Below are positions 1-64,000 of a DNA stretch of 64,000 nucleotides, piece by piece (the stretch's first letter is position 1; the number at the start of each line of letters is the position of its first letter). A program made the translations under genes and the position numbers. The notes under the pieces are model-generated. The model worked only from the letters and a program-made list of their open reading frames with translations, ran no database searches and was not told the DNA's origin. The DNA is taken from the NCBI GenBank assembly GCA_963815405.1, contig CAWFGR010000008.1, positions 384,316 through 448,315 on the forward strand. Direction: 5' to 3'. Source of the DNA: an uncultured Actinomycetes bacterium. GTDB taxonomy: Bacteria; Actinomycetota; Acidimicrobiia; IMCC26256; DASPTH01.

Positions 1-97
1 CATCGCGCCGGCCGTCGCGTTCCTCGTCGGTGACGGCGGTCGCTACATCACCGGGCAGACTCTCATCGTCGACGGGGGCCGCTACACCTTTGCCTGA
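1..97 (+). CDS. 3' end of a short-chain dehydrogenase/reductase (SDR) gene; 5' part lies outside the window
   Basis: The frame starting at nt 2 reads IAPAVAFLVGDGGRYITGQTLIVDGGRYTFA, then TGA at 95-97. This is the canonical SDR C-terminus. Confidence 0.6.
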   Translation, partial: IAPAVAFLVGDGGRYITGQTLIVDGGRYTFA

Positions 98-158
98 CCT
101 CCGCGATCGCGTGTGGCCAGATCTCGGGGGCGAAACCGGAGCTCAGGAAAGAGGCAGC

Positions 159-1038
159 GTGGAACCGAGGACGATTCGGTTGGAAGGCTTCGAGGGCATT
201 CATCTCGTCGCCGACGTCTGGGGTGCGGACACGGACTGGCCGGTGCTCTTCATGCACGGAGGCGGCCAGACCCGTCACGCGTGGGGCAAGACGGCCGAGA
301 TCCTCGCCGGGCAGGGCTGGAAGGCGGTGACGCTCGACCTTCGTGGTCACGGCGACAGCGAGTGGTCGGAGAAGGGTGACTATTCGTTCACGTCGCTTGC
401 CGCCGACTGCATCGCCGTGTGTGACGAGTTGGGGAAGGCGCCCGTCCTCGTGGGTGCGTCGATGGGTGGTGTCACCGCCATCCTCGCCGAAGGTGGAAGC
501 GATCGGGACGTGGCGGCCGCGCTCGTGGTGGTCGACATCACCGGTCGGGCCAATCCCGAGGGCGTGGAGCGAATCCGCACGTTCATGGAGTCGGGCTTCG
601 ACGGCTTCGCCACGCTCGACGACGCGGCGGCCGCGATCGCGGCGTACACGCCGAACCGGCCCAAGCGGGTCAACCCCGCCGGCCTGATGAAGGTGCTGCG
701 CCAACGCGCCGACGGTCGCTGGTACTGGCACTGGGACCCGAAGATGCTGTCGCGGGCGCAACAGCGAGGTGCCGCGGCGAGAGCTGGAGGCAGTTTTCGA
801 GGCCGCATTGAGCGGCATCCACGTGCCGACGCTGCTCGTGCGCGGCGCCGAGAGCGACATCGTTACCGACGAGGGCGTCCACGACTTCCTCGCCAAGGTC
901 CCCAACTCGCGGGTCGTCGACGTCGGCGGTGCATCGCACATGGTCGCCGGTGATCAGAACGACGTCTTCTCGAAGGCGGTCATCGATTTCCTCGAGACGG
1001 ACGTACGGCCCACCCTCGCCCTTCGAGAGGGTCAGTAG
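159..1038 (+). CDS. Alpha/beta-fold hydrolase (apparent frameshift near 750-770)
   Basis: Track ORFs 30..953 and 769..1038 are two halves of one hydrolase. Motifs: HGGGQTRHAW, nucleophile elbow GASMGG, C-terminal GASHMVAGDQ. The likely GTG start at 159 follows GGAAAGAGG. Confidence 0.8.
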
Positions 1039-1493
1039 ACGCCGGCGTCGAGCTTGCGGTGATCCCAGCTCGCGACCCGCTCGGCCACGAACGTGACGGC
1101 GACCCGCTTGGCGCCGATGGCGCGCACGCGAGCGCGCTGCTCGTCGTCGAGCGCGCCGCCGTAGCGGGCTGAGATCAGCTCACCGATGCGCTGGACCTCG
1201 TCCCGGTCGCGGACGATGGTGGCAACTCCGCGCATCGACACGCCGCGCAGCTGGGAGTACTCGACACCTGCTTCCACGAGCAAGGTCATGCGCGGGTCAC
1301 GCGCGAGGTTCACGACCTTCTGGGACTTGGCGTAGGTCCAGAAGCTGATCGCATCGTCGATCACGGCGAACCACATCGGAGCGAGGTGTGGCATCCCGTC
1401 GGCGCCGACGGTCGCCACGATCAACGTCCGTTCCTCGTCGAGGAACGCCGCGATCTCCTCGTCGCTCATCACGATGTCCGCCCTGCGACTCAT
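1032..1493 (-). CDS. PPOX-class (pyridoxamine 5'-phosphate oxidase-like) probable F420-dependent enzyme
   Basis: 153-aa ORF with a split-barrel family pattern (LIVATVGADGMPHLAPMWF, RDPRMTLLVE). Confidence 0.75.
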   Translation of the reverse strand: MSRRADIVMSDEEIAAFLDEERTLIVATVGADGMPHLAPMWFAVIDDAISFWTYAKSQKVVNLARDPRMTLLVEAGVEYSQLRGVSMRGVATIVRDRDEVQRIGELISARYGGALDDEQRARVRAIGAKRVAVTFVAERVASWDHRKLDAGVY

Positions 1494-1646
1494 GGGCGGA
1501 GCGTACCGAGGGATCGCGTCTCAGGCGCGTTCATCTCGGCGATGATGCCCGCAGTGTCGTTGAAGTCCTGGTTGCACGTGAGCTGCCGACCGATCGACGG
1601 GCGGCGCCGAGCACGACCACGAACATGATGTGCGCGTCGGTGCGCG

Positions 1647-2420
1647 TCAGGTCGTCGGCCCGATGGTGGCGATGATGTCCAGGACGGGGCCGCCAAGCTC
1701 CCGACGGCAGATGAGCAGGTCGGGAAGCCAGGGGTGGGGTTGGTTGTATCGCAGCGGCGAGCCGTCGATGCGGGAGACGTGGAGCCCGGTCGCGGCGGCC
1801 ACGCCCACCGGCGCAGCGGAGTCCCATTCCCACTGGCCGCCGGCATGCACGTAGATGTCGGCGTCGCCGAGCACGACCGCCATCGCCTTCGCGCCCGCCG
1901 AACCCATCGGGACGAGCTCGGCGCCGAGCACCGCCGTGAGGTGCTCGGCGAGTTGCGGTGGCCGGGTGCGACTCACCGCGATGCGCGGCGGCCCGAGGCC
2001 GAGCGGCGGGAGTGACGGTGGCTCGTCCATCCGGAGCGTGAGGCCGCGGGCGGGCAGGGCGACGGCCGCGGCCTGCACCGCCTTCTCGACGACGAACGCG
2101 ACATGGACCGCCCAGTCGGTGCGACCGGGCTCGCCGAACTCGCGGGTGCCGTCGAGCGGGTCGACGATCCATGCGTGGTCGGACCCGGCTCGGCCCGGGT
2201 CGTCGTCGCCCTCCTCCGAGAGGATGGGATCGGACGGCCGGAGGCGGGCGAGCTCCCCGACGATCAGGTCGTGCGACCGGCGGTCGCCCTCCGCCCGGAC
2301 GGCGCCAGCATCGTGGTCGGCGTCGTCGAGCTGGCGCCGGATGTCGAGGAGCAGGTCGCCGGCGCTCGTCGCGATGGTTGCCGCCACCGCGTGCGCCCCG
2401 GAAAGATCCAGATCGGCCAT
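1647..2420 (-). CDS. cysQ: 3'(2'),5'-bisphosphate nucleotidase CysQ (inositol monophosphatase fold)
   Basis: This is the last 258 aa of track ORF 1647..3038, from ATG at 2420. Motifs: WIVDPLDGTREF, GSAGAKAMAV, HAGGQWEWDSAAP. It closely resembles mycobacterial CysQ (from memory). Confidence 0.85.
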   Translation of the reverse strand: MADLDLSGAHAVAATIATSAGDLLLDIRRQLDDADHDAGAVRAEGDRRSHDLIVGELARLRPSDPILSEEGDDDPGRAGSDHAWIVDPLDGTREFGEPGRTDWAVHVAFVVEKAVQAAAVALPARGLTLRMDEPPSLPPLGLGPPRIAVSRTRPPQLAEHLTAVLGAELVPMGSAGAKAMAVVLGDADIYVHAGGQWEWDSAAPVGVAAATGLHVSRIDGSPLRYNQPHPWLPDLLICRRELGGPVLDIIATIGPTT

Positions 2421-2448
2421 TCCGGGGACGCTATTGCACAATGGTGGC

Positions 2449-2907
2449 GTGTCGAGTTCTTCGCGGGCCGCGACGCTTGCTTTCGCGGCCGACGTCGCCG
2501 TCGTGGTCGCGTTCGTCGTCATCGGGCGTCGCAACCACCATGCGGATGCCGGGATCGACGGCTTCGTGCGGGTTGCGTGGCCGTTCGCGGTCGCGCTGGG
2601 CGCGGCATGGGCGGCCTGCCGCGTCTGGGACTGCCCGACCGCCTGGCGGCGCGCGGCGCCGGCATGGCTGGCGACGGTCGCGCTGGGCATGACGCTGCGA
2701 ATCGCAGTCGAAGGACGTGCGTTCAAGCCGTCGTTCGTGATCGTCGCGACCACGTTCCTCGGACTCGGGATGCTCGGATGGCGGGCGATCAGCTCGCAGT
2801 GGCGAGCGCGGCAACCAGCGCGTCGCGGTCGTCGGCGCGGTGCGCACGTCGACGCTGCATCGCCCGATCGACGAGCAGGGAGATTCCGAAGATCATCGTC
2901 GCGATGA
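2449..2907 (+). CDS. DUF3054-family membrane protein
   Basis: GTG 2449 lies in the frame of track ORF 1855..2907. It has four predicted TM helices and an IGRRNHH motif. The last 119 nt overlap the convergent PAP2 gene, so the stop is uncertain. Confidence 0.6.
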   Translation: MSSSSRAATLAFAADVAVVVAFVVIGRRNHHADAGIDGFVRVAWPFAVALGAAWAACRVWDCPTAWRRAAPAWLATVALGMTLRIAVEGRAFKPSFVIVATTFLGLGMLGWRAISSQWRARQPARRGRRRGAHVDAASPDRRAGRFRRSSSR

Positions 2908-3637
2908 TCGCGTCCAGCCAGTAGTGGTTCGCGGTCAGCACGATCGCCGCGAGGGTGAAGACCGGATGCAGGAGGGCGCCCCATCGGAGGCGCGAGCGAC
3001 CGAAGTGGATGACACCCCACGCGACGAGCACGGCCCACCCGAAGTGCAGCGACGGCATCGCCGCGAACTGGTTCGCGACGCCACCGAACACGCTGTGACG
3101 CCCGTACACGCTCGGTCCGATCAGCCGCGCCGTGTCGACGAAACCGAGTGGGCGGTACATCCGCGGTGGGGCGAGCGGATACAGCAGGTGAACGGTGAGC
3201 CCGACCATCGTCATCGTGATCAGGACGGCGCGCGCCCGGCGATACGGCTCAGGGTGCCGGACGAAGAGCCATACGAGGAATGCCGCGGTGACCGTGAAGT
3301 CCGCGAGCAGGTAGTACTGGTTCAAGAAGCGGACCACCGTCTCGCTCCGCAGCGCGACACGCTGGAGCCCGGTCTCCGTGAAGATGCCGAGCGCGCGCTC
3401 GAGGTGCATCACCTGATAGCCGTGCTGGAGAGCCTGGCTGACCCGGTCGGCCGACAGCAGCCGCACCGTCTTGTAGAAGAGGAGCAACGACGACAGAAGG
3501 CCGATCTCGGCGAGGAGTTGACGCCCGACCCGGCTGTCCCACCATCGCCGCAGCCGCGACCGGGCGTCGCCTGGGGCGCGACGCGTGCGCACAGGTGTCT
3601 GACGCATCGGCTCGCCTGGCACGTACAACTCGCGCAA
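2789..3637 (-). CDS. PAP2-family membrane phosphatase / phosphotransferase (PAP2_C-like)
   Basis: 282-aa multi-TM ORF with PSLHFGW and ANHYWLD motifs. Confidence 0.75.
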   Translation of the reverse strand: MRELYVPGEPMRQTPVRTRRAPGDARSRLRRWWDSRVGRQLLAEIGLLSSLLLFYKTVRLLSADRVSQALQHGYQVMHLERALGIFTETGLQRVALRSETVVRFLNQYYLLADFTVTAAFLVWLFVRHPEPYRRARAVLITMTMVGLTVHLLYPLAPPRMYRPLGFVDTARLIGPSVYGRHSVFGGVANQFAAMPSLHFGWAVLVAWGVIHFGRSRLRWGALLHPVFTLAAIVLTANHYWLDAIIATMIFGISLLVDRAMQRRRAHRADDRDALVAALATAS

Positions 3638-3815
3638 TGGTCCCCCGCAAGGCTCCGTGCTGGACGTGCTGCTCCAAGTCTGTCGTGTCCGAACACGATC
3701 GGCAACGGCCTTTGTTCCCCTTCGGACCGGCGGGCCGCCAGGCCCTCGACTTGACAGTGATCTCGCCGGCGGTTGGGATCGACCGGGCCCAGCACGCGAT
3801 CCGCGAGGAGCTTCC

Positions 3816-4283
3816 GTGACCGACCGTGAAGAGATCCAGGACGTATTGACGCGGTACGCGCTCGGTGTGGATCGTCAGGATCTCGAGCTGCTCGCAGCGA
3901 GCTTCACCGACGACGTGCACATCGAGCTGGAAGGGACCGGCGACATCGTCGGCATGCGGCAGCTGCGGGCCGTCTTCGGCGGGTGGGCGGGGCTCTCGAG
4001 CATGCCCGGGCTCGAGACCTTCGAGCTCGTCGTGAGCACGCACACGATCGGGATGATCCTGTTCGAGATCCATGACGACGTTGCGAACACCGAGAGCTAC
4101 TGCACGGTGCAGCTTGTGGGCCGGCGCGGCGCGGAGAACATCGCCCTCGTCCGTGGCATCCGCTATCTCGACGAGCTCACACGAGGTGCCGACGGCTGGA
4201 AGATCCGGAAGCGCTATCACTCCGTCGACTGGATGTACGAGGCTCCCGCGTCGATCATGTCGACGACGCGTCTCGAACGTTGA
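3816..4283 (+). CDS. SnoaL-like / NTF2-fold protein
   Basis: GTG 3816 follows GAGGAG. The N-terminal EEIQDVLTRYALGVDRQDLELL pattern is typical of SnoaL_4 proteins. Confidence 0.65.
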   Translation: MTDREEIQDVLTRYALGVDRQDLELLAASFTDDVHIELEGTGDIVGMRQLRAVFGGWAGLSSMPGLETFELVVSTHTIGMILFEIHDDVANTESYCTVQLVGRRGAENIALVRGIRYLDELTRGADGWKIRKRYHSVDWMYEAPASIMSTTRLER

Positions 4284-4317
4284 GCCCGCGCGGGCATCTC
4301 TCAGAGGAGGCCTCATC

Positions 4318-4770
4318 ATGAGCAGCCGAACGATCATCGTGGGTCTCGACGGCTCGCCGGGATCGGACGCGGCGGGGCGGTGGTGCATCGACGTCGCCGG
4401 CTTGCTCGACGCCGAGATCATCGCCGTGTACGCGTTGCCGCCGATGATCGAAGTCGTGCCCGCAGCCGGCGCTGGGACCATCGGCTTCTTCGACGAGAAC
4501 CTCCGAGGCGAGCTCGAGCAGTCCCTGCACACGTGGTGCGCGCCGATCCGTGCCGCGGGCGTCCCGTGCCGCGAGGAGCTGCTCGACGGAAGTCCGGCAG
4601 AGGTCCTCATCCGCGTCGCCGAGGACGTGCATGCCGTGATGATCGTCGTCGGTCGGCGCGGCCACGGTGTGTTCGCCGAGCTGCTGCTCGGCAGCGTGCC
4701 CCATCGGCTCACTCACCATGCGCCGTGTCCGGTGGTCGTGGTCCCCGCGGTGCAGGGTTCTGCGTCTTGA
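4318..4770 (+). CDS. Universal stress protein (UspA family)
   Basis: ATG 4318. Motifs: TIIVGLDGSPGS and VVGRRGHG..LLGSVPHRLTHHAPCPVVVV. Confidence 0.85.
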   Translation: MSSRTIIVGLDGSPGSDAAGRWCIDVAGLLDAEIIAVYALPPMIEVVPAAGAGTIGFFDENLRGELEQSLHTWCAPIRAAGVPCREELLDGSPAEVLIRVAEDVHAVMIVVGRRGHGVFAELLLGSVPHRLTHHAPCPVVVVPAVQGSAS

Positions 4771-6314
4771 TCGACGATCGTCGCAGTGAAGATCTGGTCA
4801 TCCGGTCGGTGTTGGAGCGCCGCGCCGCGGCCACGCCCGCCGACCTGTTCGCGGTCTTTCCGGCCGAGCGGGTCCGCTGGACCTGGGCCGACGCGGATCG
4901 CACTGCCAACCGCGCCGCGCGCGCATTGGAGGGACTGGGCATCGGGCGCGGCGATGTCGTCGCCACCCTTGCGGCCAACGGGTCGCTCGTGTTCGAGGCC
5001 CTGCTCGGCGCCGCGAAGCTCGGCGCGGTCATCAGTCCGCTGAACCCCGCGTTGCGTGGTGCGTTGCTCCAGCACGCGTTGACGATCGCCGACGCCAAGG
5101 TCGTCGTCTGCGATGCCCAGACCGTCGACACGGCACGTGCGCTCGATCTCGGACTCGCCGTGACGTCGCGCGGCGAACCCGACGGCTGGGACGTGCGGAT
5201 GGGCCGCGCGTCCGAGATCGCTCCCGAGGATCCGGGTCTCGGCTTCTGGGAGCCGTACGGGATCATCATGACCTCGGGGACGACCGGGCCGTCCAAGGGC
5301 GTGCTCTCGTCGTCGGCGCATCTCTTCGCGACCGTCGAGGACGCGATGCTCCCGTACGTCGACGCGCGCGACGTGCTGCTCTGCGATGTTCCGATGTTCC
5401 ACGTGAGCGGTCTCATCGCGCTCGAGTCCGCATTGCAGCGCGGCGCATCGCTCGTCGTGCCCCCGCGCATGGAAGCCGACGGGTACTGGGAGCGTGCGCG
5501 GGAGCACGGCGTGACGCACGCCATCTTCATGCCCGCGCTGGCGATGCAACTCGCCGCGGGCCCGCCGTCATCCGCCGACCGGGACCACGTGGTCCGCACG
5601 GCCCTGTCCGGGCCGGCGTGGACGGGCTGGGAGGCGTTCTTCGAGCGGTTCGGGATCGAGTGCGCCTACACCTTCTTCAACATGACCGAGATCTCGTCGC
5701 CCCTGGTGCGTCACCGGGGCGACGGAACGAACCCGGACGGGGTCGGTCGCCTCCGGGCCGGGGCCGAGGCCCGTATCGTCGACGAGCACGACCAGGAGCT
5801 CGGGACGGGCGAGGTCGGCGAGTTGATCGTCCGCACCGACCTGGCGTGGTCGATGAACAGCGGGTACGTCAACATGCCCGACGCGACTGCCGCGGCCTGG
5901 CGCAACGGGTGGTTCCACACGGGCGACCTGTTTCGGTGCGACGCCCTCGGTGACTACTTCTACGTGGACCGACTCAAGGACGCAGTGCGGCGCAACGGCG
6001 AGAACATCTCGTCGTTCGAGATCGAGCGGGAGATCTCACGGCACCCCGACGTGGCCGAGGTGGCAGTCGTCGGCGCCGCCGACGAGCGCGTGGGGGAGGA
6101 GGTGCTCGCGTTCGTCGTGGCCCGGGCGGGCAGGACGATCGGACCCGACCAGGTGTTCGAGTTCCTGGGGCCGCTGCTCCCGCGCTTCATGCTCCCGCGG
6201 TACGTCGAGATCCTCGACGCGCTGCCGCGGAGCGCCATCGGCAAGGTCGAGAAGACGCAGCTCCGTGCGCGAGGCGTCGGGCCGGGCAGCTGGGATCGGC
6301 GTACGTCGTCGTGA
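4767..6314 (+). CDS. AMP-dependent acyl-CoA synthetase/ligase
   Basis: Lies within track ORF 4380..6314. TTG 4767 is a plausible start (GTG 4809 is an alternative). Motifs: IMTSGTTGPSKGV, WFHTGD, LPRSAIGKVEK. Confidence 0.85.
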   Translation: MIDDRRSEDLVIRSVLERRAAATPADLFAVFPAERVRWTWADADRTANRAARALEGLGIGRGDVVATLAANGSLVFEALLGAAKLGAVISPLNPALRGALLQHALTIADAKVVVCDAQTVDTARALDLGLAVTSRGEPDGWDVRMGRASEIAPEDPGLGFWEPYGIIMTSGTTGPSKGVLSSSAHLFATVEDAMLPYVDARDVLLCDVPMFHVSGLIALESALQRGASLVVPPRMEADGYWERAREHGVTHAIFMPALAMQLAAGPPSSADRDHVVRTALSGPAWTGWEAFFERFGIECAYTFFNMTEISSPLVRHRGDGTNPDGVGRLRAGAEARIVDEHDQELGTGEVGELIVRTDLAWSMNSGYVNMPDATAAAWRNGWFHTGDLFRCDALGDYFYVDRLKDAVRRNGENISSFEIEREISRHPDVAEVAVVGAADERVGEEVLAFVVARAGRTIGPDQVFEFLGPLLPRFMLPRYVEILDALPRSAIGKVEKTQLRARGVGPGSWDRRTSS

Positions 6315-6359
6315 GGCGGGGCCCGCCGGGTGGGACGGGCGCGGGCAGCGACGCTAGAA

Positions 6360-7433
6360 ATGGTCTCCATGGCGAACGAGCCCACCACCGTCTTGAAGAT
6401 CGACGGCGACCTCGAACGTGCCCGGGGCAGCTTGCAGGAGATCCGCACCAAGGCTCAGGCCCTCGAAGCGGCCGGCTACGCGGGGGTCACCGCGGCAGAG
6501 ACTGGTCATGACCCCTTCCTGGGGCTGATCGTCGCCGCCGACCACACCGATCATCTCGAGGTCGGCACCACGATCGCGGTCGCATTCGCGCGCAATCCCA
6601 TGACGGTTGCGTACTCGGGCTACGACATGGCGCGCCTCACGCAGGGCCGGTTCTTCCTCGGCTTGGGTAGCCAGGTGAAGGCGCACGTCGAGCGCAGGTA
6701 TTCGATGCCGTGGTCGCGCCCCGCGGCCCGTATGCGCGAGTTCGTGCTGGCGCTCCACGCGATCTGGGACTCCTGGGAACACGACGCGAAGCTCGACTTC
6801 CAAGGCGAGTTCTACCGCCACACGCTCATGTCGCCGTTCTTCGCGGGTGGCGAGAACCCCCACGGCCGGCCCCGAGTCTTCGTCGCCGCCGTCGGGCCGC
6901 ACATGATGGAAGCGGTCGGTGAGGTCGCCGACGGCCTCATGGTCCACGGCTTCAACACCGAGGCGTACCTCCGTGAGCGCAGCATCCCGGCGCTCGAGCG
7001 GGGCCGTGCCCGTTCTGGCCGCTCGAGCGAGGGCTTCGAGCTCTCGGCGCAGATGTTCGTCGCGACGGGCGAGACCGAAGAGGAGATGGCCGGAGCCAAG
7101 CGCGGCGTGCGCGGGCAGATCGCGTTCTACGGGTCGACGCCGGCGTATCGCGACGTGCTGGACGTCCACGGCTGGGGTGACCTGCAGACGGAGCTCAACG
7201 CGCTGGCCAAGGAAGGAGCATGGGACCGCATGGGTGACCTCATCGACGACGAGATGCTCGACGCGTTCGCGATCGTGGGAGAGCCGGGCGAGATCGCGCG
7301 GAAGATGACCGACCGCTACGGCACGCTGCTCCACCGGATCAGCTTCAACACGCCGTACCCCGTGAGCCAGGCGGTGCTCGACGGCATCGTCGCGAACCTC
7401 GCCGCGCTCAGAGCAACGGGGAGTGCCCAATGA
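6360..7433 (+). CDS. LLM-class F420-dependent oxidoreductase (TIGR03617-like)
   Basis: ATG 6360. Luciferase-like fold with motifs GLGSQVKAHVERRY and IAFYGSTPAYR. Confidence 0.85.
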   Translation: MVSMANEPTTVLKIDGDLERARGSLQEIRTKAQALEAAGYAGVTAAETGHDPFLGLIVAADHTDHLEVGTTIAVAFARNPMTVAYSGYDMARLTQGRFFLGLGSQVKAHVERRYSMPWSRPAARMREFVLALHAIWDSWEHDAKLDFQGEFYRHTLMSPFFAGGENPHGRPRVFVAAVGPHMMEAVGEVADGLMVHGFNTEAYLRERSIPALERGRARSGRSSEGFELSAQMFVATGETEEEMAGAKRGVRGQIAFYGSTPAYRDVLDVHGWGDLQTELNALAKEGAWDRMGDLIDDEMLDAFAIVGEPGEIARKMTDRYGTLLHRISFNTPYPVSQAVLDGIVANLAALRATGSAQ

Positions 7434-8293
7434 GCACCGTCGGTGTCGTCGGCCTGGGTGCGATGGGCGGTGCAGTCGCTGAGCGGATTGTCGGGAGTGG
7501 CTTCGCGACCTCGGTGTATGACGTCGATGCGACAGCCGTGGATCGTCTCGTCGCGGTGGGCGCGACCGCAGCGACCATCCCGTCGATTGCGCAGTGCGAC
7601 ATCGTCGTCACGTCGCTGCCGTCGGACGCCATCGTGCGATCGGTGCTGCTGGACGGCGGTCTCCTGACTGCGATGGGGAGCAGTGTGCTCATCGAGCTCA
7701 GCACGATCTTGCCCACGACGATGCGAGAGCTCGCCGCGGCCGCCCGTGACGTCGCGGTCGTCGACGCGCCTGTGAGCGGAGGTCCGATGGAGGCACGCGC
7801 GGGTGCGCTCACCCTCCTCGTCGGCGCGACCGACGCGAACCTCGAACGCGCGCACCCGGTGCTCGAGGTCCTCGGCGCGATCGAGCACGTAGGTTCGGTC
7901 GGCGACGGAAAGGTCGTGAAGCTCGTCAACAACCTCATGACGATGGGCAACATCGCGGTGGCCGCCGAGGCATTCGAGCTGGGCGTGTCGCTCGGCCTGG
8001 ACCCGCGCCGGATGTTCGACGTGCTCAACCGCTCGGGTGGGCGATCGCAGCACTTCACGAAGCGCATGCCGTGGGTGCTCGACCGCGACTTCGAAGCTCG
8101 GTTCGCGCTCGCGCTCGGCGAGAAGGATGTACGCCTCGGCCTGGAGCTCGCGCACGCGAGTGGATATGTGATGCCAGTCGCCGCGTGTGTCCACCAGCTC
8201 TACGAGATGGGCATCGCGAAGGGACTCGGGCGAGAAGACGTCGTGTCCGTGATCAAGCTCTACGAGGACTGGGCGGGAGAGCACCGCACGTGA
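7430..8293 (+). CDS. NAD(P)-dependent oxidoreductase, 3-hydroxyisobutyrate dehydrogenase family
   Basis: The ATG overlaps the upstream stop (ATGA). It has a VGVVGLGAMGGAVA Rossmann motif and the conserved GDGKVVKLVNN segment. Confidence 0.85.
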   Translation: MSTVGVVGLGAMGGAVAERIVGSGFATSVYDVDATAVDRLVAVGATAATIPSIAQCDIVVTSLPSDAIVRSVLLDGGLLTAMGSSVLIELSTILPTTMRELAAAARDVAVVDAPVSGGPMEARAGALTLLVGATDANLERAHPVLEVLGAIEHVGSVGDGKVVKLVNNLMTMGNIAVAAEAFELGVSLGLDPRRMFDVLNRSGGRSQHFTKRMPWVLDRDFEARFALALGEKDVRLGLELAHASGYVMPVAACVHQLYEMGIAKGLGREDVVSVIKLYEDWAGEHRT

Positions 8294-9083
8294 CTGCCGC
8301 GGACGCCTGGGATCCGGCCCAGTACCACCGCTTCCGCTCCGAGCGATCCCAGCCGTTCTTCGATCTCCTCGAGCTCGTGCAGGCCGGCGCAGCGCCGCCA
8401 CGGGTCGTCGATCTCGGCTGCGGCACGGGTGAGCTGACCGCCGCTGCGCACCGGCGGCTCCAGGCGCGCGAGACCGTCGGGATCGACCGCTCCGACGCGA
8501 TGCTCGCAGAGGCACACCAGCTCGAGGTCGCGGGCTTGGAGTTCCGCGCCGGTGATATCGCCGCATTGCGGGAGCCCGACGGCGGCTACGACGTCGTGCT
8601 CTCCAACGCCGCGCTGCACTGGGTGCCCGACCACCCGCGCGTCCTGGCGCGCTGGGCGCGGCTCCTCGCGCCTGGGGGACAGCTGGCGGTGCAGCTCCCG
8701 GCGAATTCGGAGCCATCCGTCGCACCGGGTGGCCGCGCAGCTCGCGCTCGACGAGCCGTTCGCCGAGGCGCTCGGGTCGTCCTTTGTCGATCCGTCGTCG
8801 TGGTCGCTGCCGGCCGAGGCATACGCCGAGCTGCTCGACGTGCTGGGGTTCGAGGAGCAGCACGTGCGACTCCAGGTGTACGGCCATCGTCTCGAGTCGA
8901 CGGACGAGGTCGTGGGGTGGGTACAGGGGACCACGCTCACTCGCGTGCCGCGCCGCGTTGCCGGCGTCGCTGTACGACGAGTTCGTGCGTCGCTACCGGG
9001 AGCGCTTGCTCGACGTGTTGGGGGACCGACGGCCCTACCTCTACCCGTTCAAGCGGATCCTCTTCTGGGGCCGCCTCGGTTGA
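8290..9083 (+). CDS. tam: Trans-aconitate 2-methyltransferase (two apparent frameshifts)
   Basis: The GTG overlaps the upstream stop (GTGA). Motifs: WDPAQYHRFRSERSQPFFDLL, VVDLGCGTGE, NAALHWVPDH. Track ORFs 8071.., 8552.. and 8784.. must be joined at ~8712 and ~8948, each at an extra C. Confidence 0.8.
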
Positions 9084-9303
9084 CCGGCGCCGATGGGGCT
9101 TGCTGTCACCGTCGGCGCGGGTTGACTCGTTCGCTTGCCGGGTATCGGCATCCCGTGACCTTCTACGAATCGAACCGCGAAGTGCTCCCGGTGGGAGAGG
9201 AGCCGGCAGAGTTCCTCGAAGAGCCGGAGCCGTCCGCCCCGTCTCGTCATGAGGCCGCGGACGCCGATGAAGGCGTGCCGTGTGCCCCAGAGGAGCCGCG
9301 GCC

Positions 9304-9762
9304 ATGAGCCAGCGGCCGGTGCTCATGCCGAGCGAGGTGTCGAGCCGGCTCGGCTTTTTCGACACGTTTGCCGGCTGGTCGGCACTCGTTGCGAGCCGCG
9401 CCTCCTTCTTCGGGCTCTGCGTGCTGCTCATCGTGGTCTGGGTTCCGACGGTCGTCGTGATCCACAGCCTGGACACGTGGCAGCTGGTCATCAACACCCT
9501 GACGACGATCATCACCTTCCTGATGGTCGCGCTGTTGCAGAACAGCCAGACCCGCAGCGACCAGGCGATCCAGCACAAGCTCAACGCCATCGCCGATGGC
9601 CTCGCCGACCTCATGGCATCGTTGGCGAGCGACCAGCACCCAAGCGACAGCCTGGTGACGGATCTCCGCGAGCTGCGCGAGGCGGTAGGGCTGGAGACGC
9701 ACGAGAGCACCACGCGCAACCGGCGCGACGGGGTTGGCGCGAACAGCGGAGCGCGCGGCTGA
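9304..9762 (+). CDS. Low-affinity iron permease family membrane protein
   Basis: ATG 9304. It has two TM helices and a TWQLVINTLTTIITFLMVALLQNSQ motif (Fet4-like family). Confidence 0.7.
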   Translation: MSQRPVLMPSEVSSRLGFFDTFAGWSALVASRASFFGLCVLLIVVWVPTVVVIHSLDTWQLVINTLTTIITFLMVALLQNSQTRSDQAIQHKLNAIADGLADLMASLASDQHPSDSLVTDLRELREAVGLETHESTTRNRRDGVGANSGARG

Positions 9763-9870
9763 CGTCAAGGCGGTAGCCAAGGGCGCCGAGGCACCTGCAT
9801 TCCCGCCACCCTTGCGCACGTTGGAGCGGCGTGATTGTGCAAGTCGCCGCGTGGCGGGCATGCTCAAGGC

Positions 9871-10953
9871 ATGAGCCCGACGACCTTCACCATTGGCGGA
9901 TTCTTCACGTCGCCCGAAGAGGTGATCGGCGCGGCGACGCGCCTGGAGCAGGCCGGCGTCGACGGGATGTTCAGCGGCGACTCGCAGTGCCTCGCGATCG
10001 ACCCGTTCGTCGCGCTGACGATCGCGGCGAGCGTGACCGAACAACTCGAGCTCTCGACCGGCGTGACGAATCCCTACACGCGTCATCCTGCGGTCTTGGC
10101 GTCCGCGGCTGCGTCGATCCAGGCGTTCTCGCGCGGTCGCTTCACGCTCGGTATCGGACGCGGTGACTCCGCGTTGGCGTACGTCGGCGCGGCGCCCGTC
10201 TCACCCAGTCGACTCGAGGCCGCGTTGGTCCAGATCCAGGGCTACTTGCGTGGAGCCGCGATCGAGCTCGACCCACCGTCAGGCGATGTGCGGCCGATCG
10301 CGGAGCTGGGGTCGATCGGTCACGCGCCGGAGACCAGCAGCCTGCGTTGGCTGTCGAGCGAGCAGCGCAAGGTCCCGGTCGAGGTCATGGCGACGGGCCC
10401 GCGGGTCATTGCGCTCGCGGCACGCCTCGCCGATCGGCTGACGTTCTCCGTCGGCGCCAGCGAAGAGCGTCTCCGCGCGGCGATCGACCTGGCACGTGGC
10501 GCGCGCGTGTCGGCAGGTTTGGACCCAGACGCGTTGGAGCTCGGTGCGCATGTGTCAATCGTGCCCCATCCGAACGTCGATGTCGCGAGGTCGCTTGCTG
10601 CGGGCGCGGTGGCGAGCTCGGCGCGCTTCTCCGTGATGCATGGCTCACCCGTGAGCATCGCCGTCGACGACGACGATCGCGGCGTCTTCGAGCGGGTGCG
10701 CGCAAGCTACGACATGGACCGGCATGACTCGCCGGAGCTCTCCTTGGGAGTCCTCACCGCTGAGTTCGTCGACCGCTACGCCGTCGTGGGTGGCGTCGAC
10801 CTCTGCGTGGCGCGACTCCAACGGCTCGCATCGCTCGGGCTCAGCCACTTCTTGACCGGACGCGGTCGCGGCGAAGCAGTCACGAACGAGGACGGTGTGC
10901 TTTCGCAGCGCCTCCTGGTAGAGGAAGTGATTCCCGCGGTCCACGCCGCATGA
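9871..10953 (+). CDS. LLM-class F420-dependent oxidoreductase
   Basis: ATG 9871. Luciferase-like monooxygenase pattern (FTLGIGRGDS, VMATGPR). Confidence 0.8.
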   Translation: MSPTTFTIGGFFTSPEEVIGAATRLEQAGVDGMFSGDSQCLAIDPFVALTIAASVTEQLELSTGVTNPYTRHPAVLASAAASIQAFSRGRFTLGIGRGDSALAYVGAAPVSPSRLEAALVQIQGYLRGAAIELDPPSGDVRPIAELGSIGHAPETSSLRWLSSEQRKVPVEVMATGPRVIALAARLADRLTFSVGASEERLRAAIDLARGARVSAGLDPDALELGAHVSIVPHPNVDVARSLAAGAVASSARFSVMHGSPVSIAVDDDDRGVFERVRASYDMDRHDSPELSLGVLTAEFVDRYAVVGGVDLCVARLQRLASLGLSHFLTGRGRGEAVTNEDGVLSQRLLVEEVIPAVHAA

Positions 10954-11181
10954 GCTCATCGCGGGCATACGCAAGCGTGAATCGGTAGACCTTGTGTCCC
11001 GGCCTCGTCGTCTCCGACGGGTACTCCACGACCGCGAAGGTGAGCTCCGCAGTCGGGCTGCGACCCGTTGGTATCCGCGCTGACGCAGCGCGCGCCGCTG
11101 CTCCTCGAGACAGCGCTGCCATCGTTCAGGGCTCGCACGCAAACCTGGGCTGACGGTCACAAACGTCTCGACGGCAGCCAC
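10880..11181 (-). CDS. Small hypothetical protein downstream of the HTH gene (probable frame change near 11074; 3' end uncertain)
   Basis: It starts 1 nt after the stop of the HTH gene. The N-terminal 36 aa of track ORF 10645..11181 continue plausibly in track ORF 10880..11122 (ELTFAVVEYPSETTRPGHKVYRFTLAYARDEL). No family recognised. Confidence 0.3.
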
Positions 11182-11182
11182 G

Positions 11183-11488
11183 CTAACGATCCGATCGCGT
11201 CGACTGGGCCTCGTCGCCGGTGAGCAGCTCGAGGAGCTGTCCGATCGTGTACTCGTGTCCGGTCTCGGGAAGCGGCAGCTCGTGGTGGATCTCGTAGCGA
11301 TTCCGGCGTCCGTCTCGCTGCTTCGCCAGATAGCCGGCGGCGCAGAGATCGTTGACGATTCCGAACACCGAGCGCTCCGTCAGGTTGAGCGTGGCCGCCA
11401 TGTCGCGCAGCCGAGCGCCCGGGTCCTGCGCCACGCACAACAGCACGCGGGCATGGTTCGTGAGGAAGTTCCACTCGGTCACGCCCAC
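11183..11488 (-). CDS. Winged-helix HTH transcriptional regulator (MarR/ArsR-like)
   Basis: 101 aa. NHARVLLCVAQDPGARLRDMAATLNLTERSVFGIVNDLCAAGYL is an HTH plus wing. Confidence 0.75.
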   Translation of the reverse strand: MGVTEWNFLTNHARVLLCVAQDPGARLRDMAATLNLTERSVFGIVNDLCAAGYLAKQRDGRRNRYEIHHELPLPETGHEYTIGQLLELLTGDEAQSTRSDR

Positions 11489-11518
11489 AGTCTATGGGAA
11501 TAAGGATTCTGGAGTGCA

Positions 11519-11552
11519 GATTAAGGAAATACGTTGCTATACTCAGCCCAGC
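11519..11552 (+). promoter_or_regulatory. AT-rich promoter/operator-like motif (TGCTATACTCA, -10-like TATACT at 11538-11543)
   Basis: This AT-rich island in a GC-rich genome lies between divergent genes. It is 22/34 identical to a second site at 13111-13144. Confidence 0.35.
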
Positions 11553-11794
11553 GTTCCACGTCTCGAGAGGAAAAGCGTTCCGGTGCCACGCCCCCACACG
11601 CAACGCGGTGCGCCATCGACACGCTCGGGCGCGAGCGGGCCGGGCGGAGGGCCGCCGGCGCCGCGCCATTGTGGTCGCTGCCGCTTGTTCTTCCCGGGCG
11701 ACCGATCCCTCGATCCCTCACTGCCACCGCGCTGGTGGGCATGTGCCCCGTGCCGCGCCGCGTTGTTTCCGCACTACCAGGCGACCAACCGGCG

Positions 11795-12568
11795 ATGGCA
11801 GTGACCGGGCGAGCCACCGCGGTGAACAGGGCGCTGCAGGCTCCCACCGCGGTCCGGAGGACTCTGGGTGCTGGCGAATGTGATCGGTCTCCCGTCTGGA
11901 CGTTGAGCCCACGCCCTGCCGCGAGCACCGCCGAGCACGGCTCCCTCGCGCGGCGGCATGTGCTGGCTGCAGTGGCACGTCGAGGCCTGCCCGGAGTTGT
12001 CGATGCCTCGTTCATCCCGGCCGCGATCTTCGTGCTCTGCGCCCCGAGATTCGGGAGCAGCGCGGCGATGGTGGTCGTGCTGCTCTGGGGCTATTCGGCG
12101 CTCCTGCGTCGCCTCGTGAGGCGCCGGCCCGTCCCCGCGGTGCTCCAGCTCGCGACCCTGGGCTTGACCATCAAGACGATCATCGGGCTCGCGAGCGGGA
12201 GCACGTTCGCCTATTTCGCACAGCCCATCGCAACCACGATCGCCATCGGTGGTGTCTTCCTCGGGTCCGTCGTCGTCGGTCGACCGCTGATCGCCCACAT
12301 CGCGCACGATTTCTGTCCCGTTTCCACCGAGGTCGCGGAGCGACCTGCAGTGGCCCAGCTCTTCGTGGGCCTGACGGTGCTGTGGGCGGTGGTGCAGCTC
12401 CTGAGCGCCGTGACGACGTTCGCACTCTTGATCAGTGTGCCGGTCACGGTGTTCGCGGTGGTCAAGCCCGCGGCGTCGTTGGCCACAACGGCGGCAGCGG
12501 TGACCATCACCGTGTGTTGGTCGCTTCGCACGGCGCGCCGGGAGGACCTCGTGTTCGCGACCGCCTGA
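11795..12568 (+). CDS. Integral membrane protein (VC0807/DUF3159-like); start uncertain
   Basis: The C-terminal ~200 aa of track ORF 11534..12568 form 5-6 TM helices. Candidate starts are ATG 11795 and GTG near 11959. Confidence 0.6.
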   Translation: MAVTGRATAVNRALQAPTAVRRTLGAGECDRSPVWTLSPRPAASTAEHGSLARRHVLAAVARRGLPGVVDASFIPAAIFVLCAPRFGSSAAMVVVLLWGYSALLRRLVRRRPVPAVLQLATLGLTIKTIIGLASGSTFAYFAQPIATTIAIGGVFLGSVVVGRPLIAHIAHDFCPVSTEVAERPAVAQLFVGLTVLWAVVQLLSAVTTFALLISVPVTVFAVVKPAASLATTAAAVTITVCWSLRTARREDLVFATA

Positions 12569-12669
12569 GCGTGGACGGCGCGTCACCGCCGACTCGACGG
12601 CTGTCGACATCGGTCCACCTCTCGCCCGGGCATCATCCGGCTCGGCGGGCTCGTCGCGGAGCAGGACAG

Positions 12670-12879
12670 CTACTCCTGCTTCGTGCGCTTGAGAAGCACT
12701 GCGACTGTCTCATCGGTCAGCTCGGTGATGGCGACCGCTTCCCAGCCCTGTTCTCCAACGTCATCAAGGGCTCGGACGGCAGCAGATTCGCCGCGTCCAG
12801 CCGTCGGAGCTTCGAACCGAGGGAGAGCAAGCAGCAGATACTCCCATTTCGCGGCGCCGTGGCTGTCGGCGAGGCTCAT
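12670..12879 (-). CDS. DUF4177-like small protein
   Basis: ATG 12879. The KWEYLLLALPRFE ... LDDVGEQGWEAVAI pattern matches the family. Confidence 0.6.
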   Translation of the reverse strand: MSLADSHGAAKWEYLLLALPRFEAPTAGRGESAAVRALDDVGEQGWEAVAITELTDETVAVLLKRTKQE

Positions 12880-13069
12880 CGGTGGGGCCCCCGGTGCGGG
12901 CGCACCTTCCAACACACGTTGGGGTGGCCGTTGCGGTTCCCGAGATCCTGCCCGAAGACCCCGTGGCCGAGCTCCCGCTCCACCCGATCACGTTCTTTGG
13001 CCACCGCGGCGATCACGGACGGGTCCTGGATGCGAGGCCACTCGGGTGCTGGCGGGTTCGTGATCGCAT
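12876..13069 (-). CDS. Small hypothetical protein, translationally coupled to the DUF4177 gene (probable indel near its 5' end)
   Basis: The stop overlaps the downstream ATG (ATGA at 12876-12879). A strong GGAGG-N4-ATG sits at 13069. The plausible coding frame (PEWPRIQDPSVIAAVAKERDRVERELGHGVFGQDLGNRNGHPNVCWKV) is offset by one from that ATG. Confidence 0.35.
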
Positions 13070-13110
13070 CACGACCTCCGTGCCGGGAACCAGTCGAATT
13101 ATTGTAGCTT

Positions 13111-13144
13111 GTTTCAAGAAATCATCTGCTATAGTCAAGCAGCC
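13111..13144 (+). promoter_or_regulatory. AT-rich promoter/operator-like motif (TGCTATAGTCA, -10-like TATAGT at 13130-13135)
   Basis: Second copy of the motif seen at 11519-11552, again between divergent genes. Confidence 0.35.
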
Positions 13145-13276
13145 AGGTCACCGGAGGCGCGCACCCCCTCTTCGCGCGGTCGCCGCGTGTGCCTCACTGC
13201 ATGTTCTCTTCATCTCTTCGCCGTGGTGTGCGGGATCGGCGGCCCAGCAACGCCCCCACGACGAACGGAGCCTGCC

Positions 13277-13519
13277 ATGGCGCATCCTACGCGAGATGAC
13301 TTCGGGGTCCTGTGCGACTACTGGAGCGGCGGTGCGCTCCGCGACGCGACCGCCGGCGAGCTTGCGGCGAGCCTGGCCGCGCAGGACTCGGCCCGTGGAA
13401 TCGTCGTGGTCGATCGGACGGCCTGCACCGTCCAGCCGCGCGGCGCATCACACCTGACCGTGGATCGAACCGTCGCGCCGCCTCGAACCCTTGCCGAGGC
13501 TGCAGCGCATTCGGGATAG
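13277..13519 (+). CDS. Hypothetical small protein (80 aa)
   Basis: ATG 13277 within track ORF 13109..13519, downstream of the AT-rich motif. No family recognised. Confidence 0.35.
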   Translation: MAHPTRDDFGVLCDYWSGGALRDATAGELAASLAAQDSARGIVVVDRTACTVQPRGASHLTVDRTVAPPRTLAEAAAHSG

Positions 13520-13616
13520 TCGGAGGGCCCCCGTGGGTCTTCGTCGACGCTGCGCAGTGTCCGCGGCGACGAGGCTCGAACACCCACCGCATCGTGCGCC
13601 AACGTGCGGGCCAGGT

Positions 13617-14153
13617 TCAGATCATCCTGTAGTAGCCGTACACGTCGACGATGAAGTCGGTTCTGCCGTTGCCTCCGGCGTTGACGGCGAGCTCGTGATT
13701 CGGCGTTCCGGTGGGAACAGTGACCATGTTCGCGAGCACCTGCCCGTTGGCCGACCAGTTGATGGTGCTGACGTTCGGCAGGGGAGCACCTGCGGCGAAG
13801 ACTCTCAGCCAACCGTCACTGTTCGTCGTTGTGTTCACGACGGTGATGTTGACGAGCACTGCCACGGCGTCGCCGGGAAGTTGTGACATCGTGACCGGAC
13901 GGAACGCGCCGCTCGTCATCGGCCCTGCAGGATCGGTGCGGGAGTCATACGCGCGAAACGGGCTGACGGGTACAAAGACCGCAGGCGTGTCGGCACTCTG
14001 CTGCGCCTCGGCGTCATCGCCGTGCAGTGTCATCGCGACGAGCCCGATACCCACGCACAGAGCGGCCGCGGTTGCCAGTGCCATCACGCGGCGGCGGGTC
14101 GGGTGCTTCGTGTTCGTTCCTTCCTGGGTTCCTCGCACATCGAGCATGTTCAT
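13617..14153 (-). CDS. Secreted/membrane-anchored hypothetical protein
   Basis: ATG 14153 follows GGAGG. It has an N-terminal hydrophobic anchor (VMALATAAALCVGIGLVAM) and a beta-rich domain ending DVYGYY, as in many actinobacterial secreted proteins. Confidence 0.65.
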   Translation of the reverse strand: MNMLDVRGTQEGTNTKHPTRRRVMALATAAALCVGIGLVAMTLHGDDAEAQQSADTPAVFVPVSPFRAYDSRTDPAGPMTSGAFRPVTMSQLPGDAVAVLVNITVVNTTTNSDGWLRVFAAGAPLPNVSTINWSANGQVLANMVTVPTGTPNHELAVNAGGNGRTDFIVDVYGYYRMI

Positions 14154-14607
14154 GTGTCCTCCCCGTGGGTTCGGCGAGGCGCGCCAATCGCGCGTCGTTG
14201 TGTACTCATCTCTGCGTACCCACGATGATTGTGAAATCGAGTCGGTCTCGCGACGTTTGCATGGCAACTCCGCGCACGGGCCGAGGCCGGCTTACCGACG
14301 CTCCGTTCGCATGAGCGTCGTCTGATCGTCACGAAGTCCCCCGATTCGGAATCGAGCCCCGGGTAGCGTCGAGGGATGTTCACGGTCGAGTACCGGTGTC
14401 CGACGCACGCTCGGGTCGAGCATGTCGACCCCGCGGAGGCAAGCCCGTCATGCCCGTTCCTGATTCGACGCGAGGTCTTCGGAGGTCAGAGTCTCGAGCG
14501 CTACGGACTCCCGTTGCACGCGTCCTCGACGTAGCGGGATCGAAGTCCGGGGTGTCCCTCACCACGTCTCACGGCCGAGCTCCTCGTCCGCGTATCGTTG
14601 CGAGGTC

Positions 14608-16189
14608 GTGAGTTCCGATCGTGCCGCGGCATTCGAGATGTCGTCCCATGACCCGCCGTGGCTGAGACGATCGGCCGTCGGGGTTGCGGTCGCCCTGTTC
14701 GCCGTGGTGATCGGGTTGCTCACGGCGCACATGACTTCGTCTCCCACGAGGTTCGGGCCTCACGACGCGACGGCCCGCTTGGAGTTCGACGGCCGCGTGA
14801 CCTTCGACGCCGGACCGCTCGGTTCGCTCGCCACGCCGATCCGCCTCCCGTTCGGCCTCGGGGTCGAGATCACCCTCCACGACATTCCCGACGTCGCCGG
14901 ACCGCCCAGGTCCAACGTCAGCCCAGATGAGCTGAGGGCATACGCGAGCCTGTACACGAGACCCGGCGCCGACACGTCCCGGGTGGAACGGGCGATCGCG
15001 CGACGCTTCCTCGTGGGATGCTTTGTCGGCCTTCTCGCCGCCATCTTCCTCTATGCCTATCCCGGACGAGACCGTCGACAGCGCGTTGGCGCGCCGTCTC
15101 GGGGGACCGGTGCGTGCCAGCCTGGTGGTGACGATGTGCAGCGTGCTCGCCATCGGCGGTTACGTCGGGGTGCAGGCCGTGACTCGCCGCGAACGACCGA
15201 ACGTCGATCGCGCGTTCGCGGGGACCGTCCTCGAGCGAGCGACCGTCCGTGGACGCTGGATGCACGTGCTCGTCAACGACGTCGGTGCGCAGTTCCTGAG
15301 CTTCCTCGAAGACAACCGCGCGTTCTATTCCGCCGTCACTCGCAACGCGCAACGCGCCGTTCGACGAGCTCATCTCCCGCACGCGGGAGACACGCTCGTC
15401 ACGGTGCTGCTCGTGGAGGGCCTGAAGTGCAACGAGGGCATGATGGGAGTCGTGGGCAGCCTCGCCGACGAGCTCGAGCCCGCGTTCGTGCTGAGCGCGG
15501 GCGACGACAGCCTGACGAGCGCCGGTCTCGAGCAACTGTGCGTCGACGCGCTCGCCTCGGCGGTCCGGGGCCACGCGGTCGTCGTCGCCCCGGGGAACCA
15601 CGACTCGGCCGTCTCGCGTGCGGCGATGCACGCCCATGGCTTCACCGTCCTCCACGGCGAACCGGTGGCGCGCGCAGGCCTCGTGATCCTCGGCGACGGC
15701 GACCCACGCGTGGAGGAGTCCCTCGGCACCAGCACCCAGGTGCGCCCGGAGACCGTCGGTGAGATGGCCGGCCGCCTGGCCCGCGTGGCCTGCGAGGATC
15801 CGGCAGCCGTGGATCTGACGGTCGTGAACCAGCCTGCGGGTCTCGAGCAGGTGATCGCGGACGGCTGCACGAGGTTGGCGGTCGCGGGAGGGACCGAACG
15901 CGACCTCTCGCTGCGGCTTGCCCAGAACGGTCGTGTCGTGCCCCGCTATCTCGCCGCCAGCGCGGGTGGCGCGGTCTACGACGCGAGTGCCAGCCTGTTC
16001 TCCACGCTCGGTCCGCTGCGCGCCCCGGCCGAGATGACCTTGCTCACCATCAGCAGGGCATCAGGTCGACCGCTCGAATTCCACGTGCTCACCATCTCGA
16101 CGGATGAGACCGTGGTCGTCTCGCCTCCGACGCTCCTCCCGTACGGCGCGACCGCCGCAGGCCAGCGCGAGCTCGCGCAACCTCACTAG
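14608..16189 (+). CDS. Membrane-anchored metallophosphoesterase (apparent frameshift near 15064)
   Basis: Track ORF 14608..15762 (first ~150 aa, TM helices) joins track ORF 15023..16189 at CCCGGAC (extra G). It has a GDDSLT ... VVAPGNHD calcineurin-like motif. Confidence 0.7.
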
Positions 16190-16304
16190 CGCCAGGAACC
16201 CTGGTTCGCCGACCGCTCCATTCGCCCCAGGTAGCATCGCCGACGCCCGTCGAGCAGGAGTCTTCTCCGGCGAATTCGACCGGGCCCCCACCCCGTGCCC
16301 CGTT

Positions 16305-16378
16305 GCCCCGTTAGCTCAGAGGATGAGAGCGGCCGCCTCCTAAGCGGCAGGTCGTTGGTTCGAATCCAACACGGGGCG
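16305..16378 (+). tRNA. tRNA-Arg (anticodon CCT)
   Basis: Manual cloverleaf: acceptor GCCCCGT/ACGGGGC, D arm GCTC-AGAGGATGA-GAGC, anticodon arm GCCGC-CTCCTAA-GCGGC, T arm GTTGG-TTCGAAT-CCAAC. Confidence 0.9.
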
Positions 16379-16392
16379 CCCCGAACAATCGC

Positions 16393-16812
16393 TCAGGAGC
16401 CGTCGTGGCCCCGGAGCCATTCGCTGACCGCCCGGCTCAGGGCGAACGGGATCGAGACGGCAGCGCAGCAGCCCTCCACCAACGCGGCGGCCGATCGCGC
16501 CGCGAGCATCACCGGACCGGGCAGTGGTGCCGGCGGTTCGGGTGTCGAGAGCTTCGGCTCGAGCCCGGCCTGCTCCACGGCGACGAGAATCGCCTCCAGG
16601 AGGTAGCGGAGCTCGCGCAGCTCGGCCGACATCTCGTCGAGGCGAAGGTGCACTCCGTCGAGCTCGGATCGGGGTGGACCCTCGCTGGGCGGTCGGGTCT
16701 CGGGCGGCATCGATGCGAGCAGCTCGCTGAAGGTCTTGCCGAGACCTCGCTGTTGCGCCACGCGCCGTACCTCGTCCCGCTCGCCACCAACCTGTTCGAC
16801 CCCGATCGGCAC
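16393..16812 (-). CDS. Hypothetical protein
   Basis: 139-aa ORF divergent from the protease gene. The composition is partly plausible (DEMSAELRELRYLLEAILVAVEQ), but no family is recognised. Confidence 0.35.
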   Translation of the reverse strand: MPIGVEQVGGERDEVRRVAQQRGLGKTFSELLASMPPETRPPSEGPPRSELDGVHLRLDEMSAELRELRYLLEAILVAVEQAGLEPKLSTPEPPAPLPGPVMLAARSAAALVEGCCAAVSIPFALSRAVSEWLRGHDGS

Positions 16813-16934
16813 CGTATCGGAGGTGACGACGAGCTCCGCGCATCCTCCAGAGGTGGGAGTAGGGACCCATGGCTCACAGAGAGCTCACAGAGCCATCCCA
16901 GCACCAGGCGAAACGCCCGGGGCACAATCGGAGC

Positions 16935-17966
16935 ATGCCGAGCGACGCGTGGTTCCCTCCGGATGGGCCGACCACCACTCCGACTCCCGAGGCGCCGACC
17001 GGCCCACCCATTCGTGACGACGCGCCGAGCGCACCTCCGTGGCCGCCCCGACCGGCGACTGCAGTGCCATCCGGGTCGGCATCTGCCGCGTCGGCACCCG
17101 TGCCGGCGCCCGGCGGAGCCGATCGCACGACGTCCGTCGCGTGGTATCCGGGACCCACCGCCCCTTCCCCGACCACGACCGCGTCGAAGCGGCGCGCGCG
17201 CCGGCCCTTCGCGGTGTCGCTCCTCAGCGCGATCCTTGGCGGGATCGTGGGCGCGGGCGTGGCGGCTGGCGTCTTCGTTGCCCTTGATCCGACGAGCAAC
17301 GGGTCGTCGGCCGCACCGGTGATCGTGCGCACCACGTCCAGTGGACAGTCCGCACCGACCGACATGCAGGCGATCCTCGCGGCCGACGTCCCCGCGGTCG
17401 TCGCGATCACGGCGACGTCCGGGTCGCGGTTCGGGGGCACGGCGGCCGGCACCGGGTTCGTCGTGACGTCCGACGGCCTCATCGTCACCAACAACCATGT
17501 GATCGCAGGAGCCACGCGCATCCAGATCGCGTTCGCGGACGGTCGCACCCTGGCGGCGACCGTCGCCGTGCGCTCGGCCGCCGACGACCTCGCCGTGCTG
17601 CGGGTCGGCGCCACCGGCCTTCCGACCGTGCAGCTCGGAACGTCTGCATCGGTGGAGGTCGGCGACGACGCCGTGGCCATCGGCAACGCGCTCGCGCTCG
17701 AGGGCGGGCTGAGTGTCACCCGGGGGATCATCTCCGCGAAGGACCGCGACATCCCCACGCAGGACGGCGGCACCTTGAAGAGTGCCATCCAGACCGACGC
17801 GGCCATCAACCCCGGCAACTCGGGCGGACCGCTCGTCGACTCCTCCGGCCGCGTCATCGGGATCAACACCGCCGCCGCGAACCCGACCTACGCGCAGAAC
17901 GTCGGCTTCGCGATCCCCATCGAGCGTGTACTGCCCTTCATCGAGCAGGCCCGAGCCGGCCACTGA
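16935..17966 (+). CDS. Trypsin-like serine protease (S1C/HtrA-like, no PDZ seen)
   Basis: ATG 16935. It has a Pro-rich N-terminus and one TM helix. Catalytic triad context: TNNHV (His), DDLAVL (Asp), GNSGGPL (Ser). Confidence 0.85.
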   Translation: MPSDAWFPPDGPTTTPTPEAPTGPPIRDDAPSAPPWPPRPATAVPSGSASAASAPVPAPGGADRTTSVAWYPGPTAPSPTTTASKRRARRPFAVSLLSAILGGIVGAGVAAGVFVALDPTSNGSSAAPVIVRTTSSGQSAPTDMQAILAADVPAVVAITATSGSRFGGTAAGTGFVVTSDGLIVTNNHVIAGATRIQIAFADGRTLAATVAVRSAADDLAVLRVGATGLPTVQLGTSASVEVGDDAVAIGNALALEGGLSVTRGIISAKDRDIPTQDGGTLKSAIQTDAAINPGNSGGPLVDSSGRVIGINTAAANPTYAQNVGFAIPIERVLPFIEQARAGH

Positions 17967-18071
17967 TCGCCGCCCTCGTCGGCGGCGCGCCGCCTCGGAG
18001 ACGGCCCGAGTCCCGTCCTAACATCGCCGCCGCCGGTCCTGGTGGGGGACCCAGGCCCCGAAGGAGGGTGC

Positions 18072-19074
18072 GTGACGGTGCTGGATCCCGGGCAGTTCGA
18101 CGCGCGGCTCGCGACGCTGCTGGAACAGTGGCACCCGGGATCGTTGATCGCCGAGCTCCTCCCGCTCGAGGGCGGCAAGTCGAGCCTCACGTACCTCGCG
18201 ACCGTGAAGGACGGCCCTGCCGATGACCCGAAGATCGTGGTGAAGGTCGCGCCGCCCGGCCTCGAGCCGGTGCGCAACCGTGACGTGCTCCGGCAAGCGC
18301 GCGTGCTCCACACGATCGGTGGCGCGCGTGGCGTGCGGGTACCGCGCGTGCTGTTCGAGGACGCGGGTGCGCCGCCCGAAGTCCCGCCGCTGTTCGCGAT
18401 GTCATACCTCGCCGGGAGCTCCTACGAGCCGACCTTCGACGTCGAGGCCGATCCTCCGAGCGCCGATGTCCTGCACGAGCGAGCCCGCGCCGCGTCGCGC
18501 ATGCTCGCCGCGGTGCACGCGCTGCGTCCCGATGCGATCGGCCTGGGCGACGAGCCGGAGGGCCACCTCGATGCCGAGGTCGCGCGCTGGAAGAAGAGTC
18601 TCGACACGGTCGACGAGGATCTGCGGCCGCGAGCCGACGAGTTGCACGCCGCGCTGCTCGCGAAGCTGCCCGCGCCGATTCCGACGTCGATCGTCCATGG
18701 CGACTACCGGCTCGGCAACCTGCTGTGCGTCGGCGGGGACGTGGCCGCGATCATCGACTGGGAGATCTGGAGCCGGACGGATCCGCGCATCGATCTCGGC
18801 TGGTTCCTGATGTTCGCGAAGCTCCCGCACGACCCGCGGAGCACGGTGATGCCGACGCCCCGTGAGCTCCTGGAGGAGTACGAAGTCGCGCCGCGGCGCT
18901 GCAGTCCCCGAGATGGGCTGGTTCGACGCGCTCGCGTGCTACAAGCGCACGGCGACGACCGCGCTGATCGTCAAGCACGCGCGCTTGCGACCGCAGTACG
19001 ACCCCCGGCTCGACGACGAAGCTGCGGGTATCGGACCGATGGTCGAGCGTGGCCTCGCCCACCTCGACACGTAG
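18072..19074 (+). CDS. Phosphotransferase-family protein (APH-like kinase fold; apparent frameshift at ~18891)
   Basis: GTG 18072 follows AAGGAGG. Motifs: IVHGDYRLGNLL and IDWE. The C-terminus continues in track ORF 18862..19074 after an extra C. Confidence 0.8.
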
Positions 19075-20707
19075 CCGCGCACGGGCGGCGCATCCGCGGC
19101 GCCTGGCAGCCCTGTGCGCGGGGTTCGCGTTTGCGGAGGCGGCGCTCGTGTGGGCGTTCGCGCCTCGCGACGCGCGCGGCCTCGCGCCGCAGATCTCCTC
19201 GCTGCCTCCGCTCGACGTCTTTCACGACCTGCGGTGGGTGCTCGTCTACCACCGCAGCTGGATCGGCCTCGCGCTGGAGCTGATGGTCGTCGTCGCGCTG
19301 CGCAGCGTGTTTTCGGCGGCCGCCATCGCGTGTGCGTGGCCCGCGAACACGCCCCGCGATCCTTGGTCGGCTCTCGTGCGCCGTTGCGTGCTGTTCACGA
19401 TCGGCGCGGGATTCGTGTTGCTGCCGTGGGCGGGGCTCATGTTCGCCTTGGCGGTGGTGTCGCTCTCGTGGCTCTTCCTGGTCGCGCTGCCGGTCGTCAT
19501 CCTGCTGGCGGTGTTCCTGCACGGCGGCGCGATCACGCGCGGGTGGTGGGTCACCATGCTGCCGCGCCGGAGCGCCCTGTTCGTTCTGCTCGCGTTCGGC
19601 GTGTGCACCGCGTTCGGCGCGCTGATCTCGTGGATGCCTGCGGCGCTCGGCGTCCCGTTGTCGGTCGGGGCCGGCCTGGTGAACGCGTGGCTCTGGACCC
19701 GCGCCGTCGACACGGTAGTGACGCGCGCCGCCGGCGCCCGTCGTGTACCGGTCGCCCCCATCGGTCTGGTTGCGGTGGTGCTCGTCCTGGTCGTCTCGCT
19801 GGTCGGTGCCTTCCAGGTCGCGCAGACGCGGCGCGGGAATCCCTACACGCCCGGGCCGGCGTCACCACCGGACTGGCATCCCGACCGACGCGCCGCCGAA
19901 GCCCCCCTCGTCGTGGTCACGGGGTTCAACACCCGCTGGAACGGACACCCCTCCGACTTCGTCCACCTCGACTACGCGCAATGGAGGTTCTCGTACCGGG
20001 GCATGGACGCCCGCGGGCGTCCCGTCGCCTACCGGCGCGAGGACACCCACCGATCGATCCGCGACCTCGCCCTCGAGCTCGGGCGCCAGGTCGACACGTA
20101 CGCGGCGCGCGCCGGTCGCAAGGTCACGATCGTCGCCGAGAGCGAAGGTTCGTTGATCGCGAAGGCGTATCTCGCCGGCACGCCATCCGCACCGGTGCGC
20201 GCGCTGGTGCTCTTGAGCCCGCTCCTCGACCCGGGTGGCGTCTACTACCCGCCTGAAGGTCAGGAGGGCTGGGGCGTGCTGGGAGCCGCGCAGATGGGCG
20301 TGTTGTCGTGGGCCTTGGGCGGCGTGTCGCCGGTACAGGTGGCACCGGACACGCCGTTCCTCCGCTCGCTCGTCGACGCGGCGCCGCTGCTCGCGGCAAC
20401 GGCGACCTGCCATCTACGCGGCCTGCGCGAAGCGGCGCTCGTCCCGCTCGACACCGCGCTGGGAAGTCCTGCATCGGCTCGGGCGCGCATTCCGTACCAC
20501 GTGGTGCTCGGTCTTCACGGAGGCATGCTCGACGACCCGGAGACCGCGCGGCTCGTTGCTGCGGTGACACACGATCGACGGCTTCCCGGGCCCGGTGCCT
20601 GGTCGATCGTCGAGCGGGTCGTCCAGCACGCGGCCGCGGTCTGGCGTGCTCCACCGCTGGCGCGCAGCGTCAACCGCGCGTGGGATCACCAGCCGCGTTC
20701 GTCGTAA
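19049..20707 (+). CDS. Polytopic membrane protein with C-terminal serine-hydrolase-like domain
   Basis: Intact 552-aa ORF with about 6 N-terminal TM helices and a C-terminal domain with the AESEGS nucleophile elbow. The start is uncertain. Confidence 0.65.
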   Translation: MASPTSTRSRARAAHPRRLAALCAGFAFAEAALVWAFAPRDARGLAPQISSLPPLDVFHDLRWVLVYHRSWIGLALELMVVVALRSVFSAAAIACAWPANTPRDPWSALVRRCVLFTIGAGFVLLPWAGLMFALAVVSLSWLFLVALPVVILLAVFLHGGAITRGWWVTMLPRRSALFVLLAFGVCTAFGALISWMPAALGVPLSVGAGLVNAWLWTRAVDTVVTRAAGARRVPVAPIGLVAVVLVLVVSLVGAFQVAQTRRGNPYTPGPASPPDWHPDRRAAEAPLVVVTGFNTRWNGHPSDFVHLDYAQWRFSYRGMDARGRPVAYRREDTHRSIRDLALELGRQVDTYAARAGRKVTIVAESEGSLIAKAYLAGTPSAPVRALVLLSPLLDPGGVYYPPEGQEGWGVLGAAQMGVLSWALGGVSPVQVAPDTPFLRSLVDAAPLLAATATCHLRGLREAALVPLDTALGSPASARARIPYHVVLGLHGGMLDDPETARLVAAVTHDRRLPGPGAWSIVERVVQHAAAVWRAPPLARSVNRAWDHQPRSS

Positions 20708-20765
20708 TTGCGCCGGTCTGCGTCGCGCGACCCAAACCTGGCTCTACGGCTGAGCACCCGGCGGG

Positions 20766-21344
20766 TCAGTCGGCCTTGCCTTTGCCCTTCGCCTTCTGCT
20801 CCTGCTTCCACGCGCGGACCCGCGCGAGCGACTCGGGCGAGTCGATGTCGGCGACCGAACGCGGCGTCGAGTCGGAGAAGGGACGGGCGTACTCCTCCCA
20901 GCCGGGCGGTGCGACCTTGAGGCGCTTGCCGAGGATCGCGAGGAAGATCCTGGCCTTCTCGTCGCCGTAGCCGGGGAGTGCGCGGATGCGTGCGAAGAGC
21001 ACCGCGGGGTCGTGTTCGTCGCGCCAGATCGCGCCGGCGTCGCCGCCGTACTCGTCGACGATGTGCGCGCAGAGCGTGTGCGTCCGCTTCGCCATGGATC
21101 CCGGGTAGCGATGGAGCGCGGGCTTCGCACGGAACACCGCCTCGAGATCGCCGGGATCCATCGACGCGATCCCGCTCGCGTCGAGCGCGCCGAGACGGTC
21201 GCGCAACGTCGACGGGCCACGGAACGCCCATTCCATCGGCACCTGTTGGTCGAGCAACATGCCGATGAGCAACGCCAACGGGTCACGCGCCAGGAGACCG
21301 TCGGCGTCCGCGTCGCCGGTGATCGGGATCGAAACGGTTGGCAT
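20766..21344 (-). CDS. HhH-GPD-type base excision DNA repair family protein
   Basis: ATG 21344 within track ORF 20766..21536. It has an LPGYGDEKARIFLAILGK helix-hairpin-helix and a Lys-rich tail. Confidence 0.8.
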   Translation of the reverse strand: MPTVSIPITGDADADGLLARDPLALLIGMLLDQQVPMEWAFRGPSTLRDRLGALDASGIASMDPGDLEAVFRAKPALHRYPGSMAKRTHTLCAHIVDEYGGDAGAIWRDEHDPAVLFARIRALPGYGDEKARIFLAILGKRLKVAPPGWEEYARPFSDSTPRSVADIDSPESLARVRAWKQEQKAKGKGKAD

Positions 21345-21421
21345 CGCGGCCAGGCTAGCGACGACGCCTCGATCGTGGAGCCTGCTGTCTGGCGGTGCGA
21401 CGACGTCGATAGGGTGAATGC

Positions 21422-22609
21422 GTGGCGAACGGTCCGCCGTGGGACGGCGACGAGACCGCCGCATTCCCGGTCGGGCCCGAGCCCGAGCCGACGGGGGGGC
21501 GCGGTGGCCCTGGTGGGTGGGGTGAGCAACCGCCACGCGACCCGTTCGCGGTCGCGGCGTTGGCGTGGGCCTTCGTCCCGCTCCTCGGCGCGCTGGTCGC
21601 GCTGATCCTCGCGAACAGGGCCGCGGACCAGATCCGGCGCGCTCGAGGAGCGCGTCGCGGTCAGGAGCTCGTGAGCGCGGCGCGCGTGGGCGCGGGTGTC
21701 AACCTCGCGGTGTGCGCGCTGGCGCTCATCGTCTTCGTCGCGCTCCAGGGCGGTCGGAGCAAGGACCGCAGCACCGCGCCCCCGACGCAACCGGGGGTGA
21801 CGACCACGCTGACCACGTCGACCACGGGTGCCACGACCACGACGCGCTTCCAGGCCCCGTCGACGACGGCGTCTCCGATCGCAACACAAGCCCCGTCGAC
21901 GCCCCCCACGGTCGTCGTCGTCCCGCCCACGACGCCAGCACCGACCACCGCCGCGCCCACCACCGCGACCACGACGTCACCGACCACGACCCGCCCACAC
22001 GGGACGACGACGACCATCCCCGCCACGCAGGTGGCGAAGAGTCTCGAGGGGCGGCTGCTCGGGAACCGCCGGCTCGGGCCGAGCAACCGCGGCGTGAGCG
22101 ACACGGCACGCTTCGACGTCGTGTTCGTGCCGGGTGGCGAGCTGGTGGTCACCTGGTCGATCAACCGCGGCTCGGGACCGGCACCGAGTGGTGCGGCCCT
22201 GTGTGTGGCGACCACCACGTCGACGTCGTCGAGCACCACCACGTCGTCGCCCACCGGTTCGACGACGACGTCCAGTACGACGACGTCGAGCACTACGACG
22301 ACGTCGAGCACCCTCACCAGCTCGACGCTCGTGACCACCACGGTGTCGCCCCGCAAGCCGTCGACGCACGACCTGGCCCGAACCGAGGCTCGGCAGATCC
22401 TGACCGTGCTCAGGCCGCGGGTCGCCAAGCTCGACGTGACGAGTGTGCGCCTGGTGGGTACGTACGCGATGACGCCCCCGACCGAGAGCACGGTTGTCCA
22501 AGTGGTGTACTCGCGAGCAACGGCGCTCCACCCGACGTTCGATGCGGCCAAGGCTTTCACCGTCCCCCCGGCCGACAACCTGGTGTGCATCAGCCCCCAG
22601 TTCGCATGA
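21422..22609 (+). CDS. DUF4190-like membrane protein with Thr/Ser/Pro-rich low-complexity linkers
   Basis: GTG 21422. Two TM helices lie near the N-terminus, followed by long T/S/P tracts at aa ~120-195 and ~255-300. Confidence 0.65.
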   Translation: MANGPPWDGDETAAFPVGPEPEPTGGRGGPGGWGEQPPRDPFAVAALAWAFVPLLGALVALILANRAADQIRRARGARRGQELVSAARVGAGVNLAVCALALIVFVALQGGRSKDRSTAPPTQPGVTTTLTTSTTGATTTTRFQAPSTTASPIATQAPSTPPTVVVVPPTTPAPTTAAPTTATTTSPTTTRPHGTTTTIPATQVAKSLEGRLLGNRRLGPSNRGVSDTARFDVVFVPGGELVVTWSINRGSGPAPSGAALCVATTTSTSSSTTTSSPTGSTTTSSTTTSSTTTTSSTLTSSTLVTTTVSPRKPSTHDLARTEARQILTVLRPRVAKLDVTSVRLVGTYAMTPPTESTVVQVVYSRATALHPTFDAAKAFTVPPADNLVCISPQFA

Positions 22610-22677
22610 GCACCGCGACGTAACGATCAGGCGTGCCGACGGACCAGAATGGCACGACGACGACAAGTGAGGGATCG

Positions 22678-23148
22678 ATGGCCATCGCGACGTTTGCAGC
22701 CGGTTGTTTCTGGGGAGTCGAGGACACGTTCCGTCACGTTCCCGGCGTGACCGCGACCCGGGTCGGCTACCTCGGTGGCCATGTCGACCACCCGACCTAC
22801 GAGGCGGTGTGCTCGCACGCGACCGGGCACGCCGAGGCGGTCGAGGTCACCTACGACGAGTCGGTCGTCTCCTTCGAGGCGTTGCTGGACGTGTTCTGGA
22901 ACGCGCACGACCCGACCCAGCTGAACCGCCAGGGCCCCGACATCGGCGACAACTACCGGTCGGCGATCTTCGTGCACGACGCCGAGCAGGAGCGGCTCGC
23001 GAAGGAGTCGAAGGCCCGCCTCGACGAGAGCGGTCGCTACCCGCGGCCGATCGCCACGGAGATCGTCACCGCGCCCACGTTCTGGGAGGCCGAGGGCTAT
23101 CACCAGCAGTACTTCGAGAAGCGTGGCATCTCAGGGTGCCATCTCTGA
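22678..23148 (+). CDS. msrA: Peptide-methionine (S)-S-oxide reductase
   Basis: GCFWGVE active site, YRSAIF and GYHQQY motifs. ATG 22678 (22633 is an alternative). Confidence 0.9.
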
Positions 23149-23161
23149 ACCCGCGGTCTGG

Positions 23162-24361
23162 TTACAGGCGCTCCACGATCATAGCCATGCCCTGGCCACC
23201 GCCGACGCACATGGTCTCGAGGCCGTAGCGCCCGCCTCGGTCCTGGAGGCCGTGCAGCAGCGTGGTCATGATGCGCGCGCCGGTCATCCCGAAAGGGTGG
23301 CCGAGCGCGATCGATCCGCCGTTCACGTTGAGCTTCGCGAGCGGGATGTCGAGGTGCTTCGCCGACGGGATCACCTGTGCGGCGAACGCCTCGTTGATCT
23401 CCACCAGGTCGATGTCGCCGATGGTCATCCCGGCGCGCCCGAGCGCCTTGCGACTGGCGTCGATCGGTCCGAGGCCCATGATCTCGGGGTTGAGCGCCGA
23501 GACGCCACTCGCCACGACGCGGGCCATCGGCTCGATGCCCAGCTGTGATGCACGCCGCTCGCTCATGACGACGACCGCCGCCGCGCCGTCGTTGAGCGGA
23601 CAGGCATTGCCCGCGGTGATGGTGCCGTCGGGACGGAACACCGGCTTCAGCTCGGCGAGCTTCTCGGCGGTCGTGCCGGGACGCGGCCCGTCGTCCTTCT
23701 CGACGACGGTGCCGTCGGCCTTTGCGTAGGGCGTGATCTCGGCGGCGAAGAAGCCGTTCTCCCGGTTCGCCACCGCGAGGTTCTGCGAACGCGCGGCGAA
23801 CTCGTCCATCTCCTCACGGGTGACGTGCTCGTGCTCCACGACGTTCTCCGCCGTCTCGCCCATCGCGATGTAGATGTCGGGCAGTCCGACGGGCGGCGCC
23901 CACGCGCCGCCACCACCGAGGGTCCGCTCCGCGGTCCGTGCCTGCGCCTCCGCGAAGCGCGGGTTCTGGGTTGCCCCGTCGTCGGCGAAGCCGCTGCCGA
24001 ACCGGGAGACCGCCTCGACGCCGCCCGCGAGGAACACGTCGCCCTCACCGGCTTGGATCGCGTGCGCGGCTTGGCGGATCGTCTGCAGCGACGACGAGCA
24101 GTACCGGTTCACGGTCACGCCGGGCACGTCGACCCCGGCGAGGATGGCTGCGACGCGAGCGAGGTTGTTGCCGGACTCCCCGAAGGGCTGACCGCAGCCC
24201 CAGACGACGTCTTCGACCTCGGCCGGGTCGAGCGCCGGGACCTTCGCGAGCACGGCCTGGATGATCGCGGCGGAGAGATCATCGGGACGCACGTCGGCGA
24301 GCGAGCCCTTGAAGGCGCGGCCGATCGGGCTGCGCGCGGTGGCGACGATGAACGCGTCCAT
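23162..24361 (-). CDS. Acetyl-CoA C-acetyltransferase (thiolase II)
   Basis: This is the last 400 aa of track ORF 23162..26098, from ATG 24361 after GGAGGAATC. Motifs: NRYCSSSLQ, NEAFAAQ, GHPFGMTGAR, CVGGGQG. Confidence 0.9.
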   Translation of the reverse strand: MDAFIVATARSPIGRAFKGSLADVRPDDLSAAIIQAVLAKVPALDPAEVEDVVWGCGQPFGESGNNLARVAAILAGVDVPGVTVNRYCSSSLQTIRQAAHAIQAGEGDVFLAGGVEAVSRFGSGFADDGATQNPRFAEAQARTAERTLGGGGAWAPPVGLPDIYIAMGETAENVVEHEHVTREEMDEFAARSQNLAVANRENGFFAAEITPYAKADGTVVEKDDGPRPGTTAEKLAELKPVFRPDGTITAGNACPLNDGAAAVVVMSERRASQLGIEPMARVVASGVSALNPEIMGLGPIDASRKALGRAGMTIGDIDLVEINEAFAAQVIPSAKHLDIPLAKLNVNGGSIALGHPFGMTGARIMTTLLHGLQDRGGRYGLETMCVGGGQGMAMIVERL

Positions 24362-24442
24362 GATTCCTCCTCTACGGCGTCCTGCCGTTGTAGTCGAGGA
24401 CGGCGCAGCCCCGGGAACCGGCTGGTCATACGATGCTCCGTC

Positions 24443-25981
24443 ATGCCCGAGCCCGATCCCGGCCCGACCGACGAGAGCGCCGACCTCCCCGCGGAACGGA
24501 AACGGCGGATCGCCGACGTCGAGGCGCTCCGCGCTGCGGGCATCGACCCCTACCCGGTGCGCTTCGACCGTGACCGGACCCTCGGCGAGCTCCGCGACGA
24601 GTTCGGCGGTCTGGACGCCGGCACGGAGACGGACGTCGCGGTGCGGGTCGCGGGCAGGGTGCGCCTGCTGCGTCGCCAGGGCAAGTTGAGCTTCGCGACC
24701 ATCCAGGACCAGAGCGGGTCGGTCCAGCTGTTCGTCTCCCGCGGCGAGGTGGGGGAGGACGCGCACGACGCGTTCGATCGCCTCGACCTCGGTGACTGGG
24801 TCGGCGTCGACGGCACGGTCATGGCGACGCGCAAGGGCGAGCTCTCGGTGAAGGTCCGCTCCTTCGTGCTGCTCGCGAAAGCGCTCCGGCCGTTGCCCGA
24901 CAAGTGGCACGGTCTCACCGACGTCGACCTGCGGTTCCGTCAGCGCTACGTCGACCTCATCGTGAACGACGAGGCGCGCCGGATCCTCGCAGTGCGGTCG
25001 GCGGCCGTCGCGTCGCTGCGGAGCACCCTGCACGAGCGCGGCTTCGTCGAGGTCGAGACGCCGGTGCTGAGCAGCGAGGTGGGTGGTGCGACGGCCCGGC
25101 CGTTCGCGACCCATCACAACGCGCTGAGCACCGACCTCTTCCTGCGGATTGCGCTGGAGCTGCACCTGAAGCGGCTCGTCGTCGGCGGCATCGAGCGGGT
25201 CTTCGAGATCGGTCGCGTCTTCCGCAACGAGGGGATCGACACCAGCCACAACCCCGAGTTCACGATGCTCGAGGCGTACCAGGCGTTCGCCGACTACCAC
25301 GACATGATGGAGCTCACGGAGGCACTCGTGGTCGACGCGGCCCACGCCGCGCTCGGTGACGAGCTCGTCGTCGAGCTGGGTGGCACCACGATCGACCTCA
25401 GCCCGCCGTGGCGGCGCGCCACGATGGTGGAGTTGATCCGTGAGCACGCGCGCGTCGAGCTGTCGCCGGCGACGGAGGTCGCCGCGGCGCGCAACGTGCT
25501 CGACGGGCTCGGTCTCGAGTACGAGGACCGATGGGGCGCGGGTCGGCTGACGCAAGAGGTCTACGACCGCCTCGTGGAGGATCGGATCGTGCAGCCGACC
25601 TTCGTACTCGACCATCCCCGTGAGGTGTCGCCGCTGGCGCGCACCCACCGTGACGATCCCACGCTCGTGGAGCGCTTCGAGCTCGTGGTCGACGGCCGCG
25701 AAGTGGCCAACGCCTACAGCGAGCTCAACGACCCGGTCGACCAGCGCGAGCGATTCGAGGGCGAAGCGCGTCCGCGCGCCGCGGGCGACCTCGAGGCCGG
25801 CACCATCGACGAGGACTTCCTCCGCGCGCTCGAGCACGGGATGCCGCCCACGGGTGGTCTCGGCGTCGGGATCGATCGGCTGACCATGATCCTCGCCGGC
25901 GTCACGAGCATCCGCGAGGTCATCCTCTTCCCGACCTTGCGCCCGGAAGTTCCGACCCCGCGGCCGGACATGAGCACATGA
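24443..25981 (+). CDS. lysS: Lysine--tRNA ligase (class II)
   Basis: ATG 24443 lies in the frame of track ORF 23825..25981. It has an OB-fold N-domain and motifs FRNEGID, ELNDP, GLGVGIDRL. Confidence 0.95.
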   Translation: MPEPDPGPTDESADLPAERKRRIADVEALRAAGIDPYPVRFDRDRTLGELRDEFGGLDAGTETDVAVRVAGRVRLLRRQGKLSFATIQDQSGSVQLFVSRGEVGEDAHDAFDRLDLGDWVGVDGTVMATRKGELSVKVRSFVLLAKALRPLPDKWHGLTDVDLRFRQRYVDLIVNDEARRILAVRSAAVASLRSTLHERGFVEVETPVLSSEVGGATARPFATHHNALSTDLFLRIALELHLKRLVVGGIERVFEIGRVFRNEGIDTSHNPEFTMLEAYQAFADYHDMMELTEALVVDAAHAALGDELVVELGGTTIDLSPPWRRATMVELIREHARVELSPATEVAAARNVLDGLGLEYEDRWGAGRLTQEVYDRLVEDRIVQPTFVLDHPREVSPLARTHRDDPTLVERFELVVDGREVANAYSELNDPVDQRERFEGEARPRAAGDLEAGTIDEDFLRALEHGMPPTGGLGVGIDRLTMILAGVTSIREVILFPTLRPEVPTPRPDMST

Positions 25982-26394
25982 ACGGGCCGCGTCCGGCCGA
26001 GGTCGCTCGCGAGTTCGTCGGGCACTTCGAGGCCCGACGTGAGGGACGGCTCGCGGTCGCGCGCTGCGCGGCGTGCCGCACGCTCGCGTGGCCGCCACGC
26101 GAGCTCTGCACGGTCTGCCAGTCCGCCGAGCTCACCTGGGAGCCGGCACCGAGTCGAGGTGTCGTCCACACGTTCTCGATCGCGCGCCGCGCCTTCCATC
26201 CCACGGTGACCGACGACGTGCCGTACGGCATCGTGGTGGTCGACGTCGGCGACGGGGTGCGCTTCCTCGGCATCTACGACGGCGACCTCGACGAGCTCAC
26301 GTGCGGGCTCCCCGTGGAAGCGGTGCTCGAGCCGACCAACGAGCTCGTGCCGTCACTGCGGTGGCGCGCGGTCGGGGGTGGCGCCGATGCCTGA
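25978..26394 (+). CDS. Zn-ribbon/OB-fold protein (DUF35 family)
   Basis: The ATG overlaps the lysS stop (ATGA). It has a CAACRTLAWPPRELCTVC zinc ribbon followed by an OB-fold segment. Confidence 0.8.
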   Translation: MNGPRPAEVAREFVGHFEARREGRLAVARCAACRTLAWPPRELCTVCQSAELTWEPAPSRGVVHTFSIARRAFHPTVTDDVPYGIVVVDVGDGVRFLGIYDGDLDELTCGLPVEAVLEPTNELVPSLRWRAVGGGADA

Positions 26395-27559
26395 GGCGCG
26401 GGTCACGCCCGGTGTTGCCATCGCCGGGGTGGGGGAATCGGAGTACTCGCGTGGCACCGACGCGACGCTGCTCCAGCTGGTGATCGACGCGTCCCTCGCG
26501 GCGTGCGCCGACGCGGGCATTGAGCCGGCGTCGCTCGACGGGCTCGTGCTCGCGACGACGCGGCTGTTGCCCGAGGACGTGGCGGTGCCGCTCGGGATGC
26601 GGGACCTGCGCTACCACACGCTCGTGCGCATGGGTGGTGCGAGCTCGACGGCCGCGGTCGTCGACGCGGCGGGTGCGGTGACCGCGGGTCAGGCGTCGCG
26701 TGTGCTGGTCGTCGCCGGCGGCTTGCAGGTGAGCGGTGCGCTGCGGCTCGGCAAGGGCCAGGGAACGGCCGAGGTCACGTGGCCGGGCCAGCACCTCCGT
26801 ACCCACCTCGACTACCCGCACGGCCTCTTCGTGCCCATGCAGTGGTATGCGCTGCACGCGCACCGCTGGTACCACGAGACGGGCGCGAACCCGCTCGGCA
26901 TGGAGACCGTCGCGCTGTCGACACGTCGGCACGCGCATCGCAACGCGAAGGCACGCTTCCGTGATCGTGAGCTCACGTCGGAGCAGTACCGTGCCGCGCC
27001 GGAGATCGTGTCGCCGTTCCGGCTGTTCGACATCTGCATCGAGAGCGACGGCGCCGCCGCCGTCGTCGTCGAGGCCGCGCGCGGGACCCGTGCCGACAGG
27101 CGCCCCGAGGTCCTCCTCGTGGGGGGAGGCGAAGGTCATCCCGACAGCCCCGACGACCTGCCGACGCGGACCGACATCCTCGACCTCGGGATCGGCAAGG
27201 TCGCGCCACGAGTGTTCGGCGCGCTCGGCGTGACTCCACCGTCGTTCGACTTCGCCGAGATCTACGACTGCTTCACGTTCACCGTCCTGCGCCAGCTGGA
27301 GGACATGGGCTTCTGCGCGCGAGGTGAGGGCCCCGAGTTCGTCGGCGGCGGCCGCATCGCGCCAGGGGGTAAGTTCCCCGTGAACACGCACGGCGGCCTG
27401 CTCTCGCAGGCGCACGTCTCGGGCATGAACCACATGGTCGAAGCAGTACGTCAGCTGCGCGGCGAAGCCGGCGCGGCGCAGGTCCCCGACACGCGCCTCG
27501 GGCTCGTGACGGGCTACGGCGACTTCGGCGACGGATCGTTGGCGGTGCTCGCGCGCTGA
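26387..27559 (+). CDS. Thiolase-fold protein (SCP-x / lipid-transfer type)
   Basis: The ATG overlaps the upstream stop. The N-terminal GVAIAGVGESEYSR and C-terminal NTHGGLLSQAHVSGMNH are typical of the non-classical thiolases that pair with DUF35 proteins. Confidence 0.8.
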   Translation: MPEARVTPGVAIAGVGESEYSRGTDATLLQLVIDASLAACADAGIEPASLDGLVLATTRLLPEDVAVPLGMRDLRYHTLVRMGGASSTAAVVDAAGAVTAGQASRVLVVAGGLQVSGALRLGKGQGTAEVTWPGQHLRTHLDYPHGLFVPMQWYALHAHRWYHETGANPLGMETVALSTRRHAHRNAKARFRDRELTSEQYRAAPEIVSPFRLFDICIESDGAAAVVVEAARGTRADRRPEVLLVGGGEGHPDSPDDLPTRTDILDLGIGKVAPRVFGALGVTPPSFDFAEIYDCFTFTVLRQLEDMGFCARGEGPEFVGGGRIAPGGKFPVNTHGGLLSQAHVSGMNHMVEAVRQLRGEAGAAQVPDTRLGLVTGYGDFGDGSLAVLAR

Positions 27560-27598
27560 CGCGCGCCAAGTTCCGGGCGGATGATCACCGAGGGCCGG

Positions 27599-28310
27599 TC
27601 ACCACCGGATGGTGGCGCGGACCGGTCGGTGATCCGAACCCACGGGTGCGAGCACGGCCGACGTGGTCGCGCGCATGGTCGGGCGCACGAGGATGTGGTC
27701 GATCTGGCTGTGCGGCGCGCGCGCCGGCCAGGTGCGGCCGCGCACCGTGCGGCGCCATCCGGGGAGCAACGCGCGCACCGTCGGCCCCCAGAAGTTGAAG
27801 TCACCCGCCACCACCGCCACGCGTTCGGGGACGGGCAGCTTGCCGCGCAGGTCGAGGAGCTGGAAGACGGGACCCCGAGGGACGCGGGAGCTGAGGTGCA
27901 CCGCGACGACGTCGAGTGTGCTTCCACCCGCGTCGACGACCACGTGCAACGCCTGGCGGAACGCGAGCCGCGTCGCGGGGGACCGGACGCAGCGGGACCG
28001 TGGTCGTCGAGGTGATGGGCAGCCGGCTCAGCACCGCAATTCCGATCGCGCCGTTGCCGTCGGCCCGGTACTCGGGCCAGGGCGCCCGTACGCCCCGAGC
28101 GAACGGCACCTCGACCAGCTCGGCGCCGGTATCGGCGGCCACCTTCTGGACCGTGCCGAGCTCACCGTCGGGGGTCCAGGTCTCCTGGACGACCAGGACG
28201 TCGGGCATCAGGTCGCGCAGCACGCGCTCGAGGTCGTAGGGACGCTGGTCTCGCCGGCCGGGGCCCGTCCCGAGGTGGGTGTTGAAGCTGGCGATCGTGA
28301 CCTCGGGCAC
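27599..28310 (-). CDS. Endonuclease/exonuclease/phosphatase (EEP) family protein (apparent frameshift at 27977-27981)
   Basis: Track ORF 27801..28310 (N-terminal, VVQETW) and track ORF 27599..27949 (C-terminal, GSDHRPV) join at a 5-nt G/C run. Confidence 0.75.
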
Positions 28311-28510
28311 GGCGGAACGCTATCCGGGGCTTCCTGGACGGTATGATGACGTTCTGGCGAGCACCTTCTCGGGCTCGCGGGTCAAACCTCACCGCTCATC
28401 GTCTCGTCTGTCGCAGTTGCGATGGTGCACGGAAAGCCTCGAGGCAGACCCACCGCCGGCACCACAGGCGGGCACCTGTTGCACACCGACGACGAAAGCG
28501 AGAGCGTTCC

Positions 28511-29697
28511 GTGACAACCCAAATCTCCGAGGCCCCGTCATTCGCGGGGTTGGGGCTGCCTACCGACCTGGTAGCGGCCCTCGCCGCGAAGGCATCACCG
28601 AGCCCTTCGCGATCCAGTCCCTCACCATCGAAGACGGCCTCGCCGGCCGCGATCTGTGCGGCAAGGCGAAGACCGGCTCGGGCAAGACGCTCGCGTTCGG
28701 GCTCCCGATGCTGGCGCGTGTGAGCAAGGCCGAATCCCGACGCCCTCGCGGGCTCGTGCTCGTCCCGACGCGTGAGCTCGCGAACCAAGTGACCGAGGTG
28801 TTGCGCCCGCTCGGTGCGGTTCGGTCCCGGCGCGTGCGCGCGGTGTACGGCGGTGTCGGCATGGAGCCGCAGATCACCGCGCTGCGCAAGGGCCTCGACG
28901 TCGTGGTCGGGACGCCCGGGCGCCTCATCGACCTGATGGAGCGAGGCGAGCTCGACGTCGCCGACGTCGAGGTGCTCGTGCTCGACGAGGCCGACCGCAT
29001 GGCCGACATGGGTTTCATGCCGCAGGTGCAGAAGATCCTGTTCAAGATCCAGGGCGAGCATCAGACGATGCTCTTCTCGGCGACGCTCGACGGCGCGGTG
29101 AAGCGCCTCGTCGACCGGTACATGCACGACCCCATCTACCACGAGATCGCGGGCGACGAGCCGACGGTCGACCAGATGCAGCACCGGTTCCTGCTCGTGC
29201 ACCAGATGGACAAGGTGAAGGTCGCGGCGGCGATCGCACGGGGCACCGAGCGCGTGCTGATGTTCGTGCGGACCAAGCGCGGGGCCGATCGCCTCGTCAC
29301 GCAGCTCGCACGCGAGGGCATTCGCGCCGGCGCCATCCACGGTGACCTCGGCCAGAGCGCGCGGGAACGCTCACTGGCCGACTTCTCATCGGGGAAGCGC
29401 AACGTGCTCGTGGCGACCGACGTCGCCGCACGGGGCATCCACGTCGACGCGGTGGAAGCGGTCGTGCACTACGACCCGCCGGAGGACGAGAAGGCCTACC
29501 TGCATCGCTCTGGTCGCACCGCGTGCGCGGCAACAGTCGGCGTCGCGGTGACGCTGATGCTGTGGAACCAGGAGAACGAGGTGCGGGTGATCCAGAAGCG
29601 GCTGGGGCTGAAGGTTCCGGTCGTGGAGGTGTTCTCCAACGACCGTCGCCTCGCCGCACTGGCGGACTGGGATGGTGTCACGGAGGACGTGGCGTGA
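28511..29697 (+). CDS. DEAD-box ATP-dependent RNA helicase (apparent frameshift at ~28591)
   Basis: GTG 28511. The Q-motif region lies in track ORF 28343.., then the frame changes where GG should be GGG (KGITEPF). Motifs: [25 protein letters not shown]. Confidence 0.9.
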
Positions 29698-30884
29698 GTC
29701 GAGTGTCGGCGCGCGTCGCCGGGATCGCCGAGTCGGCGACCCTCGCGGTCGACGCGAAGGCGAAGGCCCTGAAGGCGGCGGGCCACGACGTGGTCGGCTT
29801 CGGTGCGGGAGAGCCCGACTTCCCGACGCCGGCCGCGATCGTCGAGGCCGCGGTCGAGGCATGCCGCGACCCGAAGAACCACCGCTACACGCCGACGCCC
29901 GGCCTCCCCGAGCTGCGGGAGGCGATCGCCGCGAAGACCGCGCGCGACTCCGGGCTCACGGTCACGGCATCACAGGTCCTCGTGACCAACGGCGGCAAGC
30001 ACGCGGTCTACAACACGTTCCAGGCGCTGCTCGACCCCGGCGACGAAGTCATCGTGCCGGCGCCGTACTGGACGACGTATCCCGAGGCGATCAAGCTCGC
30101 CGAGGGCGTGACCGTGGTCGTGTCGACCACGGAGGCCGACGGCTTCCTCGTCACCGTCGAGCAACTCGAGGCGGTGCGCACGCCGCGCACCAAGGTGCTG
30201 CTCTTCGTGTCGCCGAGCAACCCGACCGGCGCGGTGTACCCGCGCGAGGCGGTCGAGGCGATCGGCCGCTGGGCCGCCGAGCACGGGATCTGGGTCGTCA
30301 CCGACGAGATATACGAGCACCTCACGTACGGCGACCACGAGTTCACGTCGATGCCCGCGCTCGTGCCCGAGCTTGCCGGCACCTGCGTGATCCTCAACGG
30401 CGTCGCAAAGACGTACGCGATGACGGGCTGGCGCGTCGGCTGGATGATCGGCCCGCGCGACGTGATCGACGCGACCACGAATCTGCAGTCGCACCAGACG
30501 TCGAACGTGTCGAACGTCGCCCAGCGCGCCGCGCTCGCCGCGGTCAGCGGCGACCTCTCGGCCGTCGCCGAGATGCGCGCCGCTTTCGAACGGCGCGGGC
30601 GGGTGATGCACGAGATGCTCACGCGCATCCCCGGTGTGACCTGCCTGGAGCCGCAGGGTGCGTTCTACTGCTTCCCGAGCTTCGAGGGCGTGCTCGGTCG
30701 CGCGCTCGGCGGGCGCACGGTCGACGACACCTTGACCCTGTGCGAGGTCGTGCTCGAGGAGGCTCGCGTCGCGATCGTGCCGGGCGAGGCCTTCGGTGCT
30801 CCGGGCTACGCGCGCCTCTCGTTCGCGCTCGGTGAGGACGCCCTCGTCGACGGCATCGAACGGATCGCCAAGCTCCTCGCCTGA
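29694..30884 (+). CDS. Pyridoxal-phosphate-dependent aminotransferase (aspartate aminotransferase family)
   Basis: The GTG overlaps the helicase stop (GTGA). Class I aminotransferase motifs: [18 protein letters not shown]. Confidence 0.9.
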
Positions 30885-30996
30885 GGGCGCGAGGTCAGTC
30901 GGTAGGCAAGTGGCAACCACGAGGGCGCCACGTCGGGCGATGGTGTGACCGTTGGACGTGCCGCGCGAAGAACGCGGTCGAACGCGAGGAGGGGTC

Positions 30997-31266
30997 ATGG
31001 CGCAGACTGCGGGTGGGCTGACCACCACGGCGGCTTTGCAACGGCCTTGGCCGTATGTAGGCGCGGTGGCGCTCTCATTGGTCACCACACCAGTGATCTT
31101 CACCGTGCCGCTGTTCTTGGGTGTCGTTGTTGGCGCCTTCGGCGCTCTTGGCGGCGTGTTCAGTAGGAGCGATCGTGGTCTGGCTCAAGGGTTCCGGGTG
31201 TTGTTTCTCGGCCTTGCGCTGCTCACTGGTCCGGCGTCGTACCTGCTGTTGGCTGTCGTCAACTAG
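30997..31266 (+). CDS. Small membrane protein (89 aa)
   Basis: ATG 30997 follows GAGGAGG. It has three hydrophobic helices and visibly lower GC than its neighbours. Confidence 0.5.
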   Translation: MAQTAGGLTTTAALQRPWPYVGAVALSLVTTPVIFTVPLFLGVVVGAFGALGGVFSRSDRGLAQGFRVLFLGLALLTGPASYLLLAVVN

Positions 31267-31392
31267 AACCGCGCCCGCGGCCTCCATCTCCGAATCCAGC
31301 GCAGGGACGAGGGACGCACCTTCCTGAGGCACGTTCCCCGGCGGGCCTACGGTTGTGATGCATGGGCGCACCGAACGGGGCAGAATGCCGGT

Positions 31393-32100
31393 ATGGCAGG
31401 GCAGCGAGTAAGAGCAGTCGCGCTGGGAGCAGCGGCCGTCGCCGCCGCGACTGTCGGGATCGTTGCAGTTGATGGCGACTCGTCGCCGAGCGCAGCGCCC
31501 GCCTCGTCCACGACCGTGACCACTACGACGACGAGGGCGACAGAGACGGCTCCACCGACGACAAGCCCGCCAACCACGGTCCCTCCGACGACCCAGCCGA
31601 CCACGTGTGCCATTCCCAGCGACGCGCGGCTTTCATGTTCCTCCCGCCTCGGCTATGCGGGGCTCGGACCGATCATGCTCGGCATGACCCTCGCGAAAGC
31701 CGAAGAGGTTGGACAGGTCACGTTCCGATCAACCGTCTGCGACAAGATCGTGGAACCCAAGCCGGGGAGCGCTCTGGAGCCGGTCAGCACCTCTTACGGG
31801 ATGAACGTTGGCGTCCAGGTCTGGGGCGGCGGCGCTGAGCCGATTGACGCGATCACCGTGCAGAACCCGGCTCTCTACACCATCTCGGGTGTGCACGTGG
31901 GCAGCACCTATGACGAGGTGCGCCGAACGTACCCCGACGCGGCAGAGGTCGACGACGCAAGTTCGACCCATCCGGGAAGCCTCACGATTAGGAACACCGA
32001 AGGCAGGACTCTCACGTTCTCTTTCGCTCAGGATCGGACCGTTGGGGTAATGAGCCTCGGACTCACGCCAGCGACGAGCGAGCAGCACAGCAGGTGCTAG
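31393..32100 (+). CDS. Secreted hypothetical protein with Thr/Pro-rich linker
   Basis: 235-aa ORF with an N-terminal hydrophobic signal, a TTVTTTTTRATETAPPTTSPPTTVPPTTQPTT linker and a Cys-containing globular domain. Confidence 0.55.
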   Translation: MAGQRVRAVALGAAAVAAATVGIVAVDGDSSPSAAPASSTTVTTTTTRATETAPPTTSPPTTVPPTTQPTTCAIPSDARLSCSSRLGYAGLGPIMLGMTLAKAEEVGQVTFRSTVCDKIVEPKPGSALEPVSTSYGMNVGVQVWGGGAEPIDAITVQNPALYTISGVHVGSTYDEVRRTYPDAAEVDDASSTHPGSLTIRNTEGRTLTFSFAQDRTVGVMSLGLTPATSEQHSRC

Positions 32101-32256
32101 GAGTCGTTCGCGCTGCCGTATGCCTGACGCCACGTTGCCCTCCGCGGCTTTGACCGAGCGCGCACCGTACACAGAAGCTGACCTGAATACCGGCGTCGGG
32201 GTGCCCATGCGCACTCGGTAGGGTGGCTCGAGGGCGTCGAGCGGGGGAGCAGGATC

Positions 32257-33277
32257 GTGCAACAGGACGAGGCCGTCGCGACGAGGGGTGGTGTCGACGC
32301 CGCCGTGACGGTGCGGGGGCTGGTCAAGCGGTACGGCGATGTGACCGCCGTTGACGGCATCGACTTCGACGTCGCACCGGGCGAGACCTTCGGGTTCCTC
32401 GGCCCCAACGGTGCGGGCAAGTCGACCACGATCTCGATTCTGTGCACGCTCACGGATCCCAACGGCGGGCTCGCGCGAGGTCGCCGGCTTCGACGTCGTG
32501 AAGCAGCGCGGCGAGGTGCGGCGCCGCATCGGTCTCGTGTTCCAGGACACGACGCTCGACCTCTACCTCACCGCCGAGCAGAACCTCCGCTTCCACGCCG
32601 ACCTCTATGGCGTGCCGCGCGCGGTGTTCGCCGATCGACTCCGCCAGGTGCTCGAGATGGTCGGCCTGTGGGAGCGACGCGCGAGCCGCGTCTCGACGTT
32701 CTCCGGCGGCATGAAGCGCAGGCTCGAGATCGCGCGTGGTCTGTTGCACTCGCCGCGCGTCCTGTTCCTCGACGAGCCGACCGTCGGGCTCGACCCGCAG
32801 ACCCGCAGGTCGATCTGGCGCTACATCCACGAGCTGCGCGAACGCGAGGAGATCACGATCTTCCTCACGACCCACTACATGGACGAAGCCGAGCACTGTG
32901 ACCGCATCGCGATCATGAACCATGGCCGGATCATCGTCCTCGACACCCCCGAGGCGCTCAAGGAGAGCGTGGGGAAGGACCGCGTGCAGATCGTCACCGA
33001 CGACGACGATGCGGCGATCGCCCAACTCCGGCAGCGTTTCGGCATCGATGCCGCGGTGCACGACGGCGCCGTCACGTTCGCGGTCCCGAACGGCGAGCAG
33101 TTCGTGCCGTCGCTGTTCGCGCAGTTCTCGGGCCGGATCAGGTCCGTGAGCGTCGCCCGGCCTTCGCTCGACGACGTCTTCCTCTCGTACACGGGGACGA
33201 CCATGAGCGACGCCGAAGCATCGGCCGGCGAGCGGTTGCGGGCGACACCGGTGCTGGCGGCGAGGATGCGGCGATGA
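32257..33277 (+). CDS. ABC transporter ATP-binding protein (DrrA-like; apparent frameshift at 32467-32469)
   Basis: Walker A GPNGAGKST, signature SGGMKRR, Walker B LFLDEPT. Track ORFs 32257.. and 32351.. join at a GGG run. Confidence 0.9.
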
Positions 33278-34152
33278 CGACCACGGCCAGCCGTCCGCAG
33301 CTCGAGGTCGCCGCCGTCCGGTTGCCCGATCGCGGTGGGCGCCACGAGCTCGGTGCGATCAAGGTGGTGTGGCAGCGCGAGCTCATCCGGTTCTCGCAGG
33401 ACCGCATCCGGATCGTCACCGCGCTCGACCCAGCCGATCCTCTTCATGTTCATCCTCGGGACCGGGCTGTCGTCGCTGACCCGGCACTCCACGGGCGGCG
33501 TGAGTCTGCGCACCTTCATGTTCCCCGGCGTGCTCGCGCTCGCCGTGCTGTTCACCGCGATGTTCTCGGCGATCTCGATCGTGTGGGACCGAGAGTTCGG
33601 GTTCCTCCGGGAGATGCTGGTGGCACCGGTACGGCGCAGCTCGATCATGATCGGCAAGTGCATTCGGTGGCGCGACGGTCGCCACGTTGCAGGGTTTGAT
33701 CGTCGTCGCGCTCGCTCCGCTCGTGCACGTGCCGTACGACGCCGTTGATGGTGCTGTCGCTCATCGGCGAGATGATGATCCTCGGCTTCACGATCACCGC
33801 GTTGGGCTTGGTGGTTGCCGCCCGGATCCGTCAGATTCAGGCGATGATGGGCCTCACGCAGATGGTGCTGATGCCGCTCATGTTCCTCTCGGGCGCGCTG
33901 TTCCCGATCTCGGGACTTCCCGGTTGGCTGCACGTGGCCGTGCGCATCAACCCGATCACCTACGCGGTGCAGCCGATGCGCTCGTCGGTCTTCTCCCACA
34001 TCTCCGCGTCGAAGGCCGCCGTCCATCGGTTGAACCCGCCACTGACGTGGTTCGGCACCCGAGTGCCGACGCTTGCACAGCTGGCGGTCGTCGTCCTCGC
34101 CGGTGTGCTGTTCCTCTGGCTCGCGATCCTCGAGTTCGACCACGCCGACTGA
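33274..34152 (+). CDS. ABC-2 type transporter permease (three apparent frameshifts)
   Basis: The ATG overlaps the ATPase stop. It is reconstructed from track ORFs 33274.., 33335.., 33687.. and 33745.., with frame changes near 33430, 33665 and 33743. The result is a continuous 6-TM permease. Confidence 0.8.
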
Positions 34153-34158
34153 GGGACG

Positions 34159-36221
34159 TCAGCTCCAGAGCGCGCTGACCTTCGCGTCGACGGTCGCCCG
34201 CAGGTCGATGGTGCGCGTTCCCGGCGCTCCGGTCGTGACCAGGTCGTCGACGTCGTGGGCGTCGGATGGCGCCGCCGTGTGGTCGAAGAGCGGCATCGTC
34301 TCGGGCGGCAGGAAGCGGGTGAGCTGCGCGTAGTTGTGCGCGTCGGAGCGGCCGTTGCGCTGGTGGAAGTACCGCAGCGGGAAGTACACCTCGAGGTGAT
34401 CGCGCTGCTCGCGTCGAGCGCGACGTAGAAGAGCCGTCGCTCCTCGTCGATCTCCTCGGTGTTGCGGGTCGCCATGTCCGACGGGAACATACCGTCGGCC
34501 GCGTGGATCACGTGGACGACATCCCACTCGCAGCCCTTCGCGGAGTGCACCGTCGAGAGCACGAGGAGGTCGTCGTCGAGCAGTGGGGGACCGGCGAGGT
34601 CGCTGGTGGCGGCCGGCGGATCGAGCACGAGATCCGCGACGAGCCGGGTGCGATCGGGATACGTCGCGGCGAGCGTCTCGAGCTCGTTGAAGTCGGCGCA
34701 GCGTGCGTCGGGATGGTCGTAGCGACGCCGCACCACCGGTTCCAGCACCTTGCGGAGCAACCCGACCTGCGCGGCCGGAGGTGGGGCGTCCCCGCCCGCG
34801 CAGGTCGCGAGCGCAGACGCGAGTGCATCGAGATCGCCGCGCGCAGAGGAGGGGACGCCGGTGAGGGCGCGCTCGAGACGCTGCAGGGGATCGACGGGAT
34901 CGGTCGACCGCGGCCGGATCCCCAACACCTCGAGCAGCCGCCGAGCCTTCGCCGGCCCGACGCCTTCGGGCCACTGCAACACGCGGAACCACGCCAGCTC
35001 GTCGTACGGGTTCTCGAGGATGCGCAACAACGCGACGAGGTCCTTGAGGTGCGCGGCTTCGAGGAACCGCAGACCGCCGTACTTCACGAAGGGGATGTTG
35101 CGGCGGGTGAGCGCGACCTCGAGCAGGTCGGAGTGGTGCGCGGCGCGGAACAGCACGGCCTGTTGCTGGAGCGCGACCCCGGTCTCGAAATGTTGCAGCA
35201 CGACGTCGCAGACCGTCTCGGCCTGGTGGGTCTCGTCGGCGCAGCTCCGGAGCTGGGGGAGACGGACGCCGTTGCGGCGCGTCCACAGCTCCTTCTCGTG
35301 ACGCTCGTTCGCCTGGGCCATCACCGCGTTCGACAACGTGAGGATCGGCGGCGTCGAGCGGTAGTTCTCCTCGAGCGCGACGACGGTCGTGCCCGGGAAC
35401 CGCGTGGGGAAGTCGAAGATGTTGCGCACGGTCGCGGCGCGGAAGCCGTAGATCGCCTGTGCGTCGTCGCCGACGACCATCACGCTCTCGGCTGCGACCG
35501 TCATGGCCTGCACGATCTCGGCCTGCACGACGTTCGTGTCCTGGTACTCGTCGACGAGCACGTGCTTGAACCGCTCGCACAACGAGCGCGCCAGCGACGG
35601 CTCTCGCGTCGCCGACCACCAATGGAGCAACAGGTCGTCGAAGTCGAGCATCTCCTGCGCGCGCTTGCGCTCGGTGTACGCGGTGAAGATCGCGCCGATC
35701 CGCTCGACGTCGTCGGTGCACCACGGGAACGCGTCGTCGAGCACTTCGCGCAACGGGCGTTGCTGGTTCACCATGCGCGAGTAGATCGACGCCAAGGTGC
35801 CTGCGTTCGGGAATCGGCGTGACGGCACGCCGTCGAGCACGTCGGTGCGGGCGAGGCCCATGAGCTCGGTGGCGTCGGCTTGATCGACCACGCTGAACGC
35901 GGTGAGCCCGAGCGCCGGGCCGTGCAGGCGGAGGAGTCGGACGGCGACCGCGTGGAACGTGCCGCCCCAGACCCGCCGCGCCGCACCGGGCTCGCTCAGC
36001 CGGCCGGCACGCTCGATCATCTCGGCCGAGGCGCGGCGGCTGAAGGTGAGGAGCAGGATCTCCTCAGGCCGTGCGCCCCGTTCGAGGAGCGCGGCGACGC
36101 GTGCGGCGAGCGTCATCGTCTTGCCGGTGCCCGCCCCGGCGACCACGAGGATCGGCCCACCGGCGTGGTCGACGACCCGTTCCTGTGCCGGATTGAGCTC
36201 CACGGCGGCCAGGGAAGTCAC
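34159..36221 (-). CDS. UvrD/Rep-family ATP-dependent DNA helicase (apparent frameshift near 34420)
   Basis: GTG 36221. Motifs: AGAGTGKT, VDEYQDTN, VGDDAQAIYGFR, NYRS, TVHSAKGCEWD. The C-terminal ~85 aa lie in track ORF 34159..35724. Confidence 0.85.
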
Positions 36222-36349
36222 CCCGCCACGTTAGCCGCGCCTCCGAACGTGCGTTCGAACACAAAGCGAGCGGATCTCAGAACCTGGCAGGGGACGCTGT
36301 CGGAGAGACGCGAGGACGCGCTTCTTGTCCTGATCCGATATTTCTCGGC

Positions 36350-36721
36350 GTGATGGCCAGTTCCGGGCGATCAGGGTCATACCCCTCGTGTTGGATGGGG
36401 TCAGGTTCGAGTTCACGGCGCATCTGGACGAGTTGCGGTGCCGGGACACGGCGTGGCTGGTGGCGCGGGATCGCGAGTTGGAGGCGTTGGAGTCGTTGCC
36501 GGAGCACCGGGCTGCAGGTCCATCACCTCGTTCCCCGCAGTTCGGTGGAGGCGACGACATCGCCAACCTCGCCGCAGTCTGCACCGGCGGCGGCACCGAC
36601 CACCACGCCCGACTCGTCCCCCACGGACCCTGGGCGCCGACGGGGAACCCGAACCAGCCCGACGGCCTCCGACTCACCACTCGACCAACACGACGCCCGC
36701 GCCGGACCAGACGCGCCATGA
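36350..36721 (+). pseudogene. Decayed C-terminal fragment of an HNH endonuclease (DUF222/13E12-type)
   Basis: The HNH core is spread over three frames within ~100 nt: PGC, QVHHLVPRS, GGGDDIANLAAVC..DHHARLV. The ~300-aa N-terminal DUF222 part is absent. Confidence 0.55.
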
Positions 36722-36815
36722 CGGCCCGCGACGGGATGAGCGGCGACTTCGGAGCGCGGACGGCCAAGGGTCGGTCGCAAACACTCGGAGGCATGCCCAC
36801 GTAGAGTCCCCAGCG

Positions 36816-38063
36816 ATGGCGGACCGAGAGTCGCGGTGGGCTGGCCGCGCGCCGGGGCCGTTGTCGCCGTTGCGCCATCCGCGGTTCGCGACGTTGTGGG
36901 GCTCGTGGGTCGTCTCCAACATCGGCTCGTGGATGCAGACGATCACGGTGCCATTCGTCGTCGACGACATCACCCATTCGACGACCTGGGTGGGGCTATC
37001 GGTCTTCGCGAGCCTCTTCCCCGTGTTCCTCGTGTCGCCGATCGCAGGGCCGATTGCCGACCGGTTCTCACGGCGGCGCATCGTGATCGGCGCGCAGGTG
37101 GTGATGTTGCTGGCCGCCGTGGGCTTGTGGCTTGTGAGCAGCACCGACACGCGGTCGCCGGGCCTCGTGCTCGCGCTCGTGGCGATCTCGGGTGTCGGCG
37201 TCGGGTTCACGTACGTCACGTGGCAGACGCTGATCCCGGATCTCGTGCCGCCCGAGGAGTTCCTCTCGGCCGTGCGGCTCAGTGTGACGCAACAGAACGC
37301 GGGGCGGGCGGTTGGTCCGGCGCTCGCCGCACTGGTGCTCCAGACGTTCGGCGCCTCGACCGCATTCATGGTGAACGCGCTCGTCGTTCCTCGGTGTGAT
37401 CGGCGCGCTGCTCGTGCTGCCGGAGGTCGCACGCGTGCCCGTCGAGCGGACGGGCGGCCTCGTTGCCGACTTCCGAGCCGGCATCACCTACGTCCGAGCT
37501 CGAGCCGCACTCGGGGTCATCATGATCGTGTTCGTCGCGTACTCGTTGCTCGGATCGGCGATGGTCCAGCTCGCCGAACCGCTGGCGCGGCATGTGCTGG
37601 CAACCAAGAGCGGATACGGGCTGATGGTGTCGGGGTTCGGCGTCGGCGGCCTTGTCGGCTCCGTCATCGGGGTGGGCTCCGGGACCGCATCCGTCGCTCG
37701 AGCCTGCTGCTCGTCGGTCTCGGGACGTTCGTGCTGGGCCAGATCGCGCTCGGCGCCGCGCCGTCGGTAGCGATCGCGACCGTCGCGATGACCCTCATGG
37801 GCGTCATGCACGTGCTCGTCGTGTTCGGCGTCACGACGACGCTCCAGTCGAACGCCAGCAATGACTACCGCGGGCGGGTCATGTCGCTCGTGCTCACCTT
37901 CGGGTTCTTCGCGCAGCCGGTCGGGGCGCTCCTCGGCGCGGTGATCGCCGGATGGGTGGGGCTGCGCGAGGCGATCGTCGGTGCCGCCCTGTGGCTCCTC
38001 GTGATCAACCTGGGACTCGCTGCTGCGCACCAAAGCCCTCGCTGCGGTCGACGACTCGCTATG
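36816..38063 (+). CDS. MFS transporter (EntS/MFS_3-like; at least two apparent frameshifts; 3' end uncertain)
   Basis: ATG 36816. TM helices run through track ORF 36438.. and track ORF 37396.., then return to the first frame, with changes near 37381 and at GGG 37681. No in-frame stop occurs before serA. A KALAAVDDSL-stop ending at ~38063 needs one more shift. Confidence 0.75.
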
Positions 38064-38141
38064 AGCAGCGCCAACGGTTTTCGAGACCAGCGGGCGTTTC
38101 GAGCACCGGTCGGCCCGGGGGCGCCGTCTAGCCTCGCGCCG

Positions 38142-39728
38142 ATGAATCCCCGAGTTCTCGTGACCGAGCAGCTGGCCGAGCGCGGCCTCGAATCGATGCG
38201 GGCCGCCGGGCTCGACGTCGACGTGCAGCTCGACCTGTCGCCCGCGCAGCTCCTGGAGGCGGTACCCGGTGCCGCCGCGCTCGTCGTGCGCAGCGCGACG
38301 CAGGTCACCGCAGACGTCGTCGAGGCGGGGAGCGAGCTCATCGTGGTGGGCCGTGCGGGCATCGGGCTCGACAACGTCGACGTCGAAGCGGCCACCAAGC
38401 GCGGCGTGATGGTCGTGAACGCGCCGCAGTCGAACGTGCTCTCCGCCGCGGAGCAGACGATCGCTCTGCTGCTTGCGCAGGCGCGCAACACGCCGCAAGC
38501 CGACCGAGACCTCAAGGGCGGCGCGTGGAACCGGTCGCGCTGGGAAGGCGTCGAGCTGCACGGCAAGACGCTCGGCATCGTGGGCCTGGGTCGTGTCGGT
38601 GTCCTCGTTGCCCAGCGGCTGCTCGCGTTCGGGATGCACCTGATGGCGTACGACCCGTACGTGAGCGCGGATCGTGCGCGCCAGCTCGGTGTCCAGCTCG
38701 TGGGCACGATCGAGGAGCTCGTGGCCGAGGCCGACTTCGTCACCATCCACCTCCCCAAGACGCCCGAGACCATCGGTCTGTTCGACGCCGCCCTGCTCGC
38801 GCGCGCCAAGCCCGGGATCCGGATCGTGAACACGGCGAGGGGTGGGATCATCGACGAGCAGGCACTCGCCGACGCGATCCGCAGCGGCCAGGTCGCGGGC
38901 GCGGCGCTCGACGTGTTCGCGAAGGAGCCGACGACCAACTCGCCGCTGTTCGGCCTCGACTCCGTCGTCGTGACGCCGCATCTCGGCGCGTCGACCGTCG
39001 AGGCACAGGACAAGGCGGGCCAGACGATCGCCGAGCAGGTGGTGCTCGCGCTCAAGGGCGAGTTCGTGCCGTTCGCCGTGAACCTCGCGGCGAAGGAAGC
39101 GAACGCGACCGTCCAGCCGTTCCTCCCGCTCGCCGAGCGCTTGGGGCGTCTGTTCACCGCGCTCGCCTGCGGTTTGGTCGAGACGCTCGAGGTGACCTAT
39201 GAGGGCCAGATCGCCGACTACGACTGCCGAGTGCTGACGCTCGCAGTGCTCAAGGGCATCCTCGGCCCCGTCACCGACGAGCCGGTCAGCTTCGTGAACG
39301 CGCCCCAGATCGCCGCGGACCGCGGGCTCGTCGTGCGCGAGACGACACAGTCCTCGGCTCGCGACTACGTCAACCTCATCGAGTTGCGCGGCCATACGAC
39401 GGATCGTTCGACCCACGTGGCCGGGACGCTCTACGGCAAGCAGGAGGCGCCGCGGATCGTCGCGATCGACGACCACCTCGTCGACCTCCCGCCGTCGAGC
39501 CACATGCTCGTGGTCCGCAACACCGACGTCCCCGGGATGATCGGCAAGGTCGGCACGATCCTTGGTGATGCCGGCATCAACATCAACGAGCTCGCGCTCG
39601 GCCGCAGCCCCGGCGGTGAGGTGTCGCTCCAGGCGATCTCGACCTCGACCCCCGTGCCCGCAGGCGTGGTCGAGCACCTCCGGAGCGAGCCGGGCATCGT
39701 CGACGCGCGACCGATCGAGCTCGACTGA
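38142..39728 (+). CDS. serA: D-3-phosphoglycerate dehydrogenase (long form with ASB and ACT domains)
   Basis: ATG 38142. Motifs: GIVGLGRVGVLVAQR NAD site, TPHLGAST. The C-terminal ACT segment is VVRNTDVPGMIGKVGTILG. Confidence 0.95.
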   Translation: MNPRVLVTEQLAERGLESMRAAGLDVDVQLDLSPAQLLEAVPGAAALVVRSATQVTADVVEAGSELIVVGRAGIGLDNVDVEAATKRGVMVVNAPQSNVLSAAEQTIALLLAQARNTPQADRDLKGGAWNRSRWEGVELHGKTLGIVGLGRVGVLVAQRLLAFGMHLMAYDPYVSADRARQLGVQLVGTIEELVAEADFVTIHLPKTPETIGLFDAALLARAKPGIRIVNTARGGIIDEQALADAIRSGQVAGAALDVFAKEPTTNSPLFGLDSVVVTPHLGASTVEAQDKAGQTIAEQVVLALKGEFVPFAVNLAAKEANATVQPFLPLAERLGRLFTALACGLVETLEVTYEGQIADYDCRVLTLAVLKGILGPVTDEPVSFVNAPQIAADRGLVVRETTQSSARDYVNLIELRGHTTDRSTHVAGTLYGKQEAPRIVAIDDHLVDLPPSSHMLVVRNTDVPGMIGKVGTILGDAGININELALGRSPGGEVSLQAISTSTPVPAGVVEHLRSEPGIVDARPIELD

Positions 39729-39736
39729 CGCCAGCT

Positions 39737-39762
39737 CGCTGATCTCTGATCTCCGATCAGCG
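39737..39762 (+). terminator. Hairpin downstream of serA (8-bp stem CGCTGATC/GATCAGCG, no T tract)
   Basis: The inverted repeat is read directly. The absence of a U tract makes its function uncertain. Confidence 0.3.
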
Positions 39763-39788
39763 GCGCGCCGCGCTCGTAGGCTGCGCGC

Positions 39789-42784
39789 GTGGAGGCTGAT
39801 CCGCTCCGAGCTCAGATTCAGGCCGACATCGAGGCCGACATCGAGGCCGCGATCCGGGGCATCGGCCACGAGCTCGCGCCGCGTCCATCGTCGGCGAGGA
39901 CGCACGTCCTACACCTCGCCAACTGGACCGAGCGGATGCTCGCCTGGGCGATGGGCCACCCCGACTTCAAGACCCAGCTGTTCCGCTTCGTCGACGTGTT
40001 CCCTTCATGCCGTAGCGACGCCGACGTGCTCCGGCATCTCGAGGAGTACTTCGACGGCGTGCACGTTCCCCGCGCCCTCGACCTCGGTGTCGATCTCGCG
40101 GCCCACGTGCCGCTCGGCGCGCACGTCACCGCCGCCGTCGCGCGTCGCAACGTCATTCGCATGGCACGCCAGTTCATCGCCGGCGCGACACCGGATTCCG
40201 CTGTCCGTCGCATCGGCAGCTTGTGGCGCGCCGGTGAGGCAACGACGGTCGACCTCCTCGGGGAGAAGACCCTCACCACCCCGGAGGCGGACGTCTACGC
40301 CGTGCCGGGTGCGCGAGCTGCTCGACGCGCTCGTGGCCGCGAGCTCCTCGTGGCCCGCGAACGATGGTCTCGAACACGACCCGTGGGGCCCACTCGCTCG
40401 GGTGAGCATCTCGGTGAAGGCCAGCGCGCTCTCGCCGCGCTTCGGGCCTCTCACCGCCGAAGCGGGGATTGCCGACGCGGCCCGCCGACTGCGCCCCATC
40501 CTGATCGCCGCGCAACGCGCCGGAGCGTCGATCACCCTCGACGCCGAGCACGACGAGGTGAAAGACCTCACGCAGGAGCTGCTGCGCACCATCGGGGCCG
40601 AGTTCGCGGACGGGCCGCAACTCGGTTGCGTCGTGCAGGCCTACCGCCTCGACGCGGCGGACGACCTGCGCCGGCTCATCGAGTGGTCCGCGTCGACCCT
40701 TCGACAACCGCTGCAGATCCGCTTGGTGAAGGGTGCCTACTGGGATTCGGAGACGATCACGGCGGCCGCGGCAGGGTGGCCGTCACCAGTCTTCGCGGAG
40801 AAAGCCGCGACTGACGCGAACTACGAAGCCTGCACGAGGTTGCTCCTCGAGCACGCTGGCACCGTGCGTCCCGCGTTCGCCACGCACAACCTGCGCAGCG
40901 CGGCTCACGCGATCGTGTACGCGCGCGCCTCGGGACTCGACGACTCCGCGGTCGAGTTGCAGCTGCTCTACGGCATGGCGGCTCCGTTGCGCGCGGCACT
41001 CGTGGACGCGGGCATGCGGGTGCGCGTGTACACGCCGGTGGGCGAGCTCGTGCCCGGGATGGCGTACCTCGTCCGCCGGCTCCTCGAGAACACCTCGAAC
41101 GAGAGCTTCCTCCGCCACCAGTACGCCGAAGGTCAGCCCGTCGACGAGCTGCTCGCGCCACCACGGCTCCGCTCGCTCCACGGCTCACCCGCCGGCGCGG
41201 TTCCTTCGGAGACGACGAGGTCGGCATCGTTCGCGAACGAACCGCACGCGGAGCTGCGCCGGCCAGGGCCGAGGGCCCGGCTCCTCGACGCGGTCGCCCA
41301 CATCGAGTTCGGCTTCGTTGCGCCGGTGCTCGTCGACGGACACCCGCGCCAGACGTCCGACGAGATCGTCTCGGTTGACCCCGGCGACGTTGCGACCGTC
41401 GTGTGCCGGAGCGGTTCGGCGCAGGTCGCCGACGTCGGTGCTGCCTTCGACGCCGCGGAGCGCGCGTGGCCGAGCTGGCGCGCGACCGCGTGGTCGGAAC
41501 GGGCCGCGATCCTGCGCTGCGCTGCTGCGATCATGCGTGCCCGTCGTGGCGAGCTCACCGCGCTCGAGGTGTTCGAGGCAGGCAAGCCGATCCCCGAGGC
41601 GGACGCCGACGTGTGTGAGGCGATCGACTTCTGCGAGTACTACGCGCGCGAGGCCGAGCGCCTCGGGTCGGGAGTGCCGCTCCTCCAGGTTCCCGGCGAG
41701 TCGAACCGGTACGGGTACCAACCCCGCGGCATCGGCGTGGTGATCAGCCCGTGGAACTTCCCCCTCGCGATCCCGACCGGCATGGTGACCGCCGCGCTCG
41801 TCGCCGGGAACGCAGTCCTCTTCAAGCCCGCGGAGCAGACCCCCGGCATCGCGGCTCGTCTCGTCGGGATCCTGCTCGAAGCAGGGATCCCGACGGGCGT
41901 GCTCGCCTTCCTTCCTGGGATCGGGGAGGTGATCGGTCCGCCGCTCGTCGACGATCCCCGCACGGCGTTCGTGGCGTTCACCGGCTCGAAGGCGGTCGGC
42001 TTGCACCTCGTCGAGACCGCCGCGGTGCACCGCCCGGGGCAGCGTCACGTGAAGCGGGTGATCGCGGAGATGGGTGGCAAGAACGCGGTCGTGGTCGACG
42101 CCGACGCCGATCTCGACGTCGCGGTGCCCGAGATCGTGCGGAGTGCGTTCGGCTACGCGGGCCAGAAGTGTTCCGCGGCGTCACGCGTGATCGCGCTCGC
42201 GCCCGTATTCGACGCGTTGGTCAGGCGCCTCGCGGGGGCGGCGGCGGTCCTACCTGTTGGCCACGCGCGCGACCTGGACACCGTCGTGGGCCCGCTCATC
42301 GATGATGACGCCGTCCGGCGCGTGCACGAGTATCGCTGCCTCGCGGCACAGGACGGGCGGCTGGTCTTCGCGCGCGACGACGTTCCCGGTGGTGGGCGCT
42401 TCGTGGGCCCGGCGATCGCGGTGGTCGACGACCCCCACTCGCGTCTCGCCACCGACGAGATCTTCGGCCCGCTGCTCACATGTGTGCGCGCGGAGGATTT
42501 CGACCACACGCTCGAGCTCGCCAACGACACCGACTACGCGCTGACTGCGGGGATCTTCTCGCGTTCACCGGTGCGGATCGCGGCCGCCGCGGAACGTCTA
42601 CGCGCTGGGCAACGTCTCTGTCAACCGCGGCATCACCGGTGCGCTGGTCGGCAGGCAGCCGTTCGGCGGTTACGGCCTCTCGGGGGTCGGATCGAAGGCC
42701 GGCGGTCCGGACTATCTGGCGCAGTTCGTCGAGCCACGCGCCGTGTCGGAGAACACCGTGCGCCAGGGGTTCGCGCCTGAGTAG
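39789..42784 (+). CDS. putA: Bifunctional proline dehydrogenase / L-glutamate gamma-semialdehyde (P5C) dehydrogenase (two apparent frameshifts)
   Basis: Track ORF 39789.. (N-terminal) joins the frame of track ORF 39562.. at ~40305. Proline dehydrogenase motifs: [19 protein letters not shown]. Aldehyde dehydrogenase motifs: EMGGKN, GQKCSA. The final 60 aa ([25 protein letters not shown]) follow a GGG run at 42607. Confidence 0.9.
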
Positions 42785-42790
42785 TCGCCG

Positions 42791-43021
42791 TCACTCGGCG
42801 TCGAGCGAAGCCGGGCGCAGATGGTTCTGCGGCGACGCGGGCTGTGCGTCCGCGTCGGGCGTCTCGTCGGTGACGTCGTTGATGCGCGGCTGGGGTGGGA
42901 ACGGAAACGGCTGCGGCTCCCACGTCACGGTGGGGCTGCCGCGCGGCGTCGACCTCCACAGCGCGTAGACGGCTCCGGCGACGAGACCGAACCCCACGAA
43001 CCGCTTCCAGCGCCTGCTCAC
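42791..43021 (-). CDS. Small single-TM membrane protein with Pro-rich tail
   Basis: This is the last 77 aa of track ORF 42791..44578, from GTG 43021 (RRWKRFVGFGLVAGAVYALW). The rest of that ORF is antisense to leuA. Confidence 0.5.
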   Translation of the reverse strand: MSRRWKRFVGFGLVAGAVYALWRSTPRGSPTVTWEPQPFPFPPQPRINDVTDETPDADAQPASPQNHLRPASLDAE

Positions 43022-43076
43022 CGCGCGATTCTCGCACTCGGAAGGGCCCGAGCGGCCGGACTCGGTCGAAAATGCG

Positions 43077-43217
43077 TTGACTCGGGCGAGGTGGGCTGGA
43101 AGAATGGCTGTCTCATGACTGTGAGTGCACTGACCCAGAGCCTCCTCCTTCTGTAGCTGCGAGCACCCCCTGGTGCTCGCGGACGCCTCCTCGTGCCTTC
43201 GGGCCGGGGAGGTTTTT
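43077..43217 (+). promoter_or_regulatory. leuA promoter plus leader-peptide transcription attenuator
   Basis: The elements are TTGACT (43077-82), a 17-nt spacer, TG-G-AAGAAT (43100-05), then the leader ORF 9 nt later. These are followed by a 9-bp hairpin at 43159-43180 and a terminator CCTCC..GCC-TTCG-GGC..GGAGG plus TTTTT at 43186-43217. Confidence 0.6.
43115..43156 (+). CDS. Leu-rich leader peptide MTVSALTQSLLLL
   Basis: 13 codons ending in four consecutive Leu codons (CTC CTC CTT CTG) and TAG, immediately upstream of a terminator and of leuA. Confidence 0.5.
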   Translation: MTVSALTQSLLLL

Positions 43218-43252
43218 CGTTGCCCGGAACTCCGACGAGAGCGAGCGTTGTG

Positions 43253-44797
43253 ATGGCTGACCACGTGAAGATCTTCGACACCACGCTGCGAGACGGCGAA
43301 CAATCTCCCGGGATCTCGCTCGACGCGGGGGAGAAGCTCGAGATCGCCGAGCAGCTCGCACGGCTCGGCGTCGACGTGATCGAGGCCGGCTTCCCGATCG
43401 CGAGCCAGGGCGACTTCGAGGCGGTCGCGGCGATCGCACGCACCGTGCGCGGCTCGACCATCGCCGCGCTCTCCCGCACGGCCTTCAAGGACATCGACCG
43501 TGCCTGGGAGGCAGTGAGCGCCGCCGAGCGTGCCCGCATCCACGTCTTCATCGCGACCTCGCCGATCCACATGCAAAAGAAGCTGCGGATGACGCCGGAC
43601 CAGGTGAAGGCGGAGGCGGCGCAGGGCGTCGCCCGGGCGCGCGGGTACTGCGAAGACGTGGAGTTCTCGCCTGAGGACGGCAGCCGCTCCGACGTCGACT
43701 TTCTCGTCGAGGTGTGCCAGATCGCGGTCGACAACGGCGCGAGCACGCTCAACATCCCCGACACGGTGGGCTATGGCGTACCCGAGCAATTTGCCGCGCT
43801 GATCCGCTACGTGCTCGACCACGTGAAGGGCCACTATGTCGTGTCGACCCATTGCCACAACGACCTCGGTCTCGCAGTCGCGAACTCCCTGGCCGGGGTG
43901 ATGGCTGGCGCACGGCAGGTCGAGTGCGCGGTCAACGGGCTGGGCGAGCGCGCCGGCAATGCGGCCCTCGAAGAGGTCGTGATGGCGTTGCGCACGCGCA
44001 ACGACTACTTCGGTGAGCTCGGGACGTCGGTGCGAACGGAAGAGCTCGCGCGCACGTCGCGACTCGTCGCACGGCTCACCGGCTACCCGGTCCAGTACAA
44101 CAAGGCGATCATTGGGCGCAACGCGTTCGCGCACGAGTCGGGGATCCACCAGCACGGGGTGCTCGAGGATCGCGAGACGTATGAGATCATCGACGCAGCT
44201 GCGGTAGGGCAGGAAGCCGCCCAGATCGTGTTGGGCAAGCACTCCGGGCGCCACGCGTTCGCGGACTCGCTCGCCAAGATGGGGTTGCACATCCAGGGTC
44301 AGGCGCTGAACCAGGCGTTCACCCGCTTCAAGGAGCTTGCCGACCGCAAGGTCGAGATCACCGAAGCCGACATCGAGGCGATCGTCGCCGAGGAGCTCGG
44401 GGTCGGTGCAGTGCACCGCTTCACGATCGCGAGCTTGGAGCTCCGCGGCGGCACGCTCGCGACGCCGAGTGCCTCGGTCGTGCTGACCGACGGCGACCGC
44501 AAGGTCGAAGGGCATGGCGAAGGCAACGGCATGATCGACGCCGCTATCGCAGCGATCAGCGCGGCCAGTGGGATCCACGGCACCGTGCTCGACTTCAAGG
44601 TGTCGTCGGTCACGAGCGGAGGCGACGCGCTCGGCGACGTCGTGATCCAGCTCAGCTGCGACGGCGTCAAGGCGTCGGGCCGCGGCGTGGCGACCGACGT
44701 CGTCGAGGCTTCGGCACGTGCGTACCTGGGTGCGGTCAACAAGATCGTGCGCCTGAAGGAGCGGCCGGAGCCACGCCAGGTGGAAGTCGGACCATGA
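43253..44797 (+). CDS. leuA: 2-isopropylmalate synthase
   Basis: ATG 43253 (an in-frame GTG lies at 43250). Motifs: [30 protein letters not shown], and a C-terminal LeuA dimerisation/regulatory domain. Confidence 0.95.
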
Positions 44798-45429
44798 CCG
44801 GCGTCAACCTGTGGTCGGGCGCGCAGCACGCGCGCACGTACCTCGACCGGCGCGACGCGATCCCGCATCGGGTCGAGGCGTACCCCGTGCTCCTCGAGCT
44901 GCTCCCGGAGCACCCGCAGCGCGTGCTCGACCTCGGGACGGGCGACGGCCTCCTGCTCGACGTGGTACGCGACGCCCATCCCGAGGTGGACTGCGTTGGC
45001 GTCGACTTCTCGACGACCATGCTCGACGAAGCGGCACGCCGCTTCGCGGGCGGGGTCGGAGTGACGTTCGTGCAGCACGACCTCGATCAGCCGCTCCCGG
45101 GCCTCGGCGGCTTCGACGCGGTGGTCTCGGGCTTCGCGATCCACCACCTCGTCGACGAGCGCAAGCGCGCGCTCTTCGGTGAGGTGTTCCAGCTGCTCGA
45201 GCCCGGCGGGGTGTTCTGCAACCTCGAACACGTCGCGTCGCCCACGGCGCGCCTCCACGACGCGTTCCTCGACGCGCTGGGCCGGCTCCCCGAGGACGAC
45301 GACCCGTCGAACAAGCTTGCTCCGGTCGACGAGCAGCTGGGATGGCTCAGGGACGCCGGGTTCGACGACGTCGACTGCTTCTGGAAGTGGCGGGAGCTCG
45401 CGCTGCTCGCCGGCGTGCGCCCACGCTGA
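44794..45429 (+). CDS. Class I SAM-dependent methyltransferase
   Basis: The ATG overlaps the leuA stop (ATGA). It has a VLDLGTGDG motif I and a Methyltransf_11/25-like core. Confidence 0.8.
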   Translation: MTGVNLWSGAQHARTYLDRRDAIPHRVEAYPVLLELLPEHPQRVLDLGTGDGLLLDVVRDAHPEVDCVGVDFSTTMLDEAARRFAGGVGVTFVQHDLDQPLPGLGGFDAVVSGFAIHHLVDERKRALFGEVFQLLEPGGVFCNLEHVASPTARLHDAFLDALGRLPEDDDPSNKLAPVDEQLGWLRDAGFDDVDCFWKWRELALLAGVRPR

Positions 45430-45445
45430 GGCCCCCGGTGCGCCG

Positions 45446-46042
45446 CTACGCGGGGATGCGCGGAAACCAGTCGGGCCGTGATGCCTCGAAGGTGTCGATC
45501 TCGGCTGCGTGACGCAACGTGATGCCGATGTCGTCGAGACCTTCGAGCAATCGCTCGTGGTGGAAGTCCTCGAGCTCGAACGGCTCGTCGAGGTCGATGG
45601 CCGGGACTGCGACGCGCCGGTCGACCACGTCGATGACGACCTCGAGCGTGGGGTCGTCCTCGACGGCCCGCATGATGCGCGTGACCACCTCCACCGGGAG
45701 GGTCACCGGGAGCAGGCCGATCTTCAGGCAGTTGTTGCGGAAGATGTCGGCGAAGCGGGGCGAGATGATCGCCCGGAAGCCATAGTCCTCCAAAGCCCAC
45801 GGCGCATGCTCGCGTGAGGATCCGGTGCCGAAGTTCGGTCCGGCCACGAGGATCTGCGCGCCGTCGTACTGCTCCTGGTTGAGGACGAAGTCGGAGCTCT
45901 CACGCCACTCCGAGAAGAGGCCCTGGCCGAAGCCGGTGCGCTCGACGCGCTTGAGCCAGTCGCTCGGGATGATCTGGTCGGTGTCGACGTCGGCCCGGTC
46001 GAGTGGCACGGCGCGGGCGACGATCTCGCGTACGGGTTCCAT
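45446..46042 (-). CDS. leuD: 3-isopropylmalate dehydratase small subunit
   Basis: ATG at 46042 within track ORF 45446..46408. Motifs: DVDTDQIIP, GPNFGTGSSREHA. Confidence 0.95.
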   Translation of the reverse strand: MEPVREIVARAVPLDRADVDTDQIIPSDWLKRVERTGFGQGLFSEWRESSDFVLNQEQYDGAQILVAGPNFGTGSSREHAPWALEDYGFRAIISPRFADIFRNNCLKIGLLPVTLPVEVVTRIMRAVEDDPTLEVVIDVVDRRVAVPAIDLDEPFELEDFHHERLLEGLDDIGITLRHAAEIDTFEASRPDWFPRIPA

Positions 46043-47469
46043 CAGCGCTCCAAGTCCTGAGGCGTCGCGAAGCGGCCGACGACCGCCGTCGCCGCAGCGA
46101 CCGCGGGTGCGACTAGGTGAGTGCGACCGCCCTTGCCCTGGCGACCCTCGAAGTTGCGGTTCGACGTGGACGCGCACCGCTCGCCCGGAGCGAGCTTGTC
46201 GGGATTCATCGCGAGGCACATGGAGCATCCGGCCTCGCGCCACTCGAAGCCGGCGGCGCGGAACACGGCGTCGAGCCCCTCGCGTTCGGCGGCGGCCTTC
46301 ACGCGCATGGAGCCGGGCACGACGAGGGCGCGCAGTCCCGAGCGGACGTGACGGCCGTGCAGGACGTCGGCCGCGGCGCGGAGATCCTCGATCCGCGAGT
46401 TCGTGCATGAGCCGATGAACACGGTGTCGACCTCGATGTCGCGCATCGCGGTGCCGGCCTCGAGCCCCATGTAGGCGAGCGCGCGCCGGGCCGAGTCGCG
46501 CGCAGCGAGATCGGTGAACGAGTCGGGATCAGGGACCGCATCGTCGATCGTCACCGACTGCGCCGGGTTCGTGCCCCAGGTCACCGACGGGCGGAGCGTG
46601 CTGGCGTCGATCACCACCTCCCTGTCGAACGCGGCACCGTCGTCGGTGGCGAGCGTGCGCCAGTCGACGAGGGCGCGTTCCCACGCCGCGCCCGTTGGCG
46701 CGAGGGGTCGCCCTTCGAGATATGCGAACGTGACGTCGTCGGGTGCGATCATCCCGGCGCGCGCCCCGGCCTCGATCGACATGTTGCAGATGGTCATGCG
46801 GCCCTCCATCGAGAGGGCGCGAATCACCGACCCGCGGTACTCGAGCACCGAGCCGATTCCGCCACCCGTTCCGATGCGGTTGATGATCGCGAGCACGACG
46901 TCCTTGGCCGTCACACCCGCGGGAAGATCGCCCTCGACGGTGATCGCCATCGTGCCGGGCCTCGCCTGGGGCAGCGTCTGGCTTGCCAGCACGTGCTCGA
47001 CCTCGCTGGTACCGATGCCGAACGCGAGCGCGCCGAACGCGCCGTGCGTGGACGTGTGGCTGTCGCCGCAGACGATCGTCATGCCCGGCTGCGTGAGGCC
47101 GAGCTCTGGACCGATCACGTGGACGATGCCCTGCCCGGGGTCGCCCATCGCGTAGAGACGGATGCCGAACTCGGCGCAGTTGCGCGCCAGTACCTCCATC
47201 TGCTTGGCGGAGATCGGATCGGCGACGGGCTGGTCGATGTCGGTCGTCGGGACGTTGTGGTCCATGGTCGCGACCGTGAGGTCCGGACGGCGCACGCTGC
47301 GACCAGCGAGCCGCAGACCGTCGAACGCCTGCGGTGAGGTGACCTCATGCACCAGGTGGAGGTCCACGTAGAGGAGATCGGGCTCGCCCTCGGCCCGGCG
47401 CACCACATGGCGCTCCCAGACCTTCTCCGACAAGGTGCGCGGCTCGGACGGGGTTCGCGGCTCGGGCAT
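46042..47469 (-). CDS. leuC: 3-isopropylmalate dehydratase large subunit
   Basis: ATG at 47469 within track ORF 46042..48027. Aconitase-family motifs: [32 protein letters not shown]. The stop overlaps the leuD start. Confidence 0.95.
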
Positions 47470-47661
47470 GGTCCGATTCTGCCAGGTGACCCGGGTCGTG
47501 CCCGGGCGGAATGGCCCCTTGTGGTGCGATCGTGCGGCAAGCGACGCTTCACTCCGGTGTAACGAAGCCGAAACATGACCTCCGTACCGTGCGTCCATGG
47601 TGTCGGAGCAGTCGTCGGCGTCCCGACGGATGCCGTGTGGATGGTCGTGGGCAGGTTCGAC

Positions 47662-48182
47662 ATGGCGATGAGCGACGAGATGGATGTCGTGTTGTTGCGG
47701 TGGCCCGAGGAACAGGTTCGTCTCGAGCGGCTGCGAGCCTCGGGGGCCCCACGCCTCCTGCTCGTGGGCGACGAGCTCGCGGCGCCCGAGCCGATCGACA
47801 GCTTGGAGGACTGGATCCGCCTTCCGGCCGCTGAGGGCGACCTCCGCGTCCGCGTCGCGACCCTGGCGGCGCGGGCCGTACCGCGCGGTCCGCTGCGCCC
47901 TCCGTCGACGAGGACGGCCTGCTGCGCTACGGCGGCCGCTGGGTGACGCTGTCGCCGGTCGAGCGCGCGCTCGGTGCTGCGCTGGTGGAACGCTTCGGTG
48001 CGGTGGTCGGCCGTGACACGCTGGCACGGCGCGCGTGGCCCGGTGGTACGCCCACCCGCAACGCGCTCGACGTCCACATGCTGCGGCTCCGGCGCCGGAT
48101 CGCGCCCCTGCACCTCGAGGTACGGACCGTCCGGGCTCGCGGCTACCTGCTCCAGGGCCGCGAACTGCACGGCTCGAGCTGA
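47662..48182 (+). CDS. OmpR/PhoB-type winged-helix DNA-binding protein with short atypical receiver-like N-domain (apparent frameshift between 47835 and 47895)
   Basis: Track ORFs 47575..47946 and 47943..48182 join. The C-terminal segment [34 protein letters not shown]...[12 protein letters not shown]...[11 protein letters not shown] is a trans_reg_C domain. The start is uncertain. Confidence 0.7.
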
Positions 48183-48185
48183 CCG

Positions 48186-50931
48186 GTGGATGTCGGAACC
48201 GTCCTCCTGGACATCCTCGTCATCCTGGTGGCAGCGAAGCTCGCGGCCGAGGTGGCCGAGCGCGTCGGTGTCCCTGCCGTCGTGGGCGAGATCATCGCCG
48301 GCGCGGTCATCGGGCCGTCCGTGCTGGACCTCGTGCACGCGAACCAGACCGTCATCGCGCTCGGCGAGATCGGCGTGATCCTGCTGCTCTTGCAAGTCGG
48401 GATGGAGATGAACCTCTCCGAGCTCGGCGCCGTGGGGCGCGCGTCGGTCTCGGTGGCGATCGTCGGCGTAACGGTACCGATGGTGCTCGGGTACGGAGCG
48501 TCGAGCGCACTGGGTGACAACTCCAACACGGCGTTGTTCCTGGGAGCAGCACTCGCAGCCACGAGCGTCGGGATCACGGCGCGCGTGTTCTCGGACCTCC
48601 GGTCGCTTGCGACCGTCGAGGCTCGCACGGTGCTCGGCGCCGCAGTCGCGGACGACGTCATGGGTCTGGTGATCCTGACGGTCGTCGTCCGCATCGTCAG
48701 CGGCGGATCCGTCTCGGTCTCGCAGGTCGCGGGGATCATCGGCATCGCGATCGGCTTCCTCGTGGTCGCGGCGCTCCTCGGGACAAAGCTCGCGCCGGGA
48801 CTCTTCCAGCTCCTCGACCGTCGGGCGCGCTCGGCCGGCACGCTGGTGGCGCTCGCGTTCGCGTTCACGCTGGGGTTCTCGGAGCTCGCCGACGCAGCCA
48901 AGCTCGCACCGATCGTGGGTGCGTTCGTGGCCGGGCTCTCGTTGTCGCAGAGCAAGGTCTCCGACCGAATCCATCGTGAGCTCTCGCCCGTCGGCCACCT
49001 CTTCATCCCGGTGTTCTTCCTCCTCATCGGCATCCAGGCGGACGTCGGGGAGTTCGTGCATCTGGGCGTGCTGAAGACCGCGGCGGTGCTGTTCGTGGTC
49101 GCGATCGTCGGCAAGTTCGTCGCGGCCTGGGGCATGGGGCGGGCACCCGGTGACCGGCTCCTCGTCGGCTTCGGCATGATCCCCCGCGGCGAGGTGGGCC
49201 TCATCTTCGCGACGATCGGACTGCGCGAAGGCGTCCTCGACCGCGAGCTCTACGCGGCGCTGTTGCTGGTGGTCCTCGCCACCACGCTCATGACGCCGCC
49301 CTTGTTGCGCCTGCGAATCCAGCAGCTGCGGGCTCGACATTCGGGAGGGATGGGCGAGGTCGGCGAGCCACGCCCGGGGGGCGGCTGGCTCGAGCGGGTC
49401 GACGGAGTGGTGGACCTCGCCGCGCGGCCGCCGGGGCACGCGAGCTTGGACGTGGCGATGGACGCGGCGCTCGCCATCGCCGCGGGGCACGACCGGGCGC
49501 GGAGCTGCTCGACTGGCTCGGACGTTGGGACGGCGCGTCGCCGCGATGGAACGCTGCGGCGACCGACCATCTGTTCGCTGTTCTCACGGCTGGCGACGCC
49601 CGCGCGTGGCGCTTCCTCGAGACGACGGGCGTGCTGGAACGCGCCCTCCCCGAGCTCGCCGCCGCGCTTCGTCGCCGGCGCTCCGACCCGCACCTGCTCG
49701 ACCCCGCGCAGGTGCTCCAGTTCGGACTCGTCGAGGACATCCGTGGGTTGATTCGCGATGACCCGAACACGGCAACGGTGCACGCCGAGCTCGAGCACCC
49801 TGAATGGCTCCTGCTCGCGGCGTTGATCTTCGAGACGGTCGACGAGGCGGAGGCGCCCGTGGAGCTCGCGCGGCGGCTCGCGCATCGGCTGGATCTCGGC
49901 GCGCAGGCCGAGGAGGAGCTCGCGCTCCTCGTCGGCGACTCCGACCTGCTCAGGGCCGCGGCGCGGCGGGTGGACGGCCTCGAGGAAGAGGTGGTCTTCC
50001 CGGTGGTGAGCCATCTCGGCCGACCCGAGCGGGCTCGAGCGCTGTATCTGCTGACCTTGGCCCTCAACGATCTCACGCTTTGGGAACGCGAGCGTCTGGA
50101 TCGGCTCTTCGAGGTGGTCCTCGGGTTGCTCGAGCAGCCGGAGGTCGCCGGTCGCGCAACCCGGAACCTCGTCGAGCGTCGCCGGGCCGAGGCGAAGCGT
50201 CTCGTGGGCGCCGACGAGCGCGTCGGCGAGCGCATCGAGCACGCGCCGCGGGCCTACCTCTTGGCGCAGGACCCCCGCGACATCGTTCGGCAGGCCGCGC
50301 TGCTGGTGCCACTCCCCGCCCGGAACCAGGTGCGGGTGGCTGTGGAGCCCTCGGGCCCTTCCGAATGGCGGGTCGAAGTCGGCTCACCGCGACCGCCCGG
50401 GTCTTCTCGCGACGATCTCCGGTGTGTTGGCGCAGCACGGACTCGACATCGTCGACGCCGTGGTCGCCACGTGGGGCGACGGCGGTGCTCTTGACTCATT
50501 CCGTGTCCAACGCGCGGAGCTGACGCCCGCGCAACTCGACGCCGAGCAGCTCGCGAAGATCCCCGCTCCCGATCCAAGCGCGCTCGGAAGCCGCGATCAG
50601 GGGGTTGTTCGACGCACCCCTGGAGTCGCCGCCGAACCCCGACGCCGAGGTGCGATTCGACGATCATTCCTCGCCCTGGTACACGGTGTGCGAGGTCCGC
50701 AGCCCGGACCGGCGCGGGCTGCTCCACACGATCACGGTGGCCATCGCCAGCGCGGGAGCGAGCATCCACTCCGCGCGCCTGGTGACGAGTGGTGGGACCG
50801 CCGTGGACCGCTTCGAGCTCACCGATCGCAACGAGCGCAAGCTGGACGACTCGGCAAAGGAGGCGATTCGCAGTGCGGTGGCGAGCGGAGTGCTTGCTCG
50901 GCGGAGACTGTCCCCGCGCCGGCGTCGCTGA
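48186..50931 (+). CDS. Cation:proton antiporter (CPA2 membrane domain) fused to a GlnD-like regulatory region with two ACT domains (three apparent frameshifts)
   Basis: The N-terminal ~385 aa form a Na+/H+ exchanger fold ([14 protein letters not shown], 12-13 TM helices). The same frame continues into a GlnD-like segment ([16 protein letters not shown].., LERALPEL). ACT domains: [24 protein letters not shown] and [25 protein letters not shown]. Frame changes occur at ~49501, ~50381 and ~50585. Confidence 0.75.
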
Positions 50932-50943
50932 GGTGAGCCCGGC

Positions 50944-51411
50944 TCAGGCGGCGCGCACGCTCACGATCTGGACCGCGAAGGTGCGCCGCGGCCCGGTGTA
51001 GCTCACCATCTCACCGGGCGCGTGGCCGAGGAGCGCCTGCCCGAGCGGCGACGACGTCGACAGCACCTCGAGCGACTCGTGACGTTCCTCGATGGAGCCG
51101 ACGAGGTACGAGGTGGTCTCGTCATCGCCTTCGACGCGGATCTCGACCACGGTGCCCGGAGCCACGACATCGCCCGCGGGTCCCTCGACGACCACGGCGA
51201 CCTTCAGCATCTGGTCGAGTTGGCGGATGCGCGCCTCGTTGTGACCCTGCTCGTTCTTCGCCGCGTCGTAGTCGGCGTTCTCGCGGATGTCGCCGTGCTC
51301 GCGTGCCCGCTCGATCCACGCGGAGATGTCGCGGCGGCGAGTGGTCGAACGCTCCTCGAGCTCTTCGCGGAGACGCTCCAACGCCTGTTGGGAGAGGTGT
51401 GCCGGTTCCAT
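50944..51411 (-). CDS. greA: Transcription elongation factor GreA
   Basis: 155 aa with the coiled-coil N-domain DIRENADYDAAKNEQG and the GreA C-terminal domain. Confidence 0.95.
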   Translation of the reverse strand: MEPAHLSQQALERLREELEERSTTRRRDISAWIERAREHGDIRENADYDAAKNEQGHNEARIRQLDQMLKVAVVVEGPAGDVVAPGTVVEIRVEGDDETTSYLVGSIEERHESLEVLSTSSPLGQALLGHAPGEMVSYTGPRRTFAVQIVSVRAA

Positions 51412-51471
51412 GAGCGGACAGGCTACCGGGCCGGTCCCGGCGACCGAACGGGCGTCGGCGCCCGCGGGGCC

Positions 51472-52158
51472 CTAGCTCTTCGTGAAGAACAGCTGGAACT
51501 CGAGCTCTCCGTGGTCGTCAACCGAGGCCACGAACGTGGAGCTGGGCGCTCGGATGCCGTAGTCGGCGAACGCCACCGGAAGGCTTCTGACCACCTGGAT
51601 GATGCGGCCGTCCCAGCGAGCCTCGATGGCCACCGTCACCCGCTTCGTGACTCCGTGGAGGGTGAGGTCGCCCACCGCTTGCACGTTGACGGTCGTTCCG
51701 GCCGTCGGCGTCGCGTCGAGCGTGATGGGGGAGGCGAGGGCGAACTTCGCGGTCGGGAAGCGCCCGTACTCGATCCCCTGATCGCGGAGGCGCCCGTCGC
51801 GGAGGTCGTTGTCGGAGCGCAGCGCCGTCATGTCGGCGGTGATCGTCACGCCGTCGAGGGTCGTGCCCGTGACGCGGAGCAGCCCTTGCACCCTGCTCGT
51901 GCGTCCCGTGGCCTCGGTCTGCACGACGTTGGCCACGAGCTTCTCCGTGACCCGATAGCCGACGAAGCTTTTCGTGTTGTTGGCGTCGAGGGTGTAGTTG
52001 CCGTCGGCGGTGGCGCCCGCCGCGGTGGCGACCGTGAGCGTCTCGACGATTCGGGCCCGCGGCGCGGGGTCGCTCTTCAAGAAGAAGTACCACCCCCCGA
52101 CGGCGGCGACTGCCAAGACGATGGCAATGACGACGCCGAGCTTGAGCAGGCGTAGCAT
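51472..52158 (-). CDS. YceI-family periplasmic/lipid-binding protein with N-terminal anchor
   Basis: ATG 52158 within track ORF 51472..52479. It has a TM anchor, then a YceI-like beta barrel (SFVGYRVTEKL.., LTLHGVTKRVTV). Confidence 0.8.
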   Translation of the reverse strand: MLRLLKLGVVIAIVLAVAAVGGWYFFLKSDPAPRARIVETLTVATAAGATADGNYTLDANNTKSFVGYRVTEKLVANVVQTEATGRTSRVQGLLRVTGTTLDGVTITADMTALRSDNDLRDGRLRDQGIEYGRFPTAKFALASPITLDATPTAGTTVNVQAVGDLTLHGVTKRVTVAIEARWDGRIIQVVRSLPVAFADYGIRAPSSTFVASVDDHGELEFQLFFTKS

Positions 52159-52276
52159 CAGGATCCCTTCAGGTCGCCACAAGGCGGGCTCCACGTATAC
52201 CCAGCGGGGAGCCGAGCGGTGGCACCTCCAGGGCGATTCACAGCCGGTTCTCCCTGTGGACGCCGCTGGATGTCGT

Positions 52277-52409
52277 TTGACTGCTCGGCGGGCGCTGTGG
52301 AAGCATGGTTGACCCATGGTGCGCCTCGCCACCTCGTTCGTCGTCATTCGGTAGCGGACGCCGGCTGCCGGCGTTCGCGTGCGACCGTCCACTTCGGTGG
52401 GCGGTTTTT
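52277..52409 (+). promoter_or_regulatory. leuB-ilvE-cimA promoter plus leader-peptide transcription attenuator
   Basis: The elements are TTGACT (52277-82), an 18-nt spacer, TG-G-AAGCAT (52301-06), then the leader ORF 9 nt later. These are followed by the hairpin ACGCCGG-CTG-CCGGCGT (52358-52374) and the terminator CCGTCCAC-TTCG-GTGGGCGG plus TTTTT (52385-52409). Confidence 0.6.
52316..52354 (+). CDS. Branched-chain-rich leader peptide MVRLATSFVVIR
   Basis: 12 codons with Leu, Val-Val-Ile near the end, then TAG. Its spacing from the -10-like box is the same as for the leuA leader. Confidence 0.45.
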   Translation: MVRLATSFVVIR

Positions 52410-52456
52410 CGTTGTCGGCGCCGGCGCGGCGCCCTCCACCAACACGGAAGTGATCA

Positions 52457-53449
52457 GTGACCCACCGCATCGGGATCATCGGAGGCGACGGGATCGGACC
52501 CGAGGTCGTCGCGCAGGCCGAGAAGGTCGTGCGCGCCGCGGGCGTCGACTACGAGGCCGTCCCGTTCGACCTCGGCGGGGCGCGCTACCTGCGTGACGGC
52601 GCCATCCTCCCCGACGCCGACCTGGACGCGATCCGCACGCTCGACGTGGTGCTCCTCGGCGCGGTCGGCACGCCGGAGGTCCCGCCTGGCGTCATCGAGC
52701 GGGGCCTGCTGCTGCGGCTGCGCTTCGAGCTCGACCTGTACGTGAACCTCCGACCGTTCCTTGCCCCGCCCGGACCGCTCAACGGCGGCGTCGACATGCT
52801 CGTGGTGCGCGAGAACACCGAGGGCACGTACGCCGGTGAGGGTGGCTTCCTGCGCAAGGGCACGCAGCACGAGATCGCCACCCAGGGTTCGGTGAACACA
52901 CGGATGGGCGTCGAGCGATGCGTGCGGTACGCGTTCGAGCTCGCCGAGGCACGCGAGCGCAAGCACGTCACGCTGGTGCACAAGACGAACGTGCTCACCT
53001 TTGCCGGGGAGCTGTGGCAGCGCACGTTCGAAGAGGTGGCGCGGTCCTACCCCCGTGTCGGCACCGGCTACCACCACGTCGACGCGGCCTGCATCTACTT
53101 CGTGCAGGATCCGGGGCGCTACGACGTGATCGTGACCGACAACCTGTTCGGCGACATCCTCACCGATCTCGGAGGCGCGATCAGTGGGGGGATCGGCCGT
53201 GCGGCGTCGGCCAACCTCAACCCCGCTCGCACGGGCCCCTCCGTCTTCGAGCCGGTGCACGGCTCCGCGCCCGACATCGTTGGCACCGGCAGGGCCGATC
53301 CGCGCGCCGCGGTGATCTCGGCCGCGATGATGTTGGAGTTCCTCGGCGAGCACGACGCGACCGCGCGGGTGCGAGAGGCGCTCACGAAGACCGATGATGT
53401 CGTTGGGACCACCGCCGAGATCGGCGATGCGATCGTGGAGAGGCTGTAG
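52457..53449 (+). CDS. leuB: 3-isopropylmalate dehydrogenase
   Basis: GTG 52457. Motifs: IGIIGGDGIGPEV, LVRENTEG.Y, NLFGDILTDL. Confidence 0.95.
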   Translation: MTHRIGIIGGDGIGPEVVAQAEKVVRAAGVDYEAVPFDLGGARYLRDGAILPDADLDAIRTLDVVLLGAVGTPEVPPGVIERGLLLRLRFELDLYVNLRPFLAPPGPLNGGVDMLVVRENTEGTYAGEGGFLRKGTQHEIATQGSVNTRMGVERCVRYAFELAEARERKHVTLVHKTNVLTFAGELWQRTFEEVARSYPRVGTGYHHVDAACIYFVQDPGRYDVIVTDNLFGDILTDLGGAISGGIGRAASANLNPARTGPSVFEPVHGSAPDIVGTGRADPRAAVISAAMMLEFLGEHDATARVREALTKTDDVVGTTAEIGDAIVERL

Positions 53450-53451
53450 CG

Positions 53452-54372
53452 ATGCCCGTCACCAAGACCGACAAGATCTGGATGGACGGCACGCTCGTCG
53501 ACTGGGACGCCGCAACCGTCCACATCCTCAGCCACACGATGCACTACGGCTCCGGCGTGTTCGAAGGCGTCCGCGCGTACGCCACCGCCGACGGTCCGGC
53601 GATCTTCCGCCTCGACGATCACATCCGGCGTCTGTTCGACTCCGCGGACCTGCTGATGATCGACGTTCCGTTCTCGCTCGCCGAGCTCATCGAGGCGACG
53701 AAGGAGACCGTGCGCGTCAACCACGTGGAGTCCTGCTACATCCGACCCCTCGTGTACCTCGGCTACGGGGAGATGGGGCTCAATCCGCTTCCGTGCCCGG
53801 TCAACGTGTCGATCGCGGTGTGGCCCTGGGGGAGCTACCTCGGTGACGAAGGGCTGCGTCGGGGCGTGCGCATGAAGATCTCGTCGTGGCGGCGCATGGA
53901 CGCGAACGTGAACCCAGTGGCGGCCAAGGGCACGGGGATCTACGTGAACTCCAGCCTGGCCAAGGTGGAGGCCTTGAAGGCGGGCTACGACGAGGCGATC
54001 CTGCTCAACTCGCTTGGTCACGTTGCGGAATGCACCGGTGAGAACCTGTTCATCGTCCGCGACGGCGTGCTGGTCACCCCGCCGCTCTCGAGCGGTGCGC
54101 TCGAGGGCATCACCCGTGACTCCGTCATGACGATCGCGCGCGACCTCGGGTACGAAGTGCGCGAGGACAACCTGCTCCGCCACGACCTCTACCTCGCCGA
54201 CGAAGCGTTCCTCACCGGCACGGCCGCGGAGCTGGTACCCATCCGTTCGGTCGACGACCGCGAGATCGGCGAGCCGGGCGAGATCACCCGCAAGCTCCAA
54301 GAGACGTACTTTGCCGTCGTACGCGGCGAGGTCGAGCAGTACAAGCGCTGGTTGACGTATGTCGGGAGTTGA
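53452..54372 (+). CDS. ilvE: Branched-chain amino acid aminotransferase (class IV)
   Basis: 306 aa. Motifs: HYGSGVFEGVRAY, EAILLN..GHVAECTGENLF, GITRDSV. Confidence 0.95.
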   Translation: MPVTKTDKIWMDGTLVDWDAATVHILSHTMHYGSGVFEGVRAYATADGPAIFRLDDHIRRLFDSADLLMIDVPFSLAELIEATKETVRVNHVESCYIRPLVYLGYGEMGLNPLPCPVNVSIAVWPWGSYLGDEGLRRGVRMKISSWRRMDANVNPVAAKGTGIYVNSSLAKVEALKAGYDEAILLNSLGHVAECTGENLFIVRDGVLVTPPLSSGALEGITRDSVMTIARDLGYEVREDNLLRHDLYLADEAFLTGTAAELVPIRSVDDREIGEPGEITRKLQETYFAVVRGEVEQYKRWLTYVGS

Positions 54373-55985
54373 CCGATCGGCCCGCCGTGAGGAGGGCACC
54401 CCCGCGGGTCGAGATCTACGACACGACCCTGCGCGACGGCAGCCAGCTCGAGGGCATCTCGCTCACGGTCGACGACAAGCTGCGCATCGCCGAGCAGCTC
54501 GACTGGCTCGGGGTCGACTACATCGAAGCGGGGTGGCCGGGCGCGAACCCCAAGGACGAGGAGCTCTTCCGGCGTGCCCCCTCGGAGCTGGAGCTCGACA
54601 CGAGCACGCTGGTTGCCTTCGGGTCCACGCGGCGCGTGAAGGGCAAGGTCGACTCCGACGACACGCTGCGCCACCTCGTCGAGGCCGACACGTCGACCGT
54701 CTGCATCGTCGGCAAGAGCTGGGACTACCACGTCACCGAGGCGCTCCAGACCACGCTCGACGAAGGCGTCGCGATGGTCGCGGACTCGGTCGCGTTCCTG
54801 AAGGCGAACGGCCGCGAGGTGTTCTTCGACGCCGAGCACTTCTTCGACGGCTACCGCCGCAACCCCGAGTTCAGCCTCCGCGTGCTCGAAGCGGCGGCGA
54901 CCGCGGGCGCGACGAGGCTCGTCCTGTGCGACACCAACGGTGGCTCGTTGCCGTTCGAGATCGAGCGGATCGTGCGTGAGGTCGTCGACTACTTCGGCAA
55001 GGACGTCGGCGTTGCCTTGCACCTGCACGACGACGCCGGCACCGGTGTCGCGAACGCGCTTGCCGGTGTCCGTGGGGGAGCGATCCAGGTCCAAGGGACG
55101 ATCAACGGCTACGGCGAGCGGACCGGCAATTGCAACCTCACGACGATCATCCCCAACCTGACGCTGAAGATGGGTGTGGCCACCATTCCCGCCGACCGGC
55201 TCGAACGGCTCACGCCGGTCGCGCATCACGTGGCCGAGCTCGTGAACATGGCGCTGAACCCGCAGGCCCCCTACGTCGGGGGTTCGGCGTTCGCCCACAA
55301 GGCAGGTCTCCACGTGAGCGCGATCGTGAAGCGTCCTGACGCGTACGAGCACGTTGCGCCGGAGTCCGTCGGCAACGGCACCCGCTTCGTGGTGTCGGAG
55401 CTCGCGGGGAAGAGCACGCTCACGCTGAAGGCGAAGGAGCTCGCGATCGCGCTCGACGGTCCGCAGCTCAACGAGCTGATCGACACGCTCAAGCGCATGG
55501 AGCACGAGGGCTACCACTTCGAGGTGGCCGACGCGTCGCTCGAGCTGTTGATGCGGCGTGCGGGTGGTTGGGCGCAGCCCTACTTCTCGGTGGAGTCGTT
55601 CCGGGTGATCACGGACGACCCCGAGCCGGGGACCAACGCCTCCTCGTCGACGACGGAGGCCACGGTCAAGGTCCACATCGGGGGCGAGCGTCTCATCGCC
55701 ACCGCCGAGGGCAACGGCCCGGTCAACGCGCTCGACGCCGCGCTGCGCCGGGCGCTCGGTGGGAGGTTCGCCGCGCTCGAGCACGTCCACCTCACCGACT
55801 ACAAGGTGCGCGTCCTCGACACGGCCAAGGGCACGGGCGCGGTCACGCGGGTGCTGCTCGACTCCACTGACGGTGAGCGGACCTGGACCACCATGGGGGT
55901 GAGCGAGAACATCATCGAGGCCTCGTGGCTCGCGCTGGTCGACTCGATGGTGTACGGCTTGCTCCGAGCCGAGCTCGCGCAGTAG
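54369..55985 (+). CDS. cimA: Citramalate synthase / LeuA-related (TIGR00977-like)
   Basis: The TTG overlaps the ilvE stop. Motifs: IYDTTLRDGSQLEGISLTV, HLHDDAGTGVANALAG, and a C-terminal LeuA_dimer domain. Confidence 0.85.
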   Translation: MTDRPAVRRAPPRVEIYDTTLRDGSQLEGISLTVDDKLRIAEQLDWLGVDYIEAGWPGANPKDEELFRRAPSELELDTSTLVAFGSTRRVKGKVDSDDTLRHLVEADTSTVCIVGKSWDYHVTEALQTTLDEGVAMVADSVAFLKANGREVFFDAEHFFDGYRRNPEFSLRVLEAAATAGATRLVLCDTNGGSLPFEIERIVREVVDYFGKDVGVALHLHDDAGTGVANALAGVRGGAIQVQGTINGYGERTGNCNLTTIIPNLTLKMGVATIPADRLERLTPVAHHVAELVNMALNPQAPYVGGSAFAHKAGLHVSAIVKRPDAYEHVAPESVGNGTRFVVSELAGKSTLTLKAKELAIALDGPQLNELIDTLKRMEHEGYHFEVADASLELLMRRAGGWAQPYFSVESFRVITDDPEPGTNASSSTTEATVKVHIGGERLIATAEGNGPVNALDAALRRALGGRFAALEHVHLTDYKVRVLDTAKGTGAVTRVLLDSTDGERTWTTMGVSENIIEASWLALVDSMVYGLLRAELAQ

Positions 55986-55994
55986 CACTCTCTC

Positions 55995-57975
<1,981 letters not shown>

Positions 57976-58029
57976 CCGACGGCAACGTTGCCGGGCCGAT
58001 CGATGCCACTGGCTATCCTGACTGGACCT

Positions 58030-58104
58030 TCGGGGGTGGTGTAATCGGCAACACAACAGGTTCTGGCCCTGTCATTGGGGGTTCGAGTCCTCCCCCCCGA
58101 GCCA
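58030..58104 (+). tRNA. tRNA-Gln (anticodon CTG), CCA encoded
   Basis: Manual cloverleaf: acceptor TCGGGGG/CCCCCGA, D arm GTGT-AATCGGCA-ACAC, anticodon arm ACAGG-TTCTGGC-CCTGT, T arm GGGGG-TTCGAGT-CCTCC. Confidence 0.85.
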
Positions 58105-58122
58105 TGCAAGCTCCCAAGATCC

Positions 58123-58195
58123 GGCCCCGTCGTCTAGCGGCCTAGGACGCCGCCCTCTCAAGGCGGAAGCGGCAGTTCGAATCTGCTCGGGGCTG
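58123..58195 (+). tRNA. tRNA-Glu (anticodon CTC)
   Basis: Manual cloverleaf: acceptor GGCCCCG/CGGGGCT, D arm GTCT-AGCGGCCTA-GGAC, anticodon arm CCGCC-CTCTCAA-GGCGG, T arm GGCAG-TTCGAAT-CTGCT. Confidence 0.85.
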
Positions 58196-58200
58196 CACAC

Positions 58201-58228
58201 ACGAGCCCGGCCCTCGGGCCGGGCTCGT
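58201..58228 (+). terminator. Perfect 12-bp GC-rich hairpin directly after tRNA-Glu
   Basis: ACGAGCCCGGCC-CTCG-GGCCGGGCTCGT starts 6 nt after the tRNA. A single T and no U tract follow it. Confidence 0.45.
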
Positions 58229-58697
58229 TCGCGTCGTGGTGAAGAAGCGCCAGACGTTGTCGTCGTCGGTGGGGCATGTCCCTCGCCTGCTCAGACATCG
58301 CTTGCTTCTGGTCGCGCTCGCTCGGCAGCGGGATACCCGCTGCCGCCCTCCGGGGCGCTCGCCGCTCCTGCGAACTCGCGACCGAACGACATGCCCATCG
58401 ACGTCGCGACGCGCGCGTGCGCGACGCGAGTCGCGCGCGGTGTCGAGCAGAGTCGAAGCCGCGTGAAAGTGTTGGAAATCCACCACTTTTGGGTTTGGTT
58501 GTCTTACGCTGCGCGCGGATCAAGCGGGTGAGACGCGCGTACGCGAAGCGCAATGGATGTGCAGGTGTGTGCGAACGCCGCGTCACACGAGGAGACGTGG
58601 AACACAACGACAGCATGACGCGCGCGTCTCAAATGCTTGACCGATCGCTGTAAATGCGTTCAACTGCTTTCGCACACGCACAATCTCGGAGGGAAGC

Positions 58698-58970
58698 GTG
58701 AACAAGTCAGAGCTCGTCGAGAAGGTCGCCGACAAGGCCGGCCTCAGCAAGGCCGACGCGGAGCGCGCGGTGAACGCGCTCATCGACTCGGTGCAGAGTG
58801 CCGTCGCGAGCGGCGACAAGGTCACGGTGCCCGGTTTCGGGTCGTGGTCGGCAACCACGCGTGCAGCGCGCACCGGTCGCAACCCCCGCACCGGTGAGCC
58901 GGTACAGATCGCGGCATCGAAGGGCGTGAAGTTCTCGGCGGGAGCCGCCTTCAAGTCCGCCGTGAAATAG
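58698..58970 (+). CDS. hup: HU-family DNA-binding protein (core domain only, 90 aa)
   Basis: GTG 58698 follows GGAGGGAAGC. The sequence MNKSELVEKVADKAGLSKADAERAVNALIDSV...RNPRTGEPV is canonical HU. Confidence 0.95.
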   Translation: MNKSELVEKVADKAGLSKADAERAVNALIDSVQSAVASGDKVTVPGFGSWSATTRAARTGRNPRTGEPVQIAASKGVKFSAGAAFKSAVK

Positions 58971-59019
58971 GCAGCGACAACACCGTCGGCGCCTACGAGC
59001 AACTATCCCCACGAGAAAG

Positions 59020-59427
59020 GTGGTGACCGTGCCTCCGGCAAAGAAGACAACAGCACGGAAGACGACAGCCAAGAGGACACCCGCAAAGCGCACCGTCAAG
59101 CGGGCGCCCGCAAAGCGGACTGTCAAGAAGGCGGCAACGAAGCGGACGGCCAAGAAGGCCCCCGCGAAGAAGCGGACTGTCAAGAAGGCGGCAACGAAGC
59201 GGACGGCCAAGAAGGCCCCCGCGAAGAAGCGGACGGTCAAGAAGGCGGCAACGAAGCGGACGGCCAAGAAGGCCCCCGCGAAGAAGCGGACGGTCAAGAA
59301 GGCGGCAGCGAAGAAGCGGACCACTGCCCGCAAGACCACTGCCCGCAAGACCACTGCCCGCAAGACCACTGCTCGCAAGACCACTGCCCGGAAGGCGCCG
59401 GCCAAGCGAGCGATGAAGCGCGCCTAG
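59020..59427 (+). CDS. Lys/Ala/Thr-rich histone H1-like repeat protein
   Basis: 135-aa ORF made of (K)KRTVKKAATKRTAKKAPA and RKTTA repeats. The start is GTG 59020 or 59029, after GAGAAAGG. It resembles the C-terminal tail of mycobacterial/streptomycete HupB. Confidence 0.7.
   Translation: MVTVPPAKKTTARKTTAKRTPAKRTVKRAPAKRTVKKAATKRTAKKAPAKKRTVKKAATKRTAKKAPAKKRTVKKAATKRTAKKAPAKKRTVKKAAAKKRTTARKTTARKTTARKTTARKTTARKAPAKRAMKRA
59110..59310 (+). repeat. 57-bp tandem repeat, about 3.5 copies (coding)
   Basis: Units at 59110, 59167, 59224 and 59281 are nearly identical (AAGAAGCGGAC[TG]GTCAAGAAGGCGGCAACGAAGCGGACGGCCAAGAAGGCCCCCGCG). Confidence 0.85.
59320..59394 (+). repeat. 15-bp tandem repeat, 5 copies (coding, RKTTA)
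   Basis: ACCACTGCCCGCAAG is repeated at 59320, 59335, 59350, 59365 and 59380, with single substitutions. Confidence 0.85.
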
Positions 59428-59509
59428 CTCGGCTGCCCCTCGGGGCGACTCGATCCACGATGCAGGGGCCCTCCGGGGCCCCTGCATCATTGTCGCCAGA
59501 GCGTCGCGA

Positions 59510-60230
59510 TCAGAGCTCGTCGATCCGCTTGTACGCCTCGACCGACACGCCCACTTCGATGCTGAGAGCGGCTGCTTCGCGCTGCACCCGTTCGAGAAGC
59601 AACCCGAGTGCCCGGTCGTCGGGCATCGCCGGATCGAGTGCGAGGGTCGAGCGCCACTGGCTCCGGTGGCAGCGCAACGCCTCGGGCTTGACTGCGAGAT
59701 GCGCGCCGACGCGTTCCGAGTGATCGATCTCGTCGGCTTCGAACAGCAGGAGATGCGTCGGACGGTGCGGCGCGCCCCGGCCGGGGAAGAAGTGCGGATC
59801 GCGGGCCGCGACGATCCCCTCGACCGCGAGGAGCCCGGCATGGCGGTGGTCGGGATGGAGCCGGTAGCGCTTCCACGGGTCATGACCCAGGACCACGTCA
59901 GGTCGGGCGGCGCGGATGACAGCAGACACCGCTGCCCTGGTTGCGAGGTCGTGGTCCAGCTCGCCGTCGACGCGGCCGAGCATGTGCACCCCGGATGCGT
60001 GGAGCACCCGGACCGCTGCTTCTTGTTCCGCGCGGCGAGTCGCGACGAGCGTCGCCGGATCGACACCGGCGTCCCACGAGCCTTTCGATCCGTCGGTCAG
60101 GACCAGCAGCTCGACGTGGGCTCCGCCCGCAGCCCACTTGGCGAGCGTCGCGCCGCAGTGGAGCTCGATGTCGTCGGGGTGCCCCGATTGCCAAGACGTG
60201 TCGCGGGCGTGGGAGGTCGACGGAGCTCAT
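59510..60230 (-). CDS. PIG-L/LmbE-family deacetylase (apparent frameshift at 60182-60185)
   Basis: ATG 60230 (MSSVDLPRPRHVLAIG), then a frame change at a 4-nt G/C run into HPDDIELHCGATLAKW...; the C-terminal part is track ORF 59510..60007. Confidence 0.8.
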
Positions 60231-60811
60231 TCGGGCGTCTCGGCACGCGCGTGCATGAGGAGCTCGAGGTCTGCCGGCGTGTCGACGTCGAAGGCGAGCG
60301 CGGGGTCGCGGACCACGCGGACGGTGAGGCCGCGCGATTCGGCGATCGCGACGTGCCGTCGGAACGAACCGGGGCCGTAGGCGAAGGGGAAGTCGGGCTC
60401 CGCGGGAATCGACAGCACGGGGGTCCCGTCGTCGCGATGACATGGGACGATCGCGACCGTCGCCTCGTCCAGCGCGTCGAGCACGGGCGCGAACGTACGG
60501 GCGAGCGGCAGATCGGCGTGGGCGACGACCACGCGTTCGCAGCCTTGGGCCGCGAGGGCGCGGCGCCCCTGGTCGGCGGCCTCGTCGAGTGAGCCCGGGT
60601 CGGCGACGACCGCGGCGCCCTGTTCCGCTGCCCAGGCGACGACCTCGGGGTCGGAGCTGACGACGACGACCAGAAGCCCCTGCGCGGCCTCCACGACCGT
60701 CGTCGCCCAGGTTCGAGCCAACGTCGCGCGGCGCGCGGGAGCGAGGTGATCAGCGAGGCGGGCCTTCGCGTGCGAGAACGCACGCACGGGCACCACCACA
60801 CCCGCGTGCAC
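60227..60811 (-). CDS. cofC: 2-phospho-L-lactate (phosphoenolpyruvate) guanylyltransferase, F420 biosynthesis
   Basis: 194 aa. It has the N-terminal VVVPVRAFSHAKARL, HADLPL and the C-terminal DVDTPADL, as in mycobacterial FbiD/CofC (from memory). The stop overlaps the PIG-L start. Confidence 0.8.
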   Translation of the reverse strand: MHAGVVVPVRAFSHAKARLADHLAPARRATLARTWATTVVEAAQGLLVVVVSSDPEVVAWAAEQGAAVVADPGSLDEAADQGRRALAAQGCERVVVAHADLPLARTFAPVLDALDEATVAIVPCHRDDGTPVLSIPAEPDFPFAYGPGSFRRHVAIAESRGLTVRVVRDPALAFDVDTPADLELLMHARAETPE

Positions 60812-60849
60812 ACACGCGCTGGCACGAGTCGAGACCCATCGGTGACCGT

Positions 60850-61884
60850 ATGCTACCGACCGTGCCGCGTGCGATCGAGAGGGTTACGGTCGTCGGCGCC
60901 GGGTCGTGGGGCACCGCGCTCGGCTGGTCTCGTCCGCCAGAACGCCGACGTCGTGTTGTGGGCGCGCAGTCCCGCGGCGCCGCGCAGATCGCAGCCACCA
61001 GACGGAATGCCGAATACCTGCCCGGGATCGAGCTGATGCCGGACATCGCCGTCACCGCGGACCTCGAACAGGCGTGCTCCGGAGCGGACGCCGTCGTGAT
61101 GGCGGTGCCCTCACACGGCTTCCGCTCCGTGCTCAGCGCCGCGGCGCCGTTCGTTCCACCGGACGTGCCCATCGTGAGCGTCGCCAAGGGGGTCGAGCAG
61201 GGCACGTTGCAGCGCATGACCGAGGTGATCGGGGAGCTGCTCGCCGACCGCCCACCGTCGCTGGTCGGCGTGCTCACCGGACCCAACCTCGCGCTCGAGG
61301 TCGCGCAAGGTCAGCCCGCGGCGTCGGTGATCGCCTGCGCCGATGCCGGGGTGGCCCAAACGCTGCAGCGGATGGTGATGACCAGAAGCTTCCGCGTCTA
61401 CACCAACCCCGACGTCGTGGGGTGCGAGCTCGCGGGTGCGCTGAAGAACGTGATCGCGATCGCGGCCGGCGTCGCCGCCGGTCTCGGATACGGCGACAAT
61501 GCGCGCGCGGCCCTGATCACGCGTGGACTGGCCGAGCTGGCGAGGCTCGGTGTCACCCTCGGCGGGGACCCGCTCACGTTCTCCGGTCTCGCCGGTATGG
61601 GCGACCTCGTGGCCACGTGCGCGAGTCCCCAGAGCCGCAACCGCAGCGTGGGCTACGAGCTCGGACGGGGGCGCCCGCTCGAGACCATCCTGAAGGACAG
61701 CCACATGGTGGCGGAGGGCGTGAACACCACCGGCGCGGTGTTGGCCCTCGCGGCGCGCGCGGGAATCGAGATGCCGATTGCGACGATGGTCGGCGCCATC
61801 CTCTACGAGGGCCGGCGCCCGGCGGATCTCGTGCCCGAGCTGATGTTGCGCCAAGCCAAGCCCGAGCTGCACGGACTGCAGTGA
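60850..61884 (+). CDS. gpsA: NAD(P)H-dependent glycerol-3-phosphate dehydrogenase (two compensating frameshifts at ~60922 and ~60979)
   Basis: Motifs: VVGAGSWGTAL, GPNLALEV, LKNVIAIAAG, NRSVGYELGRG. Residues 25-43 are garbled in frame, but read AGLVRQNADVVLWARSPAA in the +1 frame. Confidence 0.9.
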   Translation: MLPTVPRAIERVTVVGAGSWGTALGWSRPPERRRRVVGAQSRGAAQIAATRRNAEYLPGIELMPDIAVTADLEQACSGADAVVMAVPSHGFRSVLSAAAPFVPPDVPIVSVAKGVEQGTLQRMTEVIGELLADRPPSLVGVLTGPNLALEVAQGQPAASVIACADAGVAQTLQRMVMTRSFRVYTNPDVVGCELAGALKNVIAIAAGVAAGLGYGDNARAALITRGLAELARLGVTLGGDPLTFSGLAGMGDLVATCASPQSRNRSVGYELGRGRPLETILKDSHMVAEGVNTTGAVLALAARAGIEMPIATMVGAILYEGRRPADLVPELMLRQAKPELHGLQ

Positions 61885-63050
61885 ACCGCCGCCCCCAGCT
61901 GGTGGGTGCGCTCGGCGTACCCCGAACCGCGCGCGTCGATGACCACGGGCAGCTCACCGTCGATCGCGCCACCTGGACGCTCGGCTGGTGGGTCGGCGCC
62001 GACGACCGCTGGCACGTGCCGGGGCGCGAAGTCGCCGTGCGTCAGACGCTGGTCGACGACATGCCGGTCGTGCAGACCGCGATGCGCGTTCCGGGTGGCG
62101 ACGCGATCCATCGGGTGTTCGGCAGCGGGGACGGCGACTTGGTGGTGGAGATCGAGAACGCGTCGCCGGCTCCGTTCGTCGCGGCACTGGTGGTCACCGG
62201 CGCGAGCCAGCTCGCGGTCGACGGCTCGACCGTCGTCGTCGACGGGCACCGGTCGATCGTCACCGCGCGTCCGCCCTCTCGCTGGCTGGTCGACACCTCG
62301 GCGACGTTCGACCGCGTGCGCGACGGTGCCGCCGAGACGGGCGTCTTCCCCGTGCGTTCCGACCGGGCGGCGAGGCTCGAGGCCGCGCTGCTCCATCCCG
62401 TGCCGCATCGCACGACGCTGCGCGCGGTGGTCGCGCTCCGTGGCCGCGACCTCGGTGACGTCGCGTGTGCGACGCTGCCGTCGGCCGACGACGTCGCCCG
62501 AGGGTGGCACGCGCAGCTCGGTCGCGGGGCCCGAGTGGAGTTGCCGGACCCGGCGTTGCAGCGCTGGGTCGAGCGCGCGCGGGCCGCGACGCTGCTGGCC
62601 GGGCAAGCATGGGACCCGGACGGCGCGACCGTCGCTGCGCTCGAGGACTGGGGCTTCGACGGGGAGGCCGCCGACGCGTGGCGTCGCCTGTCGTTCGGGC
62701 AGCGACGTCGTGCCGCTCGTCGTCCATCGAGCGCGACGCGCGACGACCTCAGCAATTGTGCGGCCGATGCACCCGCGTTCCTGCTCGCGCTCCGCTCCTT
62801 GCTACTGGATGAGGACGGGAAGCGTCTCGTGCTGCTCCCCGGTTGGTCTCCGGCGTGGAGTGGACGGGACCTCGAGGTGCACGACCTCCCCACGCGGCGT
62901 GGTCGGGTCTCGTTCGCGTTGCGGTGGCATGGTGACCGTCCGGCCGTGCTGTGGGACGCACCCGAGGGCGCCGAGCTCTCGGTCCCTGCGCTCGATCCGG
63001 CGTGGTCGACACCCGACGCGCGCGGCGAGGCGCTGCTGCACGCGAGCTGA
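61881..63050 (+). CDS. Conserved hypothetical protein
   Basis: GTG 61881 overlaps the gpsA stop (GTGA). This is the last 389 aa of track ORF 60906..63050, with good composition. No family recognised. Confidence 0.6.
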   Translation: MNRRPQLVGALGVPRTARVDDHGQLTVDRATWTLGWWVGADDRWHVPGREVAVRQTLVDDMPVVQTAMRVPGGDAIHRVFGSGDGDLVVEIENASPAPFVAALVVTGASQLAVDGSTVVVDGHRSIVTARPPSRWLVDTSATFDRVRDGAAETGVFPVRSDRAARLEAALLHPVPHRTTLRAVVALRGRDLGDVACATLPSADDVARGWHAQLGRGARVELPDPALQRWVERARAATLLAGQAWDPDGATVAALEDWGFDGEAADAWRRLSFGQRRRAARRPSSATRDDLSNCAADAPAFLLALRSLLLDEDGKRLVLLPGWSPAWSGRDLEVHDLPTRRGRVSFALRWHGDRPAVLWDAPEGAELSVPALDPAWSTPDARGEALLHAS

Positions 63051-63066
63051 CGCCGCGCGCCTGTGG

Positions 63067-64000
63067 TCAGCAGTCGAGCTCGAGCGTCGCGATCTCCGAC
63101 GCGCGCGCAGCGCGAGCTCGCCGGCGAACGTCCCGCGGGCGCGGCCACGGAGGTCGACGATCGCACCCGGTGCCGGACCCCGGGTCGTCGACACGCGGGC
63201 CACGGTTGCGTTCGGGAGCGGATTGAAGACTCTGAGGACGAGTGGGCCGCCGGGCGCGCGCCGATGCACCGCCGAGACGCGCGCGCCGTCGACGGTCAGG
63301 AACTGTCCGGTCGACCGAGCGGGAGCGAGGGCTGGGCTCGGCGCGGGGGAGCGCGACGGGTGGAGCGGAGAGGTCGTGGCGACTGCGAGTGGCACGAGGA
63401 AGTCGTCCGCCGCGTCGTAGAGGTCTGCGTCGCGCCAGTCGCCGCGATGCACGAGGACGGCGTAGTCAAAGCTTCGGTGCCCCTGGACCTGCGCGCCGGC
63501 GAGTGGCATGAGGGGTCCTGCCGGGTTCGGGCGGAGTCGGGGTGCTCCACGCGACAGGTAGCCCGTCGCGCGGAGCAGCGTCAGCGCGAGCTGGGCGCCC
63601 TCCTCGATCACCTCGTACTCGGGCAGGCCGTCGTGGAGCAGCGCGAGACCGACGACCTCCCCGTCGACACCGGGTGCCGAGCAGTCGACGAAGCGTCGCG
63701 AGACGAAGGTCGCCAGACCGGCTTCGAGCGGGCCACCCTCGGCCGTGAGGCCGCGGGTCACCACGCCGAACGCGGACTCTGCGTCGGACTCGGTCACCCG
63801 TGCGGGCAGCGGGAACACGGCGCGGATCCGGTGGTCCCGCACGTGGTGGTCGAGCTCGACGTGGACCCGCACGAAGCGTTCACCCACGCGCAGCTCGATC
63901 TCGGTGCGCATCGTCGTTGCGATGCACTCCGCGCTCCGTTCGACGGCGCACTGCGCGTCACCAACGACGTGGGCGGGCCACCGGTAGGTCGCGGTGACGA
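63067..64000 (-). CDS. Alpha-mannosidase (GH38) C-terminal region; 5' end outside the window, apparent frameshift near 63095-63110
   Basis: Track ORF 62802..63911 continues upstream past 64000 (..YRWPAHVV..). The segments DHRIRAVFPL, GLALLHDGLPEYEV and LLRATGYLSR are typical of the GH38 C-terminal domain. The natural end EIATLELDC-stop at 63067 lies in another frame. Confidence 0.65.

Follow-up and report, generated by a model that had tools for sequence, protein, structure and literature searches.

A NapA-type antiporter fused to a GlnD-derived tail with two ACT domains in uncultured soil Acidimicrobiia

A gene within the 64,000 nucleotides of DNA analysed here (the window) encodes a NapA-type CPA2 antiporter and a GlnD-derived tail as one polypeptide (Table 1). 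The fusion is genuine and is conserved among uncultured Acidimicrobiia of soil; it is present in 64 species-level genomes, all of them from uncultured Acidimicrobiia/Actinomycetota. The overall explanation that we favour, with a probability of about 0.6, has three parts: (i) the fusion gene belongs to a conserved two-gene operon; (ii) it encodes a metabolite-gated NapA-type antiporter in which a catalytically dead GlnD serves as the sensor; and (iii) the frame breaks in the window copy are errors.

Table 1. Coordinates in the window of the fusion gene, its parts and its upstream region.
Feature	Position	Strand	Basis or remark
Promoter/operator motif (putative): three direct repeats 11 bp apart, N10, TACCGT	47548..47590	+	repeat-pattern search
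OmpR/PhoB-family winged-helix regulator, ~165 aa	47680..48182	+	Trans_reg_C; 12-orthologue profile
Fusion gene	48186..50931	+	~912 aa once three 1-nt indels are corrected; tblastn with P0004 and homologues
NapA-like CPA2 antiporter membrane domain, aa 1–385	48186..49340	+	PF00999, NapA 4BWZ, Foldseek
Linker and first tail sub-domain (ends LLDWLG); beta-hairpin and two helices; holds frameshift 1	49341..49531	+	family conservation; AF2 pLDDT >90
Frameshift 1, 1-nt deletion in G-run (after LAIAAG)	49484..49487	+	tblastn with P0004
GlnD-homologous region: pre-HD helices, HD-like domain, post-HD helices, ACT1, ACT2	49532..50928	+	TIGR01693, BLASTP, hhalign
Degenerate HD-like domain (= E. coli GlnD 467–600)	49700..50080	+	hhalign alignment, column counts
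Frameshift 2, 1-nt insertion (EVGS / RDRPGLL)	50385..50388	+	tblastn with P0004
ACT domain 1	50388..50519	+	PF01842 E = 2.2e-8; beta-alpha-beta-beta topology in AF2 model
Frameshift 3, 1-nt insertion (PDPSAL / EAAIRGLF)	50583..50586	+	tblastn with P0004
ACT domain 2	50683..50874	+	PF01842 E = 5.3e-9; beta-alpha-beta-beta-alpha topology in AF2 model

Architecture and distribution of the fusion gene

The ORF at 48186–49751 (+) contains the whole Na_H_Exchanger domain and continues in-frame into ~50 aa of family-specific tail before the first frame break. When searched with tblastn, P0004 (an intact homologue of 912 aa) is covered by the window from residue 1 to residue 912 in four collinear pieces: frame 3 (48186–49487), frame 2 (49484–50401), frame 3 (50382–50585) and frame 1 (50527–50925). 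An earlier note on this DNA had proposed the fusion and held that its junction does not depend on indel corrections. Both claims are borne out, with the junction in one frame upstream of the first indel and intact homologues of 880–930 aa in every 'non-MFD' assembly examined, and the peptides quoted in that note were all found where it had placed them. The suggestion that an antiporter and a stand-alone GlnD-like protein are two genes, with indel errors producing an apparent fusion, is practically untenable: the window sequence is prone to indels and some database entries of 480–580 aa begin near the tail, but the junction is in-frame, all 'non-MFD' loci uncut by a contig end (among the 64 species-level genomes) have one ORF of 880–930 codons, nine of the ten shorter entries tested are N-terminally truncated Na_H_Exchanger fragments, and the tenth (P0125, 561 aa), which has no Na_H_Exchanger match, has just 46 residues before its tail. 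The existence of intact single-ORF orthologues therefore refutes it.

Database matches to the fusion exceed 2400, and the best 120 are all 880–934 aa long with 95–100% query coverage. In a profile search of 1.84 billion representatives, the best 150 matches are exclusively family members, and among the entries checked the tail was not seen joined to any other N-terminal partner. The full-text literature searched yielded no published description of an antiporter–GlnD/ACT architecture. The earlier view of the architecture as an undescribed family thus needs qualification: it is widespread in one lineage and is held in databases under generic names, yet it is uncharacterised.

The antiporter membrane domain

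The membrane domain is a complete CPA2 domain. PF00999 (Na_H_Exchanger) matches aa 16–374 over profile positions 6–373 of 375 (E = 2.9e-66), and the CPA2 subfamily model TIGR00932 is matched over positions 1–273 of 275 (E = 7.9e-54), although with 183 bits, below its cut-off of 238. Residues 7–375 align to residues 7–372 of Thermus thermophilus NapA (PDB 4BWZ) with 38% identity (E = 4.8e-61), and a Foldseek comparison of the full-length model with NapA 5BZ2 gives a TMt of 0.88, also at 38% identity. The completeness that the earlier note described is thus upheld, but its Kef-type label is not (NapA, E = 5e-61; KefC, E = 9e-17).

The ion-site residues of NapA (4BWZ, 5BZ2, 5BZ3) are kept. The D156–D157 pair is invariant in column counts over 121 and over 37 sequences, and D156, D157, K310, R334 and E336 are all invariant in 48 sequences; K310 is the equivalent of NapA K305, while R334 and E336 correspond to NapA R331 and E333. 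Electrogenic CPA2 clades are marked by Asp at motif position 6 and Lys at position 8 (PMC6181914), and by this residue criterion the Asp–Asp pair and the TM10 Lys would place the antiporter among them. The NapA chain of 4BWZ (394 aa) stops after the membrane domain, whereas the fusion family adds ~530 cytoplasmic residues.

Other CPA exchangers share the design of a transporter with a fused sensor. In Escherichia coli KefC and KefB (PDB 8BXG), which are glutathione-gated K+/H+ CPA2 exchangers, a membrane domain homologous to that of the fusion is controlled by a ligand-binding domain fused to it on the cytoplasmic side. However, the KefC and KefB models (NF002924 and NF002973) match the membrane part alone (aa 5–390). 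The Kef regulatory domain is a C-terminal KTN/RCK domain, and in its place the fusion has an unrelated GlnD-derived ACT module; Pfam finds no KTN/RCK (TrkA_N) domain in the tail. The ion site is DD in the fusion, as in NapA, and QD in Kef. The eukaryotic exchangers SOS1 and sperm SLC9C1, which carry large cytosolic sensors, are among the Foldseek matches of the full-length model. They likewise combine an exchanger core with a fused ligand-sensing tail, but their sensors (CNBD and VSD) are unrelated to the tail described here and the likeness is limited to the exchanger core.

The GlnD-derived tail

The tail is homologous to GlnD, as the earlier note had recognized. TIGR01693 positions 369–845 of 850 align in one stretch to aa 449–897 of P0004 (E = 2e-36; P0064, E = 2.6e-37; P0099, E = 7e-37), with a score of 125.6 bits that lies below the equivalog cut-off of 519.4. 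Direct comparison with E. coli GlnD (b0167) gives E = 6e-8 in BLASTP, and a probability of 97.7% with E = 1.4e-12 in hhalign. The collinearity of the fusion tail with GlnD starts shortly ahead of the HD domain and extends to the C terminus. The homologous part amounts to the C-terminal ~55% of GlnD and not to two thirds, as first estimated. It also begins downstream of PF08335 (GlnD_UR_UTase), which occupies residues 192–330 of E. coli GlnD; the pre-HD segment (LFAVL...) that had been assigned to this family aligns instead to GlnD 415–460, just before the HD domain. PF08335 has no match at E ≤ 0.1 in the window pieces or at E ≤ 10 in 10 family members. The nucleotidyltransferase domain is at residues 84–143 of E. 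coli GlnD, upstream of the part matched from TIGR01693 position 369 onwards, and NTP_transf_2 has no match in any window piece, in line with the earlier claim that this domain is absent. Compared with GlnD, the fusion tail thus has neither the nucleotidyltransferase nor the PF08335 domain, has lost HD metal ligands and is attached to a membrane transporter.

The two C-terminal ACT domains predicted in the earlier note are both recognized by PF01842 and are collinear with E. coli GlnD ACT1 and ACT2 in BLASTP and hhalign alignments. The E-values of these Pfam matches, like those of Na_H_Exchanger and Trans_reg_C, lie well outside chance expectation. Both keep the Gly-containing beta1–alpha1 loop typical of ligand-binding ACT domains (RDRPGLL and PDRRGLL).

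In the first ~55 aa of the tail, no sequence similarity to GlnD or to any Pfam family could be detected. With hmmsearch and with hhalign of aa 390–560, aa 457–552 give a marginal collinear match to E. coli GlnD 415–517 (E = 0.02–0.06), and nothing was found for aa 395–456. By eye, the N-terminal part of the tail may resemble E. coli GlnD 352–400.

The central 295–336 aa match neither PF08335 nor HD nor any other credible Pfam family (E ≤ 0.1 in the window, E ≤ 10 in 10 members), and a profile of the central region finds no match among PDB sequences. The PDB holds no GlnD structure, and E. coli GlnD has no solved relative there. AF2 models the central region confidently (pLDDT 86); the full protein has a pLDDT of 82 and a pTM of 0.61, with uncertain inter-domain geometry. 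The best PDB structural matches to the central 336 aa are class II tRNA CCA-/A-adding enzymes (3WFO–3WFS and 4WC2; E ~1e-4, TMq 0.50–0.61 over the whole query), which have 14–18% identity to the tail without a sequence-level match and whose catalytic head domain is absent from it. This likeness probably reflects a helical scaffold common to nucleotidyltransferase–HD enzymes.

Loss of the metal site in the HD-like domain

Column counts over 121 sequences show that the HD site is degenerate, as the earlier note had argued for the window copy. At the position of H513 in E. coli GlnD, Leu is present in 116 of the 121 and His in none, and the D596 position holds Leu, Ile or Val; two of the four HD metal ligands are thus lost in every member. 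The D514 position has Asp (104) or Glu (17), and the H470 position has mostly His (63) or Gln (54). The window copy has Q at 49709–11 (H470, aligned by eye), F-E at 49829–34 (H513–D514) and L at 50063–65 (D596).

The HD-like region is under purifying selection despite the lost metal ligands. Across the six closest pairs of genes, the central region has dN/dS values of 0.10–0.16, compared to 0.06–0.15 in the membrane domain and 0.15–0.34 in the ACT region. In GlnD, an enzyme with a single glutamine site, the HD domain carries the uridylyl-removing activity (PMC4285133). Residual enzymatic activity of the HD-like domain, such as that of a membrane-tethered phosphohydrolase or uridylyl-removing enzyme, is very improbable: the Asp/Glu of the dyad is kept and the first His is present in about half of the members, but the dyad His and the last Asp are replaced as above, Pfam HD has no match in the window pieces or in the 10 members, and the window copy reads Q…FE…L.

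The upstream regulator and its promoter motif

The fusion gene is linked to a small regulator gene, which lies directly upstream of it in ~42 of the 60 loci with enough flank, with gaps of ~0–80 nt where measured. In the window, the regulator stop codon (48180–48182) lies 3 nt before the GTG start codon of the fusion gene at 48186. The regulator has a conserved start (MDVVL) at 47680, with further in-frame ATGs at 47662 and 47668, and consists of a truncated receiver-like remnant (47680 to ~47880) and a winged helix–turn–helix (wHTH; 47898–48179), as the earlier note had outlined. Trans_reg_C matches the latter at E = 7.2e-13 in the window, and at 5e-13 and 2e-13 in two loci (L001 and L002) in which the gene is single-frame. 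A reading of the L001 regulator in another frame was rejected as an artefact of conserved upstream DNA.

A profile of 12 orthologues aligns to residues 95–220 of BasR/PmrA (E = 1.6e-10) and 74–223 of MtrA. Matches to OmpR/PhoB regulators (BasR/PmrA 4S04, MtrA 2GWR and PhoB; E down to 5e-15) cover receiver beta5–alpha5 and the wHTH alone. Most alignments start near chain residue 95, and the longest (MtrA, Mycobacterium tuberculosis PhoP and 8HIG) start at residues 67–87. In place of the full receiver of OmpR/PhoB regulators, the protein has only about 70 aa ahead of the linker; the beta5 Lys that is otherwise conserved has been substituted (DWIRLP), and Response_reg has no match even at E ≤ 1. 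The conserved neighbourhood contains no adjacent histidine kinase gene.

Upstream of the regulator gene lies a putative operator, proposed from the sequence pattern, with repeats TTCAC (47548–52), GTAAC (47559–63) and GAAAC (47570–74). The TACCGT at 47585–90 agrees with TANNNT, the −10 pattern of actinobacteria. The arrangement of direct repeats spaced 11 bp apart beside a −10 box is reminiscent of a pho box. The motif is unique in the window, where 0 matches are expected by chance, and 33 of 67 loci contain the repeat pattern exactly once. In every locus aligned or cross-checked against the regulator position, the pattern immediately precedes the regulator gene, except in L035, where it is directly upstream of the fusion gene. 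Rfam gives no riboswitch or leader above noise in 47300–48300.

Frame breaks in the window copy

Three 1-nt indels break the fusion gene in the window, and the regulator gene has a 1-nt deletion of its own at ~47881–47895. Most likely, the four indels are long-read assembly errors and the gene would be intact in the organism, because the fusion gene is multi-frame in 21 of the 29 'MFD…contig_N' loci (single-frame in eight) and in none of the other loci (single-frame in 35/35), and because other genes of the window are broken too. Window-wide frameshift detection (a codon-usage Viterbi path with Pfam checks) finds gltX and an MFS transporter gene each split over three frames, and an ABC transporter gene over two.

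Alternatively, the window fusion copy and the regulator gene could be true pseudogenes of an operon that is decaying in the organism, an unlikely reading for which two observations speak: the four indels cluster in 3.3 kb while seven flanking genes (leuCD, greA, yceI, leuB, ilvE and leuA) are intact, and just one of the four is in an obvious homopolymer run. However, besides the uneven occurrence of similar breaks among assemblies, the four segments are still 62–70% identical to P0004, are free of stops when each is read in its proper frame and lack any larger deletion, and one of the split genes encodes a tRNA synthetase (gltX) that is expected to be essential.

Proposed function

We propose that the two genes form an operon conserved in uncultured Acidimicrobiia. 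Its first gene would encode an orphan OmpR-family protein, whose receiver remnant has no detectable phospho-acceptor region and which probably binds the three repeats overlapping the −35 region of its own promoter. In the second, the N-terminal part would exchange Na+ (or K+) for H+ electrogenically, as a NapA-type antiporter, and the C-terminal part may be the remainder of a GlnD that has shed its nucleotidyltransferase and PF08335 domains, made up of a helical scaffold with an HD domain predicted to be unable to bind metal, followed by the ACT pair, which is likely the glutamine-sensing part of GlnD. The pair may bind a small metabolite, likely an amino acid, with glutamine as the first candidate and branched-chain amino acids as the second. 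Ligand binding would be relayed through the pseudo-enzyme scaffold to the transporter dimer, turning antiport on or off, so that the tail would do the job of the KTN/RCK domain in KefC.

Two other roles of the tail should be weighed. The better one, though we consider it improbable, is that the tail senses no small molecule but serves as a dock for the PII protein GlnK: the dead HD domain would still bind its substrate, and PII would report nitrogen and energy status to the antiporter, as in the case of AmtB. Membrane transporters are known to be regulated by PII proteins, GlnD acts on modified PII through its HD domain (PMC4285133), and the selection on the HD-like region after loss of its metal ligands would fit such a role. 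However, the conserved neighbourhood has no PII gene, and the ACT domains, which docking does not require, are conserved too. PII docking and ligand sensing by the ACT domains are compatible with each other.

The other role, which appears less probable still, is purely structural: the tail would hold the transporter dimer together or anchor it, without any part in signalling. ACT domains commonly dimerise, and NapA works without any tail. Against this, ~530 aa at dN/dS ~0.1–0.3 (closest gene pairs) would be costly for a mere spacer, and both ACT domains have the Gly loop of the ligand-binding type.

Returning to the metabolite-gated antiporter, its boldest form can be offered only tentatively, at rather less than even odds: the fusion may be the first ACT-gated secondary ion transporter, in which GlnD, stripped of both its activities, serves as a glutamine sensor that switches an electrogenic Na+/K+(/NH4+):H+ antiporter. 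In Acidimicrobiia that are abundant in soil but uncultured, the nitrogen status of the cell would thereby act directly on pH, ion or ammonium homeostasis.

Implications

Being conserved and specific to its lineage, the fusion family marks a group of uncultured Acidimicrobiia. The known fused sensors of CPA antiporters are KTN/RCK domains in Kef and the cyclic-nucleotide and voltage-sensor domains in SLC9C1, and a sensor derived from ACT/GlnD is undescribed in the literature searched. Should the tail indeed respond to glutamine or another amino acid, it would (i) link nitrogen or amino-acid status directly to ion/pH homeostasis, (ii) illustrate clearly how an enzyme can become a pseudo-enzyme signalling module and (iii) give access to the sensing half of GlnD, which is poorly understood: as a natural construct that lacks both catalytic functions, the tail may be more amenable to structural work.

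One gene in several reading frames

The first ORF (48186–49751, +) of the fusion gene (window 48186–50931, +; ∼912 aa after indel correction) has a GTG start and encodes a full Na_H_Exchanger domain (aa 16–374, Pfam E = 2.9e-66); beyond it, the coding signal passes through three further frames of this G+C-rich (∼70%) window. An intact 912-aa database homologue, P0004, matches the window by tblastn over residues 1–912 in four collinear pieces with 62–70% identity, with no stop codons in the correct frames over this range. Because the four pieces shift frame, three single-base indels can be located. The transporter-to-tail junction lies 5′ of the first indel, as the earlier note had maintained, and the notion of two separate genes rather than one fusion is refuted.

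Features located in the window, with the evidence or a description of each
Feature	Position	Strand	Evidence or description
Promoter motif TTCAC-N6-GTAAC-N6-GAAAC, N10, TACCGT	47548–47590	+	three 11-bp-spaced direct repeats
Fusion piece 1	48186–49487	+	frame 3, tblastn with P0004
Fusion piece 2	49484–50401	+	frame 2, tblastn with P0004
Fusion piece 3	50382–50585	+	frame 3, tblastn with P0004
Fusion piece 4	50527–50925	+	frame 1, tblastn with P0004
Indel 1, fusion gene	49484–49487	+	single-base deletion in G-run
Indel 2, fusion gene	∼50385–50388	+	single-base insertion
Indel 3, fusion gene	∼50583–50586	+	single-base insertion
gltX part 1, tRNA-synt_1c positions 2–130 (catalytic domain)	56525–56939	+	Pfam
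gltX part 2, tRNA-synt_1c positions 137–314 (catalytic domain)	56943–57527	+	Pfam
gltX part 3, Anticodon_2 (anticodon-binding domain)	57529–57951	+	Pfam

The frameshifts in the fusion gene and in the regulator gene directly 5′ of it (47680–48182, +; with its own 1-nt deletion at ∼47881–47895) are probably assembly errors, because (i) other window genes are broken, (ii) the breaks follow assembly type and (iii) neighbouring genes are split on related contigs. Window-wide breaks were traced with a Viterbi path fitted to the codon usage of local genes. The parts of gltX (glutamyl-tRNA synthetase) lie in three different reading frames, which is evidence of indel errors in the assembly; an MFS_3 transporter gene (36885 to ∼38000, +) also occupies three frames (36885–37382, 37384–37674 and 37677 onward), and an ABC ATPase gene (32227–33231, +) switches frame at ∼32455. 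Among the 64 species-representative genomes that carry the fusion gene, it is single-frame in all 35 assemblies not of the 'MFD…contig_N' type, whereas it runs through 2–8 frames in 21 of the 29 MAGs of that type (multi-frame loci: L005, L006, L014, L015, L026, L030, L033, L036, L037, L041–L045, L048, L052, L053, L059, L062, L064 and L066). To judge from their naming alone, the latter look like long-read MAGs. On the contigs of P0004 and a second homologue, P0064, the leuC, gltX and leuB/ilvE calls are likewise split. What speaks against assembly error is the local density of the indels, with leuCD, greA, yceI, leuB, ilvE and leuA unbroken in the window; that the window copy is a true pseudogene is improbable. 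Gene calls in the multi-frame MAGs therefore contribute many truncated 'proteins' to the protein databases.

A membrane domain of the NapA type

The earlier note had labelled the membrane domain CPA2/Kef-type, but its nearest solved structure is Thermus thermophilus NapA (E = 4.8e-61, residues 7–375), and KefC is far more remote (E = 9e-17). The full-length AF2 model shares 38% identity with NapA at a Foldseek TMt of 0.88. The D156–D157 pair shows no variation across 121 close and 37 diverse family members, and an alignment of 48 sequences has K310 (NapA K305), R334 and E336 in every member. Electrogenic CPA2 clades are marked by Asp at motif position 6 and Lys at position 8 (PMC6181914, Masrati et al. 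2018). Given the NapA similarity and the invariant ion-site residues, the domain looks like a functional NapA-type CPA2 antiporter rather than a Kef-type one.

A tail homologous to GlnD

Pfam gave no match on the central ∼336 aa of the tail, either in the window pieces or in family members. The NCBIfam GlnD model TIGR01693, by contrast, aligns from position 369 to 845 (of 850) with P0004 aa 449–897 in a single stretch (E = 2e-36), and with two other members at E = 2.6e-37 and 7e-37; all three score far under its equivalog cut-off of 519 bits. Tail aa 570–897 align with E. coli GlnD 540–879 (BLASTP, E = 6e-8), and hhalign matches family tail aa 529–904 to E. coli GlnD 494–886 (probability 97.7%, E = 1.4e-12). 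Pfam places NTP_transf_2 at 84–143, PF08335 at 192–330 and HD at 467–600 of the E. coli protein, with the best ACT match at 816–873 and a second ACT stretch also matched. From these alignments and this map, the tail is, at the level of sequence, the counterpart of GlnD from just N-terminal of the HD domain to the end; no GlnD counterpart was detected for its first ∼55 aa. Two ACT domains are recognized by Pfam (E = 2.2e-8 and 5.3e-9). ACT domains are the likely glutamine site of GlnD.

The HD site has decayed. The dyad His (E. coli H513, in the numbering of the translation used) is Leu in 116 of 121 members and His in none, the final Asp (D596) is replaced by Leu, Ile or Val, and the dyad Asp is retained as Asp in 104 members and as Glu in 17. 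By-eye alignment places His at the first HD position (H470) in 63 members and Gln in 54; the window copy reads Q…FE…L. The GlnD homology, the paired ACT domains, the missing nucleotidyltransferase domain and the degenerate HD site proposed from the sequence have all held up, but the segment assigned to GlnD_UR_UTase (LFAVL…[17 protein letters not shown]) aligns to E. coli 415–460, outside PF08335. The architecture and homology described here are close to certain.

The GlnD-derived module is still maintained, because the AF2 model of the central region is confident (pLDDT 86, pTM 0.73) and dN/dS across the six closest orthologue pairs is low there (0.10–0.16; membrane domain 0.06–0.15, ACT region 0.15–0.34). 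For the central region, the top PDB matches come from the class II CCA-/A-adding group (E ∼1e-4, TMq 0.50–0.61); the PDB contains no GlnD structure. We read the match as probably due to a helical scaffold that nucleotidyltransferase-HD enzymes have in common.

The upstream regulator and its putative promoter

A Trans_reg_C domain (Pfam, E = 7.2e-13) is present in the regulator, which stops 3 nt short of the fusion GTG in the window. Of the 60 loci whose flanks are long enough, ∼42 have the regulator directly 5′ of the fusion gene, with gaps of ∼0–80 nt where measured. The regulator profile matches OmpR/PhoB regulators only from receiver beta5-alpha5 on (BasR residues 95–220, E = 1.6e-10; MtrA 74–223), and Response_reg was not detected in it, in agreement with the short, atypical receiver-like domain noted earlier. 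For both reasons, phosphorylation is unlikely.

The repeat motif is single-copy in the window, with 0 chance matches expected, and occurs once in 33 of 67 loci (L001 9402–9428, L035 2737–2763 and 31 others). Wherever its position was checked it lies just 5′ of the regulator, except in L035, where it directly precedes the fusion gene and no adjoining regulator was found. The triple repeat looks like a putative pho-box-like operator overlapping the −35 region. Because the start codon follows TACCGT by a few nt in most aligned loci, a putative leaderless, autoregulated promoter is suggested. The window differs in having ∼80–90 nt (47591–47679) between the motif and the conserved MDVVL start; this spacer either extends the regulator N-terminally, with in-frame ATGs at 47662 and 47668, or is a 5′ UTR.

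Distribution and gene neighbourhood

The stitched fusion protein matched >2400 clusters, the best 120 of which are all 880–934 aa long with 95–100% coverage and carry generic names only ('cation:proton antiporter' or 'KefB'). At 50% identity clustering, the central-region profile finds 395 representatives at E<=1e-10, of which 188 reach E<=1e-30. In nine of ten shorter matches tested, the protein is an exchanger fragment cut short at its N terminus; in P0125, the remaining one, ACT domains alone were detected. All 64 fusion-carrying genomes are MAGs of uncultured Acidimicrobiia/Actinomycetota. The window organism is without a species-level representative among them; DNA identity to any of them is at most ∼82% over leuCD (45289–47461) and ∼73% over the regulator and fusion genes (47500–51000).

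The conserved gene order is leuD-leuC(−) / regulator(+) / fusion(+) / greA(−) / yceI(−) / leuB-ilvE-leuA-gltX(+). Right behind gltX are tRNA-Gln(CTG) and tRNA-Glu(CTC) (58030–58104 and 58123–58196, +); tRNA-Arg(CCT) is at 16304–16381 (+). The interrupted MFS gene is followed, without a change of frame, by serA (D-3-phosphoglycerate dehydrogenase, 37677–39722, +), an ordinary ACT-regulated enzyme with its own C-terminal ACT domain. Two stretches of 1.3–2 kb (12562–14562 and 30877–32226) are without coding signal on the Viterbi path, and neither Rfam (gathering threshold) nor ARAGORN finds RNA genes in them.

Proposed function and significance

On the best-supported reading, a GlnD-derived pseudo-enzyme sensor would set the activity of an electrogenic NapA-type antiporter. 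Both catalytic outputs of GlnD appear to be gone, which would leave the transporter as the only plausible output. We put the probability that the tail gates the antiporter by a metabolite at roughly one half. In GlnD, one glutamine site governs both activities (PMC4285133, Merrick 2015). That glutamine specifically is the gating ligand is a tentative proposal; the leu/ilv neighbourhood gives a weak hint of branched-chain amino acids as other candidates. The dead HD domain could alternatively be a docking site for PII, which is rather unlikely though compatible with ligand sensing. A purely structural tail is less probable still, and residual enzymatic activity in it is scarcely credible.

In principle the fusion protein would work as KefC does, with a CPA2 exchanger joined to a fused ligand sensor, but it is not a Kef protein because a KTN/RCK domain is absent. 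Nor is it a GlnD, because it lacks the nucleotidyltransferase domain, PF08335 and the HD ligands and scores below the TIGR01693 cut-off. Databases already list the proteins, under generic names, but literature searches found no published description of the fusion, neither of its architecture nor of what that implies. Known from computation alone, in uncultured organisms, the fusion is a clean, testable case of domain recruitment that is moderately surprising for specialists in transporters and nitrogen signalling.
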